A stretch of 64,000 nucleotides of DNA. It comes from Nitrospirota bacterium. GTDB taxonomy: Bacteria; Nitrospirota; UBA9217. The notes beneath the pieces are model-generated. The model was not told the DNA's origin and ran no database searches. It worked only from the letters and a program-made list of their open reading frames with translations. Where the stretch lies: positions 512,001 through 576,000 of the forward strand of contig CAVTRN010000002.1 in NCBI GenBank assembly GCA_963737155.1. The letters are read 5' to 3'. This document shows positions 1 to 64,000 of this stretch, in pieces. How positions within the stretch are numbered: the stretch's first letter is position 1; each line of letters starts with the position of its first letter. Made by a program: the position numbers and the translations under genes.

Positions 1-1040
1 TGCCCGGTGCACATAAAAGAATCGACGCAAAAGGCAGGCTGGTTCTTCCAGGGTTTGTGGACATCCACAGTGACGCTATTGAAAAAGAAATCGAGCCGAG
101 ACCGCGCTCATATTTCCCGTTCGATATTGCCATCGCAGAACTCGATAAGAAAATGGCGGCGAGCGGCATAACGACAATTTATCATTCCCTGTCCTTTGCC
201 GAGCACGAGATTGGTTTGAGAAAGAATGAGACTGCAGCGGCGATCGTGAAGAAAATAAACAACATGATCCCGAACCTGAGCGTGAACACGAAAGCGCATG
301 TCCGCTATGAAATAACCGATACCACAGCCGTGACCTTTCTTGAAGAACTGGTACACGGCGGTTCTGTTCATCTTATGTCGTTCATGGACCACACGCCTGG
401 CCAAGGCCAGTTCAAAGAGGTGATGGAGTTCAAGAAATACTATGGGGCCGTGTATCAGAAGCACGCCACGGAACTCGACCGGATGATTGAGCAGAAGCTC
501 AGCGTTCTCCAGGATACGAAGGAAGAAATACTTGGTTACCTCATCGGCCTCTGCAAACGATATGAAATTCCGCTTGCTTCCCACGACGACGATACAGCTG
601 CAAAGATAGATTGGATGCGGTCCATGGGAATTACCATAACCGAGTTTCCCGTGAATCTCGAAACGGCCCGCCATGCTAGCAGCCAGGGGTTGTATGTATG
701 TGTAGGGGCACCGAACATCCTGCGGGGGAATTCGGTGATCAAGAATCTCAGCGCGCGTCAGGCCGTGGGAGATGATTGTGTTGATATCATCTGTTCGGAC
801 TATGTGCCCATGGCGGTGCTGCATGCCGTCTTCATCCTGCACAGGACGCTTGCGCTCCCTCTCCATGAAGTGGCGAAAATGGCGAGCCTTTACCCTGCGG
901 AAGCGGTCGGCATCAGCGGCTATACCGGTTCTCTTGAAGCGGGCAAGGCAGCAGACCTGATCATTGTTGACCAGACCGATGCAATACCGCGCATAAAGAA
1001 AACGTTTGTATCGGGCAGGGAAGTTTTTTCTACCTATTAA
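1..1040 (+). CDS. phnM: alpha-D-ribose 1-methylphosphonate 5-triphosphate diphosphatase PhnM (5' end lies before the window)
   Basis: Frame is open from the window start (..LVLPGFVDIHSDAIE). Amidohydrolase motifs MDHTPGQGQF, ASHDD, EFP, GAPN, SDYVP; directly upstream of phnGHIJKL. Confidence 0.95.
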   Translation, partial: PGAHKRIDAKGRLVLPGFVDIHSDAIEKEIEPRPRSYFPFDIAIAELDKKMAASGITTIYHSLSFAEHEIGLRKNETAAAIVKKINNMIPNLSVNTKAHVRYEITDTTAVTFLEELVHGGSVHLMSFMDHTPGQGQFKEVMEFKKYYGAVYQKHATELDRMIEQKLSVLQDTKEEILGYLIGLCKRYEIPLASHDDDTAAKIDWMRSMGITITEFPVNLETARHASSQGLYVCVGAPNILRGNSVIKNLSARQAVGDDCVDIICSDYVPMAVLHAVFILHRTLALPLHEVAKMASLYPAEAVGISGYTGSLEAGKAADLIIVDQTDAIPRIKKTFVSGREVFSTY

Positions 1041-1116
1041 GAACGAAGCCAGGCTTTCTACGCTTCTCCCGTCCGCAGTATCGGAGAAAGATTGAGCGCA
1101 TGATAGGAGCAATAGC

Positions 1117-1548
1117 TTGAGTAAGAGTTTGGATAATTCCTTTAATAAGCTGGTCGCTGAAATGAACGATAAATCGCTCTCCCGTTTGCAGCGTCTGTTG
1201 CCATTGGAGAAGATTGCGGTCACCAAAGCACCGGAAGTCGGCCTGATCATGATGACGGTGCGCGACTGCTTTGATACGGATTTCTGCCTTGGTGAAGTTC
1301 TCGCGACCGTAGCAGAAACAAAGATCGAGAACACCAGTGGATACTCAATGATCCTCGGCGACAATCCTCGCAAAGCCGTGATAAGTGCGTCGCTCGACGC
1401 GATATTCAATGGCAATGATGCCAAATTGAAGGCAAAGCTCATGCGATGTCTCCGTGCCGTTGAAAAAGAGCACAAGAATCAGCAGAGACTCGAAGCACTG
1501 TTGCCGTCCTCGACGCGCGTTCACTTCGATGCCATGCCCGAAGGATGA
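1117..1548 (+). CDS. phnG: C-P lyase subunit PhnG
   Basis: PEVGLIMM..FCLGEV..GY..LDA and C-terminal TRVHF motifs; position in the operon. Confidence 0.88.
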   Translation: MSKSLDNSFNKLVAEMNDKSLSRLQRLLPLEKIAVTKAPEVGLIMMTVRDCFDTDFCLGEVLATVAETKIENTSGYSMILGDNPRKAVISASLDAIFNGNDAKLKAKLMRCLRAVEKEHKNQQRLEALLPSSTRVHFDAMPEG

Positions 1549-1552
1549 TCCG

Positions 1553-2128
1553 ATGAACGTCGAAAACCAAACACAGGAGGCTTTCCGGACTATCATGCGG
1601 GCAATGGGATTCCCCGGCACTTTCCATTGCCTACGTAATCACTGCTCTCGCAAAACACAGACCGCAAATATGCAACTCCTTGCCGAGACCCTCCTCGATC
1701 AGGACGTGACGTTCTGCGTTATCGGAGACCACGGTACGAACGAGCTAGAAGACATTTTGCACGAACGGACCAACAGTACTGCAACCGAGCTTTCACTCGC
1801 TGATTTCATTATCGTGATGCCTGGCCCAAGCAAAGGAAAGCTGCTTGCCGCAAAGACGGGCGTTCCCGAATACCCCGACCGCAGCGCAACGGTTCTCTTT
1901 AGCGTCGAGTCGCTGGTAGGCGGCAGCGCCGGCGATTTCCACGTACGACTGACCGGTCCGGGGGTCCCGGGTGAAAAATATATTCAGATACAGGGGCTTG
2001 ATCACGAGGTACTGTGCCAACTGAGGGAACTAAACAGCAGCTACCCCCTCGGCGTTGACAGTATCTTTATCGATCAAAACGACCGCATCATGTGCATACC
2101 GCGGTCCGCGAAGATCCAACTGAGGTAA
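1553..2128 (+). CDS. phnH: C-P lyase subunit PhnH
   Basis: QEAFRTIMRAMGFPG, LLDQDV, GVPEYPDRSAT, LTGPGV, YPLGVD, IPRS; ATG at 1553 chosen within ORF 1454..2128. Confidence 0.93.
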   Translation: MNVENQTQEAFRTIMRAMGFPGTFHCLRNHCSRKTQTANMQLLAETLLDQDVTFCVIGDHGTNELEDILHERTNSTATELSLADFIIVMPGPSKGKLLAAKTGVPEYPDRSATVLFSVESLVGGSAGDFHVRLTGPGVPGEKYIQIQGLDHEVLCQLRELNSSYPLGVDSIFIDQNDRIMCIPRSAKIQLR

Positions 2129-2132
2129 CGGC

Positions 2133-3236
2133 ATGGCTTATGTGGCAGTGAAGGGCGGCAGGGTCGCCATAGAAAATGCGGCAAAGTTCCTCGATTACGA
2201 ACGCACGAAGGGGACATCATTACCGCTCGACGTTGAACAAATAAAGGAGCAGCTCCATTTCCTCGTTGACCGGATTATGGGGGAAGGATCGTTGTACGCT
2301 CCGGACCTTGCCGCCCTGGCCATCAAACAGTCCAGCGGGGATATGCTGGAGGCGGCATTTATTCTTCGGGCTTACCGGACGACACAGCCGAGAATGGGTT
2401 ACTCTCTGCCCGGTTCCACGGGCGAGATGAAAATCATACGCAGAATATCAGCAGCGTTCAAGGATATCCCGGGAAGCCAGGTGCTCGGACCGACGCCGGA
2501 CTATAGCCTGCGGTTGATGGACTTCAACCTTTTCGATGATTCGTACGAAAAACGGCAGGAATATATTCATTCATTATTCAAGGATGTCTGTAACAGCGAC
2601 GAGATGCCTGAAAGCTTTCCCAAGATCGTAGCGCTCCTCAGGAAGGAAAACCTTCTCGAAGAGCGTAGACTGAAAAATTCCAGTGATTCGGAACTGGATG
2701 ATATCACACGAGGATCAATCACCTTTCCCGCGTCACGGCCCGTTTCGCTTCAAAGTATGGCAAGGGGAGAGACGGGAGGACTGCTGCTCCTTGCGTATTC
2801 CAATATGCGCGGCTACGGGAACGTGCATCCCACCGTCGGAGAGCTGAGGGTCGGATTTATGCCCGTTACGATCCGGCATCCCCGTACCGGCGAGGCATAC
2901 TCAATCGGCGAGATCAAGGTAACCGAAGCGGAGATCATTTCCGAATCCAGGACATCGGTAGGGACGCCGAAATTTACACTTGGATACGGCCTCTGTTTCG
3001 GTCACAACGAAGTGAAGGCAATCTCCATGGCAGTACTCGACCTGTCGACACAGGCTGACGAGGCAAGCGCACCGTCAGAGGACCAGGAATTCGTTCTTTC
3101 TCACATTGATGGTATTGAATCCATGGGGTTTTGCAATCATTTTAAGCTTCCGCATTACGTGACGTTTCAATCGTCCCTCGATAGGATCAGAAAGACACAG
3201 GAGGTGTGGGATGAATCTGAAGCAGTGGCTGAATAA
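2133..3236 (+). CDS. phnI: C-P lyase subunit PhnI
   Basis: MAYVAVKGG, RRISAAFKDIPG, RGYGNVHP, GFCNHFKLPHYVTFQS. Confidence 0.97.
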   Translation: MAYVAVKGGRVAIENAAKFLDYERTKGTSLPLDVEQIKEQLHFLVDRIMGEGSLYAPDLAALAIKQSSGDMLEAAFILRAYRTTQPRMGYSLPGSTGEMKIIRRISAAFKDIPGSQVLGPTPDYSLRLMDFNLFDDSYEKRQEYIHSLFKDVCNSDEMPESFPKIVALLRKENLLEERRLKNSSDSELDDITRGSITFPASRPVSLQSMARGETGGLLLLAYSNMRGYGNVHPTVGELRVGFMPVTIRHPRTGEAYSIGEIKVTEAEIISESRTSVGTPKFTLGYGLCFGHNEVKAISMAVLDLSTQADEASAPSEDQEFVLSHIDGIESMGFCNHFKLPHYVTFQSSLDRIRKTQEVWDESEAVAE

Positions 3237-4098
3237 TGCGACCCATGCTGACCGGCTGACCGGCAAATATAGCTTCGCGTTCCTCGACGAAGGAACGAAG
3301 CGCGAGATCCGCCGCAAAATTCTGAAAGCGATCGCTATCCCGGGGTATCAGGTTCCCTTCAGCTCGCGGGAACTGCCGATCGCAAGAGGATGGGGAACAG
3401 GCGGCTTGCAGATCACGCTTTCAATCATCGGTCTCCATGACATCTTGAAGGTGATCGACCAGGGGTCTGATGACAGCGTCAATGCCGTGAACATCGGCAG
3501 GTTCGTGAACAGGGTCACGGGCGTCAATCTTACGACCGATACGGAGGAAGCGAGCATTATCCAGACACGACACCGGATTCCTGAGGAGCCTCTGCGCGAA
3601 GAACAGGTGCTTGTGCTCCAGGTTCCGATCCCTGAGGTGCTCCGGACTGTCGAACCTTCGGAGAAAGAGACGCGTCGCATGCACGCGGAGGCAGATTACA
3701 GCGCGATGTGGCTGTATCTCTACGAAGACATCATCAAGTACCGCGAGATCAGCATCGGTTCGCGATATCCTGTGACTGTCAACCATCGTTATATCATGGA
3801 TCCGAGCCCCATCCCGCGCTGGGACATACCTAAACTGCATATGGCAAAGAACCTTTATCTCTTCTGTGCTGGCAGGGAGAAAAGAATCTATGCAATACCG
3901 CCCCATACCGATGTACGACCACTCGAGTTCGAGGACCACAAGTTTCGGGTAGAGGATTTCAAGGGTGCAGTCTGTTGCCGGTGCGGTAGCACGAGTACGT
4001 ACCTCGATGAAATAGTTGAGGACGAAAGCGGTGTGCGCACCTATTCCTGTTCCGATACGGCATACTGCTCCAAAGTTGCAGAGAAGAAACGAAATTAA
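3211..4098 (+). CDS. phnJ: C-P lyase PhnJ (radical SAM / glycyl radical C-P cleavage)
   Basis: AIPGYQVPF, GWGTGG, IQTRHRIPE, GREKRIYAIPP and C-terminal CxxC..CSDTAYC cluster ligands. Confidence 0.97.
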   Translation: MNLKQWLNNATHADRLTGKYSFAFLDEGTKREIRRKILKAIAIPGYQVPFSSRELPIARGWGTGGLQITLSIIGLHDILKVIDQGSDDSVNAVNIGRFVNRVTGVNLTTDTEEASIIQTRHRIPEEPLREEQVLVLQVPIPEVLRTVEPSEKETRRMHAEADYSAMWLYLYEDIIKYREISIGSRYPVTVNHRYIMDPSPIPRWDIPKLHMAKNLYLFCAGREKRIYAIPPHTDVRPLEFEDHKFRVEDFKGAVCCRCGSTSTYLDEIVEDESGVRTYSCSDTAYCSKVAEKKRN

Positions 4099-4099
4099 C

Positions 4100-4966
4100 A
4101 TGAAGCCACTTTTAACAATTAAGAACCTCACCAAAATGTACGGGACGGGCTGTTTGGATTGCACGGACCATGCTGGCCTGCGTGAAAAATCGAACATCTG
4201 TCCGGAATGCGGGACGGTGTTTGCCTGCAGCGACATCTCCTTCGACCTGTTCCCGGGTGAGGTGCTTGGTGTTGTGGGTGAAAGCGGCTCCGGCAAAAGT
4301 ACGCTCGTAAAACTTCTCAATTTCGACATGGCGCCGTCATGGGGTGAGATGTACGTACGGCTGAAAGGCAGAGGCGATGATCCGTCTCTTTTGGCCCTCC
4401 CGGTCAGTGATGGCAACCTTTTTTTAATCAGTTCTTACCAGAAAAGACAACTGAAGAACGCTCTCTTGGGCGTCGTTTACCAGAGCCCTTACCTGGGGCT
4501 TAAAATGAATATTAGCGCAGGCGGCAATGTTGCCGAGCGTCTGCTCATGGCGGGCTGGAGACACGTAGGAAAGATACGCGAACGGGCTTCATTGCTGCTG
4601 GAAAAGACGGAGGTCCCTGTGTCCCGAATGGATGAACCGCCGAAGAATTTCAGCGGCGGCATGCAACAGCGAGTCCAGATTGCACGGGCATTGTCAAACG
4701 AGCCAGTCCTGCTCCTGCTCGATGAAGTGACAACCGGCCTGGATGTTTCGGTCCAGGCACGGGTGCTCGATCTCATCCGGAGCCTGCACCGGGAACTCGG
4801 CGTCTCGATGATAGTGGTTTCTCATGATCTTTCAGTTATTCGTCTGCTGACCACGAGGACCTTGGTTCTTCAGGAGGGAAGGATCGTTGAATCGGGGCTG
4901 ACGGATCAGGTGCTGGAGGATCCCCAGCATCCCTATACGCAGTTGCTGGTCAGCTCGGCATTATAA
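4100..4966 (+). CDS. phnK: C-P lyase ABC-type ATPase PhnK
   Basis: GESGSGKST, FSGGMQQR, DEVTTGLDVSVQA, DPQHPYTQLLVSS; Cys-rich N-terminal insert. Confidence 0.95.
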   Translation: MKPLLTIKNLTKMYGTGCLDCTDHAGLREKSNICPECGTVFACSDISFDLFPGEVLGVVGESGSGKSTLVKLLNFDMAPSWGEMYVRLKGRGDDPSLLALPVSDGNLFLISSYQKRQLKNALLGVVYQSPYLGLKMNISAGGNVAERLLMAGWRHVGKIRERASLLLEKTEVPVSRMDEPPKNFSGGMQQRVQIARALSNEPVLLLLDEVTTGLDVSVQARVLDLIRSLHRELGVSMIVVSHDLSVIRLLTTRTLVLQEGRIVESGLTDQVLEDPQHPYTQLLVSSAL

Positions 4967-5115
4967 ACAACAGGCAGCGGCTTGAACCCAGACAGGCACT
5001 TGGTCGAGCGAGGAGCGAAATATATGGCAAAAGCTTGTTTTGTCTCTCGCCGGGTGGCCGTGATGCGGCCCGGTGGTTCCAGAAACCCTGAACAATTGCA
5101 CAAGGATTTCTAAAC

Positions 5116-5802
5116 ATGTTGAAACTGAAAAATTTGTCAAAAACATTCACTGTGCATACGCGCGGCGGCAAAGTCATTAACGGCTGCGAGCGGGTGTCAT
5201 TCAACGTTGGACCAGGGGAACTGCTGGGCCTTGCCGGACCGAGCGGTTCGGGGAAAACCTCCATCTTGAAATGCATCTACCGGACATATATACCAACCTC
5301 CGGCACTGTTAACTATGCATCGAAAGAGTTCGGCCCTGTTGACCTTGCTCAAGCTTCGGAACACATGATTGTCAGGCTGAGGTCACGCGAGATAGGCTAC
5401 GTGACGCAGTTCCTGAAAGTGCTGCCGCGCGTGCCTGCTGCAGATGTTGTGGCAGAACCGCTCCTGTGGAGGGGCGTCCCTCTTGATGAGGCCAGAAAGA
5501 GCGCGGTAGAAATGCTCTATCGCCTGCACATTCCGAGCGCGCTCTTCGACGCCTGCCCGGGAACCTTTAGCGGCGGGGAGCAGCAACGGATCAATGTGGC
5601 GCGCGCTGTGATCGCGAAACCCCGGCTCCTCCTCCTTGACGAACCGACGGCATCACTTGACCGGCATTCCGTAAGTATTATTGTGGATATTCTTCGAGAT
5701 CTCAAAAAAGAAGGTTGTACGATGATCGGGATTTTCCACGACAAGAACCTGATGGAATCCGTTGCGGACAGGACCTATGAAATGTCGTCAGTTACAGCAT
5801 AG
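5116..5802 (+). CDS. phnL: C-P lyase ATPase PhnL
   Basis: [42 protein letters not shown]. Confidence 0.95.
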   Translation: MLKLKNLSKTFTVHTRGGKVINGCERVSFNVGPGELLGLAGPSGSGKTSILKCIYRTYIPTSGTVNYASKEFGPVDLAQASEHMIVRLRSREIGYVTQFLKVLPRVPAADVVAEPLLWRGVPLDEARKSAVEMLYRLHIPSALFDACPGTFSGGEQQRINVARAVIAKPRLLLLDEPTASLDRHSVSIIVDILRDLKKEGCTMIGIFHDKNLMESVADRTYEMSSVTA

Positions 5803-5933
5803 CCATGACTGAAAGAAACCTTAATTTTGTCATATAGAGGTACTAACAGTGGCACCAACGGGCGCGCAGATAAATGGGGTGAAGTCCAGCTAGTTGTGAA
5901 GAAGATTATGGCAGGTAAGGAGGTTTTTTCAAC

Positions 5934-6896
5934 ATGCAGGATCTAGGAGCTAAAATCGACGAAACGATGATCGACCGGAGCCTGCCGAGACTGAAAACGG
6001 GCCTTGATACTCTCCGGGAGCACGAATTTCGCGCTGTGGAGTTGCCTGTTCACGGTCTCGACGTGATCAGGAACGGCAGGCTCGATTACGCCCGGGTCGT
6101 GCAGGTAAGGGAACTTCTTGCGGATTATGATTTCCGCTACAGCATCCACTCGCCGGATCCCCTGAATCTCATGGACAAGGACGAGCCCGATCTGCATGTC
6201 GCGGTCCTGAAGGCCTCGATCGAATTCGCTCTCCTCAATCAAGCGACTGTCCTGGTATATCATCCGGGACGGTACGTATCCGAAGAGCTGTTCATGCTCT
6301 ATGAAAAACACGATTTTTCGTCCGACGAAAAAAGAAAGCTGCTCGACAAAGAAGCGTTGCTGCTGCAGCGCATTGCGGACGAGTATCCGGAGATGACCAT
6401 CTGCATGGAAAATTCGCGCCCCTATCTGTTTCACTCGCCTTACTGTTATGCGGAACGGCTGGGCCCTCTTGCGGACCAAGTGGAAAACATCAACAGAAAG
6501 AACGTCAAGATAAATCTTGATTTCGGCCACCTCTATCTCGCGTCGAAGCACTATGAATTTGACGCAATAAAGGAGGTCGAAAAAATACGACTGCATGTCG
6601 GCCATACGCACATCCATGACAATTTCGGAAAGGTCATTTATTACCACGAAAAACAGCAGACGCGACTTTTCCCTTTCGGGAAAGGAGACTCCCATATGCC
6701 GGTTGGGTGGGGAGAGATTCCCTTCGAGGATATCCTGTCTCCGTTTATCGACGGATATGAGGGCATGTTCATGATGGAGCTGCGGGGACGGTACTTCGAC
6801 AGCGTTCTGGAATCGAGAGATAACTTGAAGGTGATTCTTGCGTCGTGCACACGGCACCGGGCGGCGCAGGAACGTATGATCACGAACGGTACATAG
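5934..6896 (+). CDS. xylose isomerase-like / AP endonuclease 2 TIM-barrel metalloenzyme
   Basis: [34 protein letters not shown] and MEL motifs; RBS AAGGAGG upstream. Confidence 0.85.
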
Positions 6897-6907
6897 CAGG
6901 GGAGACC

Positions 6908-7564
6908 ATGTTTCATCACGTATCCTTATTTAAGACTGAACAGCATCTCGATGCGCCGCATCTCGGGGAACAGCCGAGCATCCATCCGACTGCCATAATC
7001 GTAAACTGCTTTCTTGGGGAATGGACAGCGATCGGACCTCAGTCGCATATTGAAGAGACGCTGTTCGATGACTACAGCTATACGGACAGCGATGTATCCA
7101 TTATTTATGCGGAAATAGGAAAATTCGTGAACATCGCCTCGCACGTCCGTATTAACCCGGGCAACCATCCCATGGAGCGGGTGACCTTGCATCACTGTAC
7201 CTACCGAAGGAAGAAGTATGGGTTCGCAGAAACCGATGATGAGTCAATCTTTTCGTGGAGACGCTCGCATACCTGTAAGATTGGCCATGACGTGTGGATA
7301 GGGCATGCCGCGACGATCATGCCTGGCGTTATGATAGGCCCCGGAGCGGTCGTTGGTGCTGGGGCAGTCGTTACTAAGGATGTCGCGCCGTACGAGATCG
7401 TTGCAGGCGTGCCTGCGCGCTCGATCCGTAAGCGGTTTTCCGATGAAACGATCAAGAAGCTGCTCGGTATCGCCTGGTGGGATTGGGACCGTACGATGCT
7501 AAAAAAACGTTTTGCAGATTTTTATGATCTTAAGACATTTCTCGACAAATATTCAGCGACCTGA
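6908..7564 (+). CDS. hexapeptide-repeat (left-handed beta-helix) acetyltransferase, phosphonate-metabolism associated
   Basis: [44 protein letters not shown] (CatB/Vat-like); common in phn clusters. Confidence 0.9.
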
Positions 7565-7856
7565 AGAATGAGAAGCAATGTTTTAGAGGGACTTCGCCTC
7601 AGACAATTGAGTCATGATCACGTGAAAAGGCAAAAACGACTCTCTCAAAGCTGCAGAGCCCGCAAAGGAAAATAGAACGAACTGTTTTACAATATTCTTA
7701 CCGTCTGTGCGAAAATTGTTTTTGTTCGACTCAATAATTTGCACAAAATAAAGATCTTGATTTGTAAAGTTCTTTAATCTCTCTGACTGGCAGCGGCAAA
7801 CCTATTCGGTTGCAGCTGCAGCTCTCTGAGCAAATCGAGATGTAAAGGAGAGCACC

Positions 7857-8531
7857 ATGGATAAAGATAGAGAATGTGCTACAGCCCTTGATACCGCGCA
7901 TCAGGCGTGGGACAGCCTCTGGGGCACTGAAGAGGGACGCAAGGACTGGATCGCCGTGGAACAGGACGTAAGAGGCCTGGAAAAGGAATTGGCTGGCCTG
8001 AAGGTATCCCGGGTGCTCGATCTCGGGTGCGGCATCGGCAGGCATTCACTCTTTCTGGCGTCTAAGGGTTTTCAGGTGTTCTCCATCGACGCCAGCAGCA
8101 GGGCGGTTGATTTCACACAAAATGCCGCACGGAAGGCCGGCTTTTCCATCGATGTCAAGCAGTCGGCCATGACCGAGTTGCCTTTTGAGGACCGTTATTT
8201 TGATTATGTCCTCGCTTGGAACGTGATCTACCATGGCGATCCAGACACGGTGAGAAAGGTGCTATCTGAAGTAGCCCGCGTTCTCCGGCCATGCGGCATA
8301 TTCCAGGGGACAATGCTTACAAAGCGTAACGCTTATTACGGCAAGGGACGAAGGGTAGCCCCCGATACCTATGTCAACGATGAAGAGGATGAAAAGAAAC
8401 ATGCACATTTCTATTGCAATGCAAAGGAGTTCGCCGAATTGTTATATGACTTTGAGCTCCTTTCCCTGCGCCAGCAGAAACAGCTGAAACCGGGGTCTTA
8501 CCATTGGCATTTTGTTGCCGAAAGGATCTGA
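7857..8531 (+). CDS. class I SAM-dependent methyltransferase
   Basis: VLDLGCGIGRH, FDYV..WNVIYH, LRPCG; RBS AAGGAG. Confidence 0.9.
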   Translation: MDKDRECATALDTAHQAWDSLWGTEEGRKDWIAVEQDVRGLEKELAGLKVSRVLDLGCGIGRHSLFLASKGFQVFSIDASSRAVDFTQNAARKAGFSIDVKQSAMTELPFEDRYFDYVLAWNVIYHGDPDTVRKVLSEVARVLRPCGIFQGTMLTKRNAYYGKGRRVAPDTYVNDEEDEKKHAHFYCNAKEFAELLYDFELLSLRQQKQLKPGSYHWHFVAERI

Positions 8532-8745
8532 AATGGCTTCTTGTTGTGAAAGCATTGAAAAAAATGAAGACCGAGAGCATGTGGAATACCGCAGTACGCA
8601 ATTCAGGAGTCTATCTGTAATAGCTGTGGATTTCAATGGCGAAGGGAGGTAACAGGTTCAGGAAATGGTAGACAGGGCTGGTCGAGCCGGATGTAACCCG
8701 GCATCGGTTCAATAAAATGGGAATTTATTTCACTATAAATTAGCA

Positions 8746-9672
8746 ATGGAGGGGAAAATGAAAAAATATGTTTTTGCTCTTGGCCTGGTAGCGGCCCTGA
8801 CGACAATTCTGACGGGGGTACTCCATGCCAGTCAAAAAAGCCTGGTGATGGGTCTCATCCCCGCAGAGGATCCCCAGGCCATGATCGAGCAAATCAAACC
8901 CATGAAGGATTGGATGGAGAAAGAACTTGGGCAGCGTATAGAGCTCTTCACTGCCACTGATTACTCTGGCGTAATCGAGGCTATGCGGGTCAAGAAAGTG
9001 GATTTTGCCTGGTTCGGCCCCTTTTCATACGTGATGGCCCATGATAGGGCGGGAGCTGATGCATTTGCGGTGGGCATCGATCTCAAGGGCAAAAGCACCT
9101 ACCAATCATACCTGGTGGCCACTCCGGAAACGGCCAAGAAGTTGGGAATCTCTACTCCCTTAGTGGGGGAGGAGGGCATGAGAGAGATTGCTCAAAAGCT
9201 CAACGAACACAAAAAGGAATTCACTTTCACGTTCACCGATCCCGCCTCAACTTCCGGCTATGCAGTACCCAGGTACTTCATGTGGAAGGTCGGCATGGAC
9301 CCGGAACAGGTGTTCCAAAGGGTAGGCTTCAGCGGCACGCATGATGCTGCCGAGCTGATGGTGAAAAACAAGACGGTCGATATGTGCTCCGACAATGATA
9401 TGACCAATCCTGCCATGGTCGCTGCCGGGAAGATTTCGCCCGAGACCAATATTGTGATCTGGAGGTCGATCCCCCTTCCCGGTTCTCCTGTGGCTTATCG
9501 GCACGACTTGCCGGAAAAAATCAAGGAAGCTTTGAGAAAGGCAATTACCACAATTCCCGAAGATGCCAACAAGGTCAAAGCTTTTGGGAACATAACTGGA
9601 TGGCAGATAGTAAGCGACAATGACTATACGCTTATTAAAAATGTCAAGGAAGTGATAGACGGCCTGAAATAG
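8746..9672 (+). CDS. phnD: phosphonate ABC transporter substrate-binding protein PhnD
   Basis: Signal peptide, TDYSGVIEAM, DPASTSGY, GTHDA. Confidence 0.93.
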   Translation: MEGKMKKYVFALGLVAALTTILTGVLHASQKSLVMGLIPAEDPQAMIEQIKPMKDWMEKELGQRIELFTATDYSGVIEAMRVKKVDFAWFGPFSYVMAHDRAGADAFAVGIDLKGKSTYQSYLVATPETAKKLGISTPLVGEEGMREIAQKLNEHKKEFTFTFTDPASTSGYAVPRYFMWKVGMDPEQVFQRVGFSGTHDAAELMVKNKTVDMCSDNDMTNPAMVAAGKISPETNIVIWRSIPLPGSPVAYRHDLPEKIKEALRKAITTIPEDANKVKAFGNITGWQIVSDNDYTLIKNVKEVIDGLK

Positions 9673-9763
9673 GAGTCTCGACGGCGCTGAAGGCAGGCAC
9701 CCTAACGGGCAGCCATGAATGGGAGCACCTGCCTTCAGCAGACGTCCAAGGGCCGGGGAGAAT

Positions 9764-10552
9764 ATGATGGTAAGAGTGGAAAACCTTAATAAACGCTTCA
9801 ACGGCCATGAGGTCTTGCGCAACATAAATTTACGATTGCGGAAAGGCGAGCCCGTAGCCCTTATCGGCCCCAGCGGGTCCGGAAAAACCACCTTAATAAG
9901 GACGATCAACGGGTTTGTAGTTCCGGACGAAGGGAAAATTTCGGTAGGCGGCAGGGAAATCAAGTTTCACAACCCGAAATCTCTGCGCCAAAGCCGGAAG
10001 AAAATCGGAATGATCTATCAGCTTTTCAATTTGGTGGAAAGGACCTCGGTGCAAGCGAATGTCATGGCTGGAGCCCTGGGGAGGCTGGATCGGGGGATTT
10101 CTTTAATTTCTTCCACGCTCGGTTTATTCAGCAAGACGGAGAGGGAAAAAGCCAGGGAGCTGCTCAGTTTTGTCGGGTTGGAGGACAAGGCCCGGGAACG
10201 GGTGGACCGGCTCAGCGGCGGCCAGAAACAGCGGGTCGCCATTGCCCGGGCCTTGATGCAGGAACCGGAGGTACTCCTGGCGGATGAGCCTATCGCCAAC
10301 CTCGACCCCAAAGCCAGCAGGAAAATTATGGAACTTTTGCTTCGGATCAACCGGGAGAAGAAGATAACCTTGATCACGGTTCTCCATCATCTGGACCACG
10401 TGCGGGACCATTTCGACCGGGTGATCGCCCTCAAAGAGGGAACCATTTGTTTTGACGCCCACACCGACACTCTTAACGACCACCAAGTTCAGGATATTTA
10501 TACATTTGACGAGGAAATCGGATGCGTTGCAGCTCAAGCCAGCACTATCTGA
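9764..10552 (+). CDS. phnC: phosphonate ABC transporter ATPase PhnC
   Basis: [34 protein letters not shown]. Confidence 0.93.
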
Positions 10553-12078
10553 GCAGGGCAGGACATCTGTTCTGGTGGTCCCTCTTCCTGGTGATTCTGG
10601 GTTTTTCATTCAGCATATCGAAAGTGGATGTCGTGTCTCTCTTCGGCGGATTATCCCAGTCGTTTGCCTTGGGCAGGGAGATGCTGCCGCCTAATTTTTC
10701 GAGGTGGAGACAGATAACGAGCCTTGCCGCGGAAACCGTGTCCATGGGTTTCTGGGGTACGATGCTCGGGATACTCTTTTCCTTGCCTTTGGGATTTCTT
10801 GCGGCTAGAAATACGGCTAAAAACGGGTTCTTATACCACCTCTCCAGGGGACTGGTAACATTGTTGAGATCAGTCCCGGATGTCATTTACGCCTTTTTTT
10901 TCGTAATTGCGTTCGGTCTTGGACCGCAGGCAGGGGTAGCAGCCTTAACCATGGCATCGATCGGGCTTCTCGGAAAATTTTACTCTGAAGCGGTGGAAAG
11001 CATCGATGAAAAGCCGGTGGAAGCTCTTGCGGCTACGGGTTGCCGCGGTATCAGCGTCATCCGCCATGCCGTTGTTCCCCAGGTGCTGCCCTTGTTTATA
11101 GGGTACAACCTCTACATGTTGGACCACAATATCCGGGTCGCTCTGGCCCTCGGTGTGGTAGGCGCCGGAGGGCTGGGAGTGGAGCTTTTCTATCAAATGC
11201 GTGCGTTTCATTATCAGAAGGCGTCCGCCATCCTTGTCATCATCTTGGTCATGATTACCATTATCGATCGGGCTTCCAGCCACCTTCGATACAGAATCAT
11301 TAAAGGTGGTTTTTGGAGCCCCGGAACCCGCATTCTTGATGTCGTATTGCTGGTCGTCATAGGTCTGCTCATCCTTAGCTCCGTTTATTCTGTTCCGGTA
11401 GATCTTAAAGAATTGGTGGCAGGAGTGCCGCGTATCTGGAGATTTCTGACAGGAATGGTTCCGCCCGATTTTTCCAGGCTTACTGTTTACCTGAAATTGA
11501 TGCTGGAGACGGTGGCCATGGGTATCAGCGGCACCTTCCTGGCAATTGTCTTGGGGGGGCCCTTGGGGGTGCTGACGGCCCGGAATGTCAGTCATAATGT
11601 GATAATAAAAAACCTGGCAAAGGAACTTACCAACTTTCTCCGGGCAATGCCTGAACTCGTATTCGCCTTGATTTTCGTGGTTGCGGTCGGCTTGGGACCC
11701 TTTGCAGGGGTCTTGGCCCTTGGCCTGAACACTGCAGGGTTCTTGGGAAAGTTTTATGCGGAGGCCATTGAAAATGTCGACCCTAAAGCGGTGGAGGCGG
11801 TGCAGGCCTCCGGGGCCGGGTTGCTCCAACGGATCAGCCATTCCATCTTTCCCCAGGTCCTGCCGCTTTTTAACAGCTATAACCTGTATATTCTGGATCG
11901 GAATATCCGGTATTCCACCATTATGGGCTTGGTAGGGGCTGGCGGCATCGGCTTCGAGCTGGTCATGACTTCGAGAATGTTCGAATATCGCCAAATGGCC
12001 GCCATGCTTTTGATCATCCTGGCCACCGTTATGCTGGTGGACTGGCTCTCAGCCTATTTAAGAAAGAAGTTAGTGTAG
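10522..12078 (+). CDS. phnE: phosphonate ABC transporter permease PhnE, two fused permease domains
   Basis: Two copies of ..RSVPD/RAMPE..FGLGP/VGLGP..GKFY(S/A)EA..G(V/L)VGAGG(L/I)G; start uncertain. Confidence 0.92.
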   Translation: MRCSSSQHYLSRAGHLFWWSLFLVILGFSFSISKVDVVSLFGGLSQSFALGREMLPPNFSRWRQITSLAAETVSMGFWGTMLGILFSLPLGFLAARNTAKNGFLYHLSRGLVTLLRSVPDVIYAFFFVIAFGLGPQAGVAALTMASIGLLGKFYSEAVESIDEKPVEALAATGCRGISVIRHAVVPQVLPLFIGYNLYMLDHNIRVALALGVVGAGGLGVELFYQMRAFHYQKASAILVIILVMITIIDRASSHLRYRIIKGGFWSPGTRILDVVLLVVIGLLILSSVYSVPVDLKELVAGVPRIWRFLTGMVPPDFSRLTVYLKLMLETVAMGISGTFLAIVLGGPLGVLTARNVSHNVIIKNLAKELTNFLRAMPELVFALIFVVAVGLGPFAGVLALGLNTAGFLGKFYAEAIENVDPKAVEAVQASGAGLLQRISHSIFPQVLPLFNSYNLYILDRNIRYSTIMGLVGAGGIGFELVMTSRMFEYRQMAAMLLIILATVMLVDWLSAYLRKKLV

Positions 12079-12230
12079 ATATCATGAGCTTCATTTAATG
12101 TCCCGGCTCTCAAAGTACGAAGCGAGTCTCACACATTTAACGTGTGGTCTATAATGTCAGACTTTCTTCCCCTTCCTCGCGAGCAAGATGAAACCTTCAC
12201 GCACATCCTCCGTGGCGATGTTCAAGCTGG

Positions 12231-12893
12231 CTAAGCCGCACGTCTAGACCCGGCAGGTTTTAAGTTTAATTTTTCTCTGATCACTCTTGCCGGGGCGCTC
12301 GTTGCATACACAGCGGTTCCAACATCGAACAATTTTGATGTGCTCAAGCCTCCTACGATAACAGGGTCAAGACCTGCACGCGCTACAAGCTCGCCGGCAA
12401 CTTTCAATCCCTCCTGATCGTCGCTGGCTATCGGAATCCCGATTTTTTCACCGTTTTTATTGATTGTTTTTTTGAGGTCTTCGAAAAAAACCGTATTAAA
12501 GGCCCTTACGATTCTTGCACCCGCAAGAAGGCGGGCCACAAAGGTGCCCATACCACCCGGTTCTTTTCTTGCCTCTTCTGCGATCACTCCATCTCTCTCT
12601 GGATAAGGATTCGACGTGTCAATCACGATCTTGCCCTTCAGTGCCTCTTTTGTTTCAGGACCGAGTTCCGACAACGCATTCAAGGGGATCGAGAGCACGA
12701 TCACATCTCCGAATGCGATTGCTTCGTCTACGGTCCCGGAGCGGGCTTTGGGCCCGGCAATCATCACAAGGTTTTTGAGCGTATCGGGATGTCTTGAGCT
12801 ATAGAAAATCTCGTATCCCGCATTTGCAAGCAGAATTCCGAGATTTCCACCGATATGGCCTGATCCGACAATACCGATTTTCTGCATTTTCAT
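12231..12893 (-). CDS. NADPH-dependent F420 reductase family oxidoreductase
   Basis: IGIVGSGHIG Rossmann motif, IDTSNP, RAFNT. Confidence 0.88.
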   Translation of the reverse strand: MKMQKIGIVGSGHIGGNLGILLANAGYEIFYSSRHPDTLKNLVMIAGPKARSGTVDEAIAFGDVIVLSIPLNALSELGPETKEALKGKIVIDTSNPYPERDGVIAEEARKEPGGMGTFVARLLAGARIVRAFNTVFFEDLKKTINKNGEKIGIPIASDDQEGLKVAGELVARAGLDPVIVGGLSTSKLFDVGTAVYATSAPARVIREKLNLKPAGSRRAA

Positions 12894-13329
12894 GTCTTCA
12901 TCTCCTTTTTAGGCATTTAGTATCGTTAAACTATTAGGCATAGAAAGCAGCGAACATATTGAATCACTTAGTTGTTCAGCAACTCGCATTCTCCCCCTCT
13001 ATGCCCCCTTATTATCAGTGTTTCTGATCTTTATCAACTACGAGGGCACAGAGTATCTTACTGAAAAACAGGCACCAGCATTAACCGGTGTTCCTCTGCA
13101 CCCTCTATGGATTCATACTTGCCTTTCTGATTTTCATAAAACTTTTGACCGTATCATGCATTTCAGCGCAGTGCCCCATTGATACAAAAAACTTCTCTAA
13201 ATAAAGAATAGCACTGCCTGTAATAATATCAATTCTACAAAAGTAACATTCTTGGGGCAAATCTTGGATCCAGTCTTCATTCTTGACATTCGCCTACCAT
13301 GGGCTCTTTTCTGCATCTCTCTGCCGTCT

Positions 13330-13950
13330 ATCCGCGCAGTCATTAAACCCGTGAAGGACACTGATACGCCGTTTAACACCGGCGGGTTCGGCATACAGAA
13401 GGGTTGGGGAAAATGAAAGACGTCAAAATTGGCTTGATGAACGAAAAAAATGAGCGTAACCAGTGATGATCTTCGATGCCGACGTATTCATTCGGAATTT
13501 CAGAGGCAAACAGAAGGCGAGGAAGTTCATATCCGGTGACCCGTTTAGGGAACGGCATAGAAGCTTCCTTTGCATTATGAAACAGTCCAGGGTTGCCGGG
13601 GCCGGCAGGAACTTCGTGCGGTTAAGGAATTTATCTGCGACGACATCGCAGATGTCATTCATCCCGATGAACGCATTTCGGGAAAAGCCATCACGTTGCT
13701 CGAAGGGCATGCTTCACCGATGGAATTAGGACAGCTGATGCGCTGCTGCAGCAATGGCGCTGCGGGAGGACGATACTCTCGTAAGCGCGAGCCATAAGCA
13801 CTTTTAAAAAATAGCCAGCCTCGATGAGCCTGTTGCACAAATAGCCTTTTGGATCATTTTGTAAAAAATATGTTCAATAAAATCAATGGTCGTATTTCAC
13901 AAAAAATGGTTTGAGCAACAGGCTCCGATGTCAGCAATTTGAACCGTAAG
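13330..13950 (+). pseudogene. decayed type II toxin-antitoxin pair (antitoxin fragment plus VapC PIN toxin), frameshifted and interrupted by a MITE
   Basis: MIFDADVFI.. at 13463 continues in another frame (ETVQGC..ELRAVKEFI..PDERISGKAI) and then KHF*KIASL; an antitoxin-like fragment (FNTGGFGI) lies upstream. Confidence 0.7.
13826..13925. mobile_element. 100-bp MITE (IS5-like ends)
   Basis: 16-bp TIR GAGCCTGTTGCACAAA / TTTGAGCAACAGGCTC (1 mismatch), flanked by the 4-bp direct repeat CGAT (13822-13825, 13926-13929). Confidence 0.85.
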
Positions 13951-14161
13951 ACGGTACGAACTGGGAAAAAGTTGATAAAAGATATTTGCATGCAACAAAC
14001 TCTATACATAGCGTACTAGTTAATTGCGCATAATTTTCGGACAATTTCGCTGCCTGGACTCTGAGCGGCGGGAAAGTGCAAGGGGCGATTGCAGCAAAGC
14101 ACTGCGGTGATGTGCCGCGCCACCTCCAACGTTTCAATCATTGTTTGGTGTCGCCTAATTA

Positions 14162-15785
14162 GAGTCTGTATTTTAATGCAAAAAACGCATTGCGCGAGTG
14201 CGACCGAGGACGCCGTAAGATGTGGTAATTCCCCCGCATTCGCGTTTATAGCCTCGCCGTTTGAGGTAGTTTCGTAATAACATAGCCATAATGCTAATTT
14301 TGAACGCACTGGTGCTATAAGGGTTGATTGATGATTGAGTTTTCGTTACTATCGGGCCGTTTGAATCTTGGTGATCAGCAGTCCAGTCATAACCCGAATA
14401 TTATACGCAATTGCACTCCAGTAAATCTTCGCGTTGAAGTGTGGTCGTGTCTTCCATTCGCAGCGAAACATATCGAACCCTCTTTTGAAATTCGATATGA
14501 CAGCCTCGATGCCGCTCCGCCACTTCTTAAGACGCGTTTCCAGGTTCAGGCTGCTCGTCAAATTCTTGAGCGATCCAACGATCTTGTTGAATACGATATT
14601 GACGACCCCTTTATCTTTCGCCAGTTGCTGGTTCAAGAGAGACGCATAGCCGCCGTCCGTCGTCATATCGCGCGGCACGATGCCATAGTTTTCCTTGATT
14701 CGATCAATCACGCTGCCGTATTCCTGAGTGTCGCTGGGGTTGCCATCAAGAATCTTGCAGTCGATAATCAGCATGCTCGCACCTGTCGCCAGATTGATCT
14801 TATGCCCGAACGTCGCTTCACGTTTGCCTTTTACGATGATATCGGTATGATCCTCAAAGATCGAAAACAGCTTGTCCTCGTTCGGCACTTTCTCTCCCAG
14901 GATCTCGTGGCGATGCGTCATGCTGTAAACCCTCTCCGCCTTCGGGAGAAGATTCTTGATTTCGGTCGCAAGAGCCAAAGCCGCATCATCTGCGTACCGA
15001 AGCGAAGGCAACACAACAAGCGCGGCCTCAGCCTGATTAATGCTGGTTCGAAGCAATTTCAACTGTTTTTCAAAGGTTTCTTTGCGCTTCTCGCCCGGCT
15101 TCGTGTTGTTGATCTTGCCGAAATGCTTCTTGGCCTGCTTCTTGTACCGCCGCCCCGTGATCACTCCACCGGTCTCTTCAGCGAGTTTTACGAGCAGCCG
15201 GTCAAAGGTCTTGATGCAGTCCCACATCAGCGAATTGTTCGTCGGATAATGGACGTTTGTCTCGATTGCCGTGGAATCGGTTCGCGCCTTGCTGAAATCA
15301 TCAAGTCCTTCCGCTTGGGCAATCTTGTTGATTGCGATCATCACTTGCTCAAGCGTTTCCGCTTTGATCATCGAGATGTACTTCTGCCAGACCGAGAAGG
15401 ATATGGGGGACCTGCCGTTAAGTTTGAGAAACAGCACGCAGATGCGAGAATCGTGTTGGGCGTACTCCAACTCCCGATATGTCAGCGTCTTCATCTCCTT
15501 ATACAACGCGCCGCGCAGAATTTGCTCGATTGTGGGGGTGTCCTTTCTGCCAAGACTTTTTCCCGTGCTGCCCTTGAAGTCCCGTTTGACAAGCTCGTAA
15601 ATTTCGGGATGCAACGACAAAATCGTGTCGATAACCGCGAATTCCGTGTTGACTGCCCAGTGCGGATTCTCAAGCGTGAGTGTCAATTCGTTCAAAAGCT
15701 TCATCGTTTCCCCCTTGCTGATTTTGTTACGCCACTATACTTTTATCGTGCAGAATCAGCAAGTTAAATGATTAAATACAGACTC
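14162..15785 (-). mobile_element. ISNCY/IS5-like insertion sequence, copy 1 (1624 bp)
   Basis: TIR GAGTCTGTATTT at both ends; 6-bp TSD TAATTA (14156-14161, 15786-15791); near-identical to 58045..59667. Confidence 0.93.
14349..15704 (-). CDS. DDE transposase (ISNCY/IS5-like)
   Basis: RTDSTAIETNVHYPT, FGHK, TDGGYAS, WRSGIEAVIS. Confidence 0.93.
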   Translation of the reverse strand: MKLLNELTLTLENPHWAVNTEFAVIDTILSLHPEIYELVKRDFKGSTGKSLGRKDTPTIEQILRGALYKEMKTLTYRELEYAQHDSRICVLFLKLNGRSPISFSVWQKYISMIKAETLEQVMIAINKIAQAEGLDDFSKARTDSTAIETNVHYPTNNSLMWDCIKTFDRLLVKLAEETGGVITGRRYKKQAKKHFGKINNTKPGEKRKETFEKQLKLLRTSINQAEAALVVLPSLRYADDAALALATEIKNLLPKAERVYSMTHRHEILGEKVPNEDKLFSIFEDHTDIIVKGKREATFGHKINLATGASMLIIDCKILDGNPSDTQEYGSVIDRIKENYGIVPRDMTTDGGYASLLNQQLAKDKGVVNIVFNKIVGSLKNLTSSLNLETRLKKWRSGIEAVISNFKRGFDMFRCEWKTRPHFNAKIYWSAIAYNIRVMTGLLITKIQTAR

Positions 15786-16549
15786 TAATTACCTTCTCCG
15801 ATTTTTCGTGTGGGGTAAACTGCATATGTCGCTAGGGAGAGGATTGCAATGTATGCGGAGAGCACGACGCACGTGACCCATTCCCAGAAGGCAAAACGTA
15901 AGAATACGGGCCACCCGTGGACACGCCATGAGAAACTTACCCAATGGAGTTCGGGGGGCACATAATAGAAATACGCCTGGGCTAAGCCCGCCAGCAAGAT
16001 CGGGAGCACTGCTGCGCTAGCCAAGATGGCTGCATACAACCGTGCATGACCGCTGAATCTGCGCATTCGCCTCCGTAATATCCGGCCCATAGTCTGGAAC
16101 ATCAGGCTTACTATCCCGGTTAACAAGCCAGCAAACGCCAATACCGCGAAAATTTCATGTCCTTTTTGGATCCTGAGCAGGCATCGGGGCAGCAGGGCAG
16201 CACACATCATACAGAAGTTTCCGAACTGCAGAGCCCTCGTTCCGCTTGGCCGGCCTCTCACCTCCTCATGCTTCCAGTGCTGGGCCAATACCGCCACCCA
16301 GCAAAATCCACAAAGGCTACATAGCAACATGCCTGCTGACGCCCACAGATAGCCGGCGGGGTTTCGGTCGGGAGAGAGGAGGTTGGATACTGGCATGTAT
16401 TGCCATTCATACTCCGACGGATACCGCTGCGCCGCCATCAACATGCCACCCCAGAATGCGAGCACTCCGAGAGGAGCCGTAGCGCAAGATGCCCGTCGTA
16501 AAAACGACTTGTCCAGATTCTCATTTTTGGCTTCGAAAACGGGAGACAT
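15785..16549 (-). CDS. hypothetical multi-pass membrane protein (DUF998-like)
   Basis: Several hydrophobic segments; YP..Y.W....VSNL..NPAG and HEIFA; its stop codon is completed by the IS end. Confidence 0.6.
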   Translation of the reverse strand: MSPVFEAKNENLDKSFLRRASCATAPLGVLAFWGGMLMAAQRYPSEYEWQYMPVSNLLSPDRNPAGYLWASAGMLLCSLCGFCWVAVLAQHWKHEEVRGRPSGTRALQFGNFCMMCAALLPRCLLRIQKGHEIFAVLAFAGLLTGIVSLMFQTMGRILRRRMRRFSGHARLYAAILASAAVLPILLAGLAQAYFYYVPPELHWVSFSWRVHGWPVFLRFAFWEWVTCVVLSAYIAILSLATYAVYPTRKIGEGN

Positions 16550-16822
16550 TAACCGGCATTTCCCATTTTAGCTGCTTTCCGTGGCTGAATTCGATCATAA
16601 TGCGGGCCAACCTCAAGAGCAGAGGGCGACACGTCAAGGTTGGAATTTATGCATAGCAAAGCATGCAGACTTTATTTTGCCTTAACTTCTGATAGCCAAC
16701 GATGCTGATGAACCGCCTTCAATGCGCATTCTACAATTAGACCAAAAACCTCTTCCTGTGCCAACCTCTTTATCGCATTCTGGACAGCATATAGATATAC
16801 TTCCTTTTGGAGTTTTATATTG

Positions 16823-17311
16823 TTATGCTATTTTTTCTCCGCATTTCTCACACAACTTCGTCCCTTCCTTGATCGATTCTCCGCAAGTAGGGCAAATATT
16901 GCCCTCCGATTGCACTTCCCCTGCGAGAGCCGAACCACAGCTACTACAGAATTTGTCACCAATATTATTTTGCGCTTCGCACTTCTTGCACTTGATTGTA
17001 TCTGCGCCACGCCTCATTTTTAAAGCCTCAAGTTCCACATGCTTGATAGCTTCTTCAAGCTCCGTAATTTTCTTATAAAGAGCTGCGATCTCTTCGCAAT
17101 CGGTTTTTAAGTTTTCTTCAGTCAAGATTTCTTTGTTGACCATCTCAAAGACTTTCTTGCCAAGCGCATTAAAACGATTCTGAATAGTGGATTCTACCTC
17201 CCTAATCTTTGCTCTTAGCTTTGCTATTTCTATTAATTCTTTGCCTTTTGAGCTTACTGCATCTACGCCCTTATTAATGCTGCCCATCACCTTGTTAAAG
17301 AAATCCGCCAT
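16823..17311 (-). CDS. coiled-coil plus double zinc ribbon protein
   Basis: CKKC..FCSSCG..CPTCG..CEKCG; ATG at 17311 with a purine-rich RBS. Confidence 0.85.
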   Translation of the reverse strand: MADFFNKVMGSINKGVDAVSSKGKELIEIAKLRAKIREVESTIQNRFNALGKKVFEMVNKEILTEENLKTDCEEIAALYKKITELEEAIKHVELEALKMRRGADTIKCKKCEAQNNIGDKFCSSCGSALAGEVQSEGNICPTCGESIKEGTKLCEKCGEKIA

Positions 17312-18053
17312 TTCAACCCCTTTCATTTCAATAAGCGGCCGCATTCACCGCAAAATGCCGTACCAGTACCCAATCAACCTTTGCTCCACACTGGCTGCAG
17401 AAGTTGGATGCAGCCGCCTGACTCGCACTTTGAGGTACGGAAAAGCCCTTGGTTTGCATTATGTAATAGCCATTCGAAGGTGAAAAAATTCGGCTACCAG
17501 CCTTTCTGCGTGACTCGATAATACGGAAACAGTATCAGACCGCGAAACTTCGAGTTGCGTACGCTCTCTGCGGGCAAGGTAAGTAAAACCTTATGAATTC
17601 GATCATCCTTGCTGCCTGTGATGTGCCAACCATCACTCTTAGCGAAGTTAGATCTCTTCTGAAAATCCAGAGCTGATTCGCCCTCCAAAGATCTCTTCAA
17701 AATGGATGCATCGCTCAGTAGTTTCTTGGTCAGTGTTGATTAGTATAATTATGCCACGAATATATGCTGAATGCTATGCGATGTCAATAATTGTCAATAA
17801 TGATGGTCAGGTATTTGAAGGGTCGAGATGTTGTTGAATAACGGGATTGAACCTTAAATCTACAGCATTCACAATAATTTTAGAGTACCCACCAATTTAC
17901 AATCTAAGAGGTTTAAACATTAACTTAATATAATCCAGATGTCTGATTCCATGTCCACTCAATTTTGATCATGTATCGTGGTGCATGGAACGACCCACTC
18001 TCTCTCTTGGACGCAGACCTAGGCCGTTCACTCCGAAATGCAAACAAAAAAAG

Positions 18054-19175
18054 TTATTTTCCGTGAATAGAAAGGAACTGCTCTCTCTTTTTCTTGTCCC
18101 AATGAGCGCAGAAGGCCGGCTTGCCCTTCATTACCTGCTCCATACAGACGTTACAAGCTGGCAGGCACTTGATTATCGGCTTGTTGATCTTACCGGCCGC
18201 CTTTTTGGGCCACAAGGGGTCGGCAAAGAGTACCCGCGCCAGGCCGATGAGGTCGGCGGTGCCTTCCTGAAGGATTTTTTCGGCTGTCTCAGGCGTTTGG
18301 ATGCGTCCTGCGGCGATGACAGGCAGACCGGGTACCGCCTCCTTTATTTTCCCGGCAAAGTGGGCCATATACGCTTCTTCTTTCTCTTTTTCTCTGTACG
18401 CAGGAAGAAAAAATGAATCGTAAGTCCCTGCCATAACGGAGAGGTACGCAACACCCCTCTTTGCGAGCTCCTGCGCATAGACTGAAGTCTGGTCAGTATG
18501 CAATCCATCAGGCAGCCATTCATCTGCGAGGAAACGGTACCCTACCGGATAATTGCCCACGTTTTTTATCACCGTTTCTACTACTCTCAGGGGGAACTTC
18601 ATTCTGTTTTCGAGCGACCCGCCGTAATCGTCTTTTCTTAAGTTCGTACGCTGGGAAAGGAACTGTACGAGAAGGTACCCTGTGCCTCCATGGAGTTCGA
18701 CTCCGTCAAACCCTGCCTCTTTGACCCGTGCTGCGGCGTCCGCGTAGGATTTGATGATCGTCTCCATCTCTTCGCTGTTCATCTCTTTTGGCAGTACCTC
18801 GCCGGTTTTTACGGGCGAGGGCGCGAGCCTCTTCTGTGCAGCATGGGCGTACCTGCCTGCGTGATTGAGCTGGCAAATTGCGATTGCACCTTCTTGGCGA
18901 ATAGCCGTTGCGATTTTTGCAAGTTCGGCGATCGAGCGGTCATTGTCGGACCGCAGGGTAAAGGGCGATCCCATGCCCGAGGGATCAACAGCAACGTTTT
19001 CCGTCACGATCATCGCCGCACCTGACGCTGCCATCTCCCGGTAATAGTCGATGATCAACTCGCTCGCCGTTCCGTCGGGATTTGCGTAGGAAAGAAAGAG
19101 CGGTGCCATCGTGATCCGGTTTTTCAGGACAAGCCCTTTAAGCCGGAATGGAGAAAAGAGAAGAGATTGTTCCAT
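18054..19175 (-). CDS. NADH:flavin oxidoreductase (Old Yellow Enzyme family) with C-terminal Fe-S cysteine motif
   Basis: LKNRITMAP, QLNHAGR, AGFDGVELHGGTGYL, DYGGSLENR, CLPACNVC..C. Confidence 0.93.
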   Translation of the reverse strand: MEQSLLFSPFRLKGLVLKNRITMAPLFLSYANPDGTASELIIDYYREMAASGAAMIVTENVAVDPSGMGSPFTLRSDNDRSIAELAKIATAIRQEGAIAICQLNHAGRYAHAAQKRLAPSPVKTGEVLPKEMNSEEMETIIKSYADAAARVKEAGFDGVELHGGTGYLLVQFLSQRTNLRKDDYGGSLENRMKFPLRVVETVIKNVGNYPVGYRFLADEWLPDGLHTDQTSVYAQELAKRGVAYLSVMAGTYDSFFLPAYREKEKEEAYMAHFAGKIKEAVPGLPVIAAGRIQTPETAEKILQEGTADLIGLARVLFADPLWPKKAAGKINKPIIKCLPACNVCMEQVMKGKPAFCAHWDKKKREQFLSIHGK

Positions 19176-19428
19176 ATGAAAGCCTCCTTTTTGTGGATGC
19201 ATTCTGGAGAGCAAAAGTGTTTATAAATTCATCAACTATTGCCGTTTGTTATTTTTTCATTGTTTATTAATAAAGGAGCTATGCGGCCAATACCGCGTCC
19301 TCTGGGTTGAATCAATATTTACTTCCTTTTTTCAAAACACATAAATTGCTTTATGAGGCGCAACCTTCCCTGAACTCCATTGCCTTTGCCGAATAGATTA
19401 TTGGAGGAAACCTTAACGAATCAACATT

Positions 19429-21312
19429 GATGGATTCGTAAGAAGTAAATTATCGTATTGCGGCTTATCACGCCGCAAGCCGGATATCCAGCCGTTGGAA
19501 ATAACCCCAACGCCTGATTGTATCTGAAACAAGCTGTAAACGTTCTTTGACAGCACAAGATAGAATCGAAAGGGCGGCTCTAGGCACTGGTTCCCCTTCG
19601 ATTTCTCGCTTGCGGAACGCCGCCGCCCGGATAATGTTGATTCCCGCCGCCTTCAGGTACGCGGCGAAGCTCACTGCGGACAATCCTCGGACGCGGAGGT
19701 TCTTGACCCCGGTCAATCGGTCAAGCTGAGACATGGTTCCTTCGACCCCTGCCCGGAAGCGGTACCTATCCCGGAACTCGGGAGTGTCTTCCTGAGCCCG
19801 CCGCTGTGCCAGCCGGATTGCTTTATCGTCGTACCGAAGATAGCGACCTTTTTTACCGGGCATTGTCGGACACGTTTTCTTCCGGGAACAACTGCGGCAC
19901 GTTTTCTTTGAGAAGAGCGCAGTGTGGTTGTTGTCTTTGCTCCGGGTTTTCTCCGGAGCGCATCCCTCGGGGCAGAAAGTGATTTCGTTTTCGCTGTTCA
20001 TGGTGAATGCCGTGAGCGGCACGCTGTTTTCGTCAAGTTTGCCCATAACCGGAGAAACGACCTCGATTCCCAAGGTCTTTGCCTTCTCGCAGTTTTCATC
20101 GCTACCGTAGAGTGAGTCGGCAGCAATTTCTTCAGGCTTCAGCCCAAGCTCCGTGGTGGATTCGATGAGCGGGACCAGGGCATGGGCATCGCTCTTGTGG
20201 GCAGGTTCTACGATCACGCTGGTGATCAAGTTCAGGGTGTTGGTATCCTCGGAAGTACTGTAGCTTTCGGCAACCTGCACCTGGTAGCCCTTGCCTTTAT
20301 GACCGTCATACCCGGCGTCGGGGTCGGAAGGGTTTTGCAGGGAATCGGAAGGAACGTCCTTGTTGGCTTTGACCGAGACCTGGGTTGTATGCGTATCAAC
20401 GCGCTCCACGATGCATTGCTCTTTAAGCAGCCGGGCAAGGAGCTGATAGGTATTCATGGTGGTAACGGGCTCATTTCCCGCGAACTGCTCCACCAGACTG
20501 AACACGTCGTTGGCCAGCGTTGCGAGCGTATTTATCGATTCCGAGGGTTTCACCATGGAGAAAACGGCCTCACCCTGTTTGGTCATGTACCGGTCGGTGA
20601 TAGTTGTCTCTAATGATTCGTAGAGGTCTTTATGGTGGCGCTTGAGGTTCACCAGGAACTTCTTGATGGTCTTTACGAACAAGCCGAGCCGGCCCAGGTG
20701 TCGCATATTGGAGAAGATATGGACCGAGTCGAAACGCTGCTTGGCGACATCGACTTTGAACACCTCGGCAAGCTTCGTCGCGACTTCTTCAAAAATAGCC
20801 TGGTAGAGGTTCCGTTCGATCAGAAGATCGCGCATGTTCCAGAGGGTCTTGGGGCTGACATAAGCGGCGGCATCGTCCGTCCTGGTGATATTCAGGGCGT
20901 ATTGCCATTGGAGATTGTAGGCAAACTGGTCCACGGCTTCCTCGTCGGTCAGGTTGTGCATCTGTTGGATGACCATGAGACCGATCATGGCATAGAGTTC
21001 CTTGGTCGGTGCTCCGAAAACCGGATCGTATTTGGAAAAGATCTTCTCTACCGGCAACGTGGGAAGAATGTGCTCTCGAAAAACCTTTGCCCAGGACTCC
21101 TCGATGCGCTGTTTGCGTTTGGGTCCCAGAAAAGGAAAGGGGTCGAACATGTCGGGGGTTTTGTGATCCTTGATGTGGATCATTCTGGCTCCTTGATTGC
21201 GAATTGTGATGCTATTGTGTATCACAAAACCCCTTGTGCTGCAATGGTTATATGATGTTTCACATGACTTATTTTAGCTGAATCACGACTATCGACTTAT
21301 TACGAGACCATC
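19429..21312 (-). mobile_element. IS1182-like insertion sequence
   Basis: 18-bp imperfect TIR GATGGATTCGTAAGAAGT / ACTTATTACGAGACCATC; direct repeat AACATT at 19423-19428 and 21313-21318. Confidence 0.85.
19468..21183 (-). CDS. DDE transposase (IS1182-like)
   Basis: FDSVHI, SLQNPSDPDAGY, ADSLYG, Cys-rich insert, YRFRAGVEGT. Confidence 0.92.
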   Translation of the reverse strand: MIHIKDHKTPDMFDPFPFLGPKRKQRIEESWAKVFREHILPTLPVEKIFSKYDPVFGAPTKELYAMIGLMVIQQMHNLTDEEAVDQFAYNLQWQYALNITRTDDAAAYVSPKTLWNMRDLLIERNLYQAIFEEVATKLAEVFKVDVAKQRFDSVHIFSNMRHLGRLGLFVKTIKKFLVNLKRHHKDLYESLETTITDRYMTKQGEAVFSMVKPSESINTLATLANDVFSLVEQFAGNEPVTTMNTYQLLARLLKEQCIVERVDTHTTQVSVKANKDVPSDSLQNPSDPDAGYDGHKGKGYQVQVAESYSTSEDTNTLNLITSVIVEPAHKSDAHALVPLIESTTELGLKPEEIAADSLYGSDENCEKAKTLGIEVVSPVMGKLDENSVPLTAFTMNSENEITFCPEGCAPEKTRSKDNNHTALFSKKTCRSCSRKKTCPTMPGKKGRYLRYDDKAIRLAQRRAQEDTPEFRDRYRFRAGVEGTMSQLDRLTGVKNLRVRGLSAVSFAAYLKAAGINIIRAAAFRKREIEGEPVPRAALSILSCAVKERLQLVSDTIRRWGYFQRLDIRLAA

Positions 21313-21462
21313 AACATTAATACTTTATATATTTCAAAGAATAGCGACCACGACAGCTCCGGGAAGAGGTCGCGAGAGCAGGTGCTGAATCGGAAATCTT
21401 CTGAGGATGGCAGATGCCGCGATCACCTGCCATACTTTCGGCTATTTCATTATTTGTGAAAT

Positions 21463-22227
21463 TTAAGAACTTGATCTTTTCTCTTTGTTGTGTCTCCATA
21501 CTTCTATGGCAGAGCCTCGACGAACGAGCTCGCGCCACATGTCTGACGATTTCTTTTTGAAGACGGTGTCTGCATCGGCGTTGACGATGTACCAGTCTCC
21601 ATGCGATACCTCCCTGTTGAGCTGCTCCGGCAACCATCCCGCATATCCGCTATATACCCGGAACTGCTTTTGCGACTTGTGAGTGCCTATCATGCGCTCA
21701 AGAACCTTCCTGCTAATGCTGACGTACACGTTTAAGAACACGTTGTCTGACTCTTCCTGCTTTTCATCGGACCGGATGAGCATGAAAATTCGCTGGTTTT
21801 CGACGGGTCCACCGTAATAAAGGACGTCGGACCGCGTCTTTAAGCCCTGTACGGGCGGGAGTATCTTGGCGAGGTGCACCTTCGTGGGCTGGTTGATGAT
21901 GAGACCGGTTACGCTCGCGGCGTCATAACTGATGATCAGGACGACAGTCTCCTGGAACTGGGGATCGACGATGTTGCGGCTGGCAACGAGGAATTTCCCC
22001 TTGGCCGGGAGTGCATCGCCGTAGGGACGGGAATCAGGCAACTCAGGCGCATCAAGTGCTCTAACCGGGGACGAACCAGCATGCGCCCTCGCCGGAGTCA
22101 TCCCTGCCGGGAAGAGCGGCACGCCGACGGCAAACACCGTGGCGATGACGGCGGCAACCAGGAGTGGAGCATTTCGCACTGATCTGAAGATCCCGGACGG
22201 GATAGCCATATTCTTATGCACCCTCAC
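21463..22227 (-). CDS. YqgE/AlgH (DUF179) family protein with N-terminal signal-like extension
   Basis: FLVAS..DPQFQETVV, GLIINQP, YGGPV, SGYAGW..QL..E..GDW. Confidence 0.88.
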   Translation of the reverse strand: MRVHKNMAIPSGIFRSVRNAPLLVAAVIATVFAVGVPLFPAGMTPARAHAGSSPVRALDAPELPDSRPYGDALPAKGKFLVASRNIVDPQFQETVVLIISYDAASVTGLIINQPTKVHLAKILPPVQGLKTRSDVLYYGGPVENQRIFMLIRSDEKQEESDNVFLNVYVSISRKVLERMIGTHKSQKQFRVYSGYAGWLPEQLNREVSHGDWYIVNADADTVFKKKSSDMWRELVRRGSAIEVWRHNKEKRSSS

Positions 22228-22922
22228 TCGGTCTGATTCTTTCAGCTACGATACAGGGTAACAAAAGAATGCGGAGGTGTCAATGCTTGCGATGGCGAGA
22301 TGGGCTTCCCGGGATACGTAATGAAAGCATCCTGCAGTCCGCGGTATTTATCTTTTTGATATTCCGGGATACGTCCTGTCTTATTTGCATAAGGTTTGTT
22401 CGTTCGAGTCCAGCATGGGGAGCCAAGCATATCGGATACTGTCGCCTTTTTCTCCCGGGAGCTCTTTGTGTAAAGAGCGCATCGACCTTGCTGTGATATG
22501 AGTATCTGGCCTGCAGTTTCCTTTCCAAGTAAATTATTTCCAATAAATCCAGATTGTGATATTCTTCTGATGAAGTTTCAAACCCCCGTATTGCGGAAAG
22601 GGGGAACTGTATTGTTTCACTCTGTGGTGTACTATTGCTCCTGCGATTAGGCGGCGCCCCGTCCGGAATATAAAAGTTCAATTAAGGATATTCAAACTGA
22701 CGATTGGCGTTGCGGATCGAGCAGTGAATTCACTATACGGATGATGGTTTGTGGGCCATGGGTTTAGGACGAGTGTGTTTATTCCCGGTACATAAATACG
22801 CAGGAAGAGTTCGATAAAACTTTCCACTTTTTTGTGTCTCATATTGAAAAGAGGGAAACAATGCCTGTTTTTACGTTCACTCTCGAACACTGCGCCTACG
22901 GCCAGAATCAGAAGGTGGCTTC

Positions 22923-23702
22923 ATGATTCACGGGAAAAAGCTGATTGTTGTAATGCCGGCTTATAACGCTGAAAAAACGCTCCGTCAGACCTTTGCGGAA
23001 CTGCCTCATGAATACGTTGACGAGGTAATCCTGGTCGATGATGCGTCACTTGACCAAACAGCTTTTGCAGCGCGAGAATTGGGGATTACTACCATCATAC
23101 ATACGGAAAATAAAGGGTACGGGGCAAATCAGAAAACATGTTACAGCGAGGCGCTTCGGCTGGGTGCGGACGTCGTAGTGATGGTCCACCCCGACTACCA
23201 GTATCCACCGCGTCTGGTAACCGCGATGGCGTCCATGATCACGTCCGGACACTACGATGCGGTCCTCGGTTCACGCATTCTCGGAGGGACGGCCCTGCGG
23301 GGCGGCATGCCGTTCTATAAGTATGTTGCCAACCGGGTTCTCACGTTTGTTGAAAATCTGGTACTCGGCGTAAAACTGTCGGAATACCATTCGGGCTTTC
23401 GGGCATTCAGCCGCACCGTGCTCGAAACACTGCCCCTTGATGAAAACTCGGATGATTTCGTATTCGACAATGAGATGCTCGTCCAGGCAGTCTATTTTGG
23501 CTTCAGGCTCGGGGAACTGAGCTGTCCGACGAGATACTTCAAAGAGGCATCATCCATAAATTTCAGAAGAAGTGTCATATATGGCTTCGGCGTCCTGGCT
23601 ACGGTAATGAAATACCTCATGAGCAGACTCGGGATAAAGAAGTTTGCGATATTGAATGGCGACGGGAGAAAACTTTATGGTGCTGAAAAGACAGCACGTT
23701 AA
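22923..23702 (+). CDS. GT2 glycosyltransferase (polyprenol-phosphate mannose synthase-like)
   Basis: VMPAYN, VDDAS, GYGANQK, HPDYQY, GSR, SGFRAF. Confidence 0.93.
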
Positions 23703-25278
23703 ATACTATCTCGCGGGTTTTGTGTCAATTATTACGTTTATAGTTTATCTCAGAACCCTTCAAAATGAATTCGTAGGCTGGGACGACAACCGGTATGTGT
23801 TTGAGAATCCTCATATCAGGTCGTTTGATGTTGCGTTATTGAAATGGGCATTTTTTGATTTCTATGCGGGCAACTGGCATCCGCTAGCGTGGCTATCCCA
23901 TTCCCTGGATTACGCCATCTGGGGACTGAACCCTGTGGGGCACCACTTGACGAACAATATTCTTCACGCTGTGAACACTTTTTGTGTCGTAATTCTGGTC
24001 ATTCGGCTTGTTGAGGCAGGGAAGGAAACAGCCATCATAAAGAGGCCATCGGCATTTATGGATGATCGGGTGATCCTTATCACGGGAGTGGTAACGGGCT
24101 TATTGTTCGGACTGCATCCCCTGCACGTGGAATCGGTAGCTTGGGCTGCGGAAAGGAAGGATCTTCTCTGCGCCTTATTCTTTCTTCTCAGTATCATTAT
24201 TTATATGAAATATTTGGATGGTCAGAAGAGAGCAGTCAGAAGTCAGGATGCAGAGATTGAGGGGCGGCACGGAAAGTTCTTCATGAACAGGGATTACTTA
24301 CTCTCCCTTGGCCTTTTCATTCTTGCCTTGTTAAGCAAGTCGATGGCGGTCTCCCTTCCAGTCGTTCTGCTCATATTGGATTGGTACCCGTACAACAAAA
24401 TCCAGTCTGTAAAATTCTTGCGGCCTTCACTAGTAGAGAAAATCCCATTTGCCATGCTGAGCCTTATTTCGTCAATACTGACTTATCTGGCCCAGAAATC
24501 AGGTGGGGCGATGTCCATGATGGACTTCGTACCCTTGCATGCACGTCTTCTCGTGGCGGCCACCTCACTCATAGCATACCTGGGGAAAACGGTTTTGCCG
24601 ATACATTTAATACCTTTTTATGCATATCCCCGGGATGTGTCGTTTTTCTCGGTGGAGTATTTCTCAGTCATTATTCTTGTTGTCATGATTACGGTTGCCT
24701 GCATCATTCTGGCAAAAAAACAGAAATTATTTATATCGGTCTGGGCATATTATGTGGTAACCCTGGTCCCTGTCCTTGGCATCGTTCAGGTGGGCGGGCA
24801 GGCGATGGCGGACAGGTATATGTACCTCCCGAGTTTTGGACCATTCCTTCTCATGGGACTGCTCGCGGCCCGGGGTATGAGCTCACTGAATACATTTGTT
24901 AAGCTTGCCTGTGCCGCAGCGACTATTCTTGCATTTGTCACCGTCTCCTACTTGACCTTCGAACAAATAGGCGTATGGAGAAACAACATGGTTCTGTGGA
25001 GTTACGTCATAGAAAAAAGCCCTGTGAAAGTTCCTGTAGCTTACAAAAATAGAGGCACAGGTCTTGATAGAAGCGGCCGGTTGTATGAGGCCATGAAGGA
25101 CTATGACACGGCAATTGCTCTTGATGATAAAGATGCGCTACTGTTCAAGAATCGGGGTTTGCTGAACCTCAGGCTCGGCCGAGTTGAACATGCAATCTCC
25201 GATTTCGAGAGGGCCTGTGCATTAGGAGATTCTTTCGGATGTAATGCGCCAAAATACCTTTTGAAAAACGGTCATTGA
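23656..25278 (+). CDS. TMTC-like GT-C membrane glycosyltransferase with C-terminal TPRs
   Basis: [30 protein letters not shown] at C-terminus; overlaps the GT2 gene (start may be 23677). Confidence 0.88.
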
Positions 25279-25571
25279 CGGGCTGTCTGAATCGGGCCGG
25301 GACTCATGGCAATCGGAGAGAATCGGGATCTGGCATAGAAATACAATCTTAGTAGCAGGAAAAACCATTTCTGCTGCTGGTGTTCGTTTTATGTCGTTGT
25401 CATTTTGATTCATTATCCTTTCCTCCGACTGCCGATCATGGCTGGTGATATACTTCAATTAATAGTTCGATTCGGGAAAAGTTATGACGCGCATGCGTTG
25501 GTAAAACGCAGGATTGCCGAAAGGTGTTACGGCCGTTCTTTGACGGTGAACAAAAGAAAGGGGTGAAAGTC

Positions 25572-26021
25572 ATGAAAGAAGAATCTAGAAATAGAAAAAG
25601 TTCCATCCTGATGCCGGCTTTGGTGGGTAGCGCGGTAGGGGCAGGTATAGCGCTGCTGGTGGCGCCAAAATCGGGGAAGGCACTCAGAAAAGATCTGAAG
25701 CGGTTCGCAGAGGATACGCGGGACCAGGTTGCCGATGTCATTGATGAAGGCAAGAATCTCTACGAAGGAGGCAGGGATGTTGTTGCCAAAACCGTAAAAG
25801 TCGGCAGAGAAATGTACGATGAAGGAACGGAGAAGATCGGGAAGCTCGGGAAGCTCATGCAAAAAAAGGAGCGCTCGCTCGTGGTGCCTTTGCTGACGAG
25901 CGGAATCATCGGGTCGGGCATTGTGCTCCTGCTGACACCAAAATCAGGAAAGGAAGTCAGGGGAAACCTTAAGCGGATGGCCGCGACCACGAGGGACACG
26001 TTTGTTTCCGCTATTCACTAG
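25572..26021 (+). CDS. YtxH-domain protein with two YtxH repeats (second truncated by a frameshift)
   Basis: GAGIALLVAPKSGK and GSGIVLLLTPKSGK motifs. Confidence 0.8.
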   Translation: MKEESRNRKSSILMPALVGSAVGAGIALLVAPKSGKALRKDLKRFAEDTRDQVADVIDEGKNLYEGGRDVVAKTVKVGREMYDEGTEKIGKLGKLMQKKERSLVVPLLTSGIIGSGIVLLLTPKSGKEVRGNLKRMAATTRDTFVSAIH

Positions 26022-26209
26022 CGGCAAGGCGCTTTACATGAGGATGAGCAAAGACATACCCGAAGCCCTTGAAGCAGGCATTAAAGCTTACGCTCATGAT
26101 AAAGGGGATTATGGCATGTGGCAGTGCTGCACGCTTGCGACTAGCGTTTTCCTGCATAAGGTGTGCGCTTAATGAGTAACAGTGTTATGTTCCTGCTGCT
26201 TATTTGTTA

Positions 26210-26244
26210 AAAAGGCATTGGTATGAATACTGATGCCTTTTTTA
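26210..26244. terminator. putative bidirectional intrinsic terminator
   Basis: AAAAGGCATTGGTAT-GA-ATACTGATGCCTTTTTT hairpin flanked by A and T tracts. Confidence 0.6.
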
Positions 26245-26370
26245 TCATCTATTCAAGGACACCCATCAAGCTACGTATTGGTTGCGGGATGAATTGGGAA
26301 GTCAATTGAAAAGCAGTTGACATTTCCAGCAGAAGATGCTATGTTTGGTTGAATAGAATTAACTTATTAA

Positions 26371-26746
26371 CATCATAGTGTTTTTAGTCTGAACTATCAC
26401 TTGGTTCTAGTGGTTGCATATCGCAGAGGTGCTTACGGAACCCGTACTTCGCCGGTGTTTGGAAATAGCAGGAGATATCGCCACGGATTTCAAGGCAAAA
26501 ATCGTGGAAGCAAACGGTGAGCCTGACCATATACATATCCTTTTGTCCGCTCCGCCGGAATTCAATTTGTGCCGTCTTATCAATTCCCTGAAAACCGTTA
26601 CATCCCGTTTGCTCAAAAAAGAATTTCCCGGCATCAAAGAAAAATTGTGGAAGGAAAAGTTTTGGGCAGCAAGCTACTTTGTTGTTACCGCTGGCGGAGC
26701 GCCGCTTGAAGTCATACAGAAATACCTTGAAGGGCAAGGAAATTAA
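26371..26746 (+). pseudogene. tnpA: IS200/IS605 Y1 transposase TnpA, frameshifted
   Basis: HSVFSLNYHLVLVVAYRR in one frame; VLTEPV..EPDHIHIL..FWAASYF..IQKYLEGQ in another; in-frame stop upstream at 26368. Confidence 0.85.
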
Positions 26747-28596
26747 TGGCCTACGGCAAAGGGGATAAAAATGTGTTCAGGCGCTCCATCCCCAGCGGGA
26801 AAACCACGCTGGACCCTGGCATGCTGACGGCCGGCAAGATGGCCGATCTCCTGATTATTCGCAGAAAGTTTCTTGCCGCTGCGAATTCGTTTGTGGATGC
26901 GGCGTTCCTTCCCGAACCTCTCGCAAGCACAAGAAACGGCGAGGACATCCATGCTGTTCTGACCGCTCTCCAGAAAAACATGGAGATTGGTTTCAACAAA
27001 GCATATGTGGAAAAAGCGCGTCTCGCCGTCCCTCCCGCCATCGCCCAGGTGGAACAAAAATACTTCAAGCGTTTTTACGGCAGGCTTCTAAACTGTGCCG
27101 CAAAAACAGAGGAAAAGGACCCCGCAAAAAGGCAGTACCTGAGCATTCCTGAAACGATCCAGGACAAGGTTGCGGCAAGTATCCTTGAATCTCTTGAACG
27201 TAAAATAAAAAATTACGGATACGGGAAGACCATCGACTTGGTCAGGCAGGTTGTTATACGGAAAATCAGCAAGGGGCTCACCGGAAAGGAAGCAATGATC
27301 GTCCGCGCCATTCACAGGGAGTGCCTCGCGAAATACGGCAAGCCCGTCTTCGGCAGTGACGACCGTTTTGCCTGCCAGATCAACCTGGATTACCGGGTCA
27401 TCCGGAACGACTCGGACCCTGTGGCCCGGATGGACAATATCGCCAGGCTTCTGGTAGACAGAACGAACCGCAAATATTATCATTTTCTCGAAATATCCAA
27501 CCCGGCTCCGCACGGGAAACCTGTTCGGATACCGGTGGTCATGTCCTCACGGACGCTCAAACGATTTGACAAGCTTTCGTCGGTATCCTCGCTTTCCCTG
27601 GTCATTAACCCTGATTCGGTCCTGGTCCGGGCAATCATTTCCAAGCCGGCCGGGAAAGCCGATATCGGCACTATTACGCATATCATCGGCCGGGACTTTG
27701 GCATGGTCAATACCGCCAGCCTTTCCGTGATAAGGATAGATGATCAGATCGATGAGAAGAAACTTAAGCAAATCAGCGAGTTTACCCGGGGAGAGGCTCT
27801 CGAGTATCTGAAAAATTACAGCCATCCCAATGACAACGTCGTGGAACGCATCCGCTTCAACGGCCGCGGTTTTCTCCGGAACATCAATGATTCCTGCAAA
27901 CGTATCGAAAAGCTGAAGTCGCAGATAGACACCGGCTACAATAATCTGAACAAGCTTAAAAACATCATTTGTGGATACCTGGGGCTGGACGAACGGGAAC
28001 AATTTGCCGAGGGACAGGATCTTGGTGACCCCTATATACGGCATATCCATAAAAAGTTCTTCCGGCTGCTTCATCACCTCGTCGAGATGAAGAAAAAACG
28101 CTTGTCCCTCTATAAGAAAATCGCGGGGATTAAGAAATCGTGGTTCGGGTACCTGTCCAACCAGGAAACAATTCTTGCAAGGAAATACCATGCGGCAATC
28201 GTACGGGAAGATCTTTCTATCCTTGCCAGGGAGAAAAACGATCCAGGCTACAAGGGCCGAACCTTCAACAAGATGATCAATAACGGTTCAAAAGGACAGT
28301 ATATACGAAGAGCATCGGATAAACTGCAATGGGATGGTATCCCGGAGATAGTTATCCCAAGCTACCACACATCCTCTTGCTGTACCGTCCATTCCCTGGT
28401 CGATGCCAGTATGCGCAATGGGGAAACATTTTTCTGTCCGCGCTGCGGCGCCAAGGAACACGCAGACTCGCACGCTGCGGATACAATTGGTAATTACATT
28501 TTGCTTCGTCCGAATATCGCGAAGCAAGTGACACTGCTTCTTCCAAGAGACAGACAATCCTCTGGGAATCTTCTTGTTGGAAGCCCCAATCAATAG
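26746..28596 (+). CDS. tnpB: large TnpB-like RuvC nuclease (616 aa)
   Basis: RuvC-I IIGRD317FG, RuvC-II IVRE488DL, zinc site CTVH..CPRC, RuvC-III HAD574SHAA; overlaps the tnpA stop. Confidence 0.85.
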   Translation: MAYGKGDKNVFRRSIPSGKTTLDPGMLTAGKMADLLIIRRKFLAAANSFVDAAFLPEPLASTRNGEDIHAVLTALQKNMEIGFNKAYVEKARLAVPPAIAQVEQKYFKRFYGRLLNCAAKTEEKDPAKRQYLSIPETIQDKVAASILESLERKIKNYGYGKTIDLVRQVVIRKISKGLTGKEAMIVRAIHRECLAKYGKPVFGSDDRFACQINLDYRVIRNDSDPVARMDNIARLLVDRTNRKYYHFLEISNPAPHGKPVRIPVVMSSRTLKRFDKLSSVSSLSLVINPDSVLVRAIISKPAGKADIGTITHIIGRDFGMVNTASLSVIRIDDQIDEKKLKQISEFTRGEALEYLKNYSHPNDNVVERIRFNGRGFLRNINDSCKRIEKLKSQIDTGYNNLNKLKNIICGYLGLDEREQFAEGQDLGDPYIRHIHKKFFRLLHHLVEMKKKRLSLYKKIAGIKKSWFGYLSNQETILARKYHAAIVREDLSILAREKNDPGYKGRTFNKMINNGSKGQYIRRASDKLQWDGIPEIVIPSYHTSSCCTVHSLVDASMRNGETFFCPRCGAKEHADSHAADTIGNYILLRPNIAKQVTLLLPRDRQSSGNLLVGSPNQ

Positions 28597-28875
28597 CCTT
28601 ATCTTTGGTTGCGGGAGCATTCACTGGACTGCAAGGTTTGACGTTATGACGGGCGTCATTGCGACACTGCTTCCGGCATCGGTCTTTTTGAGGAGGTGTT
28701 CATCCGGGACAGATTGCGGGCGGCTGCTTCGGGGCTGCTCAATTTCTGCCTGGCGCCGGAGACCGTTGCGTTACGCTTATGTCACAATCAGTGCGTTCAC
28801 ACCCTGAGGCGCCTCTACTCGAAAGGGCACGGTCGGCGTCATCTCGACTTGATGCCGTGGGAGACTCTATCCGTG

Positions 28876-29502
28876 ATGAAGATAAATAAACCTCATATAC
28901 ACTTCTCCATGATTCGGGAGTTCCATCTTGCCGACTGGTTCACGCTGGCAAACGCTGCCTGCGGCACGGGGGCATTGTTTTCTACGCTCACGTACATACA
29001 AACGGACCGCGTCATCCATGTCTACTTTGCGTTCTGGATGGTCTTTGCCGCTTTAGTCTTCGATTTCCTGGATGGACGGATCGCCAGGTGGCGACAGAAG
29101 GCCTCTGGAATGGGTCGTGAGCTCGACTCTCTCGCTGATGTAATTTCCTTCGGTGTAGCCCCGGCCGTGATCGGGTATGGTTGCGGCATGCAGGGTTTGT
29201 ACGACCGCATTATCTTGACCTATTTTGTTGCATGCGGAGTATCTCGCCTGGCGCGCTACAACATGACGGCCGAGGGGCTGACCAAGGACGGCGGCAAAGT
29301 GAAGTACTTCGAGGGAACTCCTATCCCAACATCGCTGCTTTTGGTACTGTTGATGTCTGTGGCCGCCTCACAGGGCGCAGTGCGCGAGTCCCTCTGGTTC
29401 GGACAGGTCGTTCTTGCCGGTTTCACGCTTCATCCCATGGTCCTGTTTTTCGCGGTTTCCGGCTCACTCATGGTCAGCCGTATACGGTTCCCGAAGCTCT
29501 GA
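28876..29502 (+). CDS. pssA: CDP-diacylglycerol--serine O-phosphatidyltransferase
   Basis: DFLDGRIAR..GRELDSLADVISFGVAP, RLARYN, FEGTPIP. Confidence 0.9.
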   Translation: MKINKPHIHFSMIREFHLADWFTLANAACGTGALFSTLTYIQTDRVIHVYFAFWMVFAALVFDFLDGRIARWRQKASGMGRELDSLADVISFGVAPAVIGYGCGMQGLYDRIILTYFVACGVSRLARYNMTAEGLTKDGGKVKYFEGTPIPTSLLLVLLMSVAASQGAVRESLWFGQVVLAGFTLHPMVLFFAVSGSLMVSRIRFPKL

Positions 29503-29759
29503 GCTGTCCCCCTGCCCGCCACTCCCCCAATCGCTGCATGGCCATACGTGACCATATTGACGAACACGTGGGGTCCATCACCCGAAAGGGGGCCACCAAC
29601 CCCGCTCCGCTTCCTACCAATGCAAGGACTCATAGCATAAACTATTGCGTTTTTCCATACAGGACACAAACAGGGCAGGAAGGGGACAGTATTCGCAGTT
29701 TTCAAGGGATTCATTCTTTAGCCAGACGACAAACTCCACAAAATGCGGATTATCAAATC

Positions 29760-30059
29760 GCTAGATGCCCTGAAGCTCGGTATTCGAGGTTCGCTGCCGA
29801 CTCGATGCAGAAAGCAACCTCTGTCAGGCTGTATTGAACTTTGATCCGGCCGATGTAAGCGAGCAACTTCTGAAAGCCTTCAAGCATGTGGTCAAGCACC
29901 AGGGTCGTAATTGGTGTCTTGCACGCGCTGTTTCCAAGAATGCGCTGTGGTTGTCTTCTACTGCACCAATGCCGAAAATCAAGTGCGTCCCCGGACCACG
30001 GATCTTTTTTTCGTCAGTTGAAGAAACTGCTTAAGTCTGATATCATCAATACAGTTCAT
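29760..30059 (-). pseudogene. IS110-family transposase N-terminal remnant
   Basis: AGGAGG RBS, then MNCIDDIRLKQF../LIFGIG..HSAFLETA../EGFQKLL..VAFCIESAAN across frameshifts; resembles the IS110 DEDD domain. Confidence 0.6.
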
Positions 30060-30637
30060 TGAAGCCTCCTGCCTCTTGAATTAATTACCCCATTAACGAA
30101 TTCTCAGCGGGAGGTTTCTTTTTGGGCAGTCTTGAAAATCATATTTCCCGGTATTTTAATGGGAGGTCTCACCTCATGCCCTGCCCCTATATAACCCGAG
30201 CATTCAACAGTACGCTAAAGAAGTCCTGGAAAATTGGCATTTGGATAGGCCTTCTATTCGTGGCAGCATCGATTGCCTGTGCCCAGGATTCGTCCAGGGA
30301 CGGTCAGACTCAGGCAGAGCAAAACACCCCAACAACCCGAGAAAGAGTTCATCACCGGCATGTGTGATCGAGATATCTCTTGATCGGAATTCTGTGAAGA
30401 CCGCGTTCTATAAGACAAATGGCACCTTTCCCATCGATGCCAAAGTCAAAAATATCAGCGATACGGGCCAGGAGATTATCATATGGACGCAATATGGATG
30501 TTCATGGATATATGTTTGCCCCGAGATATCACCCGGCATTGAGGCAGCAAACCTCAAGCGCGGCTTACAAAGACTGGGCGGGTCATGAATATTTACCATG
30601 CTTTGATCCGGATTGCCGACAGAAAGGCGGTGCTAGA

Positions 30638-30910
30638 ATGTATCACGGTACAGAGGGTATACATCAGCTTGCGATGGGCGCGGCGGCGATCATGGGTTTC
30701 CTTATTCTGGTTGCGGTGGCCTTTTGCATTTTATGGGTTTATGTTGTCGTTGATATAATGCGAAGTGAGTTCACCGTCCCGACAAACAAGATTGTGTGGC
30801 TGTTACTCGTTCTTTTTGTCGGGCCTTTGGGTATAACTCTGTATTATTTCATTGGACGAGACCAAAGGGCAAACAAAACGGATCCGGGCACAGACTTGCC
30901 TCATCGGTGA
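30638..30910 (+). CDS. small membrane protein, PLDc_N-like
   Basis: LWVYVVVDI..F...NKIVWLLLVLFVGPLG..LYYFIG. Confidence 0.8.
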   Translation: MYHGTEGIHQLAMGAAAIMGFLILVAVAFCILWVYVVVDIMRSEFTVPTNKIVWLLLVLFVGPLGITLYYFIGRDQRANKTDPGTDLPHR

Positions 30911-31344
30911 CCGGGATAAGGTGAAAAGATGATAAAAATAATTGATATCAGCCGCTGCAGGTTTGGGGCGATGGCCCAGGCGGGACTACAAAGAAGGCGA
31001 AGATTCGGGAAATAAAATAAATTGCGCCTGACCACATAAGCCGGTAAAAAGCCCTGAACGCTGCAATTTCAGATCCCCCAAAAACAGGAAGGTTTTAATA
31101 GGTAATTGCTCCCTTGTCAAAGTAGTGCCGGCATGTGGCTCGCAGGGGGAGATGAAAGACAAGGGTACTTTCTGAAGTCTGTAGCGGTAGCGTCTCTCGG
31201 AACTCGTATATTTTCTGTTCTCTTTTTACTTAAATCTGTCGCTCATCTGCGGGTTTGCAGGAACAGGCGAACCGTTCCTAAAAACATAGTATTTTATTTC
31301 TCATAACTATGACGGCAGCCGAACAGTGCTGCTGCCGGTTAACG

Positions 31345-33033
31345 TCAGGGATTCCCGCCCTGATTCGCCCAAGTCCCGTTGTTTGCTGATCGGGATTGCT
31401 TCTGGCGCCTTTTCAGCAAGACTGCTGCTGGCAGGTGGCCCGGAGAATTGCGCTGTCGACGGGATGATGGCTTCTTCTGCATTTCAGCGCAGCCTGGGGA
31501 GTCCTGTAAGGACCGTCGTTGGTAGAGACTGTGATGATTTCCACAACCTCCCCGAGTCTTCATCTTGCTCCAAAACTTCCAGATGTGCTCCTCTCGATTC
31601 CTTGCAGGTAGAGGGGAGGCGGTTCTGCCTGGTATGGGAGACTCGGAATATCCTTGAACTCTTCTCGCGATAGCAAGCGCCGCTGCTTCATGCGGCGAGA
31701 TGCCATGAATAGACATATAATTGTTTCTGCCGATAACGGATGTGTAAGCAGGATTCACGGAGAGCACACCGACGCCTGCCTTAAATGCTCTGCGGTCAAG
31801 CATGTTTAAAAAGGTGGAATAGGCGAACCCGGACAGCATCCGCGCATACGTTACTCCCTGCTCCTTGAGAGATGCTTTCTTCTTTTCGAAGTCAAGAGTT
31901 TCATGAGCGACGGGTTTCCCGGTTTTAATTGACCGGTCGATAATGCCGACGCAGATATCACCGTAAGTTGCCTCGGTCTGTTCCGTGGTTCTGTCTTTTA
32001 TACATGCAGCATACGTTGTGTGCCAGACAAGATTGCCGAACCGGTCAGTCTCGGAAACAGCAATCTCTTTTTCGTTTACATCTACACCAATACATCCGAT
32101 TTCTTGCGGTTTCCCGGTAATTGTTTCTCTTTGGGGGATATCAACTGAAGAATACAGATACCAACCCTTCTCGCCACGGACAAACCGGTGGGTGATTGCC
32201 TGGCCGCGCAGGAGTGCCTGCTCAATATATTCCTGCCCGTAAGGATATGTTACGGTAGGCACCATGATGTGTTTACCGTATTTTTTGGCAAGATAGTTTG
32301 GGACCCGTATCCTGAGCGACCCGTCGATGCCAAGCGTGCAGGTCTGGTTGCCGGCCGTTTCATCCTTCGATCCCAGACAAAACGATGAAGAGCTTCGGGC
32401 AGCCTTCCAGGCAGACAGCCAGTTATTGTGGGATTTATAATCGTTTTCAGAAAGGTTAAACTGCTTGTGGAAAAGTTTCTTTGTCCCAAAGCAAATCCTG
32501 CTTCGGCCTTTGTCCAAATCGTATTTCAGCTTTTCCAGTTTCTGCACCGATGAATGGAGCGTCCGTTTTTTGTTGTGGACCGCAAAACGGAGAGACTTCA
32601 CGCTGGTCGTTTTCTCATATTCGGACAATTCCGTGTCTTTGCGTATGTCAATGATACTGTTCTCTCTGGTTTTAATCCATTTTCTCGCAGATTTTATTTT
32701 GTGCTCGAGCTTTTCAACCCGTAGTTTTAATACCTCAACCGCGGAGCTGATATTGCCGTCAAGATCGTAGCGGATAGCGTTAAACTGCCGGGCGGTGATA
32801 CCATACCTGACAAGATACTCATTTTTGAATGAAATGGGTTTGTTGCCGGAACGAACGCTGTCTTTAAAGAGAGAGCGTTTGATGTGCCCGTATGAGTCGC
32901 CGATATCGTCAAGAACATGATAAAGAGACTTCTTTGTGTCCAGGTAAGACATGTCAATCAGCAAAGTTTGAGCGGTAAAAGAAAGTGCTTCACTTTTGCC
33001 GCTCTTGCCCATTTTATCCTTATTACTTGCCAT
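31345..33033 (-). CDS. tnpB: IS607-associated TnpB-like protein (562 aa, no zinc finger)
   Basis: IGVDVN, VAHETLDF, VNPAYTS, PHEAAALAIARR. Confidence 0.85.
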   Translation of the reverse strand: MASNKDKMGKSGKSEALSFTAQTLLIDMSYLDTKKSLYHVLDDIGDSYGHIKRSLFKDSVRSGNKPISFKNEYLVRYGITARQFNAIRYDLDGNISSAVEVLKLRVEKLEHKIKSARKWIKTRENSIIDIRKDTELSEYEKTTSVKSLRFAVHNKKRTLHSSVQKLEKLKYDLDKGRSRICFGTKKLFHKQFNLSENDYKSHNNWLSAWKAARSSSSFCLGSKDETAGNQTCTLGIDGSLRIRVPNYLAKKYGKHIMVPTVTYPYGQEYIEQALLRGQAITHRFVRGEKGWYLYSSVDIPQRETITGKPQEIGCIGVDVNEKEIAVSETDRFGNLVWHTTYAACIKDRTTEQTEATYGDICVGIIDRSIKTGKPVAHETLDFEKKKASLKEQGVTYARMLSGFAYSTFLNMLDRRAFKAGVGVLSVNPAYTSVIGRNNYMSIHGISPHEAAALAIARRVQGYSESPIPGRTASPLPARNREEHIWKFWSKMKTRGGCGNHHSLYQRRSLQDSPGCAEMQKKPSSRRQRNSPGHLPAAVLLKRRQKQSRSANNGTWANQGGNP

Positions 33034-33589
33034 TTTCCATGGCCTCCAGAGCTTTTTTTGCTTTATTGGCCGCTGACCGGCGTCCGTAGAGCCTTGCGCA
33101 AAACGATGTCAATACTTCAATCATGTCCAGCACCAGATCGTCCTTACGTTCGGTCTGGTCTACAATAATAAGTTGACGACCTTGAGCTCGAAGTGCCGAT
33201 TCTACATACTCAGATCCAAACCGCATAAGCCGGTCACGATGCAAGGCGACAATAATACTGATGTTGGAGTCGGCAAGCAGCTTCATGAGTTTTGGCCTGT
33301 GCCCATTAAGACCAGATCCAACCTCAGACACCGCTTTTGAAACTGACAACCCTATGGAAGCGGCATATACGGAAAGCCGCCCGAGCTGCCCGTCCAGGTC
33401 TTTCTTTTGGTCATGACTGGATACCCGGGCATAAAGAGCAACAGAACCTTGGGCAGTTTTCTGCTCTTTTATAATGATGGTTCCGGTAGGCATCTGCTCA
33501 GCCTCAACCGGCAGCTTGCCAGCCTTCCACCATTTCCATGCCGCTTGATAGGTTATACCTTGTTGCTTTGCCCATACGCTTAGCTTCAT
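33023..33589 (-). CDS. tnpA: IS607 serine transposase TnpA
   Basis: N-terminal HTH, YARVSS, GSGLNG.RPKL, RDRLMRFG, ARLYGRRS. Confidence 0.95.
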   Translation of the reverse strand: MKLSVWAKQQGITYQAAWKWWKAGKLPVEAEQMPTGTIIIKEQKTAQGSVALYARVSSHDQKKDLDGQLGRLSVYAASIGLSVSKAVSEVGSGLNGHRPKLMKLLADSNISIIVALHRDRLMRFGSEYVESALRAQGRQLIIVDQTERKDDLVLDMIEVLTSFCARLYGRRSAANKAKKALEAMENGK

Positions 33590-33740
33590 AAATACATTAT
33601 ATCATATAAAATTATATTATACAATATAAATATTAACAGTATTCCACCCTTTTTAATCAACAGCAAGTGCAGAAAAGCTCAGGACATATATATGAGACAA
33701 AAATGGTGTCGCCGGACTTTCTGTCGGTATAAAAGACCAT

Positions 33741-33920
33741 ATGAACGGCTATGATACCGAAGTTATCGAGATGCACACCTTGCCCGGCGGCCAATGCACG
33801 GCGTGGGATAGAAAAGGATACCGTTTCGACTACTGCCTGCACTGGCTGGTAGGAACCGCAGAAGGGCCGTTCAATGATATCTGGAGGATCGTCATTCGCT
33901 TTAATCGACTTCTTTTGTAG
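33741..33920 (+). pseudogene. fragment of a phytoene-desaturase-like FAD oxidoreductase
   Basis: MNGYDTEVIEMHTLPGGQCTAWDRKGYRFDYCLHWLVG; lacks the GxGxxG start and the rest of the protein. Confidence 0.7.
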
Positions 33921-34050
33921 CAGGGATTTGCGGGAAGCGCTGCATTTCGACACGAGATTCACGGCTGTGCTATTGACCTCGGTGATCTAGAGGAGTACAT
34001 TTAATAAGACCTCCGGAATAATGCTATTATGAATGGAGGGGGTGATAGCA

Positions 34051-34254
34051 ATGAGGTACAGCATGACGTGCAGTTGTGGTGATGAGATAACGGCTCGGGC
34101 AAGGACAAGAGATAAAGCTGTCAAGAAGATGAAGGCTTTGCTGAACGAAGATGCGGTATACGAACACATGGCACAGAAACACCTCGGAGATGCGGTACCC
34201 GCCATCGAACACGTTCACGAGGTTATAGAGCAAAATCTGAAAGATTCCGCCTGA
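34051..34254 (+). CDS. small DUF1059-like metal-binding protein
   Basis: MTCSCG..ITA..EHM..KH; strong RBS GGAGG. Confidence 0.7.
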   Translation: MRYSMTCSCGDEITARARTRDKAVKKMKALLNEDAVYEHMAQKHLGDAVPAIEHVHEVIEQNLKDSA

Positions 34255-34827
34255 AATCCAGTAATACGCGTCTTCCGTAATCTTGATATAAAGTCATCCC
34301 TGCCGTATCCACGGTGCGCTAGCCATTGCCTTATATGTTTCGCTTACAAGGTACCTTCACTCGCGCTTAGGCTAGCAGAAGGCAGGAAGAATGATCTTTT
34401 CTTCCATCCAAGTTGACACCCTTGCATGTTGAGGCCGAAGGATTCATGAATTTCCTCGATCCGTATTCACCTTTTAAAAAAGGTGGAAAGGCCAGCCTAT
34501 CATGTCTCGAATATTCCTTGTTGGCCTGATGGAATGAAGTACACCCTTTCCGTAATTGAACTTTGCAGTAGTTGCGACTTATCGAACCCGTACAGTTTAT
34601 GCCGAATTCGTGATAGCAATCCCAATAATCCTTGACTGACCAAAACTTTTTTGCGATAATAAAAACTACTCTGTGACTTGAGTTTTTCGGCTATACGAGT
34701 CAGGAGGGGTGTTCCTTTTGAAATCAACTGTCACGGGCATAAGCACGTGGGTATCTACATATGACGAACACTCACCCGCGATGCACGGCGGATATACACG
34801 GTGAGGAACGGATAAGGAGATACCCTC

Positions 34828-35760
34828 ATGCCGAAAGCGAAAATTCTTTACATCGAAGACAGTGAGGCTCAAGGAACAATCACAAAGAAATTCTTAGAGG
34901 ACGGCGGGTATGAGGTGACCTGGGTCCACGAAGGGATGTCTGCTTTTCGAGTAGCTAAGACACAACCTGTCGATGTCATATTGCTCGACCGCGTTTTGCC
35001 GGATATGGACGGAAGCAGGGTGTGCGGTTGGCTCAAGCAAAATGAGCGTACCAGGGGAATTCCGATTATTATGCTCACGGCCATGAATACCACAGCTCAG
35101 AAAGTCCAGGGATTAGAGGCTGGCGCCGACGATTATCTTGCCAAACCGTATGAGGAAATAGAGTTGAGCGCCCGGGTGTATGCCGCATTGAGGACGAAGA
35201 ACCTCAGAGAGGAGCTGAGCCGGAAGAACGACGAATTGCAAATGATGATCAAGAAAGTCGAGGCCCTGTCTATTACAGACGCGCTGACCGGGCTTTTCAA
35301 CAGAAGACGGTTTGAGGAGGCGCTGGATTCGGAATTTAACAAAGCCAGCAGATACAAGTTACCCCTCAGTTGCATGATGGTGGACATTGACCACTTCAAG
35401 GACGTAAATGACACCTATGGCCATCCCGTTGGAGACGCGGTCATCAAAGACATTGCGTTGATCCTTAAGCAAAGCGTCAGAGGCGTAGATATGTTATCCC
35501 GCTGGGGCGGAGAGGAGTTTATCGTGCTTGCCCCGATGACGCCAAAAGAAGACGTGATGTATCTAGCGCGTAGAATCTTAAAAACAGTAGCCGATCACGT
35601 CTTTGCGGGTATGGGCGACAAGAGAGTGACCATTAGTATCGGAATCGCCGATCTATCCAGCCCCGGCAGCGACGCAGCATGTAGATTGGTCCAAGCGGCC
35701 GATAATGCCTTGTACGCGGCAAAAGATAAAGGGAGGAACAGAATTGAAACGGCGGGGTAA
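34828..35760 (+). CDS. response-regulator diguanylate cyclase (REC-GGDEF)
   Basis: REC domain; DALTGLFNRR, DIDHFK.VND.YGH..GD, RGVD I-site, GGEEF. Confidence 0.95.
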   Translation: MPKAKILYIEDSEAQGTITKKFLEDGGYEVTWVHEGMSAFRVAKTQPVDVILLDRVLPDMDGSRVCGWLKQNERTRGIPIIMLTAMNTTAQKVQGLEAGADDYLAKPYEEIELSARVYAALRTKNLREELSRKNDELQMMIKKVEALSITDALTGLFNRRRFEEALDSEFNKASRYKLPLSCMMVDIDHFKDVNDTYGHPVGDAVIKDIALILKQSVRGVDMLSRWGGEEFIVLAPMTPKEDVMYLARRILKTVADHVFAGMGDKRVTISIGIADLSSPGSDAACRLVQAADNALYAAKDKGRNRIETAG

Positions 35761-35906
35761 GAAATGACCCCTGCAGCGGAGCAGCAAGGGCAACATGAGA
35801 ACTTAAAACCTATTTGCTCACGATGCTGATTTATAGTCCTGAACTCCGACACTATGCAAATTATGGCATATAAGACTGGGTATTTACGAACCACAATCAG
35901 ATCGAT

Positions 35907-36329
35907 TTACTGGGGGGGTGGAACTATAACCACTCTATTTCGGCGATTTTCTGACCGGCCTTGTATGCCTAAGCCTTTTTTCCTGAAGGCCATTGTGTAA
36001 ATCCACACATTGACGATGATAAGAACGATGGTCGATACGAAGACGAGCGTGGTTGAGACATCAGCATAAACAAGCTGCTCTGCGTAGTGGGCGATGAACG
36101 AACCCGGATAAACTTGCGCCGTGCCCTGTTTTTCTCTAAGCCAGACCTCAAGATGCGTGAGAGGGCAGTACCATCCGAATATCTGACTGGCAACTGCGAA
36201 GCCAAATCCCGCCCCCTGAATCAGCATAACTTCACCTTTTTTTCTACCCCAGTACGCACCGCCAATGAGAAAAAGTATCCAGAAAAGATGGACAACAACG
36301 ACGATGTCTGCAAGGACTCGGTAAAACAT
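35907..36329 (-). CDS. DUF2784 family membrane protein
   Basis: LADIVVVVH, WYCPLTHLE, SFIAHY. Confidence 0.85.
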   Translation of the reverse strand: MFYRVLADIVVVVHLFWILFLIGGAYWGRKKGEVMLIQGAGFGFAVASQIFGWYCPLTHLEVWLREKQGTAQVYPGSFIAHYAEQLVYADVSTTLVFVSTIVLIIVNVWIYTMAFRKKGLGIQGRSENRRNRVVIVPPPQ

Positions 36330-36558
36330 AAAATGTTCACCCTCCTGATATCGTCTAGTCCCGCGTCTTTTCCCGATGCGAAGCGTCCTGAAATTAAGGG
36401 GGATACTATGTGTATATATCCTCTTATATATTTTGATTGAGAGTCAGCAGGCGGTTGTGAACTCATATACCCTTCGTTGAAAGCGTTTTCATAACTTACA
36501 ATGGAATCTTGTTGAAGCAAGTAGGAAACTGTGTCAAAAGCCGGTAGCGGCCTGATTC

Positions 36559-37689
36559 CTACTCTTCTCCCAGCTCCATTATCGCGGCCAAATAACCCAT
36601 GATGTCCTTGAGGGAGATAATGCCTACAAGCCGCTCGTTTTTCACTACCATGAGCCTGCTGTTCCCCGTTTTCCCCATCATTGAAAGGGTCTGCAAGGCG
36701 TCGGCGCCGGACTCGACGCTGTTTTCGACTGAGCACCGGTCGAGCCGCTCACCCACTGTGTTGCGGTCCCATTCTTCCTGTGGAATTATCTTTACCCGCT
36801 GGGTTGTAATGCACCCGAGGAGTTTGTCGCCCTCCACAACAGGAAACATCTTGAAGTGGTACCGGTAAATGTAGGCTTCCACCAGTACCTTGATGGTGAT
36901 CGACGGCGGCGTAGTAACGGGTTGCGGGTTCATAAACCGTTCGACGGTCTTGCCTGCCAGCGCGTTGTGAAACATGGTCTGCCGGTAGGACGACTCGGCA
37001 GCGGAGCGGAGGAACATGCCTATCATGAACTGCCAGAGACCACCGATAACGTTGCCGAGGAAAAGATTCGCAACGCCGATAAGCATGAGGAAGACGCCGA
37101 AGCCCGATCCGATTTGCGATGCGATGCGCGTTGCCTTGCGCAGGTTCTTTTTCCAGTGCCACAAGGCTGCTCGAAGCACACGGCCGCCGTCAAGCGGGAA
37201 CGCCGGAACCATATTGAAGAGCGCAAGGATCCAGTTAATAGATGCCAGATATGAGAGCACGCCATAAGTGTCGATAGTAGACGCAGCACCCTTCATCAAC
37301 AATGCCGCGGCATAAAACACCATCCCGAGAACGACGCTGGAGATTGGGCCAGCCACTGCCATGAAAAACTCGGTCTTCGGGCTATGGGGCTCATCTGCCA
37401 TTTCCGCCACGCCTCCGAAGATAAACAGAGTGATGCCTCGCATGGGAAGACCGAACCGCCGGGCGACGAGTGAGTGGCAGAACTCATGGAACAGGATCGA
37501 GAAAAACAGGCCCGCAGCTCCGGCGATGCCCATCCACCAGTATCTGGCAGGGGCAAGGCCCTGATAATAATGAGGGAACAGGCCGACGGATAGCGACCAG
37601 GTGACGAGAGCGGCGAGAATCAACCAGCTCAGGTCAACGCGAACCTCGAAGCCGAGAAAACGAAACAGCTTGATGCGTTTTCCGAACAC
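36559..37689 (-). CDS. site-2 protease (M50) with two CBS domains
   Basis: HEFCH, LFIFGGVA, AGP, FNMVPAFPLDGG, CBS pair; GTG start at 37689 with RBS. Confidence 0.93.
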   Translation of the reverse strand: MFGKRIKLFRFLGFEVRVDLSWLILAALVTWSLSVGLFPHYYQGLAPARYWWMGIAGAAGLFFSILFHEFCHSLVARRFGLPMRGITLFIFGGVAEMADEPHSPKTEFFMAVAGPISSVVLGMVFYAAALLMKGAASTIDTYGVLSYLASINWILALFNMVPAFPLDGGRVLRAALWHWKKNLRKATRIASQIGSGFGVFLMLIGVANLFLGNVIGGLWQFMIGMFLRSAAESSYRQTMFHNALAGKTVERFMNPQPVTTPPSITIKVLVEAYIYRYHFKMFPVVEGDKLLGCITTQRVKIIPQEEWDRNTVGERLDRCSVENSVESGADALQTLSMMGKTGNSRLMVVKNERLVGIISLKDIMGYLAAIMELGEE

Positions 37690-38411
37690 TGCCACCTCCC
37701 GAGTTTGTCTGCTATTCCTTATTATTATAACTCCCTTCGTCGTCGAGAGCATTCATCCCTGCGAGTATTCATGGCGGATTTTTCCAACCACTGACCTTAC
37801 CACTATGAATGTTTCATACAATTTTTACAGAGTTTTTAACGGGCTGCGGTGACGCAATAATCGATGGAGAGCGCAACATTTGTGAACTTAGCGGGTACAC
37901 TGCTTTGAGTTGAAATCTGGAATGTTGATACGCAACCTGTCCATCCGAGATTATTACTTTCTTGGGCGCCTTTTTAACGCCCATCCGAATTTATTCAAAA
38001 TATTTAGAGCCACATTTCCCTCGGTGTCGAGGCTGGAATGCAACGCATTGATATGACGGAGTAATTAAAAAATCTTTTGGGTCGTAACCGGTAAGCGGTT
38101 TGTTCGGCTGGATGAGTTTAAAAGAAGCAAGATAAATAGGTGTACTTGAATACTATTGTTTGCATGGAACGTACAAAGACGGTTATGCCCTTACTGGACT
38201 TGGGGTATCATGAAGAAAGAAGGGGTACTTGTTCTCTGTCAGGACGCCATGGTGCTCCTTGGCAGAAAACGAACCCCGTGCTTGGGATTTGTTTAGTACC
38301 CCATCGATGAGGAAATGTTAAAACCCGCACTCTTCATCCCGATCGTTAATGAAACCCCAATCCTCGTAACCGTTGAGGAACTTCCTCGTCGTTACCGCTG
38401 GAAGCCCTAAA

Positions 38412-38714
38412 TTAAAAGCCGGAAGCCTTTGAAAAAACGGTGGCCTGGTCATTCAGGAAATAAATATCAGGCTTGTCGATGACACCTGCTTTCTCCATAG
38501 TCTCCCTTAACTCCGCAGATTCAGAAAACGCCTTTGCACGGCCGATGTCTTTGGCCTCAAATAGAAGAATCACCTCATTTGTATCGTTTGCGCTGCGGAA
38601 AAGATGCTTCTCGGTAAGACCCGCCTCGATCCGCTTTGGAAGATGGGCATCGTAAGCTCGCTTCCATACAGAATAATCCCTGACTTTATGTCGAACAAGC
38701 ACATATGTAAGCAT
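38412..38714 (-). CDS. small dimeric alpha-beta barrel (cyclase/ABM-like) protein
   Basis: VRHKV.DY..WK..YD..R..AG..D.NEV..AF..S.EL...M..AGV...P; RBS GGAGG. Confidence 0.75.
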   Translation of the reverse strand: MLTYVLVRHKVRDYSVWKRAYDAHLPKRIEAGLTEKHLFRSANDTNEVILLFEAKDIGRAKAFSESAELRETMEKAGVIDKPDIYFLNDQATVFSKASGF

Positions 38715-39116
38715 TGATAACCTCCAATACTGCCGTTTTTTTGCCTTCTTCTGATTCAGTCCTTAAAAGACAACTGCCTCAACTAGCATTTCATCAATCG
38801 TAATTATATGCCTACTATAAAAATACCGCATATCTATGCGCTGTCAATACCACTTAAGTTTTGAAAAACATTTACATTAGGTCCGACATTCGAACCACTA
38901 CATAGTCTCATTCGGTTTTAGGAAAAACATAAAGCACCTTATATATGGGTCGGGCATGAGGTTAGACCTCCCCATTAAAATTCTGTGAGTGGCATCGGTA
39001 TAACTCATGTGTTTGAATAATGCGACAGTTCTCATTCCGAAAGGGAGGAGAAACGGGGAACGCAAACCATACCTTTGTGAGATACAGGAGATGTCAACTC
39101 GACTAAATACATTAGA

Positions 39117-40319
39117 TTACTGCAACGTGAAGTAGAACGTCGCGCCCTTCCCCACTTCAGCTTCAGCCCAGATACTACCACCGTGTCGGTGAATGATACG
39201 TTGCACGGTGGCCAGTCCGATACCTAGACCCGGAAAATCAGCGGTCTTATGAAGTCGCTGAAACGCATTGAATAATTTATTCGCGTATGCCATGTCGAAT
39301 CCAGCTCCGTTATCTCGGACAAAATATACGTCTCTGCCTCGCTTTTGCGTGACGCCGAATTCGATTCGCGCCGTTTCACACCTTCCTGTATACTTCCAGG
39401 CATTGCCAAGAAGGTTTTCAATCACGATATGCAGCATGGCGGAATCTCCATTGACGATTAGTCCGTCTGTGATGACGAGCTCCACATAACGGCCGGGTTG
39501 ACTTTTTCTGAGTTCTTCAGCCGTGGCCTGCGCTAACTGGCTCATATTCACCGGCATATAATTTATCTCGGTGCGTGTTAGCCTCGACACATTGAGCAGA
39601 GCGTCGATGAGCTGCCCCATCTTATTAGTGGCCTCACGTATGCGGTTGAGATAATCTTTACCATTGGCATCTAGCTTGTCTGCATATTCTTCAAGGATTG
39701 CGTGGCTAAAACCTCCAATGCTTCTGAGCGGAGCCCTCAAATCATGAGATACCGCATATGCAAAGGATTCCAGCTCTTTGTTCGTGATTTCCAGCTGCGC
39801 AGTACGATCAATGACGCGCTGTTCGAGTTCTTTGTTAAACTGTCGGATGCTTTCATCCGAAATTTTTCGTGAATTTGCCGCTCCGATAAGCCCGGCGATC
39901 GCTAAATAGAGATCAAGAGTATCCTTTGCCAGAGAGGTGGATGACCGGTGCCCCACCATCATCACAGCGACTGGCCGGTTTTCGTGAAGTATGGGCAAGA
40001 ATGCTGTAGCGATCGGATTCTTAGGTGAAAATGTAAAGAACGTGAGAAAACCGCTTTCAAAAACATCCCTCGCCGCTGCGATCACTTCCGGCTCAGATAT
40101 CTTTGTCGATGCGCCTCTTTCGGAAAATGCCCAGTGATTGATCTCAACGTCTCGATCATTACGGTAATTTACAAAGGTTACGACGTCGGCCCCAAATAGG
40201 TTAATGAGGACCCTTCCCGCCTCTTCCCAGATATCTTGTCCGGATGTCAGGCCGGCAAAATATTGCGCGGCATTTATAAACGCTTTTAACTGCTCTTTAT
40301 GAGAAAGTGATTTTATCAT
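39117..40319 (-). CDS. cytoplasmic histidine kinase with GAF-like N-terminal sensor
   Basis: FAYAVSHDLRAPL H-box, NLLGNAWKY, DNGAGF, GIGLA; no transmembrane segment evident. Confidence 0.93.
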   Translation of the reverse strand: MIKSLSHKEQLKAFINAAQYFAGLTSGQDIWEEAGRVLINLFGADVVTFVNYRNDRDVEINHWAFSERGASTKISEPEVIAAARDVFESGFLTFFTFSPKNPIATAFLPILHENRPVAVMMVGHRSSTSLAKDTLDLYLAIAGLIGAANSRKISDESIRQFNKELEQRVIDRTAQLEITNKELESFAYAVSHDLRAPLRSIGGFSHAILEEYADKLDANGKDYLNRIREATNKMGQLIDALLNVSRLTRTEINYMPVNMSQLAQATAEELRKSQPGRYVELVITDGLIVNGDSAMLHIVIENLLGNAWKYTGRCETARIEFGVTQKRGRDVYFVRDNGAGFDMAYANKLFNAFQRLHKTADFPGLGIGLATVQRIIHRHGGSIWAEAEVGKGATFYFTLQ

Positions 40320-40322
40320 GGT

Positions 40323-41924
40323 CTATGCCAAAGCAATCGGTTGGAGATAGAGATGCTCAAGGAAGAGGGTGTCGAAATCGGAACAGTTGGATAAACTTAC
40401 AATCACTGTACGACTCCTTAATTCCCGTAAACGGTCTTCTGCCTTGGGTAAGAGGAGTAAGGCCTCGCACCCGGAGAGTGACGTGTTCCCTGCGGTTACT
40501 ATCAGCTGTTCGGATATAGACGGCAGAAGCCCAATCTCCTGTGCATTGACAACATTGAGATATTGGCCGAAAACGCCACCAATGAATATGCGTCGTAACT
40601 CATGATATCCCATGCCCGCTTTCGTTAAGAGAACCTTGACACCTACTCCGATGGCGGCTTTGGCACGCTGGAACATGTCGATGTCTTTTTTGGTTAGAAC
40701 GATCTCCGGGTTGCCACGGCAAAGGGGAAAGCCGTATTCGGGAACGGACGGTGCAAATTGACCTTTATTGTTCAAGGTCCTGTTCCTGACGAGGCAGGCA
40801 AGCAGGTCAACTAAGCCGGAACCGCACAGACCTCGAGATTCAGCGCCGCCAATGACTTCGAATGCGAGTTCTTCTGGTGCATCCGAAACATTAACCCGGC
40901 AGATTGCACCCGGGTCTGCAGGTATCCCACAGCTTATGCCGCACCCCTCGAAAGCGGGACCGCCGGCAGCAGATGTCGCCCAAAGATTGTTCCCATCCCA
41001 TAGGGCCATTTCCGAATTGGTACCGAAATCAACTAAAAGGGTTCCAGGCTCACCTTCCATCAGTCGAGTTGATACGATGCCGGATAGAAGGTCGGAACCG
41101 ACAAAGCCCGCCAGAGGCGGAATGACCTCGATAGCCGTTTCGGGTTTAATACCCCAACTTACGCCCCAGGAGGCCATATCCGCAGGGAGGCAGTCAATAG
41201 ATTCGGTCCAATAGCGTGGATCGAGCAGATTGAGATAGTTTTTCCCCGTCAAGAGAGCAATCATCGCAGTATTACCCACTAGGACAATACGCGCCACTTG
41301 ACGCAGGTCAATTCCTTCTCTATAACTGATATCATTTAACCCATCACCTATTGCTTGAATAACCTGGCGGCTCAGCTTTTCAGCCTGATCGATGGATTTT
41401 GCTGCAATCAAGCGTGTCAGGACATCGGACCCCGATGATGCTTGAGGATTCGGACCGCGGCGTCCCGACAAGCGGCGGCCAGTGACAAGATCCAATAACG
41501 TAATTGATATGTGGGTAGTTCCGAGATCAACAGCTACTCCGAGGGAGTGTCTGAACTGCGAATAGGGCGCCCGTGGCTTGCTTGGGGGAGATGCTGTGCC
41601 CGTTCCTTCGCTAAGGTAACGCCAGACGGATGGGGGCGCCGGGCTGAGAATCTCAATCTGAAGATCGTGAATAGCTTTAACTTGGCAGGCAAGCCGCACC
41701 CCCTGAGAAAGTAACACGGTGCCGAGGCTGGCCAGTTCATTCAGGGAAGGTTCGTCAACATGTCCGGCTGCGATTCTGATGCGGCACAGGCCGCAGGCTC
41801 CCGTGCCGTTACATCCGGCACGGACCCGAATGTCAGCTTCATCGAGGACATCACGGACAGAACGACCGGACACAAACGTTATGTGCCGATCTTTATCTGA
41901 TAGTTTTACGGTTAGAATCGGCAC
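40323..41924 (-). CDS. corrinoid reductive activator (RACo/RamA-like ASKHA ATPase with 2Fe-2S domain)
   Basis: CNGTGACGLC..RLAC, VDLGTT, GFVGSD, DFGTNSE, AGGPAFEG, GLCGSG. Confidence 0.93.
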   Translation of the reverse strand: MPILTVKLSDKDRHITFVSGRSVRDVLDEADIRVRAGCNGTGACGLCRIRIAAGHVDEPSLNELASLGTVLLSQGVRLACQVKAIHDLQIEILSPAPPSVWRYLSEGTGTASPPSKPRAPYSQFRHSLGVAVDLGTTHISITLLDLVTGRRLSGRRGPNPQASSGSDVLTRLIAAKSIDQAEKLSRQVIQAIGDGLNDISYREGIDLRQVARIVLVGNTAMIALLTGKNYLNLLDPRYWTESIDCLPADMASWGVSWGIKPETAIEVIPPLAGFVGSDLLSGIVSTRLMEGEPGTLLVDFGTNSEMALWDGNNLWATSAAGGPAFEGCGISCGIPADPGAICRVNVSDAPEELAFEVIGGAESRGLCGSGLVDLLACLVRNRTLNNKGQFAPSVPEYGFPLCRGNPEIVLTKKDIDMFQRAKAAIGVGVKVLLTKAGMGYHELRRIFIGGVFGQYLNVVNAQEIGLLPSISEQLIVTAGNTSLSGCEALLLLPKAEDRLRELRSRTVIVSLSNCSDFDTLFLEHLYLQPIALA

Positions 41925-41928
41925 TAAA

Positions 41929-42942
41929 TTACCTCTTGGCGTGTGAGGCTGAGACCATCGCGCTTACGTTCTCAGGTTTGGATTCCGGCGGGATCTCACA
42001 ACCGGAAGAGAGAATAAAGCCGCCGCGTGTACTGAATAGTTCTAGCAATCTGGTCGATTCGTCAGCAATCTCGTGAGGCATCGCTTCGACAAAGGATAGT
42101 GATTTGATGTTGCCGTCGAGGCAGGTCCGCGGCAGAATTTGCTGAGCACTCAGCGGATCGATGCAATAATCGAAATTGGCGATTTCCACTCCGGCTTCAG
42201 GGTAATAAGGACAGATCGTGCCAGCCGGACCCGCAATGTGAATCCAGTTGGCGAGCGATCCCGCTGACTTGAATGCAGCAAATATTTTTTTGAGGCGGGG
42301 AAGTTCGAACTCGCGGAAAAACTGGGGGGGCACTACGGCTGGCGAGGCAGAAGGGTCGAATACCAATGGTACATGAGCCCCTGCTTCGATCTGCGTCAGG
42401 CCAAAAGTGATTGCTACTTCTCCGGCGAAGTCAAGAAATCGGCCAAACAAATCGGGATCGTCTACAGCAAGGAAGAGAGTCTTTTCCGGCCCCATCAGCT
42501 GCATTGCCAACGTCATCGGTCCTAACACACAGCCGACAATCAGGACCTCGTTTCCAAGTTTACTCCGCATAATCCGTGCTGCCTTGAGCATTTCCGTCAT
42601 ACGCCCACTCCGTTTGGGGTCCGGTATGGCCAGTTTACCCACTTCTTTGGCATTCTCAATGGCATATCGCTCGACACAAGGGTACATATCGTCGCGGTAG
42701 ATTAAGCGAGAACCTATTGCTTCGGTCTCCACGCTGGTATCCATGAGTGTAAAGACAGCATCGTAGCCATAGTGATCCAGTGCCCTCAACTGACAGCTCG
42801 CTAACAGCTCGCCGTCTCTGACATACTGTCTCAGAGGTACATTAGTAAGAACGGCGGCATGACCAAAAACTTGGGCAATCACCGGGACGCGGTCGGGTTT
42901 TCCAAAGCTCATTGCGGTCTGAATCCGTTCGATGCTGTTCAT
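41929..42942 (-). CDS. MtaA/CmuA-like methyltransferase (uroporphyrinogen decarboxylase fold)
   Basis: PDRVPV, EAIGS, GPMTLA, FDPSAS, FREFELP, HIAG, GNI, FILSSGCEIP. Confidence 0.9.
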   Translation of the reverse strand: MNSIERIQTAMSFGKPDRVPVIAQVFGHAAVLTNVPLRQYVRDGELLASCQLRALDHYGYDAVFTLMDTSVETEAIGSRLIYRDDMYPCVERYAIENAKEVGKLAIPDPKRSGRMTEMLKAARIMRSKLGNEVLIVGCVLGPMTLAMQLMGPEKTLFLAVDDPDLFGRFLDFAGEVAITFGLTQIEAGAHVPLVFDPSASPAVVPPQFFREFELPRLKKIFAAFKSAGSLANWIHIAGPAGTICPYYPEAGVEIANFDYCIDPLSAQQILPRTCLDGNIKSLSFVEAMPHEIADESTRLLELFSTRGGFILSSGCEIPPESKPENVSAMVSASHAKR

Positions 42943-43577
42943 CGAGTTTCCTTGGGTTGATGTTCAAGGTAGTGTAGGCCGTCAAAGACGGAATCCGCAA
43001 CAAAATCCACATTGAGAGCATTCGCGGAGGCCTGCTTCAATGCCGCGCCTCCCGCCAGCACCGTCACCTTTGCCAGTCCACGCGTTCGCGCTAGGGGAAT
43101 AACCTGCCTCACTAATGGTATGACGCTTGTTATGAGGCCGCTTATACAAATTACCGCTGCTTCTTCCCGTACGGCTGCTTCAACCAGCTTCTCGACCGGA
43201 CAATCCTTGCCGCAATCAACAACCCGGTATCCCTTGGCGATCATAATCGTCTTAACGATATTTTTCCCCAAGTCATGAACATCGCCCTCAAGGCTTGCCA
43301 ATACGATGGTTTCTCGTGTGGCTGATGGAGGTCCATCAGGATAAAGTGTCTTGATAACCCCCATCGCTGCCCGGCCGACAAGCATTATTTCAAGCAGGTT
43401 GAACTGCTCCACGGTGCATTTTGCATCAAGCCGCACCATGACAGACTCAATACCGTCGATAATGATCTGCTCATTGCTAATGCCAACATTTCGCAGTCTG
43501 GTTACCTCGGCTATAGCCCCTGTCTGATCCCCCTCCATCAAAGCATTAATAAGTTGGTCCATAGATTGTTTCTTCAT
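42939..43577 (-). CDS. corrinoid (B12-binding) protein, MtaC-like
   Basis: Cap domain plus EGDVHDLGKNIV (DxHxxG), SGL, GGA. Confidence 0.93.
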   Translation of the reverse strand: MKKQSMDQLINALMEGDQTGAIAEVTRLRNVGISNEQIIIDGIESVMVRLDAKCTVEQFNLLEIMLVGRAAMGVIKTLYPDGPPSATRETIVLASLEGDVHDLGKNIVKTIMIAKGYRVVDCGKDCPVEKLVEAAVREEAAVICISGLITSVIPLVRQVIPLARTRGLAKVTVLAGGAALKQASANALNVDFVADSVFDGLHYLEHQPKETR

Positions 43578-43830
43578 AAGACATACCCTCTACCGTTTAC
43601 AGGATGAGAAATCACTGCCTTGAATTCATATAACAATTTAATGGCGGACGCATCATGATATCGCTCTGTAATTTCAATGTCAATGCAAAATCCGGCGGGG
43701 GATTAGGATATGAAATTTTCAGGGCATCTTTATAGTTCAGGGACTCGATCAAACTAGCAGGTATTACTTTCTTACTAGCATTTCCCCACTCAAGATGTGT
43801 ATTAAAAACATCTACATTCAAAAATAGACT

Positions 43831-43859
43831 TTGACAGGGAAGAAATTAAGTGGTACTCA
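43831..43859 (+). promoter_or_regulatory. putative sigma70 promoter for the riboswitch leader
   Basis: TTGACA, 17-bp spacer, TG-extended TACTCA, about 20 nt before the aptamer. Confidence 0.5.
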
Positions 43860-43880
43860 TTAGCAAATAATCAAAGATAT

Positions 43881-43963
43881 TTCCCGACAAAGCTGACCTC
43901 TTCGCGAGAAGGGCGAAGAAAGCGGCGGGTCTTGAGATAAGATGGCCGAGCCGCCGAAGGAAA
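43881..43963 (+). ncRNA. cyclic di-GMP-I (GEMM-I) riboswitch aptamer
   Basis: CGACAAA-G-CU..CUCUUC-GCGA-GAAGGG..AG-AAAGC..GGGUCU..AGAUGGCCGAGCCGCCGA fits the GEMM-I layout (GNRA-capped P2, AAAG junction, P3). Confidence 0.82.
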
Positions 43964-43989
43964 AACCTTAGGCGAGCTCGGCTTTTTTT
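43945..43989 (+). terminator. intrinsic terminator overlapping the aptamer 3' strand
   Basis: GCCGAGCCGCC..AAGG-AAAA-CCTT..GGCGAGCTCGGC followed by T7. Confidence 0.85.
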
Positions 43990-44271
43990 CTGCATCCCGG
44001 ATGCCGTCCGCTATATCTGGGGAAAAACGGGGTATTTGGCATGTATTCGATAATTACAATCTGGCAATCTGACAAACGGCACACGGGACATACAGCGCGA
44101 AGTAGAGCCTGGACAGCTACCTAAAGACAGGCGGTCTTGAATTCGTCGCTCTAATTTGTTTAAATCCAAGCATCGAAAATCTAGCTCAATCGAGTATTAT
44201 GTGGGTGTGGAATAAAGCGCCGAATAAAATTAAAGACTGATAATGTCGGCGACAAATTGGAGGTGCGGCGC

Positions 44272-45903
44272 GTGGAACAGAAGACGGTCCTTGTCGTCGA
44301 AGACAGCATTGCCGATGCAGAGCTGGTTAGGCGCATGCTGATGGCATCCGATGGTGAATTTGCTGTAAGTAGCGCTGTTAGGCTGTCGACGGCGTCTGGC
44401 CTTCTCGAATCGAAGTCGTTCGACGCCGTAATCATCGATTTGAACCTCCCCGATAGCACGGGGCTTGACACCCTTCGAAAGATTCAGGAAAAAGCCTCGC
44501 ATTCCGCTATTGTCGTTTTGGCCAGTTATGCTGATGAAAATGCAGGTGTGGACGCTGTGGAAGTAGGTGCACAGGACTATCTCGTAAAGGACCATTTGAA
44601 GTCTGATGTTATTCACCGCGTCGTCCGGTATGCTATCGGTCGTAAACAGGTACAAGTACGTTTGCAGAAGTCTGAGGAATTGAGCGAGGCCCGCAACAGG
44701 ATAAACGATCTGATAAGTTCAACGCTGGACTTCGAGGAAATACTGAACCGTGTCATCGGAGAAGCGGCAAAATCCATCGGCGCTGAGGCCGCGTTGATTG
44801 GCCGATATGATGAAGGCGGATTTACTGTCAGATGCAATTATGGTCCGCTTGTCGGATTAAAGGACTTAGTTCTGCCGCAGGAAGAATTCAGAGCCTTTGC
44901 TACCCTGGAGAAGAATGGGATACCGATCATATCCGTTGACGCGCAGACGGACGAGCGCATCAACTCAGAAGTGGCGAAAAGGTATGGTGTCCACGCGGCT
45001 TTATTCTTCCCCCTGTTTGTGAATGGTTCGGTTACGGGGGCATTGGCTTGTTTTAATCTTTCGGTCCGTTTCTTCGACGACATCGAGGTTGATTCGGCTA
45101 GAAAAATATCGGCTTCTCTTTCCCTCGCCCTTGAAAACGCCCAACTCTACAAAGAATGCAGGGTCGCAGAAGATAATCTGAGGAAAAAGTCGATAGAACT
45201 CGAGAAGAAATCGAGTGAACTTGAGTTAAGCAACAGGGAACTCGAACAGTTTGCATCCGTTGCATCCCATGATCTACAGGAACCCCTGATTTCGTTCGCG
45301 AGCGAAATCAAACTGAGCCTGATACGGTTAAAAGGCAAGGCAGACGAGGAAGCGCTCCGGTACCTGTCCAATGCTTTGACTAATGCGGTAAACATGCAAA
45401 AAATGGTTCGGAACCTACTTGCATATTCACACGTTGGCAGGCATCCATCCTTTGAGAGTACGGACCTCGAAAAAGTTCTCGAGCTTGCCATCAACAATCT
45501 CAGATATTTTATTGAAGAATCAGGGGCTGTCGTTACTCATGACCCTCTCCCCCGGCTCTTTGTCGATCCTATCCTTGTTTCTCGGCTTTTTCAAAACCTC
45601 GTGGGCAATGCCATCAAGTACCGGTCTGGGAGGCCGCCGGAAGTCCATATCACAGTTGATTATCGAGACGGTGAACACATCTTTTGTGTTAAAGACAACG
45701 GAATGGGAATGCCGGTAGATTACGCAGACACGGTATTTCAGCTATTTAGGAGAATCCCCGGAGTAAATCGGACGTTAGGCAGCGGCATAGGGCTGGCCAC
45801 ATGCAAGAAGATCGTAGAACTGCACGGCGGCAGGATCTGGGTGGAGTCGGCAGAGGGAAAGGGGTCCAGCTTCTTCTTCGTACTTCCTGCAGCCATGAAA
45901 TAG
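44272..45903 (+). CDS. REC-GAF histidine kinase
   Basis: REC (VEDS, DLNLPD, DYLVK), GAF, ASHDLQEPL, NLVGNAIKY, DNGMG, GIGLA; GTG start with GGAGG. Confidence 0.93.
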   Translation: MEQKTVLVVEDSIADAELVRRMLMASDGEFAVSSAVRLSTASGLLESKSFDAVIIDLNLPDSTGLDTLRKIQEKASHSAIVVLASYADENAGVDAVEVGAQDYLVKDHLKSDVIHRVVRYAIGRKQVQVRLQKSEELSEARNRINDLISSTLDFEEILNRVIGEAAKSIGAEAALIGRYDEGGFTVRCNYGPLVGLKDLVLPQEEFRAFATLEKNGIPIISVDAQTDERINSEVAKRYGVHAALFFPLFVNGSVTGALACFNLSVRFFDDIEVDSARKISASLSLALENAQLYKECRVAEDNLRKKSIELEKKSSELELSNRELEQFASVASHDLQEPLISFASEIKLSLIRLKGKADEEALRYLSNALTNAVNMQKMVRNLLAYSHVGRHPSFESTDLEKVLELAINNLRYFIEESGAVVTHDPLPRLFVDPILVSRLFQNLVGNAIKYRSGRPPEVHITVDYRDGEHIFCVKDNGMGMPVDYADTVFQLFRRIPGVNRTLGSGIGLATCKKIVELHGGRIWVESAEGKGSSFFFVLPAAMK

Positions 45904-46307
45904 CTTGCCCAAGAAAAAATACAGTTTCGATCAACAAACAGCTTTTATGGATTGAAGCTATCCTTGCAGGTCAAATTGTATTTATTTTGTCAGTTTGAAA
46001 TCATCCGAAGCCTGCCTGCTCATAACTGGAACTGCTCGGAAGTGCGTCTGACTGCGTTCGTATAATCCATGGCAGACAAGCTTGTAAAATACCAGCGTAG
46101 CGTTACATGGAATCCTGTTGGAAATTTGGTTTTCCATTCTTTTCTACTAATACTCTTGGTCCTCCGCTTCCTTTTGGCACAGTGTAACAGATTGGTTATC
46201 TCTAGGTGGAGCAGATTATGGGAGGATATAATTCGGGGCAATTTATATGAATTTTCCATACTTACGAATTGCCCTAATCGGATCCGCCTTGATTTTACGA
46301 CGAATCG

Positions 46308-46832
46308 TTACGCATCTCTTATTTTTTGCACTGCCATGATCGTTTTCATGGTCTCACGCATGAACGCCGGAAGGTCCGACGGCTGGCGCGAGGTCACGAG
46401 ATTTCCATCCACGACCACCTCTTTGTCCTCGTAAATCGCGCCTGACTCTTTCAACTCTTCTGCGACGGTCCGGTAACAGGTGGCATGTTTGCCCTTTAGC
46501 AGCCCCGCGGTAATAAGTGTCTGCGGTCCATGGCAAATAGCGGCAATGGGCTTGCCCTTCAGGAAGAAGTCCCGTGCAATCTCCACCGCTCTCGGTTCTT
46601 TTCGCACCACCTCGGGCGCCTTACCGCCTGGCAGTACCAGGATGTCATAGTCGTCGGGCTTTACCTCTATCAAGGTTTTCGTCACATTGACTTCGTAACC
46701 GTGCTTTCCCTTGATCGTTTCCTTCTTCATGGACGCAATGTCCACCTCGAGCCCTTCTTCCAGTAGCCGATAATAGGGAACAAGAAGTTCTGAATCCTCA
46801 AACCTGTCTGCGCTGATCAATAGTGCCTTCAT
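46308..46832 (-). CDS. PfpI/DJ-1 family protein (class I glutamine amidotransferase-like)
   Basis: FEDSE, LPGG, AICHGP, VVVDGNLVTSRQP.DL. Confidence 0.93.
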   Translation of the reverse strand: MKALLISADRFEDSELLVPYYRLLEEGLEVDIASMKKETIKGKHGYEVNVTKTLIEVKPDDYDILVLPGGKAPEVVRKEPRAVEIARDFFLKGKPIAAICHGPQTLITAGLLKGKHATCYRTVAEELKESGAIYEDKEVVVDGNLVTSRQPSDLPAFMRETMKTIMAVQKIRDA

Positions 46833-47106
46833 GGGATCACCTCTCTTATTTTCAATCTCAAATATTGCAACGGTTCGACATCCATTTCCCCGGAACGGAT
46901 TCCGCCGAGGCAAACTTAGTCAATCTACTTCATCTGAATTGAGAGGTGCAAATATGAACTATTCTACTAAAACATGTGCACCCGTCAACGGTGATAATTC
47001 CTCTTTTGATAAATCTATCTTCCCCGTCAAACAAATCTGGAATGCTGCTTCAGGGATTAGTATGAAGCCCCAAAGATGTTGAAATCCGTGAGACAGCCTG
47101 CATATG

Positions 47107-47553
47107 TTACTCCTCGTCGCGACTCTGTTTCAACGCTTCCTTTAACAATTGAATGCTTCCTGTGAGTCCTCGACTTTTGAGAATAGTCCTGAACTTGGAG
47201 AACCAGGAATAGGTGAACGTGAGTGGAGAAAGCAGGTTTTTTTCTAGTGCGTAATCGTATTCCCATACCAACACGTGCCTTGCTCCGAGTTCTTTAAGGA
47301 TATTCCGGGTCTTCCAACGGTCCCGATCCAGCGAGTAGACGTTAATCGCGCTCGGATTTCCGTTCCAGTATTTTGCTCCCTCAATTTCGCCGGCATCAAT
47401 AAAAGGCGTCAGTTTTCCGGCAAGGTCCTTGATCCGGTCCTCGTCATCGAAAACGATCCATTTGCCTCCGCTTCGCGACCACGTCGATTTGTCGATTTCA
47501 CGCTGTGTATCAGGCAGGAGCCGAGTCCAGATATCATTTTTAATTTGACGCAT
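47107..47553 (-). CDS. hypothetical protein
   Basis: 148-aa ORF with RBS-like upstream sequence; GKWIVF..AKY..NVYS. Confidence 0.6.
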   Translation of the reverse strand: MRQIKNDIWTRLLPDTQREIDKSTWSRSGGKWIVFDDEDRIKDLAGKLTPFIDAGEIEGAKYWNGNPSAINVYSLDRDRWKTRNILKELGARHVLVWEYDYALEKNLLSPLTFTYSWFSKFRTILKSRGLTGSIQLLKEALKQSRDEE

Positions 47554-47924
47554 AATCTTTCTCTTTCCGTATCATGGCTGAAAATTGAACCTTTTTCATC
47601 TTCTGACTGCTTCGGCTGGTTGCATACAACTAATGACAACTATTATAAATATATCATTTTCTATCCTATAAAGAACATATCCCTGTTCTGATAAAAATGT
47701 TTATTAAATGAAGATTTTGCCTCAACTAAAAAATTTGAGCCTCAAACGATATAGCTTACGGCTGTTCGAAGTTGAAATATAAACACGGCTGAGACGAAGC
47801 AATCCGGACATACGCTGCAGCATTATTATGAACCCTGAGAGATGCCGTTTTGGATATTATGCCAATTTTCTCAATTATCTAACTTTAGTTATTTAAGAAC
47901 TATGCGGAAGAGTAGATCGCGTTC

Positions 47925-49448
47925 CAGGTTATACTGTTTTTAGTTGAAATTGAAAAGAGTGGCTCCCCCGTGGCATAATCCACGGTAGAGAGAGAAAAAA
48001 GAAAGGAGCCACTCAATGAAGGATACCACAAGGAAGAGAAAAAAGGCAATACGAGGAATTGAAGAGGCATACGGAAGGCGGGAGATCATCGAACAGATGT
48101 ATTGTGTCTTCGCAAAAGGGAAACAGGGTTTTGATGAATGCATGAAGGAAATGGGCAGAATGATGGCAGAGACGATCATGTACATCGAGCGGGAGGAGAT
48201 TGCCGGCCCCGACTACCAGCCTAACAGTCCCGATCTGCGGAAGTGGGCTAGCCAGGGCGGTTCCGTCTATATCGGCGATCAGAAGATCCCGGTGACCCAC
48301 CCTCGGCTTCGAGGTCCGGCGGGTGAGATTGTACTGCAGAGCTATCAGAAGATGAAAAAACCGGAAGTCTTCGCAGAAGAATTGCTTGGAAAGGTGCTTC
48401 GGGGCATATCATGCCGGAAGTATGCGGAGACAGTTGTAGATACGGCACGAGCATTTGGAGTGTCCGCCAGCACGGTATCGAGCCATATCGTCGCGGCAAC
48501 AGCAAAACAGCTTCAGGAGTTTAAGGAACGGTCACTCACGTCATTCGTTCCCTTTGCGGTCTTTTTAGACACTGTTCACCGCGGCGGAGAGGCATTCATC
48601 GTGGCGCTGGGGCTTGATATTGCCGGAAAGAAGCAGACATTGGGGTTCTGGCAGGGGGCGACGGAGAACCATGAACTGTGTGAAGAGCTGTTTTCTGATA
48701 TAGAGCGGCGGGGTCTGATACTTTCACGACGAATCATCTGGGTTACCGATGGCGGCAAGGGCGTAATCAAGGCACTCCGGGATCGCTTCGGTAAGAAACT
48801 CATCCATCAGCGGTGCACGATCCACAAGGACCGGAATATACAGCATCATTTGCCGAAGAAATACCGGAAAGGCGCACACTGGAGGTTCCGGACAGCCCTG
48901 GAGCAGAATAATTACGCGGACGCTCGTCAGATGCTTCTGGACATGGAGAAATGGCTTCGGGGCATTAATGAGTCGGCGGCTGATTCGCTCATGGAAGCGA
49001 TAGAAGACATTCTCACCCTTCATCGATTGAAGGTCCCCGCTCTCTTGAGGAAGACGTTGCATTCTACCAATCCTATCGAGAGCATGTTTTCCACGGTGAG
49101 AAAAGCAGAAGGCAATATAAAGCGCTACCGCGACAGCAAGATGATGCAGCGCTGGCTCGCTTCTGTCCTCTTATATGCTGAACAAGGATTCAGAAAGATC
49201 AAGGGCCACGCCTTCATCGCGGACGTGATGAAACGGATCGAAGCGGAAGAATTAAATGACCTAACAGTCAAAGAGGCTGCGTAAAGGGGGATGGTTAGGT
49301 ATGGCTCGGCCTCAGAAAACTCACATATGGCGATCCTACGAATCCGATTTTATAAACAGCGATGATTTACACCGTTGAACCGATAAAAATACTTTAGCCG
49401 AAGGGAACGGGCCACTCAGATAATTTCAACTAAAAGCTTGACCTCGTC
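47925..49448 (+). mobile_element. IS256-family insertion sequence
   Basis: 27-bp imperfect TIR sharing TTTTAGTTGAAATT; 8-bp TSD TCGCGTTC at 47917-47924 and 49449-49456. Confidence 0.92.
48016..49284 (+). CDS. IS256 transposase
   Basis: FLDTV, VTDGGKG, QRCTIHK.RN, STNPIES. Confidence 0.95.
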   Translation: MKDTTRKRKKAIRGIEEAYGRREIIEQMYCVFAKGKQGFDECMKEMGRMMAETIMYIEREEIAGPDYQPNSPDLRKWASQGGSVYIGDQKIPVTHPRLRGPAGEIVLQSYQKMKKPEVFAEELLGKVLRGISCRKYAETVVDTARAFGVSASTVSSHIVAATAKQLQEFKERSLTSFVPFAVFLDTVHRGGEAFIVALGLDIAGKKQTLGFWQGATENHELCEELFSDIERRGLILSRRIIWVTDGGKGVIKALRDRFGKKLIHQRCTIHKDRNIQHHLPKKYRKGAHWRFRTALEQNNYADARQMLLDMEKWLRGINESAADSLMEAIEDILTLHRLKVPALLRKTLHSTNPIESMFSTVRKAEGNIKRYRDSKMMQRWLASVLLYAEQGFRKIKGHAFIADVMKRIEAEELNDLTVKEAA

Positions 49449-49579
49449 TCGCGTTCTTTGGACAATATGTAAAGAACTCCGGCGGAATTACAGGGAGAAA
49501 ATAGATCACTCTGTGTGAAATAGGCTTGGGATAACAGAAGGGAACAAATATGCTGACAGAAGAAAAAATCAAAATGAGA

Positions 49580-50302
49580 TTAATGCCAATTAATTCCATT
49601 TGAACTTAAAAATCTCTGGGCTATTTTATGTCCCAATTTAGCAGCTATCTTGATATTTTGTATAAACATGTTGTAGTTCCCTAATATGTTATAAATAACC
49701 CCTCTATTATAGTATGCCTCGGCTTCTTTCGGATTTAGTTCGATAGCTTTATTGTAATCATCGATAGCCTGTTGATAATTTTTTAAATTGCCGTAAAGAG
49801 TTCCTCGATTATTATATGCATCCGCAAATTTCGGATTTAGTTCTATCGCTTTATTGTAATCATTGATAGACTGCTGATTGTCTCCTAAAGCGCTGTACGC
49901 ATTTCCACGGGTACTGTACGCCTCGGCATCTTTCGGATTTAGTTCTATTGCCTTGCTGTAATCATCGATTGCCTGCTGATGGTTTCCCAACGCTTCATAA
50001 GCATTTCCGCGATTATAGTATGCACCCGTAATATTCGGATTTAGTTTTATTGATTGGTTGAAATCAAAGATTGCCTGCTGAAGACTTCCTATGGTTTCAT
50101 AAGCATTCCCACGATAATAGTAAGCCAACGCATCCTTCGGATTCCGTTTTATCTCTTTGCTGTAATCTTTGATGGTATGCTGGATGCCTAATATGCTTTT
50201 ATTTTCCACACAAGCGATATTGATAAAAGACTGAGAGACTGTAAATATAATGACTGCCGCGACCAATTTCTGTTTATTGTTTGCCATGAGCTGTCCCTCC
50301 AT
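49580..50302 (-). CDS. exported TPR-repeat protein
   Basis: About five 34-aa TPRs (AYYNRG..AIDDY.KAIELNPK); hydrophobic N-terminus; AT-rich. Confidence 0.9.
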   Translation of the reverse strand: MEGQLMANNKQKLVAAVIIFTVSQSFINIACVENKSILGIQHTIKDYSKEIKRNPKDALAYYYRGNAYETIGSLQQAIFDFNQSIKLNPNITGAYYNRGNAYEALGNHQQAIDDYSKAIELNPKDAEAYSTRGNAYSALGDNQQSINDYNKAIELNPKFADAYNNRGTLYGNLKNYQQAIDDYNKAIELNPKEAEAYYNRGVIYNILGNYNMFIQNIKIAAKLGHKIAQRFLSSNGINWH

Positions 50303-50479
50303 CTAGGGAACGATTATTCCTAGGTGCTGAGCGAAGTAAAAATAGATACTCAGCGGAACCGGTTCCAGATTTTGGTCCCGGCGATTTACCCAGTGTATGA
50401 TATAAAAGCGACTAGAAGCCATTCTCCGTTACGATAACCATATGAATTACTCATAGTCAATTTCGTTTTGGGGTTTATA

Positions 50480-50910
50480 TCTCGACCATCCCGGCGGACC
50501 CGATCCTTCTGTCTGGAACCAGCTTAGCACCGGATCCTTGTGATCCTGGAGCGTTCGGGCTACCTTTTTCATGGACTCGATCCGAAATTATCTCATTCGA
50601 TTGATCCATGCGTCTAGAAACTCCTCCGCCCACACCGGCGACTGGCAGCTCCAAACAGTCTGACAGTCCTCGGTCAGCAAATGCAACTTCGTGGATCTCA
50701 GGTTGCTTCTGAGCATTCCTTCAACTTGATAACCTGGTTATCCGTAAGGTCTGGCTTATTCATCCGAAGCGGCCACCGGCTGTGCTTGATGCGTTCTTCC
50801 TATCTCGTTCCTTATACTTCCGAGCCCCTCGGTTCGAACAGCGTCAATTGCCTTATTGATGTTCTGCATGATGTGAAGCCGATCCACTACATGGATTGCC
50901 TGGCGTGCTT
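50480..50910 (-). pseudogene. ISL3 transposase remnant
   Basis: QAIHVVDRLHIMQNINKAIDAVR..IKHSRW..LTDNQVIKLKE..WAEEFLDAW..ESMKKVARTL..VLSWF, broken by stops and frameshifts. Confidence 0.75.
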
Positions 50911-50925
50911 TTTTGTTGCTCGTAG

Positions 50926-50959
50926 AAAAGAAAAACCCACTTGGTCAGAAGTGGGCTTG
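50926..50959 (-). terminator. intrinsic terminator after the HU gene
   Basis: Minus strand CCCACTT-CTGACC-AAGTGGG-TTTTTCTTTT. Confidence 0.7.
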
Positions 50960-50984
50960 AAATAACAGAACGGAGAGGATGTGA

Positions 50985-51272
50985 TTACTTCGTGCCAAGA
51001 ATTGCATCTTTCGCGGCTTTGGCTACTCTAAACTTGACAACCTTTTTTGCCTTTATATTGATGGTTTCCCCCGTGGCGGGATTTCTGCCTATACGGGCTT
51101 TACGCTGAACTAGTACGAGTTTGCCTAGACCGGGAAGTGTGAAGGTATTCTTGGCTTCTTTGTAGGCTATTTCTGCTATGAAGTCCAGTATTTCAACTGC
51201 TGCCTTCTTGGTGATAGATGCCTTTTCCGCTAGCTTTGCTACCAACTGTGCTTTGGTCATTACCTTTGCCAT
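50985..51272 (-). CDS. HU family DNA-binding protein
   Basis: MTKAQLV..LPGLGK..RKARIGRNPATGE.I.I; RBS AGGAGG. Confidence 0.95.
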   Translation of the reverse strand: MAKVMTKAQLVAKLAEKASITKKAAVEILDFIAEIAYKEAKNTFTLPGLGKLVLVQRKARIGRNPATGETINIKAKKVVKFRVAKAAKDAILGTK

Positions 51273-51400
51273 GGATGCCCCCTCCTGAGATATGGAATCG
51301 TGTTGCAATACTGTAACTATATCATATTTGTGAATGATGACAAGGCAATTTGAGTTAGTATTGGCAGCGGAAGGTGATACTTGTTGCAATTATCGAGGCG

Positions 51401-52010
51401 TTATATCATGGGTTGAATATTATTAGGGTTATTGTACTTGAACGAATTCACATCAGGTGCGACCCAATAATTATTGAGTTCCTCCGAAGGAAATGGTTTC
51501 AGTTACAAATAACACTGCCCCTCATCGTGTTTATTCGGGTTCAACCACAGCTTAAAATCATAATGGTAAAGGATAACTGGCATCCTCTTGTGGATTGGTT
51601 ACATCAGATCATAAGCAGAAGCCGTAATTATAGTTGAAGTTAGACCTTATTTCATTCAGGAGATTTCCAAATGTTATAGAGTCCTGCAAAAGCCGTCGGC
51701 TGTTTCGACTTGAGGTGGACGTAGTATGGTATCTCACCCTTTCCTGTCTAAGCCATTCATAGAAACCACGGTAGAATTGAGGTAATGGTCATTTATGAAA
51801 GAATCTTTATAGTTTCAGAACGAGTATTTATCATCGAGCATGCCGTTTGTCTCTCCTTTGCCCAAAATGGCAGGAATCCCCGTCTCCTTGAAAAAGGCGT
51901 TTCTGCCAAACGTCATTGATGACGATTGCAATGTGTTATGAAGGAGTCATTTTGTAACTCAAAAGCCACATTGTAACTCGAACGAACGTCGAAATTGGTA
52001 ATGCCATCTG
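51401..52010 (-). pseudogene. SOS response-associated peptidase (SRAP/YedK) pseudogene
   Basis: SYNVA, LPFWAKE..MINTRSET, GFYEW, TIIT..PIHKRMPVIL..WLNP, VNS..N.P, scattered over frames with stops. Confidence 0.75.
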
Positions 52011-52136
52011 GAAAATACGTATTGTATTCCTCGCCTTTGTGTTTGCAGACCCAATAGACCCAAGTGGAGCCTTCATGCCACAATATATTTATATGTCGTC
52101 CAGATGCATTTCCACCATAAGCGCGAATTGCTTCAT

Positions 52137-53771
52137 CCTAAAAAGAGCAGTTACCCTCAATCAGAGCCACTTATCCACACCATAACGGCAGAAGTTCAGG
52201 CGCCTGCAACGGTTTTCCACCCAGCAGTTTGAAAAATGCACGGCTCAAGATACGTCGCCACCGTTCACCTGGAGTCAACTGCTCCGCAGTTGTTTTCAGG
52301 ATGGCTAGAAAGCGGGATATCTCATCGAGAATGCGCTGAACTTTCCCAGAGCTTGCGTGCGCACTCGTGATGGTCATCATGGTCTGCCCTTGATGGCGTG
52401 TTTGTTTGCCAACCGCATGCAGAAGAAGTGGACGACTCGTAATTGCCTCCAAGTGTTTGTCCGGATGAGCAAGCCTCACGAAGAGCGACCACCAGTTGTA
52501 AACTAATGCTACGGTCCGCGCCATGAAGCCGCAGCGCTTAAGGTCCCGGGTCGTATATCCGCCCCACCCCCACTGATTCTTCAACTCGTCAAAAATATTC
52601 TCTGCATCCGCACGATCACGGTAGTGTTGGGCGATTGTGAGAATCTCGTCTTTGAGGGTGGTGGCTAGTACTGCATACTCATATCGCTTGGCAACTCCGG
52701 GCGCTTCCACAAACCCAAGTTCCATCTGATCCTTCTGCTGCAGGCTTATTGCTACGTCTCCCGTGAGCACTCGTCGAAGGATAATAACGCGACGAGATTT
52801 CTGCCATCCCATGAGTTGAAGGGATTCTTCCACACCCTCCCAGCCCTGTCCGGCATCTACCCAATCGTTACTATAGAATGCCTTCTCAATAAGCCTCCGC
52901 ACGTTCTTCGTGAGGCGTAGCTTCACGAGATAGGGCAATTCTTTTTCTTCTGCCTGACTCATGAAGCCGTCCGTGCCCCAGCCTGAATCCCCCCGGAAAA
53001 AGGCAGGCCAAAAGCGACGCGGGAGTCGTTCCAGAAGCTGCCATAACCCCGGGGTGCTGTAACACGTCGCTGTTTTGTTTCCGGCCTGCACCTCAACATC
53101 CAAAACAAGCCGGGTATTGGCCATCAGGTAACTGTGATAGGTGTGAGACGGCCTGCCGGGCTTATGCGGGTTGTAACCAATGACCGCGCCCTCTTGTTTT
53201 CCGTACAACGGTTTGACCGTCGTATCTCCGTCCATAATCCATGGCATGCACAGGAGGGATTCATAACATCGCCTCATGTGCTCAGTAAGCCATGAGATGC
53301 CGGCATGCTCATCCATCTGCTTAAATCCCCGCCGTACGGTGTCTTCGCTCACGACCTTCGTCATGCCGAGCAGTGCCGGGTTGACATTATCGCTTCGAAC
53401 GCTCGTCATGTGGGAATAACGATGGTGACCGGCTAGAACGGACAACAGGACCGTACCGAGAAGATCGCGTTTCTCGGGTGCGTTAGGACTCGTGTAGTGC
53501 AGTGGACAGTCTGCTACCCATGGTTCGTAGATTCCACCCGTCTTCAAAAAATCGATGAAGAACGCCAGCTGGCCCATTGGCGTAACGGCTGCTGTTGAAT
53601 CCCATTCAACATGCACTTTTCCTGCAAAGGTATCGACTGCAATTCTATCTGTTTTATCTGTAGGTGGAGATGAAATCGAGTCACCCATTGGGTGAGACCT
53701 CCTTGTTGAAAGAAGTATCATAGTATCCAATAGTTAACTCAGATTTGCAAGGCCCAACTGCCGTTTATAGG
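52137..53771 (-). mobile_element. IS1380-family insertion sequence
   Basis: TIR CCTAAAAAGAGCAGTT / AACTGCCGTTTATAGG; 5-bp TSD TTCAT (52132-52136, 53772-53776). Confidence 0.9.
52171..53688 (-). CDS. IS1380 transposase
   Basis: MDGDTTVKPLYG.QEGA..GYNP, RGDSG, YRDRADAENIFDELK. Confidence 0.93.
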   Translation of the reverse strand: MGDSISSPPTDKTDRIAVDTFAGKVHVEWDSTAAVTPMGQLAFFIDFLKTGGIYEPWVADCPLHYTSPNAPEKRDLLGTVLLSVLAGHHRYSHMTSVRSDNVNPALLGMTKVVSEDTVRRGFKQMDEHAGISWLTEHMRRCYESLLCMPWIMDGDTTVKPLYGKQEGAVIGYNPHKPGRPSHTYHSYLMANTRLVLDVEVQAGNKTATCYSTPGLWQLLERLPRRFWPAFFRGDSGWGTDGFMSQAEEKELPYLVKLRLTKNVRRLIEKAFYSNDWVDAGQGWEGVEESLQLMGWQKSRRVIILRRVLTGDVAISLQQKDQMELGFVEAPGVAKRYEYAVLATTLKDEILTIAQHYRDRADAENIFDELKNQWGWGGYTTRDLKRCGFMARTVALVYNWWSLFVRLAHPDKHLEAITSRPLLLHAVGKQTRHQGQTMMTITSAHASSGKVQRILDEISRFLAILKTTAEQLTPGERWRRILSRAFFKLLGGKPLQAPELLPLWCG

Positions 53772-53899
53772 TTCATCGGTTTCACGAGACTCCAGCGAAG
53801 CTGCTCAACCCATCCCCGAACGACCTTGAGCGCCCATGTCTTTGAATTATCAATCCCAGTGTCGGAAAGGACTCCTTCATCAAATATGACTTAAAATAA

Positions 53900-54037
53900 G
53901 TGAATTACCCCGCAGCAAGCTGCGGGGCATCGGAACTTGAAACCTTAAAAAAGCACAACAAAGAAGCTGAAGACTTATCCTGGCTTCGCCAGGATGTCCT
54001 TTTCATCCCAGCAGCAAGCTGCTGGGTATTTCAGGAC
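53900..54037 (+). mobile_element. PATE/REP-like non-autonomous element with IS200/IS605-type palindromic ends
   Basis: GTGAATTA-CCCCGCAGC-AA-GCTGCGGGG and TTCAT-CCCAGCAGC-AA-GCTGCTGGG-TATT hairpins about 100 bp apart. Confidence 0.7.
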
Positions 54038-54065
54038 TGTTTTATAAAGAACCAGAGTTCCTCGG

Positions 54066-54461
54066 TTAAGTATTGGATTCAAGAGTCGCTAGAGAAATAA
54101 GCTTTCCGACGGCCGCATGTATTTCCGTTGATGTGAACGGTTTTATCAAAAGACCCTCTGAGAGTTGGAGGGCTTCCTTCCACTCTTCTTCCTGACCCTT
54201 AGAGAAAACAGTAATAATAGGGATATTTTTAAAAGCTTCCTGCTCCTTAACCCTCTTGATGAATTCAAGACCGTTCATGTGAGGCATGTGCATATCAACA
54301 ATAAGTAGAGTTATGTCAGGATTCTGGGTGAGTTTATTCAGCCCTTCCTGTCCATTGAGTGCTGTTAGAACGGGACATTTATATCTCGTCAGTGTTATCT
54401 GATAAATATGATGAAGAACGGCTGAATCATCAACAACAAGGATCTTGCATAACCCATTCAA
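54066..54461 (-). CDS. single-domain response regulator (CheY-like)
   Basis: ILVVDDS, IVDMHMP.MNGLEF, KPF; TTG start with AAGGAG. Confidence 0.9.
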   Translation of the reverse strand: MNGLCKILVVDDSAVLHHIYQITLTRYKCPVLTALNGQEGLNKLTQNPDITLLIVDMHMPHMNGLEFIKRVKEQEAFKNIPIITVFSKGQEEEWKEALQLSEGLLIKPFTSTEIHAAVGKLISLATLESNT

Positions 54462-54940
54462 AATGATCTCCTTTTATGCCAGAGGAATAATGCCCTAATA
54501 TTGCAGAGTAGTGGTGGCATAATAAGTTTAATTTGATGTAATGTCAATGATTGTTCCTGTCCACTTAACGTTGCCTGCCTGGCAAATAATGTGATATATT
54601 TAAATATATTCCGAAGCGGGCTAAATTATGTCATTAAGAGAAGAAGTATCACGATTCCACAATGGAAACAATATTATGTCCTTACACACCTATCTATGCA
54701 AAAGAATCTAACACATGGAAATTTGTTATGGTACTGACTGAATTTCCCGGTGTGCTTTTTTGATGATAATGGACCTGCTGTTTTTTTAACTTGCAATTCC
54801 CTGTAGCTACAGGGTCACCGCATGGAGGGAAGAGTTTGAGAAACTGCAGGTTTCTCATGAGATAATCATCTTCCTTGTCTGGATTATGAACACAGAATGT
54901 TTTAATGAAACAGGTGCTGATTGTAAAAAAGGAGAGAGCC

Positions 54941-55147
54941 ATGAATTGCTGGGAGTTTAAGAGGTGCGACAATAAAGAAAATTGTCCAGCATTTCCCTTA
55001 AATGGGCAAAAGTGTGCCATTGTATTGGGCACATTATGTATTGGCGAAGTCCAAGATAGTTATAGTGATAAGCTTGAGCGTTGCTATAAATGTGATTATT
55101 TTAGAAGTGGCTTTCACGCAAAAACCAATATTGGTGAAGCTGGATGA
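54941..55147 (+). CDS. small Cys-rich two-CW-domain-like protein
   Basis: MNCWEFKRC..CPAF..C..GTLC.G.VQ..K..C..CDYF; RBS GGAGAG. Confidence 0.8.
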   Translation: MNCWEFKRCDNKENCPAFPLNGQKCAIVLGTLCIGEVQDSYSDKLERCYKCDYFRSGFHAKTNIGEAG

Positions 55148-55307
55148 TTGGGTGGGGAAAAAGTACCGAAAGTCGGATTTATTATAAATGGCATTCTTGG
55201 GAAAGGGCTTTACGAATACAGGTTGTACCTATTTTATATGTTGCGAAGAATGGCGACTACAAGAGTTTCAGGAAGATTCGTAGAAAAGTATGCGCCGCAT
55301 TATAAAA

Positions 55308-56225
55308 TCAGGTTCCCCGTTCTTCTTGCCTTACAGGCACCAGTAGCAGCGGAATAACGGAGCGCCGAGTCACATTCGGTGTGGCGCTTCCCGACCAGAA
55401 GGCATCCATGCCGGTCTTCCCGTGAGTTCCTAGAACGATCAGATCGGCCTCTGTTTCCTTCGCCGTGACAACAATGGTTGTGACGGGATCGCCGCGACGG
55501 ACATCGGCCCTTGCTGTTATGCCCATAGACAGTAATGCGGCAACGTGTCGGTGCAGGTACTCTTTCGCATCCAGCTCTGCCAGATCCAGCAATATATGTG
55601 TTGCCCCGGGCAGTATCTTTGCGGTGGCTGCTTCCTCGCCGGAAAGGGTGTTATATTTTTGAACCACCATAATCAAGCTCAACTCGGCTTCACAAATTTT
55701 TGCCAGACTTGCCGCTACGTTTAACCCCTTTTCGTGTTCAGGGTTACCGTCCAATGTCACCAACATCCTTTTACATATGAATGTGGGTGCCGCTCCGCTT
55801 ATAGATGGCGGTATGAGCAGGATGGGCGTTGTACCAAGCCCAACCACCTGTTGGGCGATTCTGCCAAACATAATGTCGCGCAGACCTCCACGACCATGGG
55901 TGCACATTACGATCAGGTCAGAGCCTAATTCCCTCTCATGTTCAGCAATACTTTGAGCTACGTTGTTCACCTTATTGCTGTGAATATGCCGTTCAACAGT
56001 TATTTCCGGTGGAAAAGCACGTGCAGCCACTTCATCAATGTATCTCTCGGCGTCGCCGAGGTTAGTCAGATGCCGTTCGCCGTGGATTTCCTGTGGCGCA
56101 TCGCGCTCAATGACATGGAGCAGGGAGACCCTGGCTTTCAAAGCCCTGGCAAAATAAATGGCAGCGGGCAGTGCCGCTTCCGCAAGGTGCGATCCGTCCA
56201 AGGGGACTAACAGATGTTTGAACAT
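55308..56225 (-). CDS. universal stress protein, tandem UspA domains
   Basis: LVPLDGS..DLIVMCTHGRGG..; second domain LDG..DLIVLGTHG. Confidence 0.93.
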   Translation of the reverse strand: MFKHLLVPLDGSHLAEAALPAAIYFARALKARVSLLHVIERDAPQEIHGERHLTNLGDAERYIDEVAARAFPPEITVERHIHSNKVNNVAQSIAEHERELGSDLIVMCTHGRGGLRDIMFGRIAQQVVGLGTTPILLIPPSISGAAPTFICKRMLVTLDGNPEHEKGLNVAASLAKICEAELSLIMVVQKYNTLSGEEAATAKILPGATHILLDLAELDAKEYLHRHVAALLSMGITARADVRRGDPVTTIVVTAKETEADLIVLGTHGKTGMDAFWSGSATPNVTRRSVIPLLLVPVRQEERGT

Positions 56226-56226
56226 A

Positions 56227-57537
56227 TTATAACCCCGTTATAAATACCTGATAAACCAGGTAAACGTTTAAGGCTAAAATCAAAGCCACCACAATACTTG
56301 TGAGCGCCGTTGTAGCAGGGTGGTTGACCAATATTCCCATCAGGTTTTTGCGTCTGGTGAACACGATCAGTGGAACAATCGCGAATGGAAGTCCGAAGCT
56401 TAGCACTACCTGGCTAACGACCAGGGTGCGGGTTGGGTCCAGACCGATGAAGATAACTACCAGGGATGGAATAATTGTAACCAGACGGCGAACCCAGACG
56501 GGAATTCGCCGTTGCAAAAATCCCTGCATCATAACCTGGCCCGCCATTGTCCCGACAGCAGAGGAAGACAGGCCGGAAGTCAGAAGTGAAATGGCAAAGA
56601 TCCAGCTTGATGCCGTGCCCAGCAGTGGTTCCAGGGTGCGATGAGCTGTCTCGAGACTTGCAACCTGGGTTAGTCCATGTTTGAAGAACGTTGAGGCTGC
56701 CATGATCAGCATCCCCATGTTGACCAAGCTTGCTACCCCCATAGCAACGACCACATCCACTATTCCATAATGGTACAGGCGCCGTAATTGGTTCGAATCC
56801 TTGGCTACAATGCGGCCTTGAGTGAGTGCAGAATGCAGATAGATGGCGTGTGGCATGACCGTTGCGCCCACTATCCCGGTCGCCAGCAATATGCTCTCTG
56901 TTCCGGAAAATTGTGGAACGACTGAGTGGTATAGCACATCGCCCCAGTTCGGCTTGTCCAGGATGGTTTCGATCAGGTAACTGACAGTTACAACGCCTGC
57001 CAAAGCTGTAATGACCGCCTCGACCGGACGGAAGCCGTAACGCTCTAGACCGAGGATGAGGAAAGTGGTGGCGGCGGTTATGAGACCGGCCAGCCAGAGG
57101 GGGGTGCCAAATAGGAGATTAAAGCCGACGGCCGCGCCTATGAACTCGGCCAGGTCGGTCGCAATCGCCACAATCTCCATCAATACCCACATCGTAATAA
57201 CGACAGGGCGTGAAAAATGATTGCGGCAATGTTCGGCCAGATTAAGTCCCGTGGCGATGCCGAGCTTGGCCGACAGAGCCTGGAGCAGCATTGCCATCAG
57301 GTTACTGGCAACGATGACCCATAGCAGGGTGTATCCGAATTTGGCGCCACCCTGGATGTTGGTGGCGAAGTTGCCAGGATCGATATAAGCGACACTGGCG
57401 ATGAAGGCAGGTCCCAGAAAAGGGAGAAGGCGGGATAAGCGTCCCTTCTGGCTACGATCAGCCAGAACATCCATAGCAGTATCGATCGTCCCTTGATCGC
57501 CGATTTTCTTGCGTTGAGTCTTATCGGATTCATCCAT
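56227..57537 (-). CDS. mntH: Nramp divalent metal transporter MntH
   Basis: AYIDPGN, DLAEF, GATVMPH, SQVVLS. Confidence 0.95.
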   Translation of the reverse strand: MDESDKTQRKKIGDQGTIDTAMDVLADRSQKGRLSRLLPFLGPAFIASVAYIDPGNFATNIQGGAKFGYTLLWVIVASNLMAMLLQALSAKLGIATGLNLAEHCRNHFSRPVVITMWVLMEIVAIATDLAEFIGAAVGFNLLFGTPLWLAGLITAATTFLILGLERYGFRPVEAVITALAGVVTVSYLIETILDKPNWGDVLYHSVVPQFSGTESILLATGIVGATVMPHAIYLHSALTQGRIVAKDSNQLRRLYHYGIVDVVVAMGVASLVNMGMLIMAASTFFKHGLTQVASLETAHRTLEPLLGTASSWIFAISLLTSGLSSSAVGTMAGQVMMQGFLQRRIPVWVRRLVTIIPSLVVIFIGLDPTRTLVVSQVVLSFGLPFAIVPLIVFTRRKNLMGILVNHPATTALTSIVVALILALNVYLVYQVFITGL

Positions 57538-58044
57538 AAGGGCTCTTATGTGTTTTCGTGAATGCGTATACTACGCGTTTCATTCATGACGTTTCAGACG
57601 GCTAGTTACGAAATTGACTGGATTATCAATCGATGCGACGATGTTCTGGAAACCAATCGATAGTTAATAAATTTAAGTATACACGAGTCGCATTTGAAAG
57701 AAAATCCGGGGTGTTTTTTTACAGTTTTTTTGAGTGAGAATTACGAAATGAAACTTGCACTCCACTAGTTATCAATCGATCGCATCTTTCAGTTTTGTCA
57801 TTATCCTGGTCCTCTGGGCTCCAGCTATCGTTTGCAACGCCAATAAATTGACGATGGCAAAGAATGACACCTGTATCATGTAGTCAATGCAGCGATATGT
57901 GGCGCGCTGATTTTCCCCAAATTATTGAACCAAACAGAGTGTAGAGTATTAGAGTGAGTTTAGAGCTAAAGAAGGGACAGGATAAAATACCTACAAGTAC
58001 GCTCGAATATTTTTTTCCGTACGGGTGAGCATTACCATTAAATA

Positions 58045-59667
58045 GAGTCTGTATTTTAATGCAAAAAACGCATTGCGCGAGTGCGACCGAGGACGCCGTA
58101 AGATGTGGTAATTCCCCCGCATTCGCGTTTATAGCCTCGCCGTTTGAGGTAGTTTCGTAATAACATAGCCATAATGCTAATTTTGAACGCACTGGTGCTA
58201 TAAGGGTTGATTGATGATTGAGTTTTCGTTACTATCGGGCCGTTTGAATCTTGGTGATCAGCAGTCCAGTCATAACCCGAATATTATACGCAATTGCACT
58301 CCAGTAAATCTTCGCGTTGAAGTGTGGTCGTGTCTTCCATTCGCAGCGAAACATATCGAACCCTCTTTTGAAATTCGATATGACAGCCTCGATGCCGCTC
58401 CGCCACTTCTTAAGACGCGTTTCCAGGTTCAGGCTGCTCGTCAAATTCTTGAGCGATCCAACGATCTTGTTGAATACGATATTGACGACCCCTTTATCTT
58501 TCGCCAGTTGCTGGTTCAAGAGAGACGCATAGCCGCCGTCCGTCGTCATATCGCGCGGCACGATGCCATAGTTTTCCTTGATTCGATCAATCACGCTGCC
58601 GTATTCCTGAGTGTCGCTGGGGTTGCCATCAAGAATCTTGCAGTCGATAATCAGCATGCTCGCACCTGTCGCCAGATTGATCTTATGCCCGAACGTCGCT
58701 TCACGTTTGCCTTTTACGATGATATCGGTATGATCCTCAAAGATCGAAAACAGCTTGTCCTCGTTCGGCACTTTCTCTCCAGGATCTCGTGGCGATGCGT
58801 CATGCTGTAAACCCTCTCCGCCTTCGGGAGAAGATTCTTGATTTCGGTCGCAAGAGCCAAAGCCGCATCATCTGCGTACCGAAGCGAAGGCAACACAACA
58901 AGCGCGGCCTCAGCCTGATTAATGCTGGTTCGAAGCAATTTCAACTGTTTTTCAAAGGTTTCTTTGCGCTTCTCGCCCGGCTTCGTGTTGTTGATCTTGC
59001 CGAAATGCTTCTTGGCCTGCTTCTTGTACCGCCGCCCCGTGATCACTCCACCGGTCTCTTCAGCGAGTTTTACGAGCAGCCGGTCAAAGGTCTTGATGCA
59101 GTCCCACATCAGCGAATTGTTCGTCGGATAATGGACGTTTGTCTCGATTGCCGTGGAATCGGTTCGCGCCTTGCTGAAATCATCAAGTCCTTCCGCTTGG
59201 GCAATCTTGTTGATTGCGATCATCACTTGCTCAAGCGTTTCCGCTTTGATCATCGAGATGTACTTCTGCCAGACCGAGAAGGATATGGGGGACCTGCCGT
59301 TAAGTTTGAGAAACAGCACGCAGATGCGAGAATCGTGTTGGGCGTACTCCAACTCCCGATATGTCAGCGTCTTCATCTCCTTATACAACGCGCCGCGCAG
59401 AATTTGCTCGATTGTGGGGGTGTCCTTTCTGCCAAGACTTTTTCCCGTGCTGCCCTTGAAGTCCCGTTTGACAAGCTCGTAAATTTCGGGATGCAACGAC
59501 AAAATCGTGTCGATAACCGCGAATTCCGTGTTGACTGCCCAGTGCGGATTCTCAAGCGTGAGTGTCAATTCGTTCAAAAGCTTCATCGTTTCCCCCTTGC
59601 TGATTTTGTTACGCCACTATACTTTTATCGTGCAGAATCAGCAAGTTAAATGATTAAATACAGACTC
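58045..59667 (-). mobile_element. ISNCY/IS5-like insertion sequence, copy 2 (1623 bp)
   Basis: Same TIR as copy 1; TSD TAAATA at 58039-58044 and 59668-59673. Confidence 0.93.
58232..59586 (-). pseudogene. ISNCY/IS5-like transposase, frameshifted by a 1-bp deletion
   Basis: CTCTCCAGG near 58775 versus CTCTCCCAGG in copy 1 splits the gene into 290-aa and 179-aa ORFs. Confidence 0.88.
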
Positions 59668-61406
59668 TAAATAGTTATAGCCATTTCGTTGGAGTAATTA
59701 CTTTCTTGTCCTGCTGTGTCCACATCCGAGAGGACAAAATAATACGTTCCGTGCGTTAGGTTTAATGTTTCGGTAATTGTCGTGAGTCCGGGATTTGGAA
59801 TGCTTACGACTTGTGTATAAACGCCTGATGCAGTTCCGTAATATATCTTATATGTTTGTATATCAGCCACCGGATTCAGCGGAGTTCCATCTGAATACGT
59901 CGTCGGGGCGTCCCAGGTAAGCGTTACAACGGCCGGTGCCTTAACTGTCAGTGATGCAGTCCCTGAAGTGCCTCCGAAGGAAGCAGAAATGACAGTCGAT
60001 CCGGTAGCTACGGCAGTGGCAAGCCCATTCGAGCCCGCTGCGTTGCTGACTGTTGCAACACCCGCGTTAGAGGTACTCCAGGTTGCCACGGCGGTCAGGT
60101 TCTGCGTCGTGCTGTTTGAGTACGTACCGGTAGCCGTAAATTGCTGCGTCGATCCCGTCGGGAGAGAAGAAGCAAGAGGCGTTATGGCAATTGAAACCAA
60201 TGTTTCCATAGATACAGTCAACTTGGTTGATCCTGATATACTCCCTGACGTAGCCGTGATCGTTACCATGCCTGGGGCTACCGCAGTGGCCAATCCTTTT
60301 GAACCTGCAGCGTTGCTGATGGCTGCGACAGATGTCGTCGATGAAACCCACGTCACGGACGTTGTCAGGTTTTGCGTCGAATTGTCGGAATACGTCCCTG
60401 TGGCAGTGAATTGCTGGGTGGTCCGGAGCGCGATGCTTGGATTGGCCGGCGTTATCGCCAGGGAAACGAGCGTTGCCGATGTTACGGTCAGCGTAGTAGA
60501 TCCTGACGTCGAACCCGATGTTGCCGTGATCGTTGTCGAGCCTGCGGCTATCGGTGTGGCCAGGCCTATTGAACCGGCTGTATTACTGATATTTGCTACA
60601 GACGTCGCCGACGAAGTCCAGGCTACTGACGTCGTCAGATTCTGTGTGGTGTTGTCGGAAAATATTCCAGTTGCTACGAACTGATAAGTCATTCCCAGTG
60701 CAATGCTCGGATTGGTGGGTGTTATTTCCAGGGAAACAAGCGTTGCCGGCGTTACCGTCAGCGTAGTAGATCCCGACATCGAACCCGATGCTGCCGTGAT
60801 CGTTGTCGAGCCCGCGGCTACCGGGGTGGCCAGTCCTATTGAACCGGCTGTATTACTGATATTTGCTATAGACGTCGCCGACGAAGTCCAGGCTACTGAC
60901 GTCGTCAGATTCTGTGTGGTGTTGTCAGAAAATATTCCTGTTGCTATGAACTGATAAGTCATTCCCCGTGCAATGCTCGGGTTGGTGGGCGTTATTTCCA
61001 GGGAAACAAGCGTTGCCGGTGTTACTGTCAGCGTAGTAGATCCTGACGTCGAACCCGATGTCGCCGTGATTATCGTAGAGCCGATGGCTGCTGCAGTAGC
61101 CACTCCCAGTGAACCCGCCGTATTGCTGATTCCTGCGACAGATGGTGACGATGAACTCCAGACTACCATCGATGTCAGGTCCTGGGTGGTGCTATCGGAA
61201 AATGTTCCCGTTGCAATGAACTGCTGAGATGTGCCCTTCGCTATGCTCGGGTTTGCAGGGGTGACTGCAAGGGACACGAGCGTTGCATTCACAGATACAC
61301 TTTGCACAGAAGACGAAACTGCGCCACCTCCTCCACATCCACCCAAGCTTATAAAAACACACAGAGATAGCAGCAAAATTTCAAATTTGTTGTGTCTACT
61401 AAACAT
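59667..61406 (-). CDS. surface lipoprotein with five Big_2-type Ig-like repeats and a C-terminal FnIII-like domain
   Basis: Lipobox-like LGGC; repeated TLVSL.ITP..QF.ATG.(F/Y)SD..TQ.LT..V.W.SS; C-terminal LTWDAP..YKIYYG..ESNYSNE. Confidence 0.9.
   Translation of the reverse strand: MFSRHNKFEILLLSLCVFISLGGCGGGGAVSSSVQSVSVNATLVSLAVTPANPSIAKGTSQQFIATGTFSDSTTQDLTSMVVWSSSSPSVAGISNTAGSLGVATAAAIGSTIITATSGSTSGSTTLTVTPATLVSLEITPTNPSIARGMTYQFIATGIFSDNTTQNLTTSVAWTSSATSIANISNTAGSIGLATPVAAGSTTITAASGSMSGSTTLTVTPATLVSLEITPTNPSIALGMTYQFVATGIFSDNTTQNLTTSVAWTSSATSVANISNTAGSIGLATPIAAGSTTITATSGSTSGSTTLTVTSATLVSLAITPANPSIALRTTQQFTATGTYSDNSTQNLTTSVTWVSSTTSVAAISNAAGSKGLATAVAPGMVTITATSGSISGSTKLTVSMETLVSIAITPLASSLPTGSTQQFTATGTYSNSTTQNLTAVATWSTSNAGVATVSNAAGSNGLATAVATGSTVISASFGGTSGTASLTVKAPAVVTLTWDAPTTYSDGTPLNPVADIQTYKIYYGTASGVYTQVVSIPNPGLTTITETLNLTHGTYYFVLSDVDTAGQESNYSNEMAITI
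59940..61290 (-). repeat. intragenic tandem repeats of about 270 bp (90 aa), five units
   Basis: Units near 60480-60750 and 60750-61020 are almost identical at DNA level. Confidence 0.85.
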
Positions 61407-62795
61407 GTGATTTTCCTGTTATACGCAGAATTCAGGTTGAAAGTTTACAAGTTTTCATGGATGGTATCTGCAACAGATGCAGGGATGAGCCGATACGCAT
61501 GCTTCAACTACAGTGCTACACATGATCTGAAATTATGTCTATTGCGTTTGCACCTACAATCCTGTAATTTGAAAAAGTGAAACAATCATTAGATACTTCT
61601 TGAAGTTCGCGACAGTTACTTCTTTCCATTCTCCATAACTATTTTTTTGGCAAACGTAATTTCAGGGCCTTTTCTTGTTTGAAACTGGTGTAAATATGTG
61701 GACAAAAGTTTAACGTTGTGATACACATAAACCAATTATGCGTTCAAATCCTAAAGCCTTCTTCTACGCCTTAGTTCAAACCGCTATTGTTTCATGCAAA
61801 GGTGGTGGGTAAATCTTCTGAATGGATGGGTTGATTATATGAAATAATTACTTAATGTCAAGAAATTTTATGAACATTTTAAGGGATGTTAACTATAAGG
61901 ACATAGGTTACAAGATTGTAACGGGCCAAAACGTCAAGATATCTGTTTCTGATGCACCTCGTTACTCTTTGCTCATCGTTTCAGCCATGATCATGTCTTT
62001 CGCATTTTCATGAATAGAGGTAACTACCAAATAGTACAAGAAGGCTCTTCGTTTTTGTATTCTCCTACCTGTACCGTATAACAAAAACACAATGTCGATG
62101 TTTTCCAACAGAATATTTGATAAAATGTTGCAGAATCCAGCTATAAAAATGATTAAAGTACTCTTAGCGCTTTTAAGAGATAAACGGGTTTTCATGACAC
62201 CGTGACTTTTGGATCTCTGGAGGGATAGACGAAGCAAAAATTCTGAAGTGGTTGTGGTGGAAGGAGGGCCATTTTTCAATGTTGGAACAATGTGGTTTGC
62301 AAGATTCAGCTTGGTCTACTTCCACCACCCTTTGACCTAAATAAAGTACGTTGAGCAAAAGGCTCGAAGAACAAAAGAGATTAGGTAAAGGGATTACGAG
62401 GGTGAAGCAACACCGCAACCATACAACGTTAACAGAATATCTTGGGAAAAAACTTGAAATATTTTATAGAAGAGCATGAAAATTGAGTTGCAAAAAATGG
62501 GAACTCAACTTAAGGAAATAGCGAGGACTAAAAACTTCAAGCTGAATTATTCATTTTCTTTTTGATCCTGGTCCTCCGAGCTCCACCTGCTATCCTGGAA
62601 AATTCATATTTTATGACGATTTCAAGGAAATCTAGATGTATCTTGCATCGAGATTTTGTTCCTGTTTTGTCTGGATCAGTTTGTGGGGAACCCTCACAAC
62701 ACAAAAAAACTAAATCTTCACCCCGTAAAATAACCGTGGACAGGTCAGGAAACGCTATTTTCACTCACCTACGAGGTATTGCCTAAAGTCTGGTA

Positions 62796-64000
62796 TCACT
62801 TTTTTCTGCTATTGAGCGAATCATTAAGCACTGAATTCAATGTTCTCCGCAGATCTTCTATATTGTAGGGTTTCTTAAGGAAGGAACGGAAACCCTGCTT
62901 ACGATAATTCGACAAGGCCGCGTCATCAGAATAGCCGCTCGATACGATAGCGTTAACATCCGGATCGAGCTCGATCAATTTTTGCAGAGTCTCCATTCCG
63001 CCCATCCCTCCCCGGATGGTCAAGTCCAGGATAACAGCGTCAAAGGGAAGACTGGCTTCACGTGCGGCCCAATAGGCCGCAAGCGCGGATTCGCCTGTTT
63101 CCGCAACGGCGACATCATGACCCAATGCGGTAAGCAATTCTCCCGCAACCTCTCTGATCATTTCCTCGTCATCCATGATCAGAATCCTGCCCTTCCTTAT
63201 CGTTGCAGGGCTTGCCGAGCCTATCGGTTCTTCCACCTCTGAACTAGTCAAGGGAAGATAGATAAAGACGGTGGTCCCTTTACCGACTTCGGATTGTATG
63301 CGGACCAGGCCCTCGTGGTTTTTGATGATTGAATAAGCAGTGGCGAGCCCCAGTCCGCTCCCTTTCTCCTTGGTAGTGTAGTAAGGATCGAATATCCTCG
63401 TAAGATTATCTGCCGGAATTCCCATGCCTTGGTCACGGATCGATATTTCCACGAGGTTGCCCTGCAAGTCGGCCGGTGGTACAATCGCTGCAGCAGGCAT
63501 GTTCCGGACCGATACCCGGATCATACCGCCCAGTGGCATCGCCTGAGCGGCGTTTAGCACGATGTTCTGTATCACTTGGCCAATTTGTCCCTCATCTGCT
63601 TCGACTGTACGGGGGTTGCCATCCATAGCTATCTCGTATTTAATGCGAGAGCCACTTAGAGCGAATGCCACCGAGTTCTCAATCAATGGCCGGAGGGCAA
63701 AAACCTTCTTCACCGGCTTCCCCCCCTTGGAAAAGGTGAGGAGCTGAGAAGTGAGATTGACCGACTGATGCAATGCTTTTTCTGCCTGCGTGAGCATGTC
63801 GAGCGACTTTTCTTTCTGATCAAGGGTGAGTTTGGCCATGGAGATAAATCCGAAAATACCCTGAAGGAGATTGTTGAAGTCATGAGCGATGCCGCCGGCG
63901 AGCGTGCCGATAGACTCAAGCTTCTGTGTCTTGAGTCTTTCATCCTCAAAGAGGCGTTGATCTGTGATGTCCCATAGGATACCATTGATCCTTGCGGGAA
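62796..64000 (-). CDS. hybrid histidine kinase with C-terminal receiver (5' part beyond the window)
   Basis: Frame open to the window end: KLESIGTLAGGIAHDFNNLL, NAAQAM, DQGMG, TTKEKGSGLGL, REC MDDE..DLTI..KPY. Confidence 0.93.
   Translation of the reverse strand, partial: PARINGILWDITDQRLFEDERLKTQKLESIGTLAGGIAHDFNNLLQGIFGFISMAKLTLDQKEKSLDMLTQAEKALHQSVNLTSQLLTFSKGGKPVKKVFALRPLIENSVAFALSGSRIKYEIAMDGNPRTVEADEGQIGQVIQNIVLNAAQAMPLGGMIRVSVRNMPAAAIVPPADLQGNLVEISIRDQGMGIPADNLTRIFDPYYTTKEKGSGLGLATAYSIIKNHEGLVRIQSEVGKGTTVFIYLPLTSSEVEEPIGSASPATIRKGRILIMDDEEMIREVAGELLTALGHDVAVAETGESALAAYWAAREASLPFDAVILDLTIRGGMGGMETLQKLIELDPDVNAIVSSGYSDDAALSNYRKQGFRSFLKKPYNIEDLRRTLNSVLNDSLNSRKK

Follow-up and report, generated by a model that had tools for sequence, protein, structure and literature searches.

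Does a tightly packed set of corrinoid methyl-transfer genes that ends in a histidine kinase gene serve a metabolic pathway, or does it serve the kinase? The question was raised by four genes in a 64,000-nt stretch of DNA (the window; positions 512001-576000 of contig 2) from a 4.8-Mb Nitrospirota genome consisting of two contigs. A first-pass annotation had read their products as a corrinoid protein with a DxHxxG motif, an MtaA/CmuA-like methyltransferase, a RACo/RamA-like activator, and a soluble kinase with a GAF-like input, and had proposed that the first three act as a sensor responding either to a small methyl donor or to the Co(I)/Co(II) state of the corrinoid. Pfam searches and structure modeling agreed with these assignments, and the analysis presented here indicates that the trio and the input domain very probably constitute a dedicated signalling input.

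Gene order and products of the locus

The four genes, all on the minus strand, run from the corrinoid protein gene (CP, 212 aa, 42939..43577) through genes for a UroD-fold MtaA/CmuA-like protein (MT2, 337 aa, 41929..42942) and a RACo-type reductive activator (533 aa, GTG start, 40323..41924) to a histidine kinase gene (400 aa, 39117..40319). The operon-like packing described earlier was re-found in every detail: the open reading frames, an ATGA overlap at the CP/MT2 junction (42939-42942), a 4-bp gap between MT2 and RACo, and a 3-bp gap between RACo and the kinase. A candidate sigma-70-like promoter (TTGACA-17-TATCAT, minus strand, 43655..43683) lies 78 bp upstream of the CP gene and matches 11 of 12 consensus positions, the best of 7 sites in a region for which chance predicts 6.6 sites matching at least 9 of 12; no Rfam family, cobalamin riboswitches included, reached its gathering score between 38000 and 46500. 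The same gene order recurs in dozens of genomes from several phyla, so the arrangement is not due to chance, and the four genes constitute one conserved unit.

CP comprises a cap and a Rossmann B12-binding domain (Pfam B12-binding, E 6e-19) with an intact D99-x-H101-x-x-G104 motif. The residues of the cobamide-binding motifs DxHxxG, SxL, and GG (D99, H101, G104, S146, L148, G176, and G177) are near-invariant, and C54, N60, D99, H101, and C126 are found in all 75 aligned relatives (C122 in 73 of them). We infer from these residues that CP would bind a cobamide via His101. The score against TIGR02370 was 94.9 bits, below the cut-off of 215.3. The cap domain of such proteins covers the upper corrin face, according to the available text of PMC10293825; in our alignment, Cys54 and Asn60 of CP occupy the cap positions taken by a Phe pair in 7XCN, 1Y80, and 4JGI, and no solved relative was found with the cap region by itself as the query. 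By motif register, with no tool alignment, Cys54 falls at the position of CarH Trp131, and the adjoining His132 ligates cobalt in the light state of CarH, as described in the accessible portions of PMC11796333 and PMC4557120.

MT2 belongs to the UroD TIM-barrel family (Pfam URO-D, PF01208, 223.8 bits, E 4e-66) and has MtaA as its best solved relative (4AY7, E 2e-24); it scored 160.3 bits against the MtaA/CmuA model TIGR01463, below the curated cut-off of 235.4. In MtaA the H-x-C ... C residues are zinc ligands. The HIC of 4AY7 aligns with H235-I-A237 of MT2, turning H-x-C into H-x-A, and Ala replaces the second zinc-motif Cys in 78 of 79 relatives. MT2 keeps H235, D258, C315, and E316 (C315 is likewise kept in 78 of 79), and its identity across phyla is high, at 51-76%. 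Full fusions of CP to MT2 accounted for 8 of 10 long matches; P0320 and P0321 were not counted as fusions, since they probably stem from a frameshift or a deletion.

The activator contains the Pfam Fer2, RACo middle, and RACo C-terminal domains and resembles 3ZYY (E 1e-67), yet it is without the RACo linker and scores below the AcsV and RamA cut-offs. Its N-terminal [2Fe-2S] cysteines (C38, C44, C47, and C80) are intact, as are its ASKHA ATPase motifs, which led us to reject a degenerate ATPase. Proteins of this type carry out ATP-driven reduction. Because ordinary catabolic systems carry RACo too, its presence does not discriminate between a metabolic and a sensory reading of the locus.

The C-terminal part of the kinase (39117..39869, minus strand) consists of a signalling helix, a HisKA domain with the phosphorylatable His192, and HATPase_c, identifying a class I sensor histidine kinase; no transmembrane segment was detected (best 19-residue hydropathy 1.36), in keeping with a soluble protein. 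Its first 150 residues (39870..40319, minus strand) reached no Pfam cut-off, the score against GAF_3 being 20.7 bits with a cut-off of 27. An AlphaFold model of residues 1-172 (pLDDT 90.7) contains a GAF domain and then a long helix, and Foldseek matched it to GAF domains, with 4g3k as the best (TMq 0.64). Since the GAF fold is evident in the model while the scores stay below the Pfam GAF cut-offs, this module-specific input domain represents a distinct GAF subfamily. It occurs as a single copy in the source genome, has conserved polar residues (Q19, Y20, D29, W31, and H124, with His124 in 84% of 195 rows), and has no conserved cysteine. Complex prediction for CP, MT2, and the input domain with alignments gave a score of 0.00 from a model devoid of cobamide, which speaks neither for nor against contact. 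The operon includes no cognate response regulator; a divergent REC-GAF-kinase gene and a REC-GGDEF gene nearby are candidate partners only.

Linkage of the trio to the input domain

A search with MT2 returned 336 relatives among species genomes, and the best 80 of these loci were examined. By record title they represented Nitrospirota, deltaproteobacterial groups, Chloroflexota, Acidobacteriota, Bacillota, a Rhodospirillales bin, Endomicrobiales, Chitinispirillaceae, and Fermentibacteria among the bacteria, and Methanocellaceae, Methanomassiliicoccales, and Promethearchaeota among the archaea. Most carriers are anaerobes of sediment, peat, and soil, judging from record titles, and Acetobacterium tundrae, whose version has a GGDEF output, is a culturable one. 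A CP gene preceded MT2 at all of the best 80 loci, and the input domain followed the trio at 75; four of the others are cut off by the end of the contig, and one has no such domain. When the count was restricted to loci followed by 2.2 kb or more of sequence, 71 of 72 had the input domain, and the single exception has a broken RACo. A trio usually found without the sensor domain, which would have spoken against the earlier proposal, is thus not what these loci display.

The reverse comparison began from metagenome loci found by the input domain alone (best 80 of 110 examined). All 73 with at least 300 bp of upstream DNA carried a trio gene in front, and where at least 3.6 kb was available CP and MT2 were present in 35 of 35, with RACo too in 32. 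These loci are partly related and do not count as independent events; among 301 genomes of another phylum, only two carried the module, too few for counting. The trio and the input domain are mutually tied. RACo was missing from four complete and two fused loci among the best 80 MT2 loci, and its ferredoxin domain was fused straight to the input domain at 2 of 80 genome loci, 3 of 80 metagenome loci, and in 4 genomes of the same genus (overlapping sets). The core of the module is CP, MT2, and the input domain, and RACo is accessory.

The first-pass annotation had suggested looking for the input domain on other outputs, and these were found. Its family comprises 300 representatives at 50% identity, and in 147 of the 150 listed the domain begins no later than residue 25. 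Among 87 of those 150 (the longest proteins and short fragments were left out), Pfam identified 58 kinases, 7 GGDEF, 5 HD-GYP, and 2 SpoIIE outputs, together with 16 proteins that had none or were truncated; one of the five HD-GYP proteins is also among the GGDEF proteins. The genes recurring beside the module at the 80 loci were signalling genes only.

Candidate stimulus and competing explanations

The sole clue to the stimulus comes from a sister clade of modules, seen as weaker MT2 matches in the same phylum. Its CP groups with that of the window's clade against the catabolic-type paralogues of the source genome (FastTree 0.999), and the cap cysteine motif is kept, with His235 and Cys126 lost. 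The sister genes are followed by a cysteine-rich GAF kinase, usually also by an NtrC-type regulator, and the sister GAF domain scores only 7-15 bits against the profile of the window's input domain. In a set of 60 genomes, nosZ occurred in four, exactly the four sister-module carriers, and in none of the 56 with the window's clade, the source genome included. A link of the window's clade to N2O reductase was consequently rejected; the N-oxide clue belongs to the sister clade.

A fresh sample of 301 genomes of the class contained nosZ in 31 and the sister module in 12. Nine of these 12 had nosZ, which in 8 came immediately after the module in the same orientation, and within one family (54 genomes) nosZ was confined to exactly the 3 sister-module carriers. 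The window's module type was carried by 9 of the 301 genomes, none with nosZ, and 22 of the 31 nosZ genomes had no sister module. One sister locus is followed by an operon for a type II DMSO-family reductase, another lies on a contig that ends after the first electron-transfer genes, and a further one has no such neighbor. The linked NosZ proteins are of both TAT and Sec types, and RACo is missing from the operon at 7 of the 12 sister loci. Simple patterns revealed no strict sigma-54 consensus upstream of the sister-clade nos operons, so direct nos control by the NtrC-type regulator is a candidate only. No target genes other than respiratory N-oxide operons were identified for any relative of the module.

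The best reading of these observations, for which we would claim slightly less than an even chance, is that the module monitors cobalt oxidation and that the kinase reads the outcome by protein contact. The activator would charge the CP cobalt to Co(I). Discharge would come from a small oxidant, for which N-oxides such as N2O, NO, or nitrite, or else O2, are the most likely candidates, and which would enter by way of the UroD-fold barrel, as the ligand does in CdmB. Cys54, in the place of a cap Phe over the upper corrin face, may bind or gate the oxidized cobalt and lock the cap, much as His132 does in light-state CarH. The GAF domain would then sense, by contact, the shape that the corrinoid complex has taken on and switch autophosphorylation at His192, with the response regulator supplied in trans. 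Co(I) is the cobalamin state that reacts with N2O. Inactivation of cobalamin by N2O is described in the accessible text of 10.1101/2024.02.09.579283, and the operon encodes the means to reset Co(II) with no methyl-acceptor enzyme. Against oxidation sensing, the retention of H235, D258, C315, and E316 in MT2 and the conservation of its barrel are as would fit a working catalytic site, and the sister clade, from which the stimulus is borrowed, differs by its cysteine-rich GAF domain and by the lack of His235 and Cys126; the absence of RACo from most sister operons also counts against it. A bolder version, which we consider speculative and rather improbable, takes the trio to be a disarmed corrinoid kit in which Co(I) would trap N2O or related oxidants, the cap cysteine would lock the discharged state, and the dedicated GAF domain would read it; the sister clade would then detect N2O directly and drive nos expression, and the window's clade would warn strict anaerobes that B12 enzymes are being poisoned.

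Methyl-donor sensing is a close rival and ranks next after cobalt oxidation, although on its own merits we regard it as unlikely. Here MT2 itself would act as the MT1 enzyme, methylating Co(I) from a methyl halide, a methyl thioether, or another alkyl donor, and the GAF domain would read methyl-Co(III) or a methylated thiol such as Cys54. All of the linkage between trio and input domain serves this explanation equally, the high conservation of the barrel suits it, and loss of the zinc-motif Cys fits a loss of thiol-acceptor (CoM) chemistry. There are precedents for MT1 enzymes with the UroD fold, reported in the available parts of 10.1101/548461 for MtpA and of PMC13222342 for CdmB, a zinc-free chloromethane MT1 with a hydrophobic channel. 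Set against this, the operon encodes neither a demethylating nor an acceptor enzyme, methyl-compound catabolic genes do not recur near the module, and the targets of the sister clade are N-oxide operons. Of the two stimuli put forward in the first-pass annotation, the Co(I)/Co(II) state gained support from the nos-linked sister clade, and the methyl donor is without direct support.

An arrangement in which the trio makes or destroys a small molecule for the GAF pocket, without durable contact between the proteins, seems improbable. GAF domains usually bind small ligands. The conserved polar residues of the input domain and the separateness of the proteins at most loci would suit such a converter, but the ferredoxin-sensor fusions and the translational coupling point to proximity, and no substrate-supply or transport gene recurs near the module.

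An ordinary catabolic methyltransferase of the MtpA/MtpC or MtsA/B type, passing methyl groups in trans to AcsE- or MtrH-type enzymes under the control of a conventional kinase, fares poorly as well. The earlier statement that the window contains no MT1 or one-carbon pathway gene was borne out, and neither the MttB nor the MtaB family was found in the source genome; an acsB gene, an AcsE-like pterin-binding gene, and an MtrH-family gene lie outside the window, and the genome has two further corrinoid clusters of catabolic look, so a metabolic sink of the Wood-Ljungdahl type is available in trans. The step from missing MtaB and MttB to a missing MT1 did not hold up, and the no-MT1 argument alone does not exclude catabolism, since an MT1 can itself have the UroD fold. 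Of 50 carriers, many of which are incomplete MAGs, 28 gave a match to acetyl-CoA synthase and 22, three Chloroploca genomes included, gave none. Two-protein systems exist (10.1101/548461, in its available part), and kinases adjoin mec and mts genes in the accessible text of 10.1101/2021.08.30.458270 and 10.1101/2021.03.04.434021. The case against catabolism rests mostly on the exchange of outputs and the lack of an acceptor enzyme: the input domain also drives GGDEF, HD-GYP, and SpoIIE outputs, none of which controls an operon directly, and no pterin-binding, MtrH, MttB, or MtaB gene was among 44 module neighbors scanned, nor did a second methyltransferase, donor- or acceptor-specific, recur across the 80 loci. 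In addition, the trio practically never occurs without the input domain, and its cap and zinc motifs differ from those of the catabolic-type paralogues in the source genome. The sensor proposal therefore stands on linkage, outputs, and the lack of a recurrent MT1 or acceptor, and its original no-MT1 premise is weak.

Sensing of light by alkyl-cobalt photolysis, or of cobamide supply through apo versus holo CP, is very improbable: phototrophic Chloroflexota (Chloroploca and Oscillochloris) carry the module with GGDEF outputs, the cap has no Phe shielding the upper face, and the CP model resembles CarH-type domains (8jbs, TMq 0.79), but the cap sequence is without the GxxW and EH signature of CarH (as given in the available text of PMC11796333), the CarH model NF052513 yields only 22.8 bits with a cut-off of 400, anaerobes of peat, soil, and sediment predominate among the carriers by their record titles, and cobamide transport or synthesis genes do not recur near the module, two related loci aside.

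Significance and comparison with known corrinoid systems

The module is likely a sensor not described before, one that converts the chemistry at the B12 cobalt into a signal for the cell, and it possibly reports oxidizing gases such as nitrous oxide. No description of it was found in the literature searched, which did not extend to most subscription journals and bioRxiv supplements. To our knowledge, B12 signalling is represented by light sensing and riboswitches, and how microbes perceive N2O or the inactivation of corrinoid enzymes is an open question, one that the module makes testable with four soluble proteins. If our reading is correct, the coupling of cobalt redox or alkylation chemistry to kinase, c-di-GMP, or phosphatase outputs would be a new sensory chemistry shared by archaea and bacteria that live in anoxic soils, peat, and sediments. 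Annotations of the MtaA/corrinoid kind in genome bins need not imply methylotrophy.

The MtaABC/RamA, MtsAB, MtpA/MtpC, and CdmBCA systems share with the module a DxHxxG corrinoid protein, a UroD-fold methyltransferase, and an ASKHA activator. The module differs from them in having no second methyltransferase and an obligate sensor gene, H-x-A for H-x-C, a cap Cys for Phe, and scores below all curated cut-offs. The mec cassette for dichloromethane clusters a corrinoid protein, MtaA/CmuA-like proteins, an activator, and a histidine kinase; as described in the accessible part of 10.1101/2021.08.30.458270, however, it is catabolic and has four methyltransferases, including the MtrH-type MecF, and its kinase carries a PocR domain and is paired with a DNA-binding regulator. 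Neither PocR nor MtrH-type genes were seen at the module loci scanned. The photoreceptors CarH, AerR, and photocobilin also signal through a cap and a Rossmann B12 domain, and a cap residue (H132) can take the upper axial site in the available text of PMC4557120. Unlike the module, they need no methyltransferase or activator, carry GxxW/EH, and respond to light on adenosylcobalamin. The MsmS, RdmS, and MA4377 kinases of Methanosarcina are likewise genetically tied to corrinoid-methyltransferase genes, but in the accessible portion of 10.1101/2021.03.04.434021 they regulate mts transcription via their own sensor domains, so that the corrinoid protein is the target and not the input. By the features tested, the module belongs to none of the Mta, Mtp, Cdm, or mec systems nor to the CarH photoreceptors. 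In the regulatory hydrogenase HoxBC with its kinase HoxJ, a paralogue of a catabolic metalloenzyme has come to serve a soluble kinase as its input, with NiFe chemistry and H2 as the stimulus; the module would follow the same logic with unrelated proteins.

Two-component genes and variants of the input-domain protein

The four-gene corrinoid operon is flanked by two plus-strand genes, a divergent one for a REC-GAF-HisKA-HATPase kinase (window 44257-45903) and a REC-GGDEF gene (window 34828-35760), and these are possible phosphorelay partners of the operon. Among relatives of its kinase, we observed 224-aa versions (L068:10615-11289; P0039, P0042) in which a coiled coil is all that accompanies the input domain, without a catalytic output. 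At L070, a locus in an archaeal bin, a single 834-aa frame (2489-4993) joins RACo, input domain, and kinase; this frame may represent either a real fusion or a frameshift.

Cysteines and genomic setting of the sister module

A cysteine pattern is conserved in the GAF domain of the sister module, upstream of nos operons (loci L110-L113, L225-L231, and L238), and is a candidate metal or Fe-S site. In genome G819 (L225:4244-8917), the sister module lies upstream of a nitrate/chlorate-reductase-like molybdoenzyme of the type II DMSO family, with nos absent from that place.

Mobile elements and phosphonate genes of the window

Two long TnpB-like ORFs, of 616 aa (window 26746-28596, plus strand) and 562 aa (window 31345-33589, minus strand), match NF040570 weakly. 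A resolvase-like gene precedes the latter, an arrangement known from IS607. One transposase is present in two copies (window 14349-15704 and, frameshifted, 58232-59586), and further transposases occupy 19468-21225, 48016-49284, and 52171-53730. Phosphonate C-P lyase and ABC-transporter genes cluster at window 1-12078; NCBIfam confirmed PhnM, and the remaining genes are named tentatively from their sequences.

Other corrinoid clusters in the same genome

Two further corrinoid clusters each contain two UroD-fold proteins and RACo. That at G000:C1:905392-914484 includes an MtrH-family gene, and that at G000:C2:690868-705853 also carries what we take to be PAS kinase, regulator, CobW-like, CbbQ/NorQ-like, and DUF1638-like genes. 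Both clusters resemble mec-type cassettes, the catabolic cassettes for dichloromethane.
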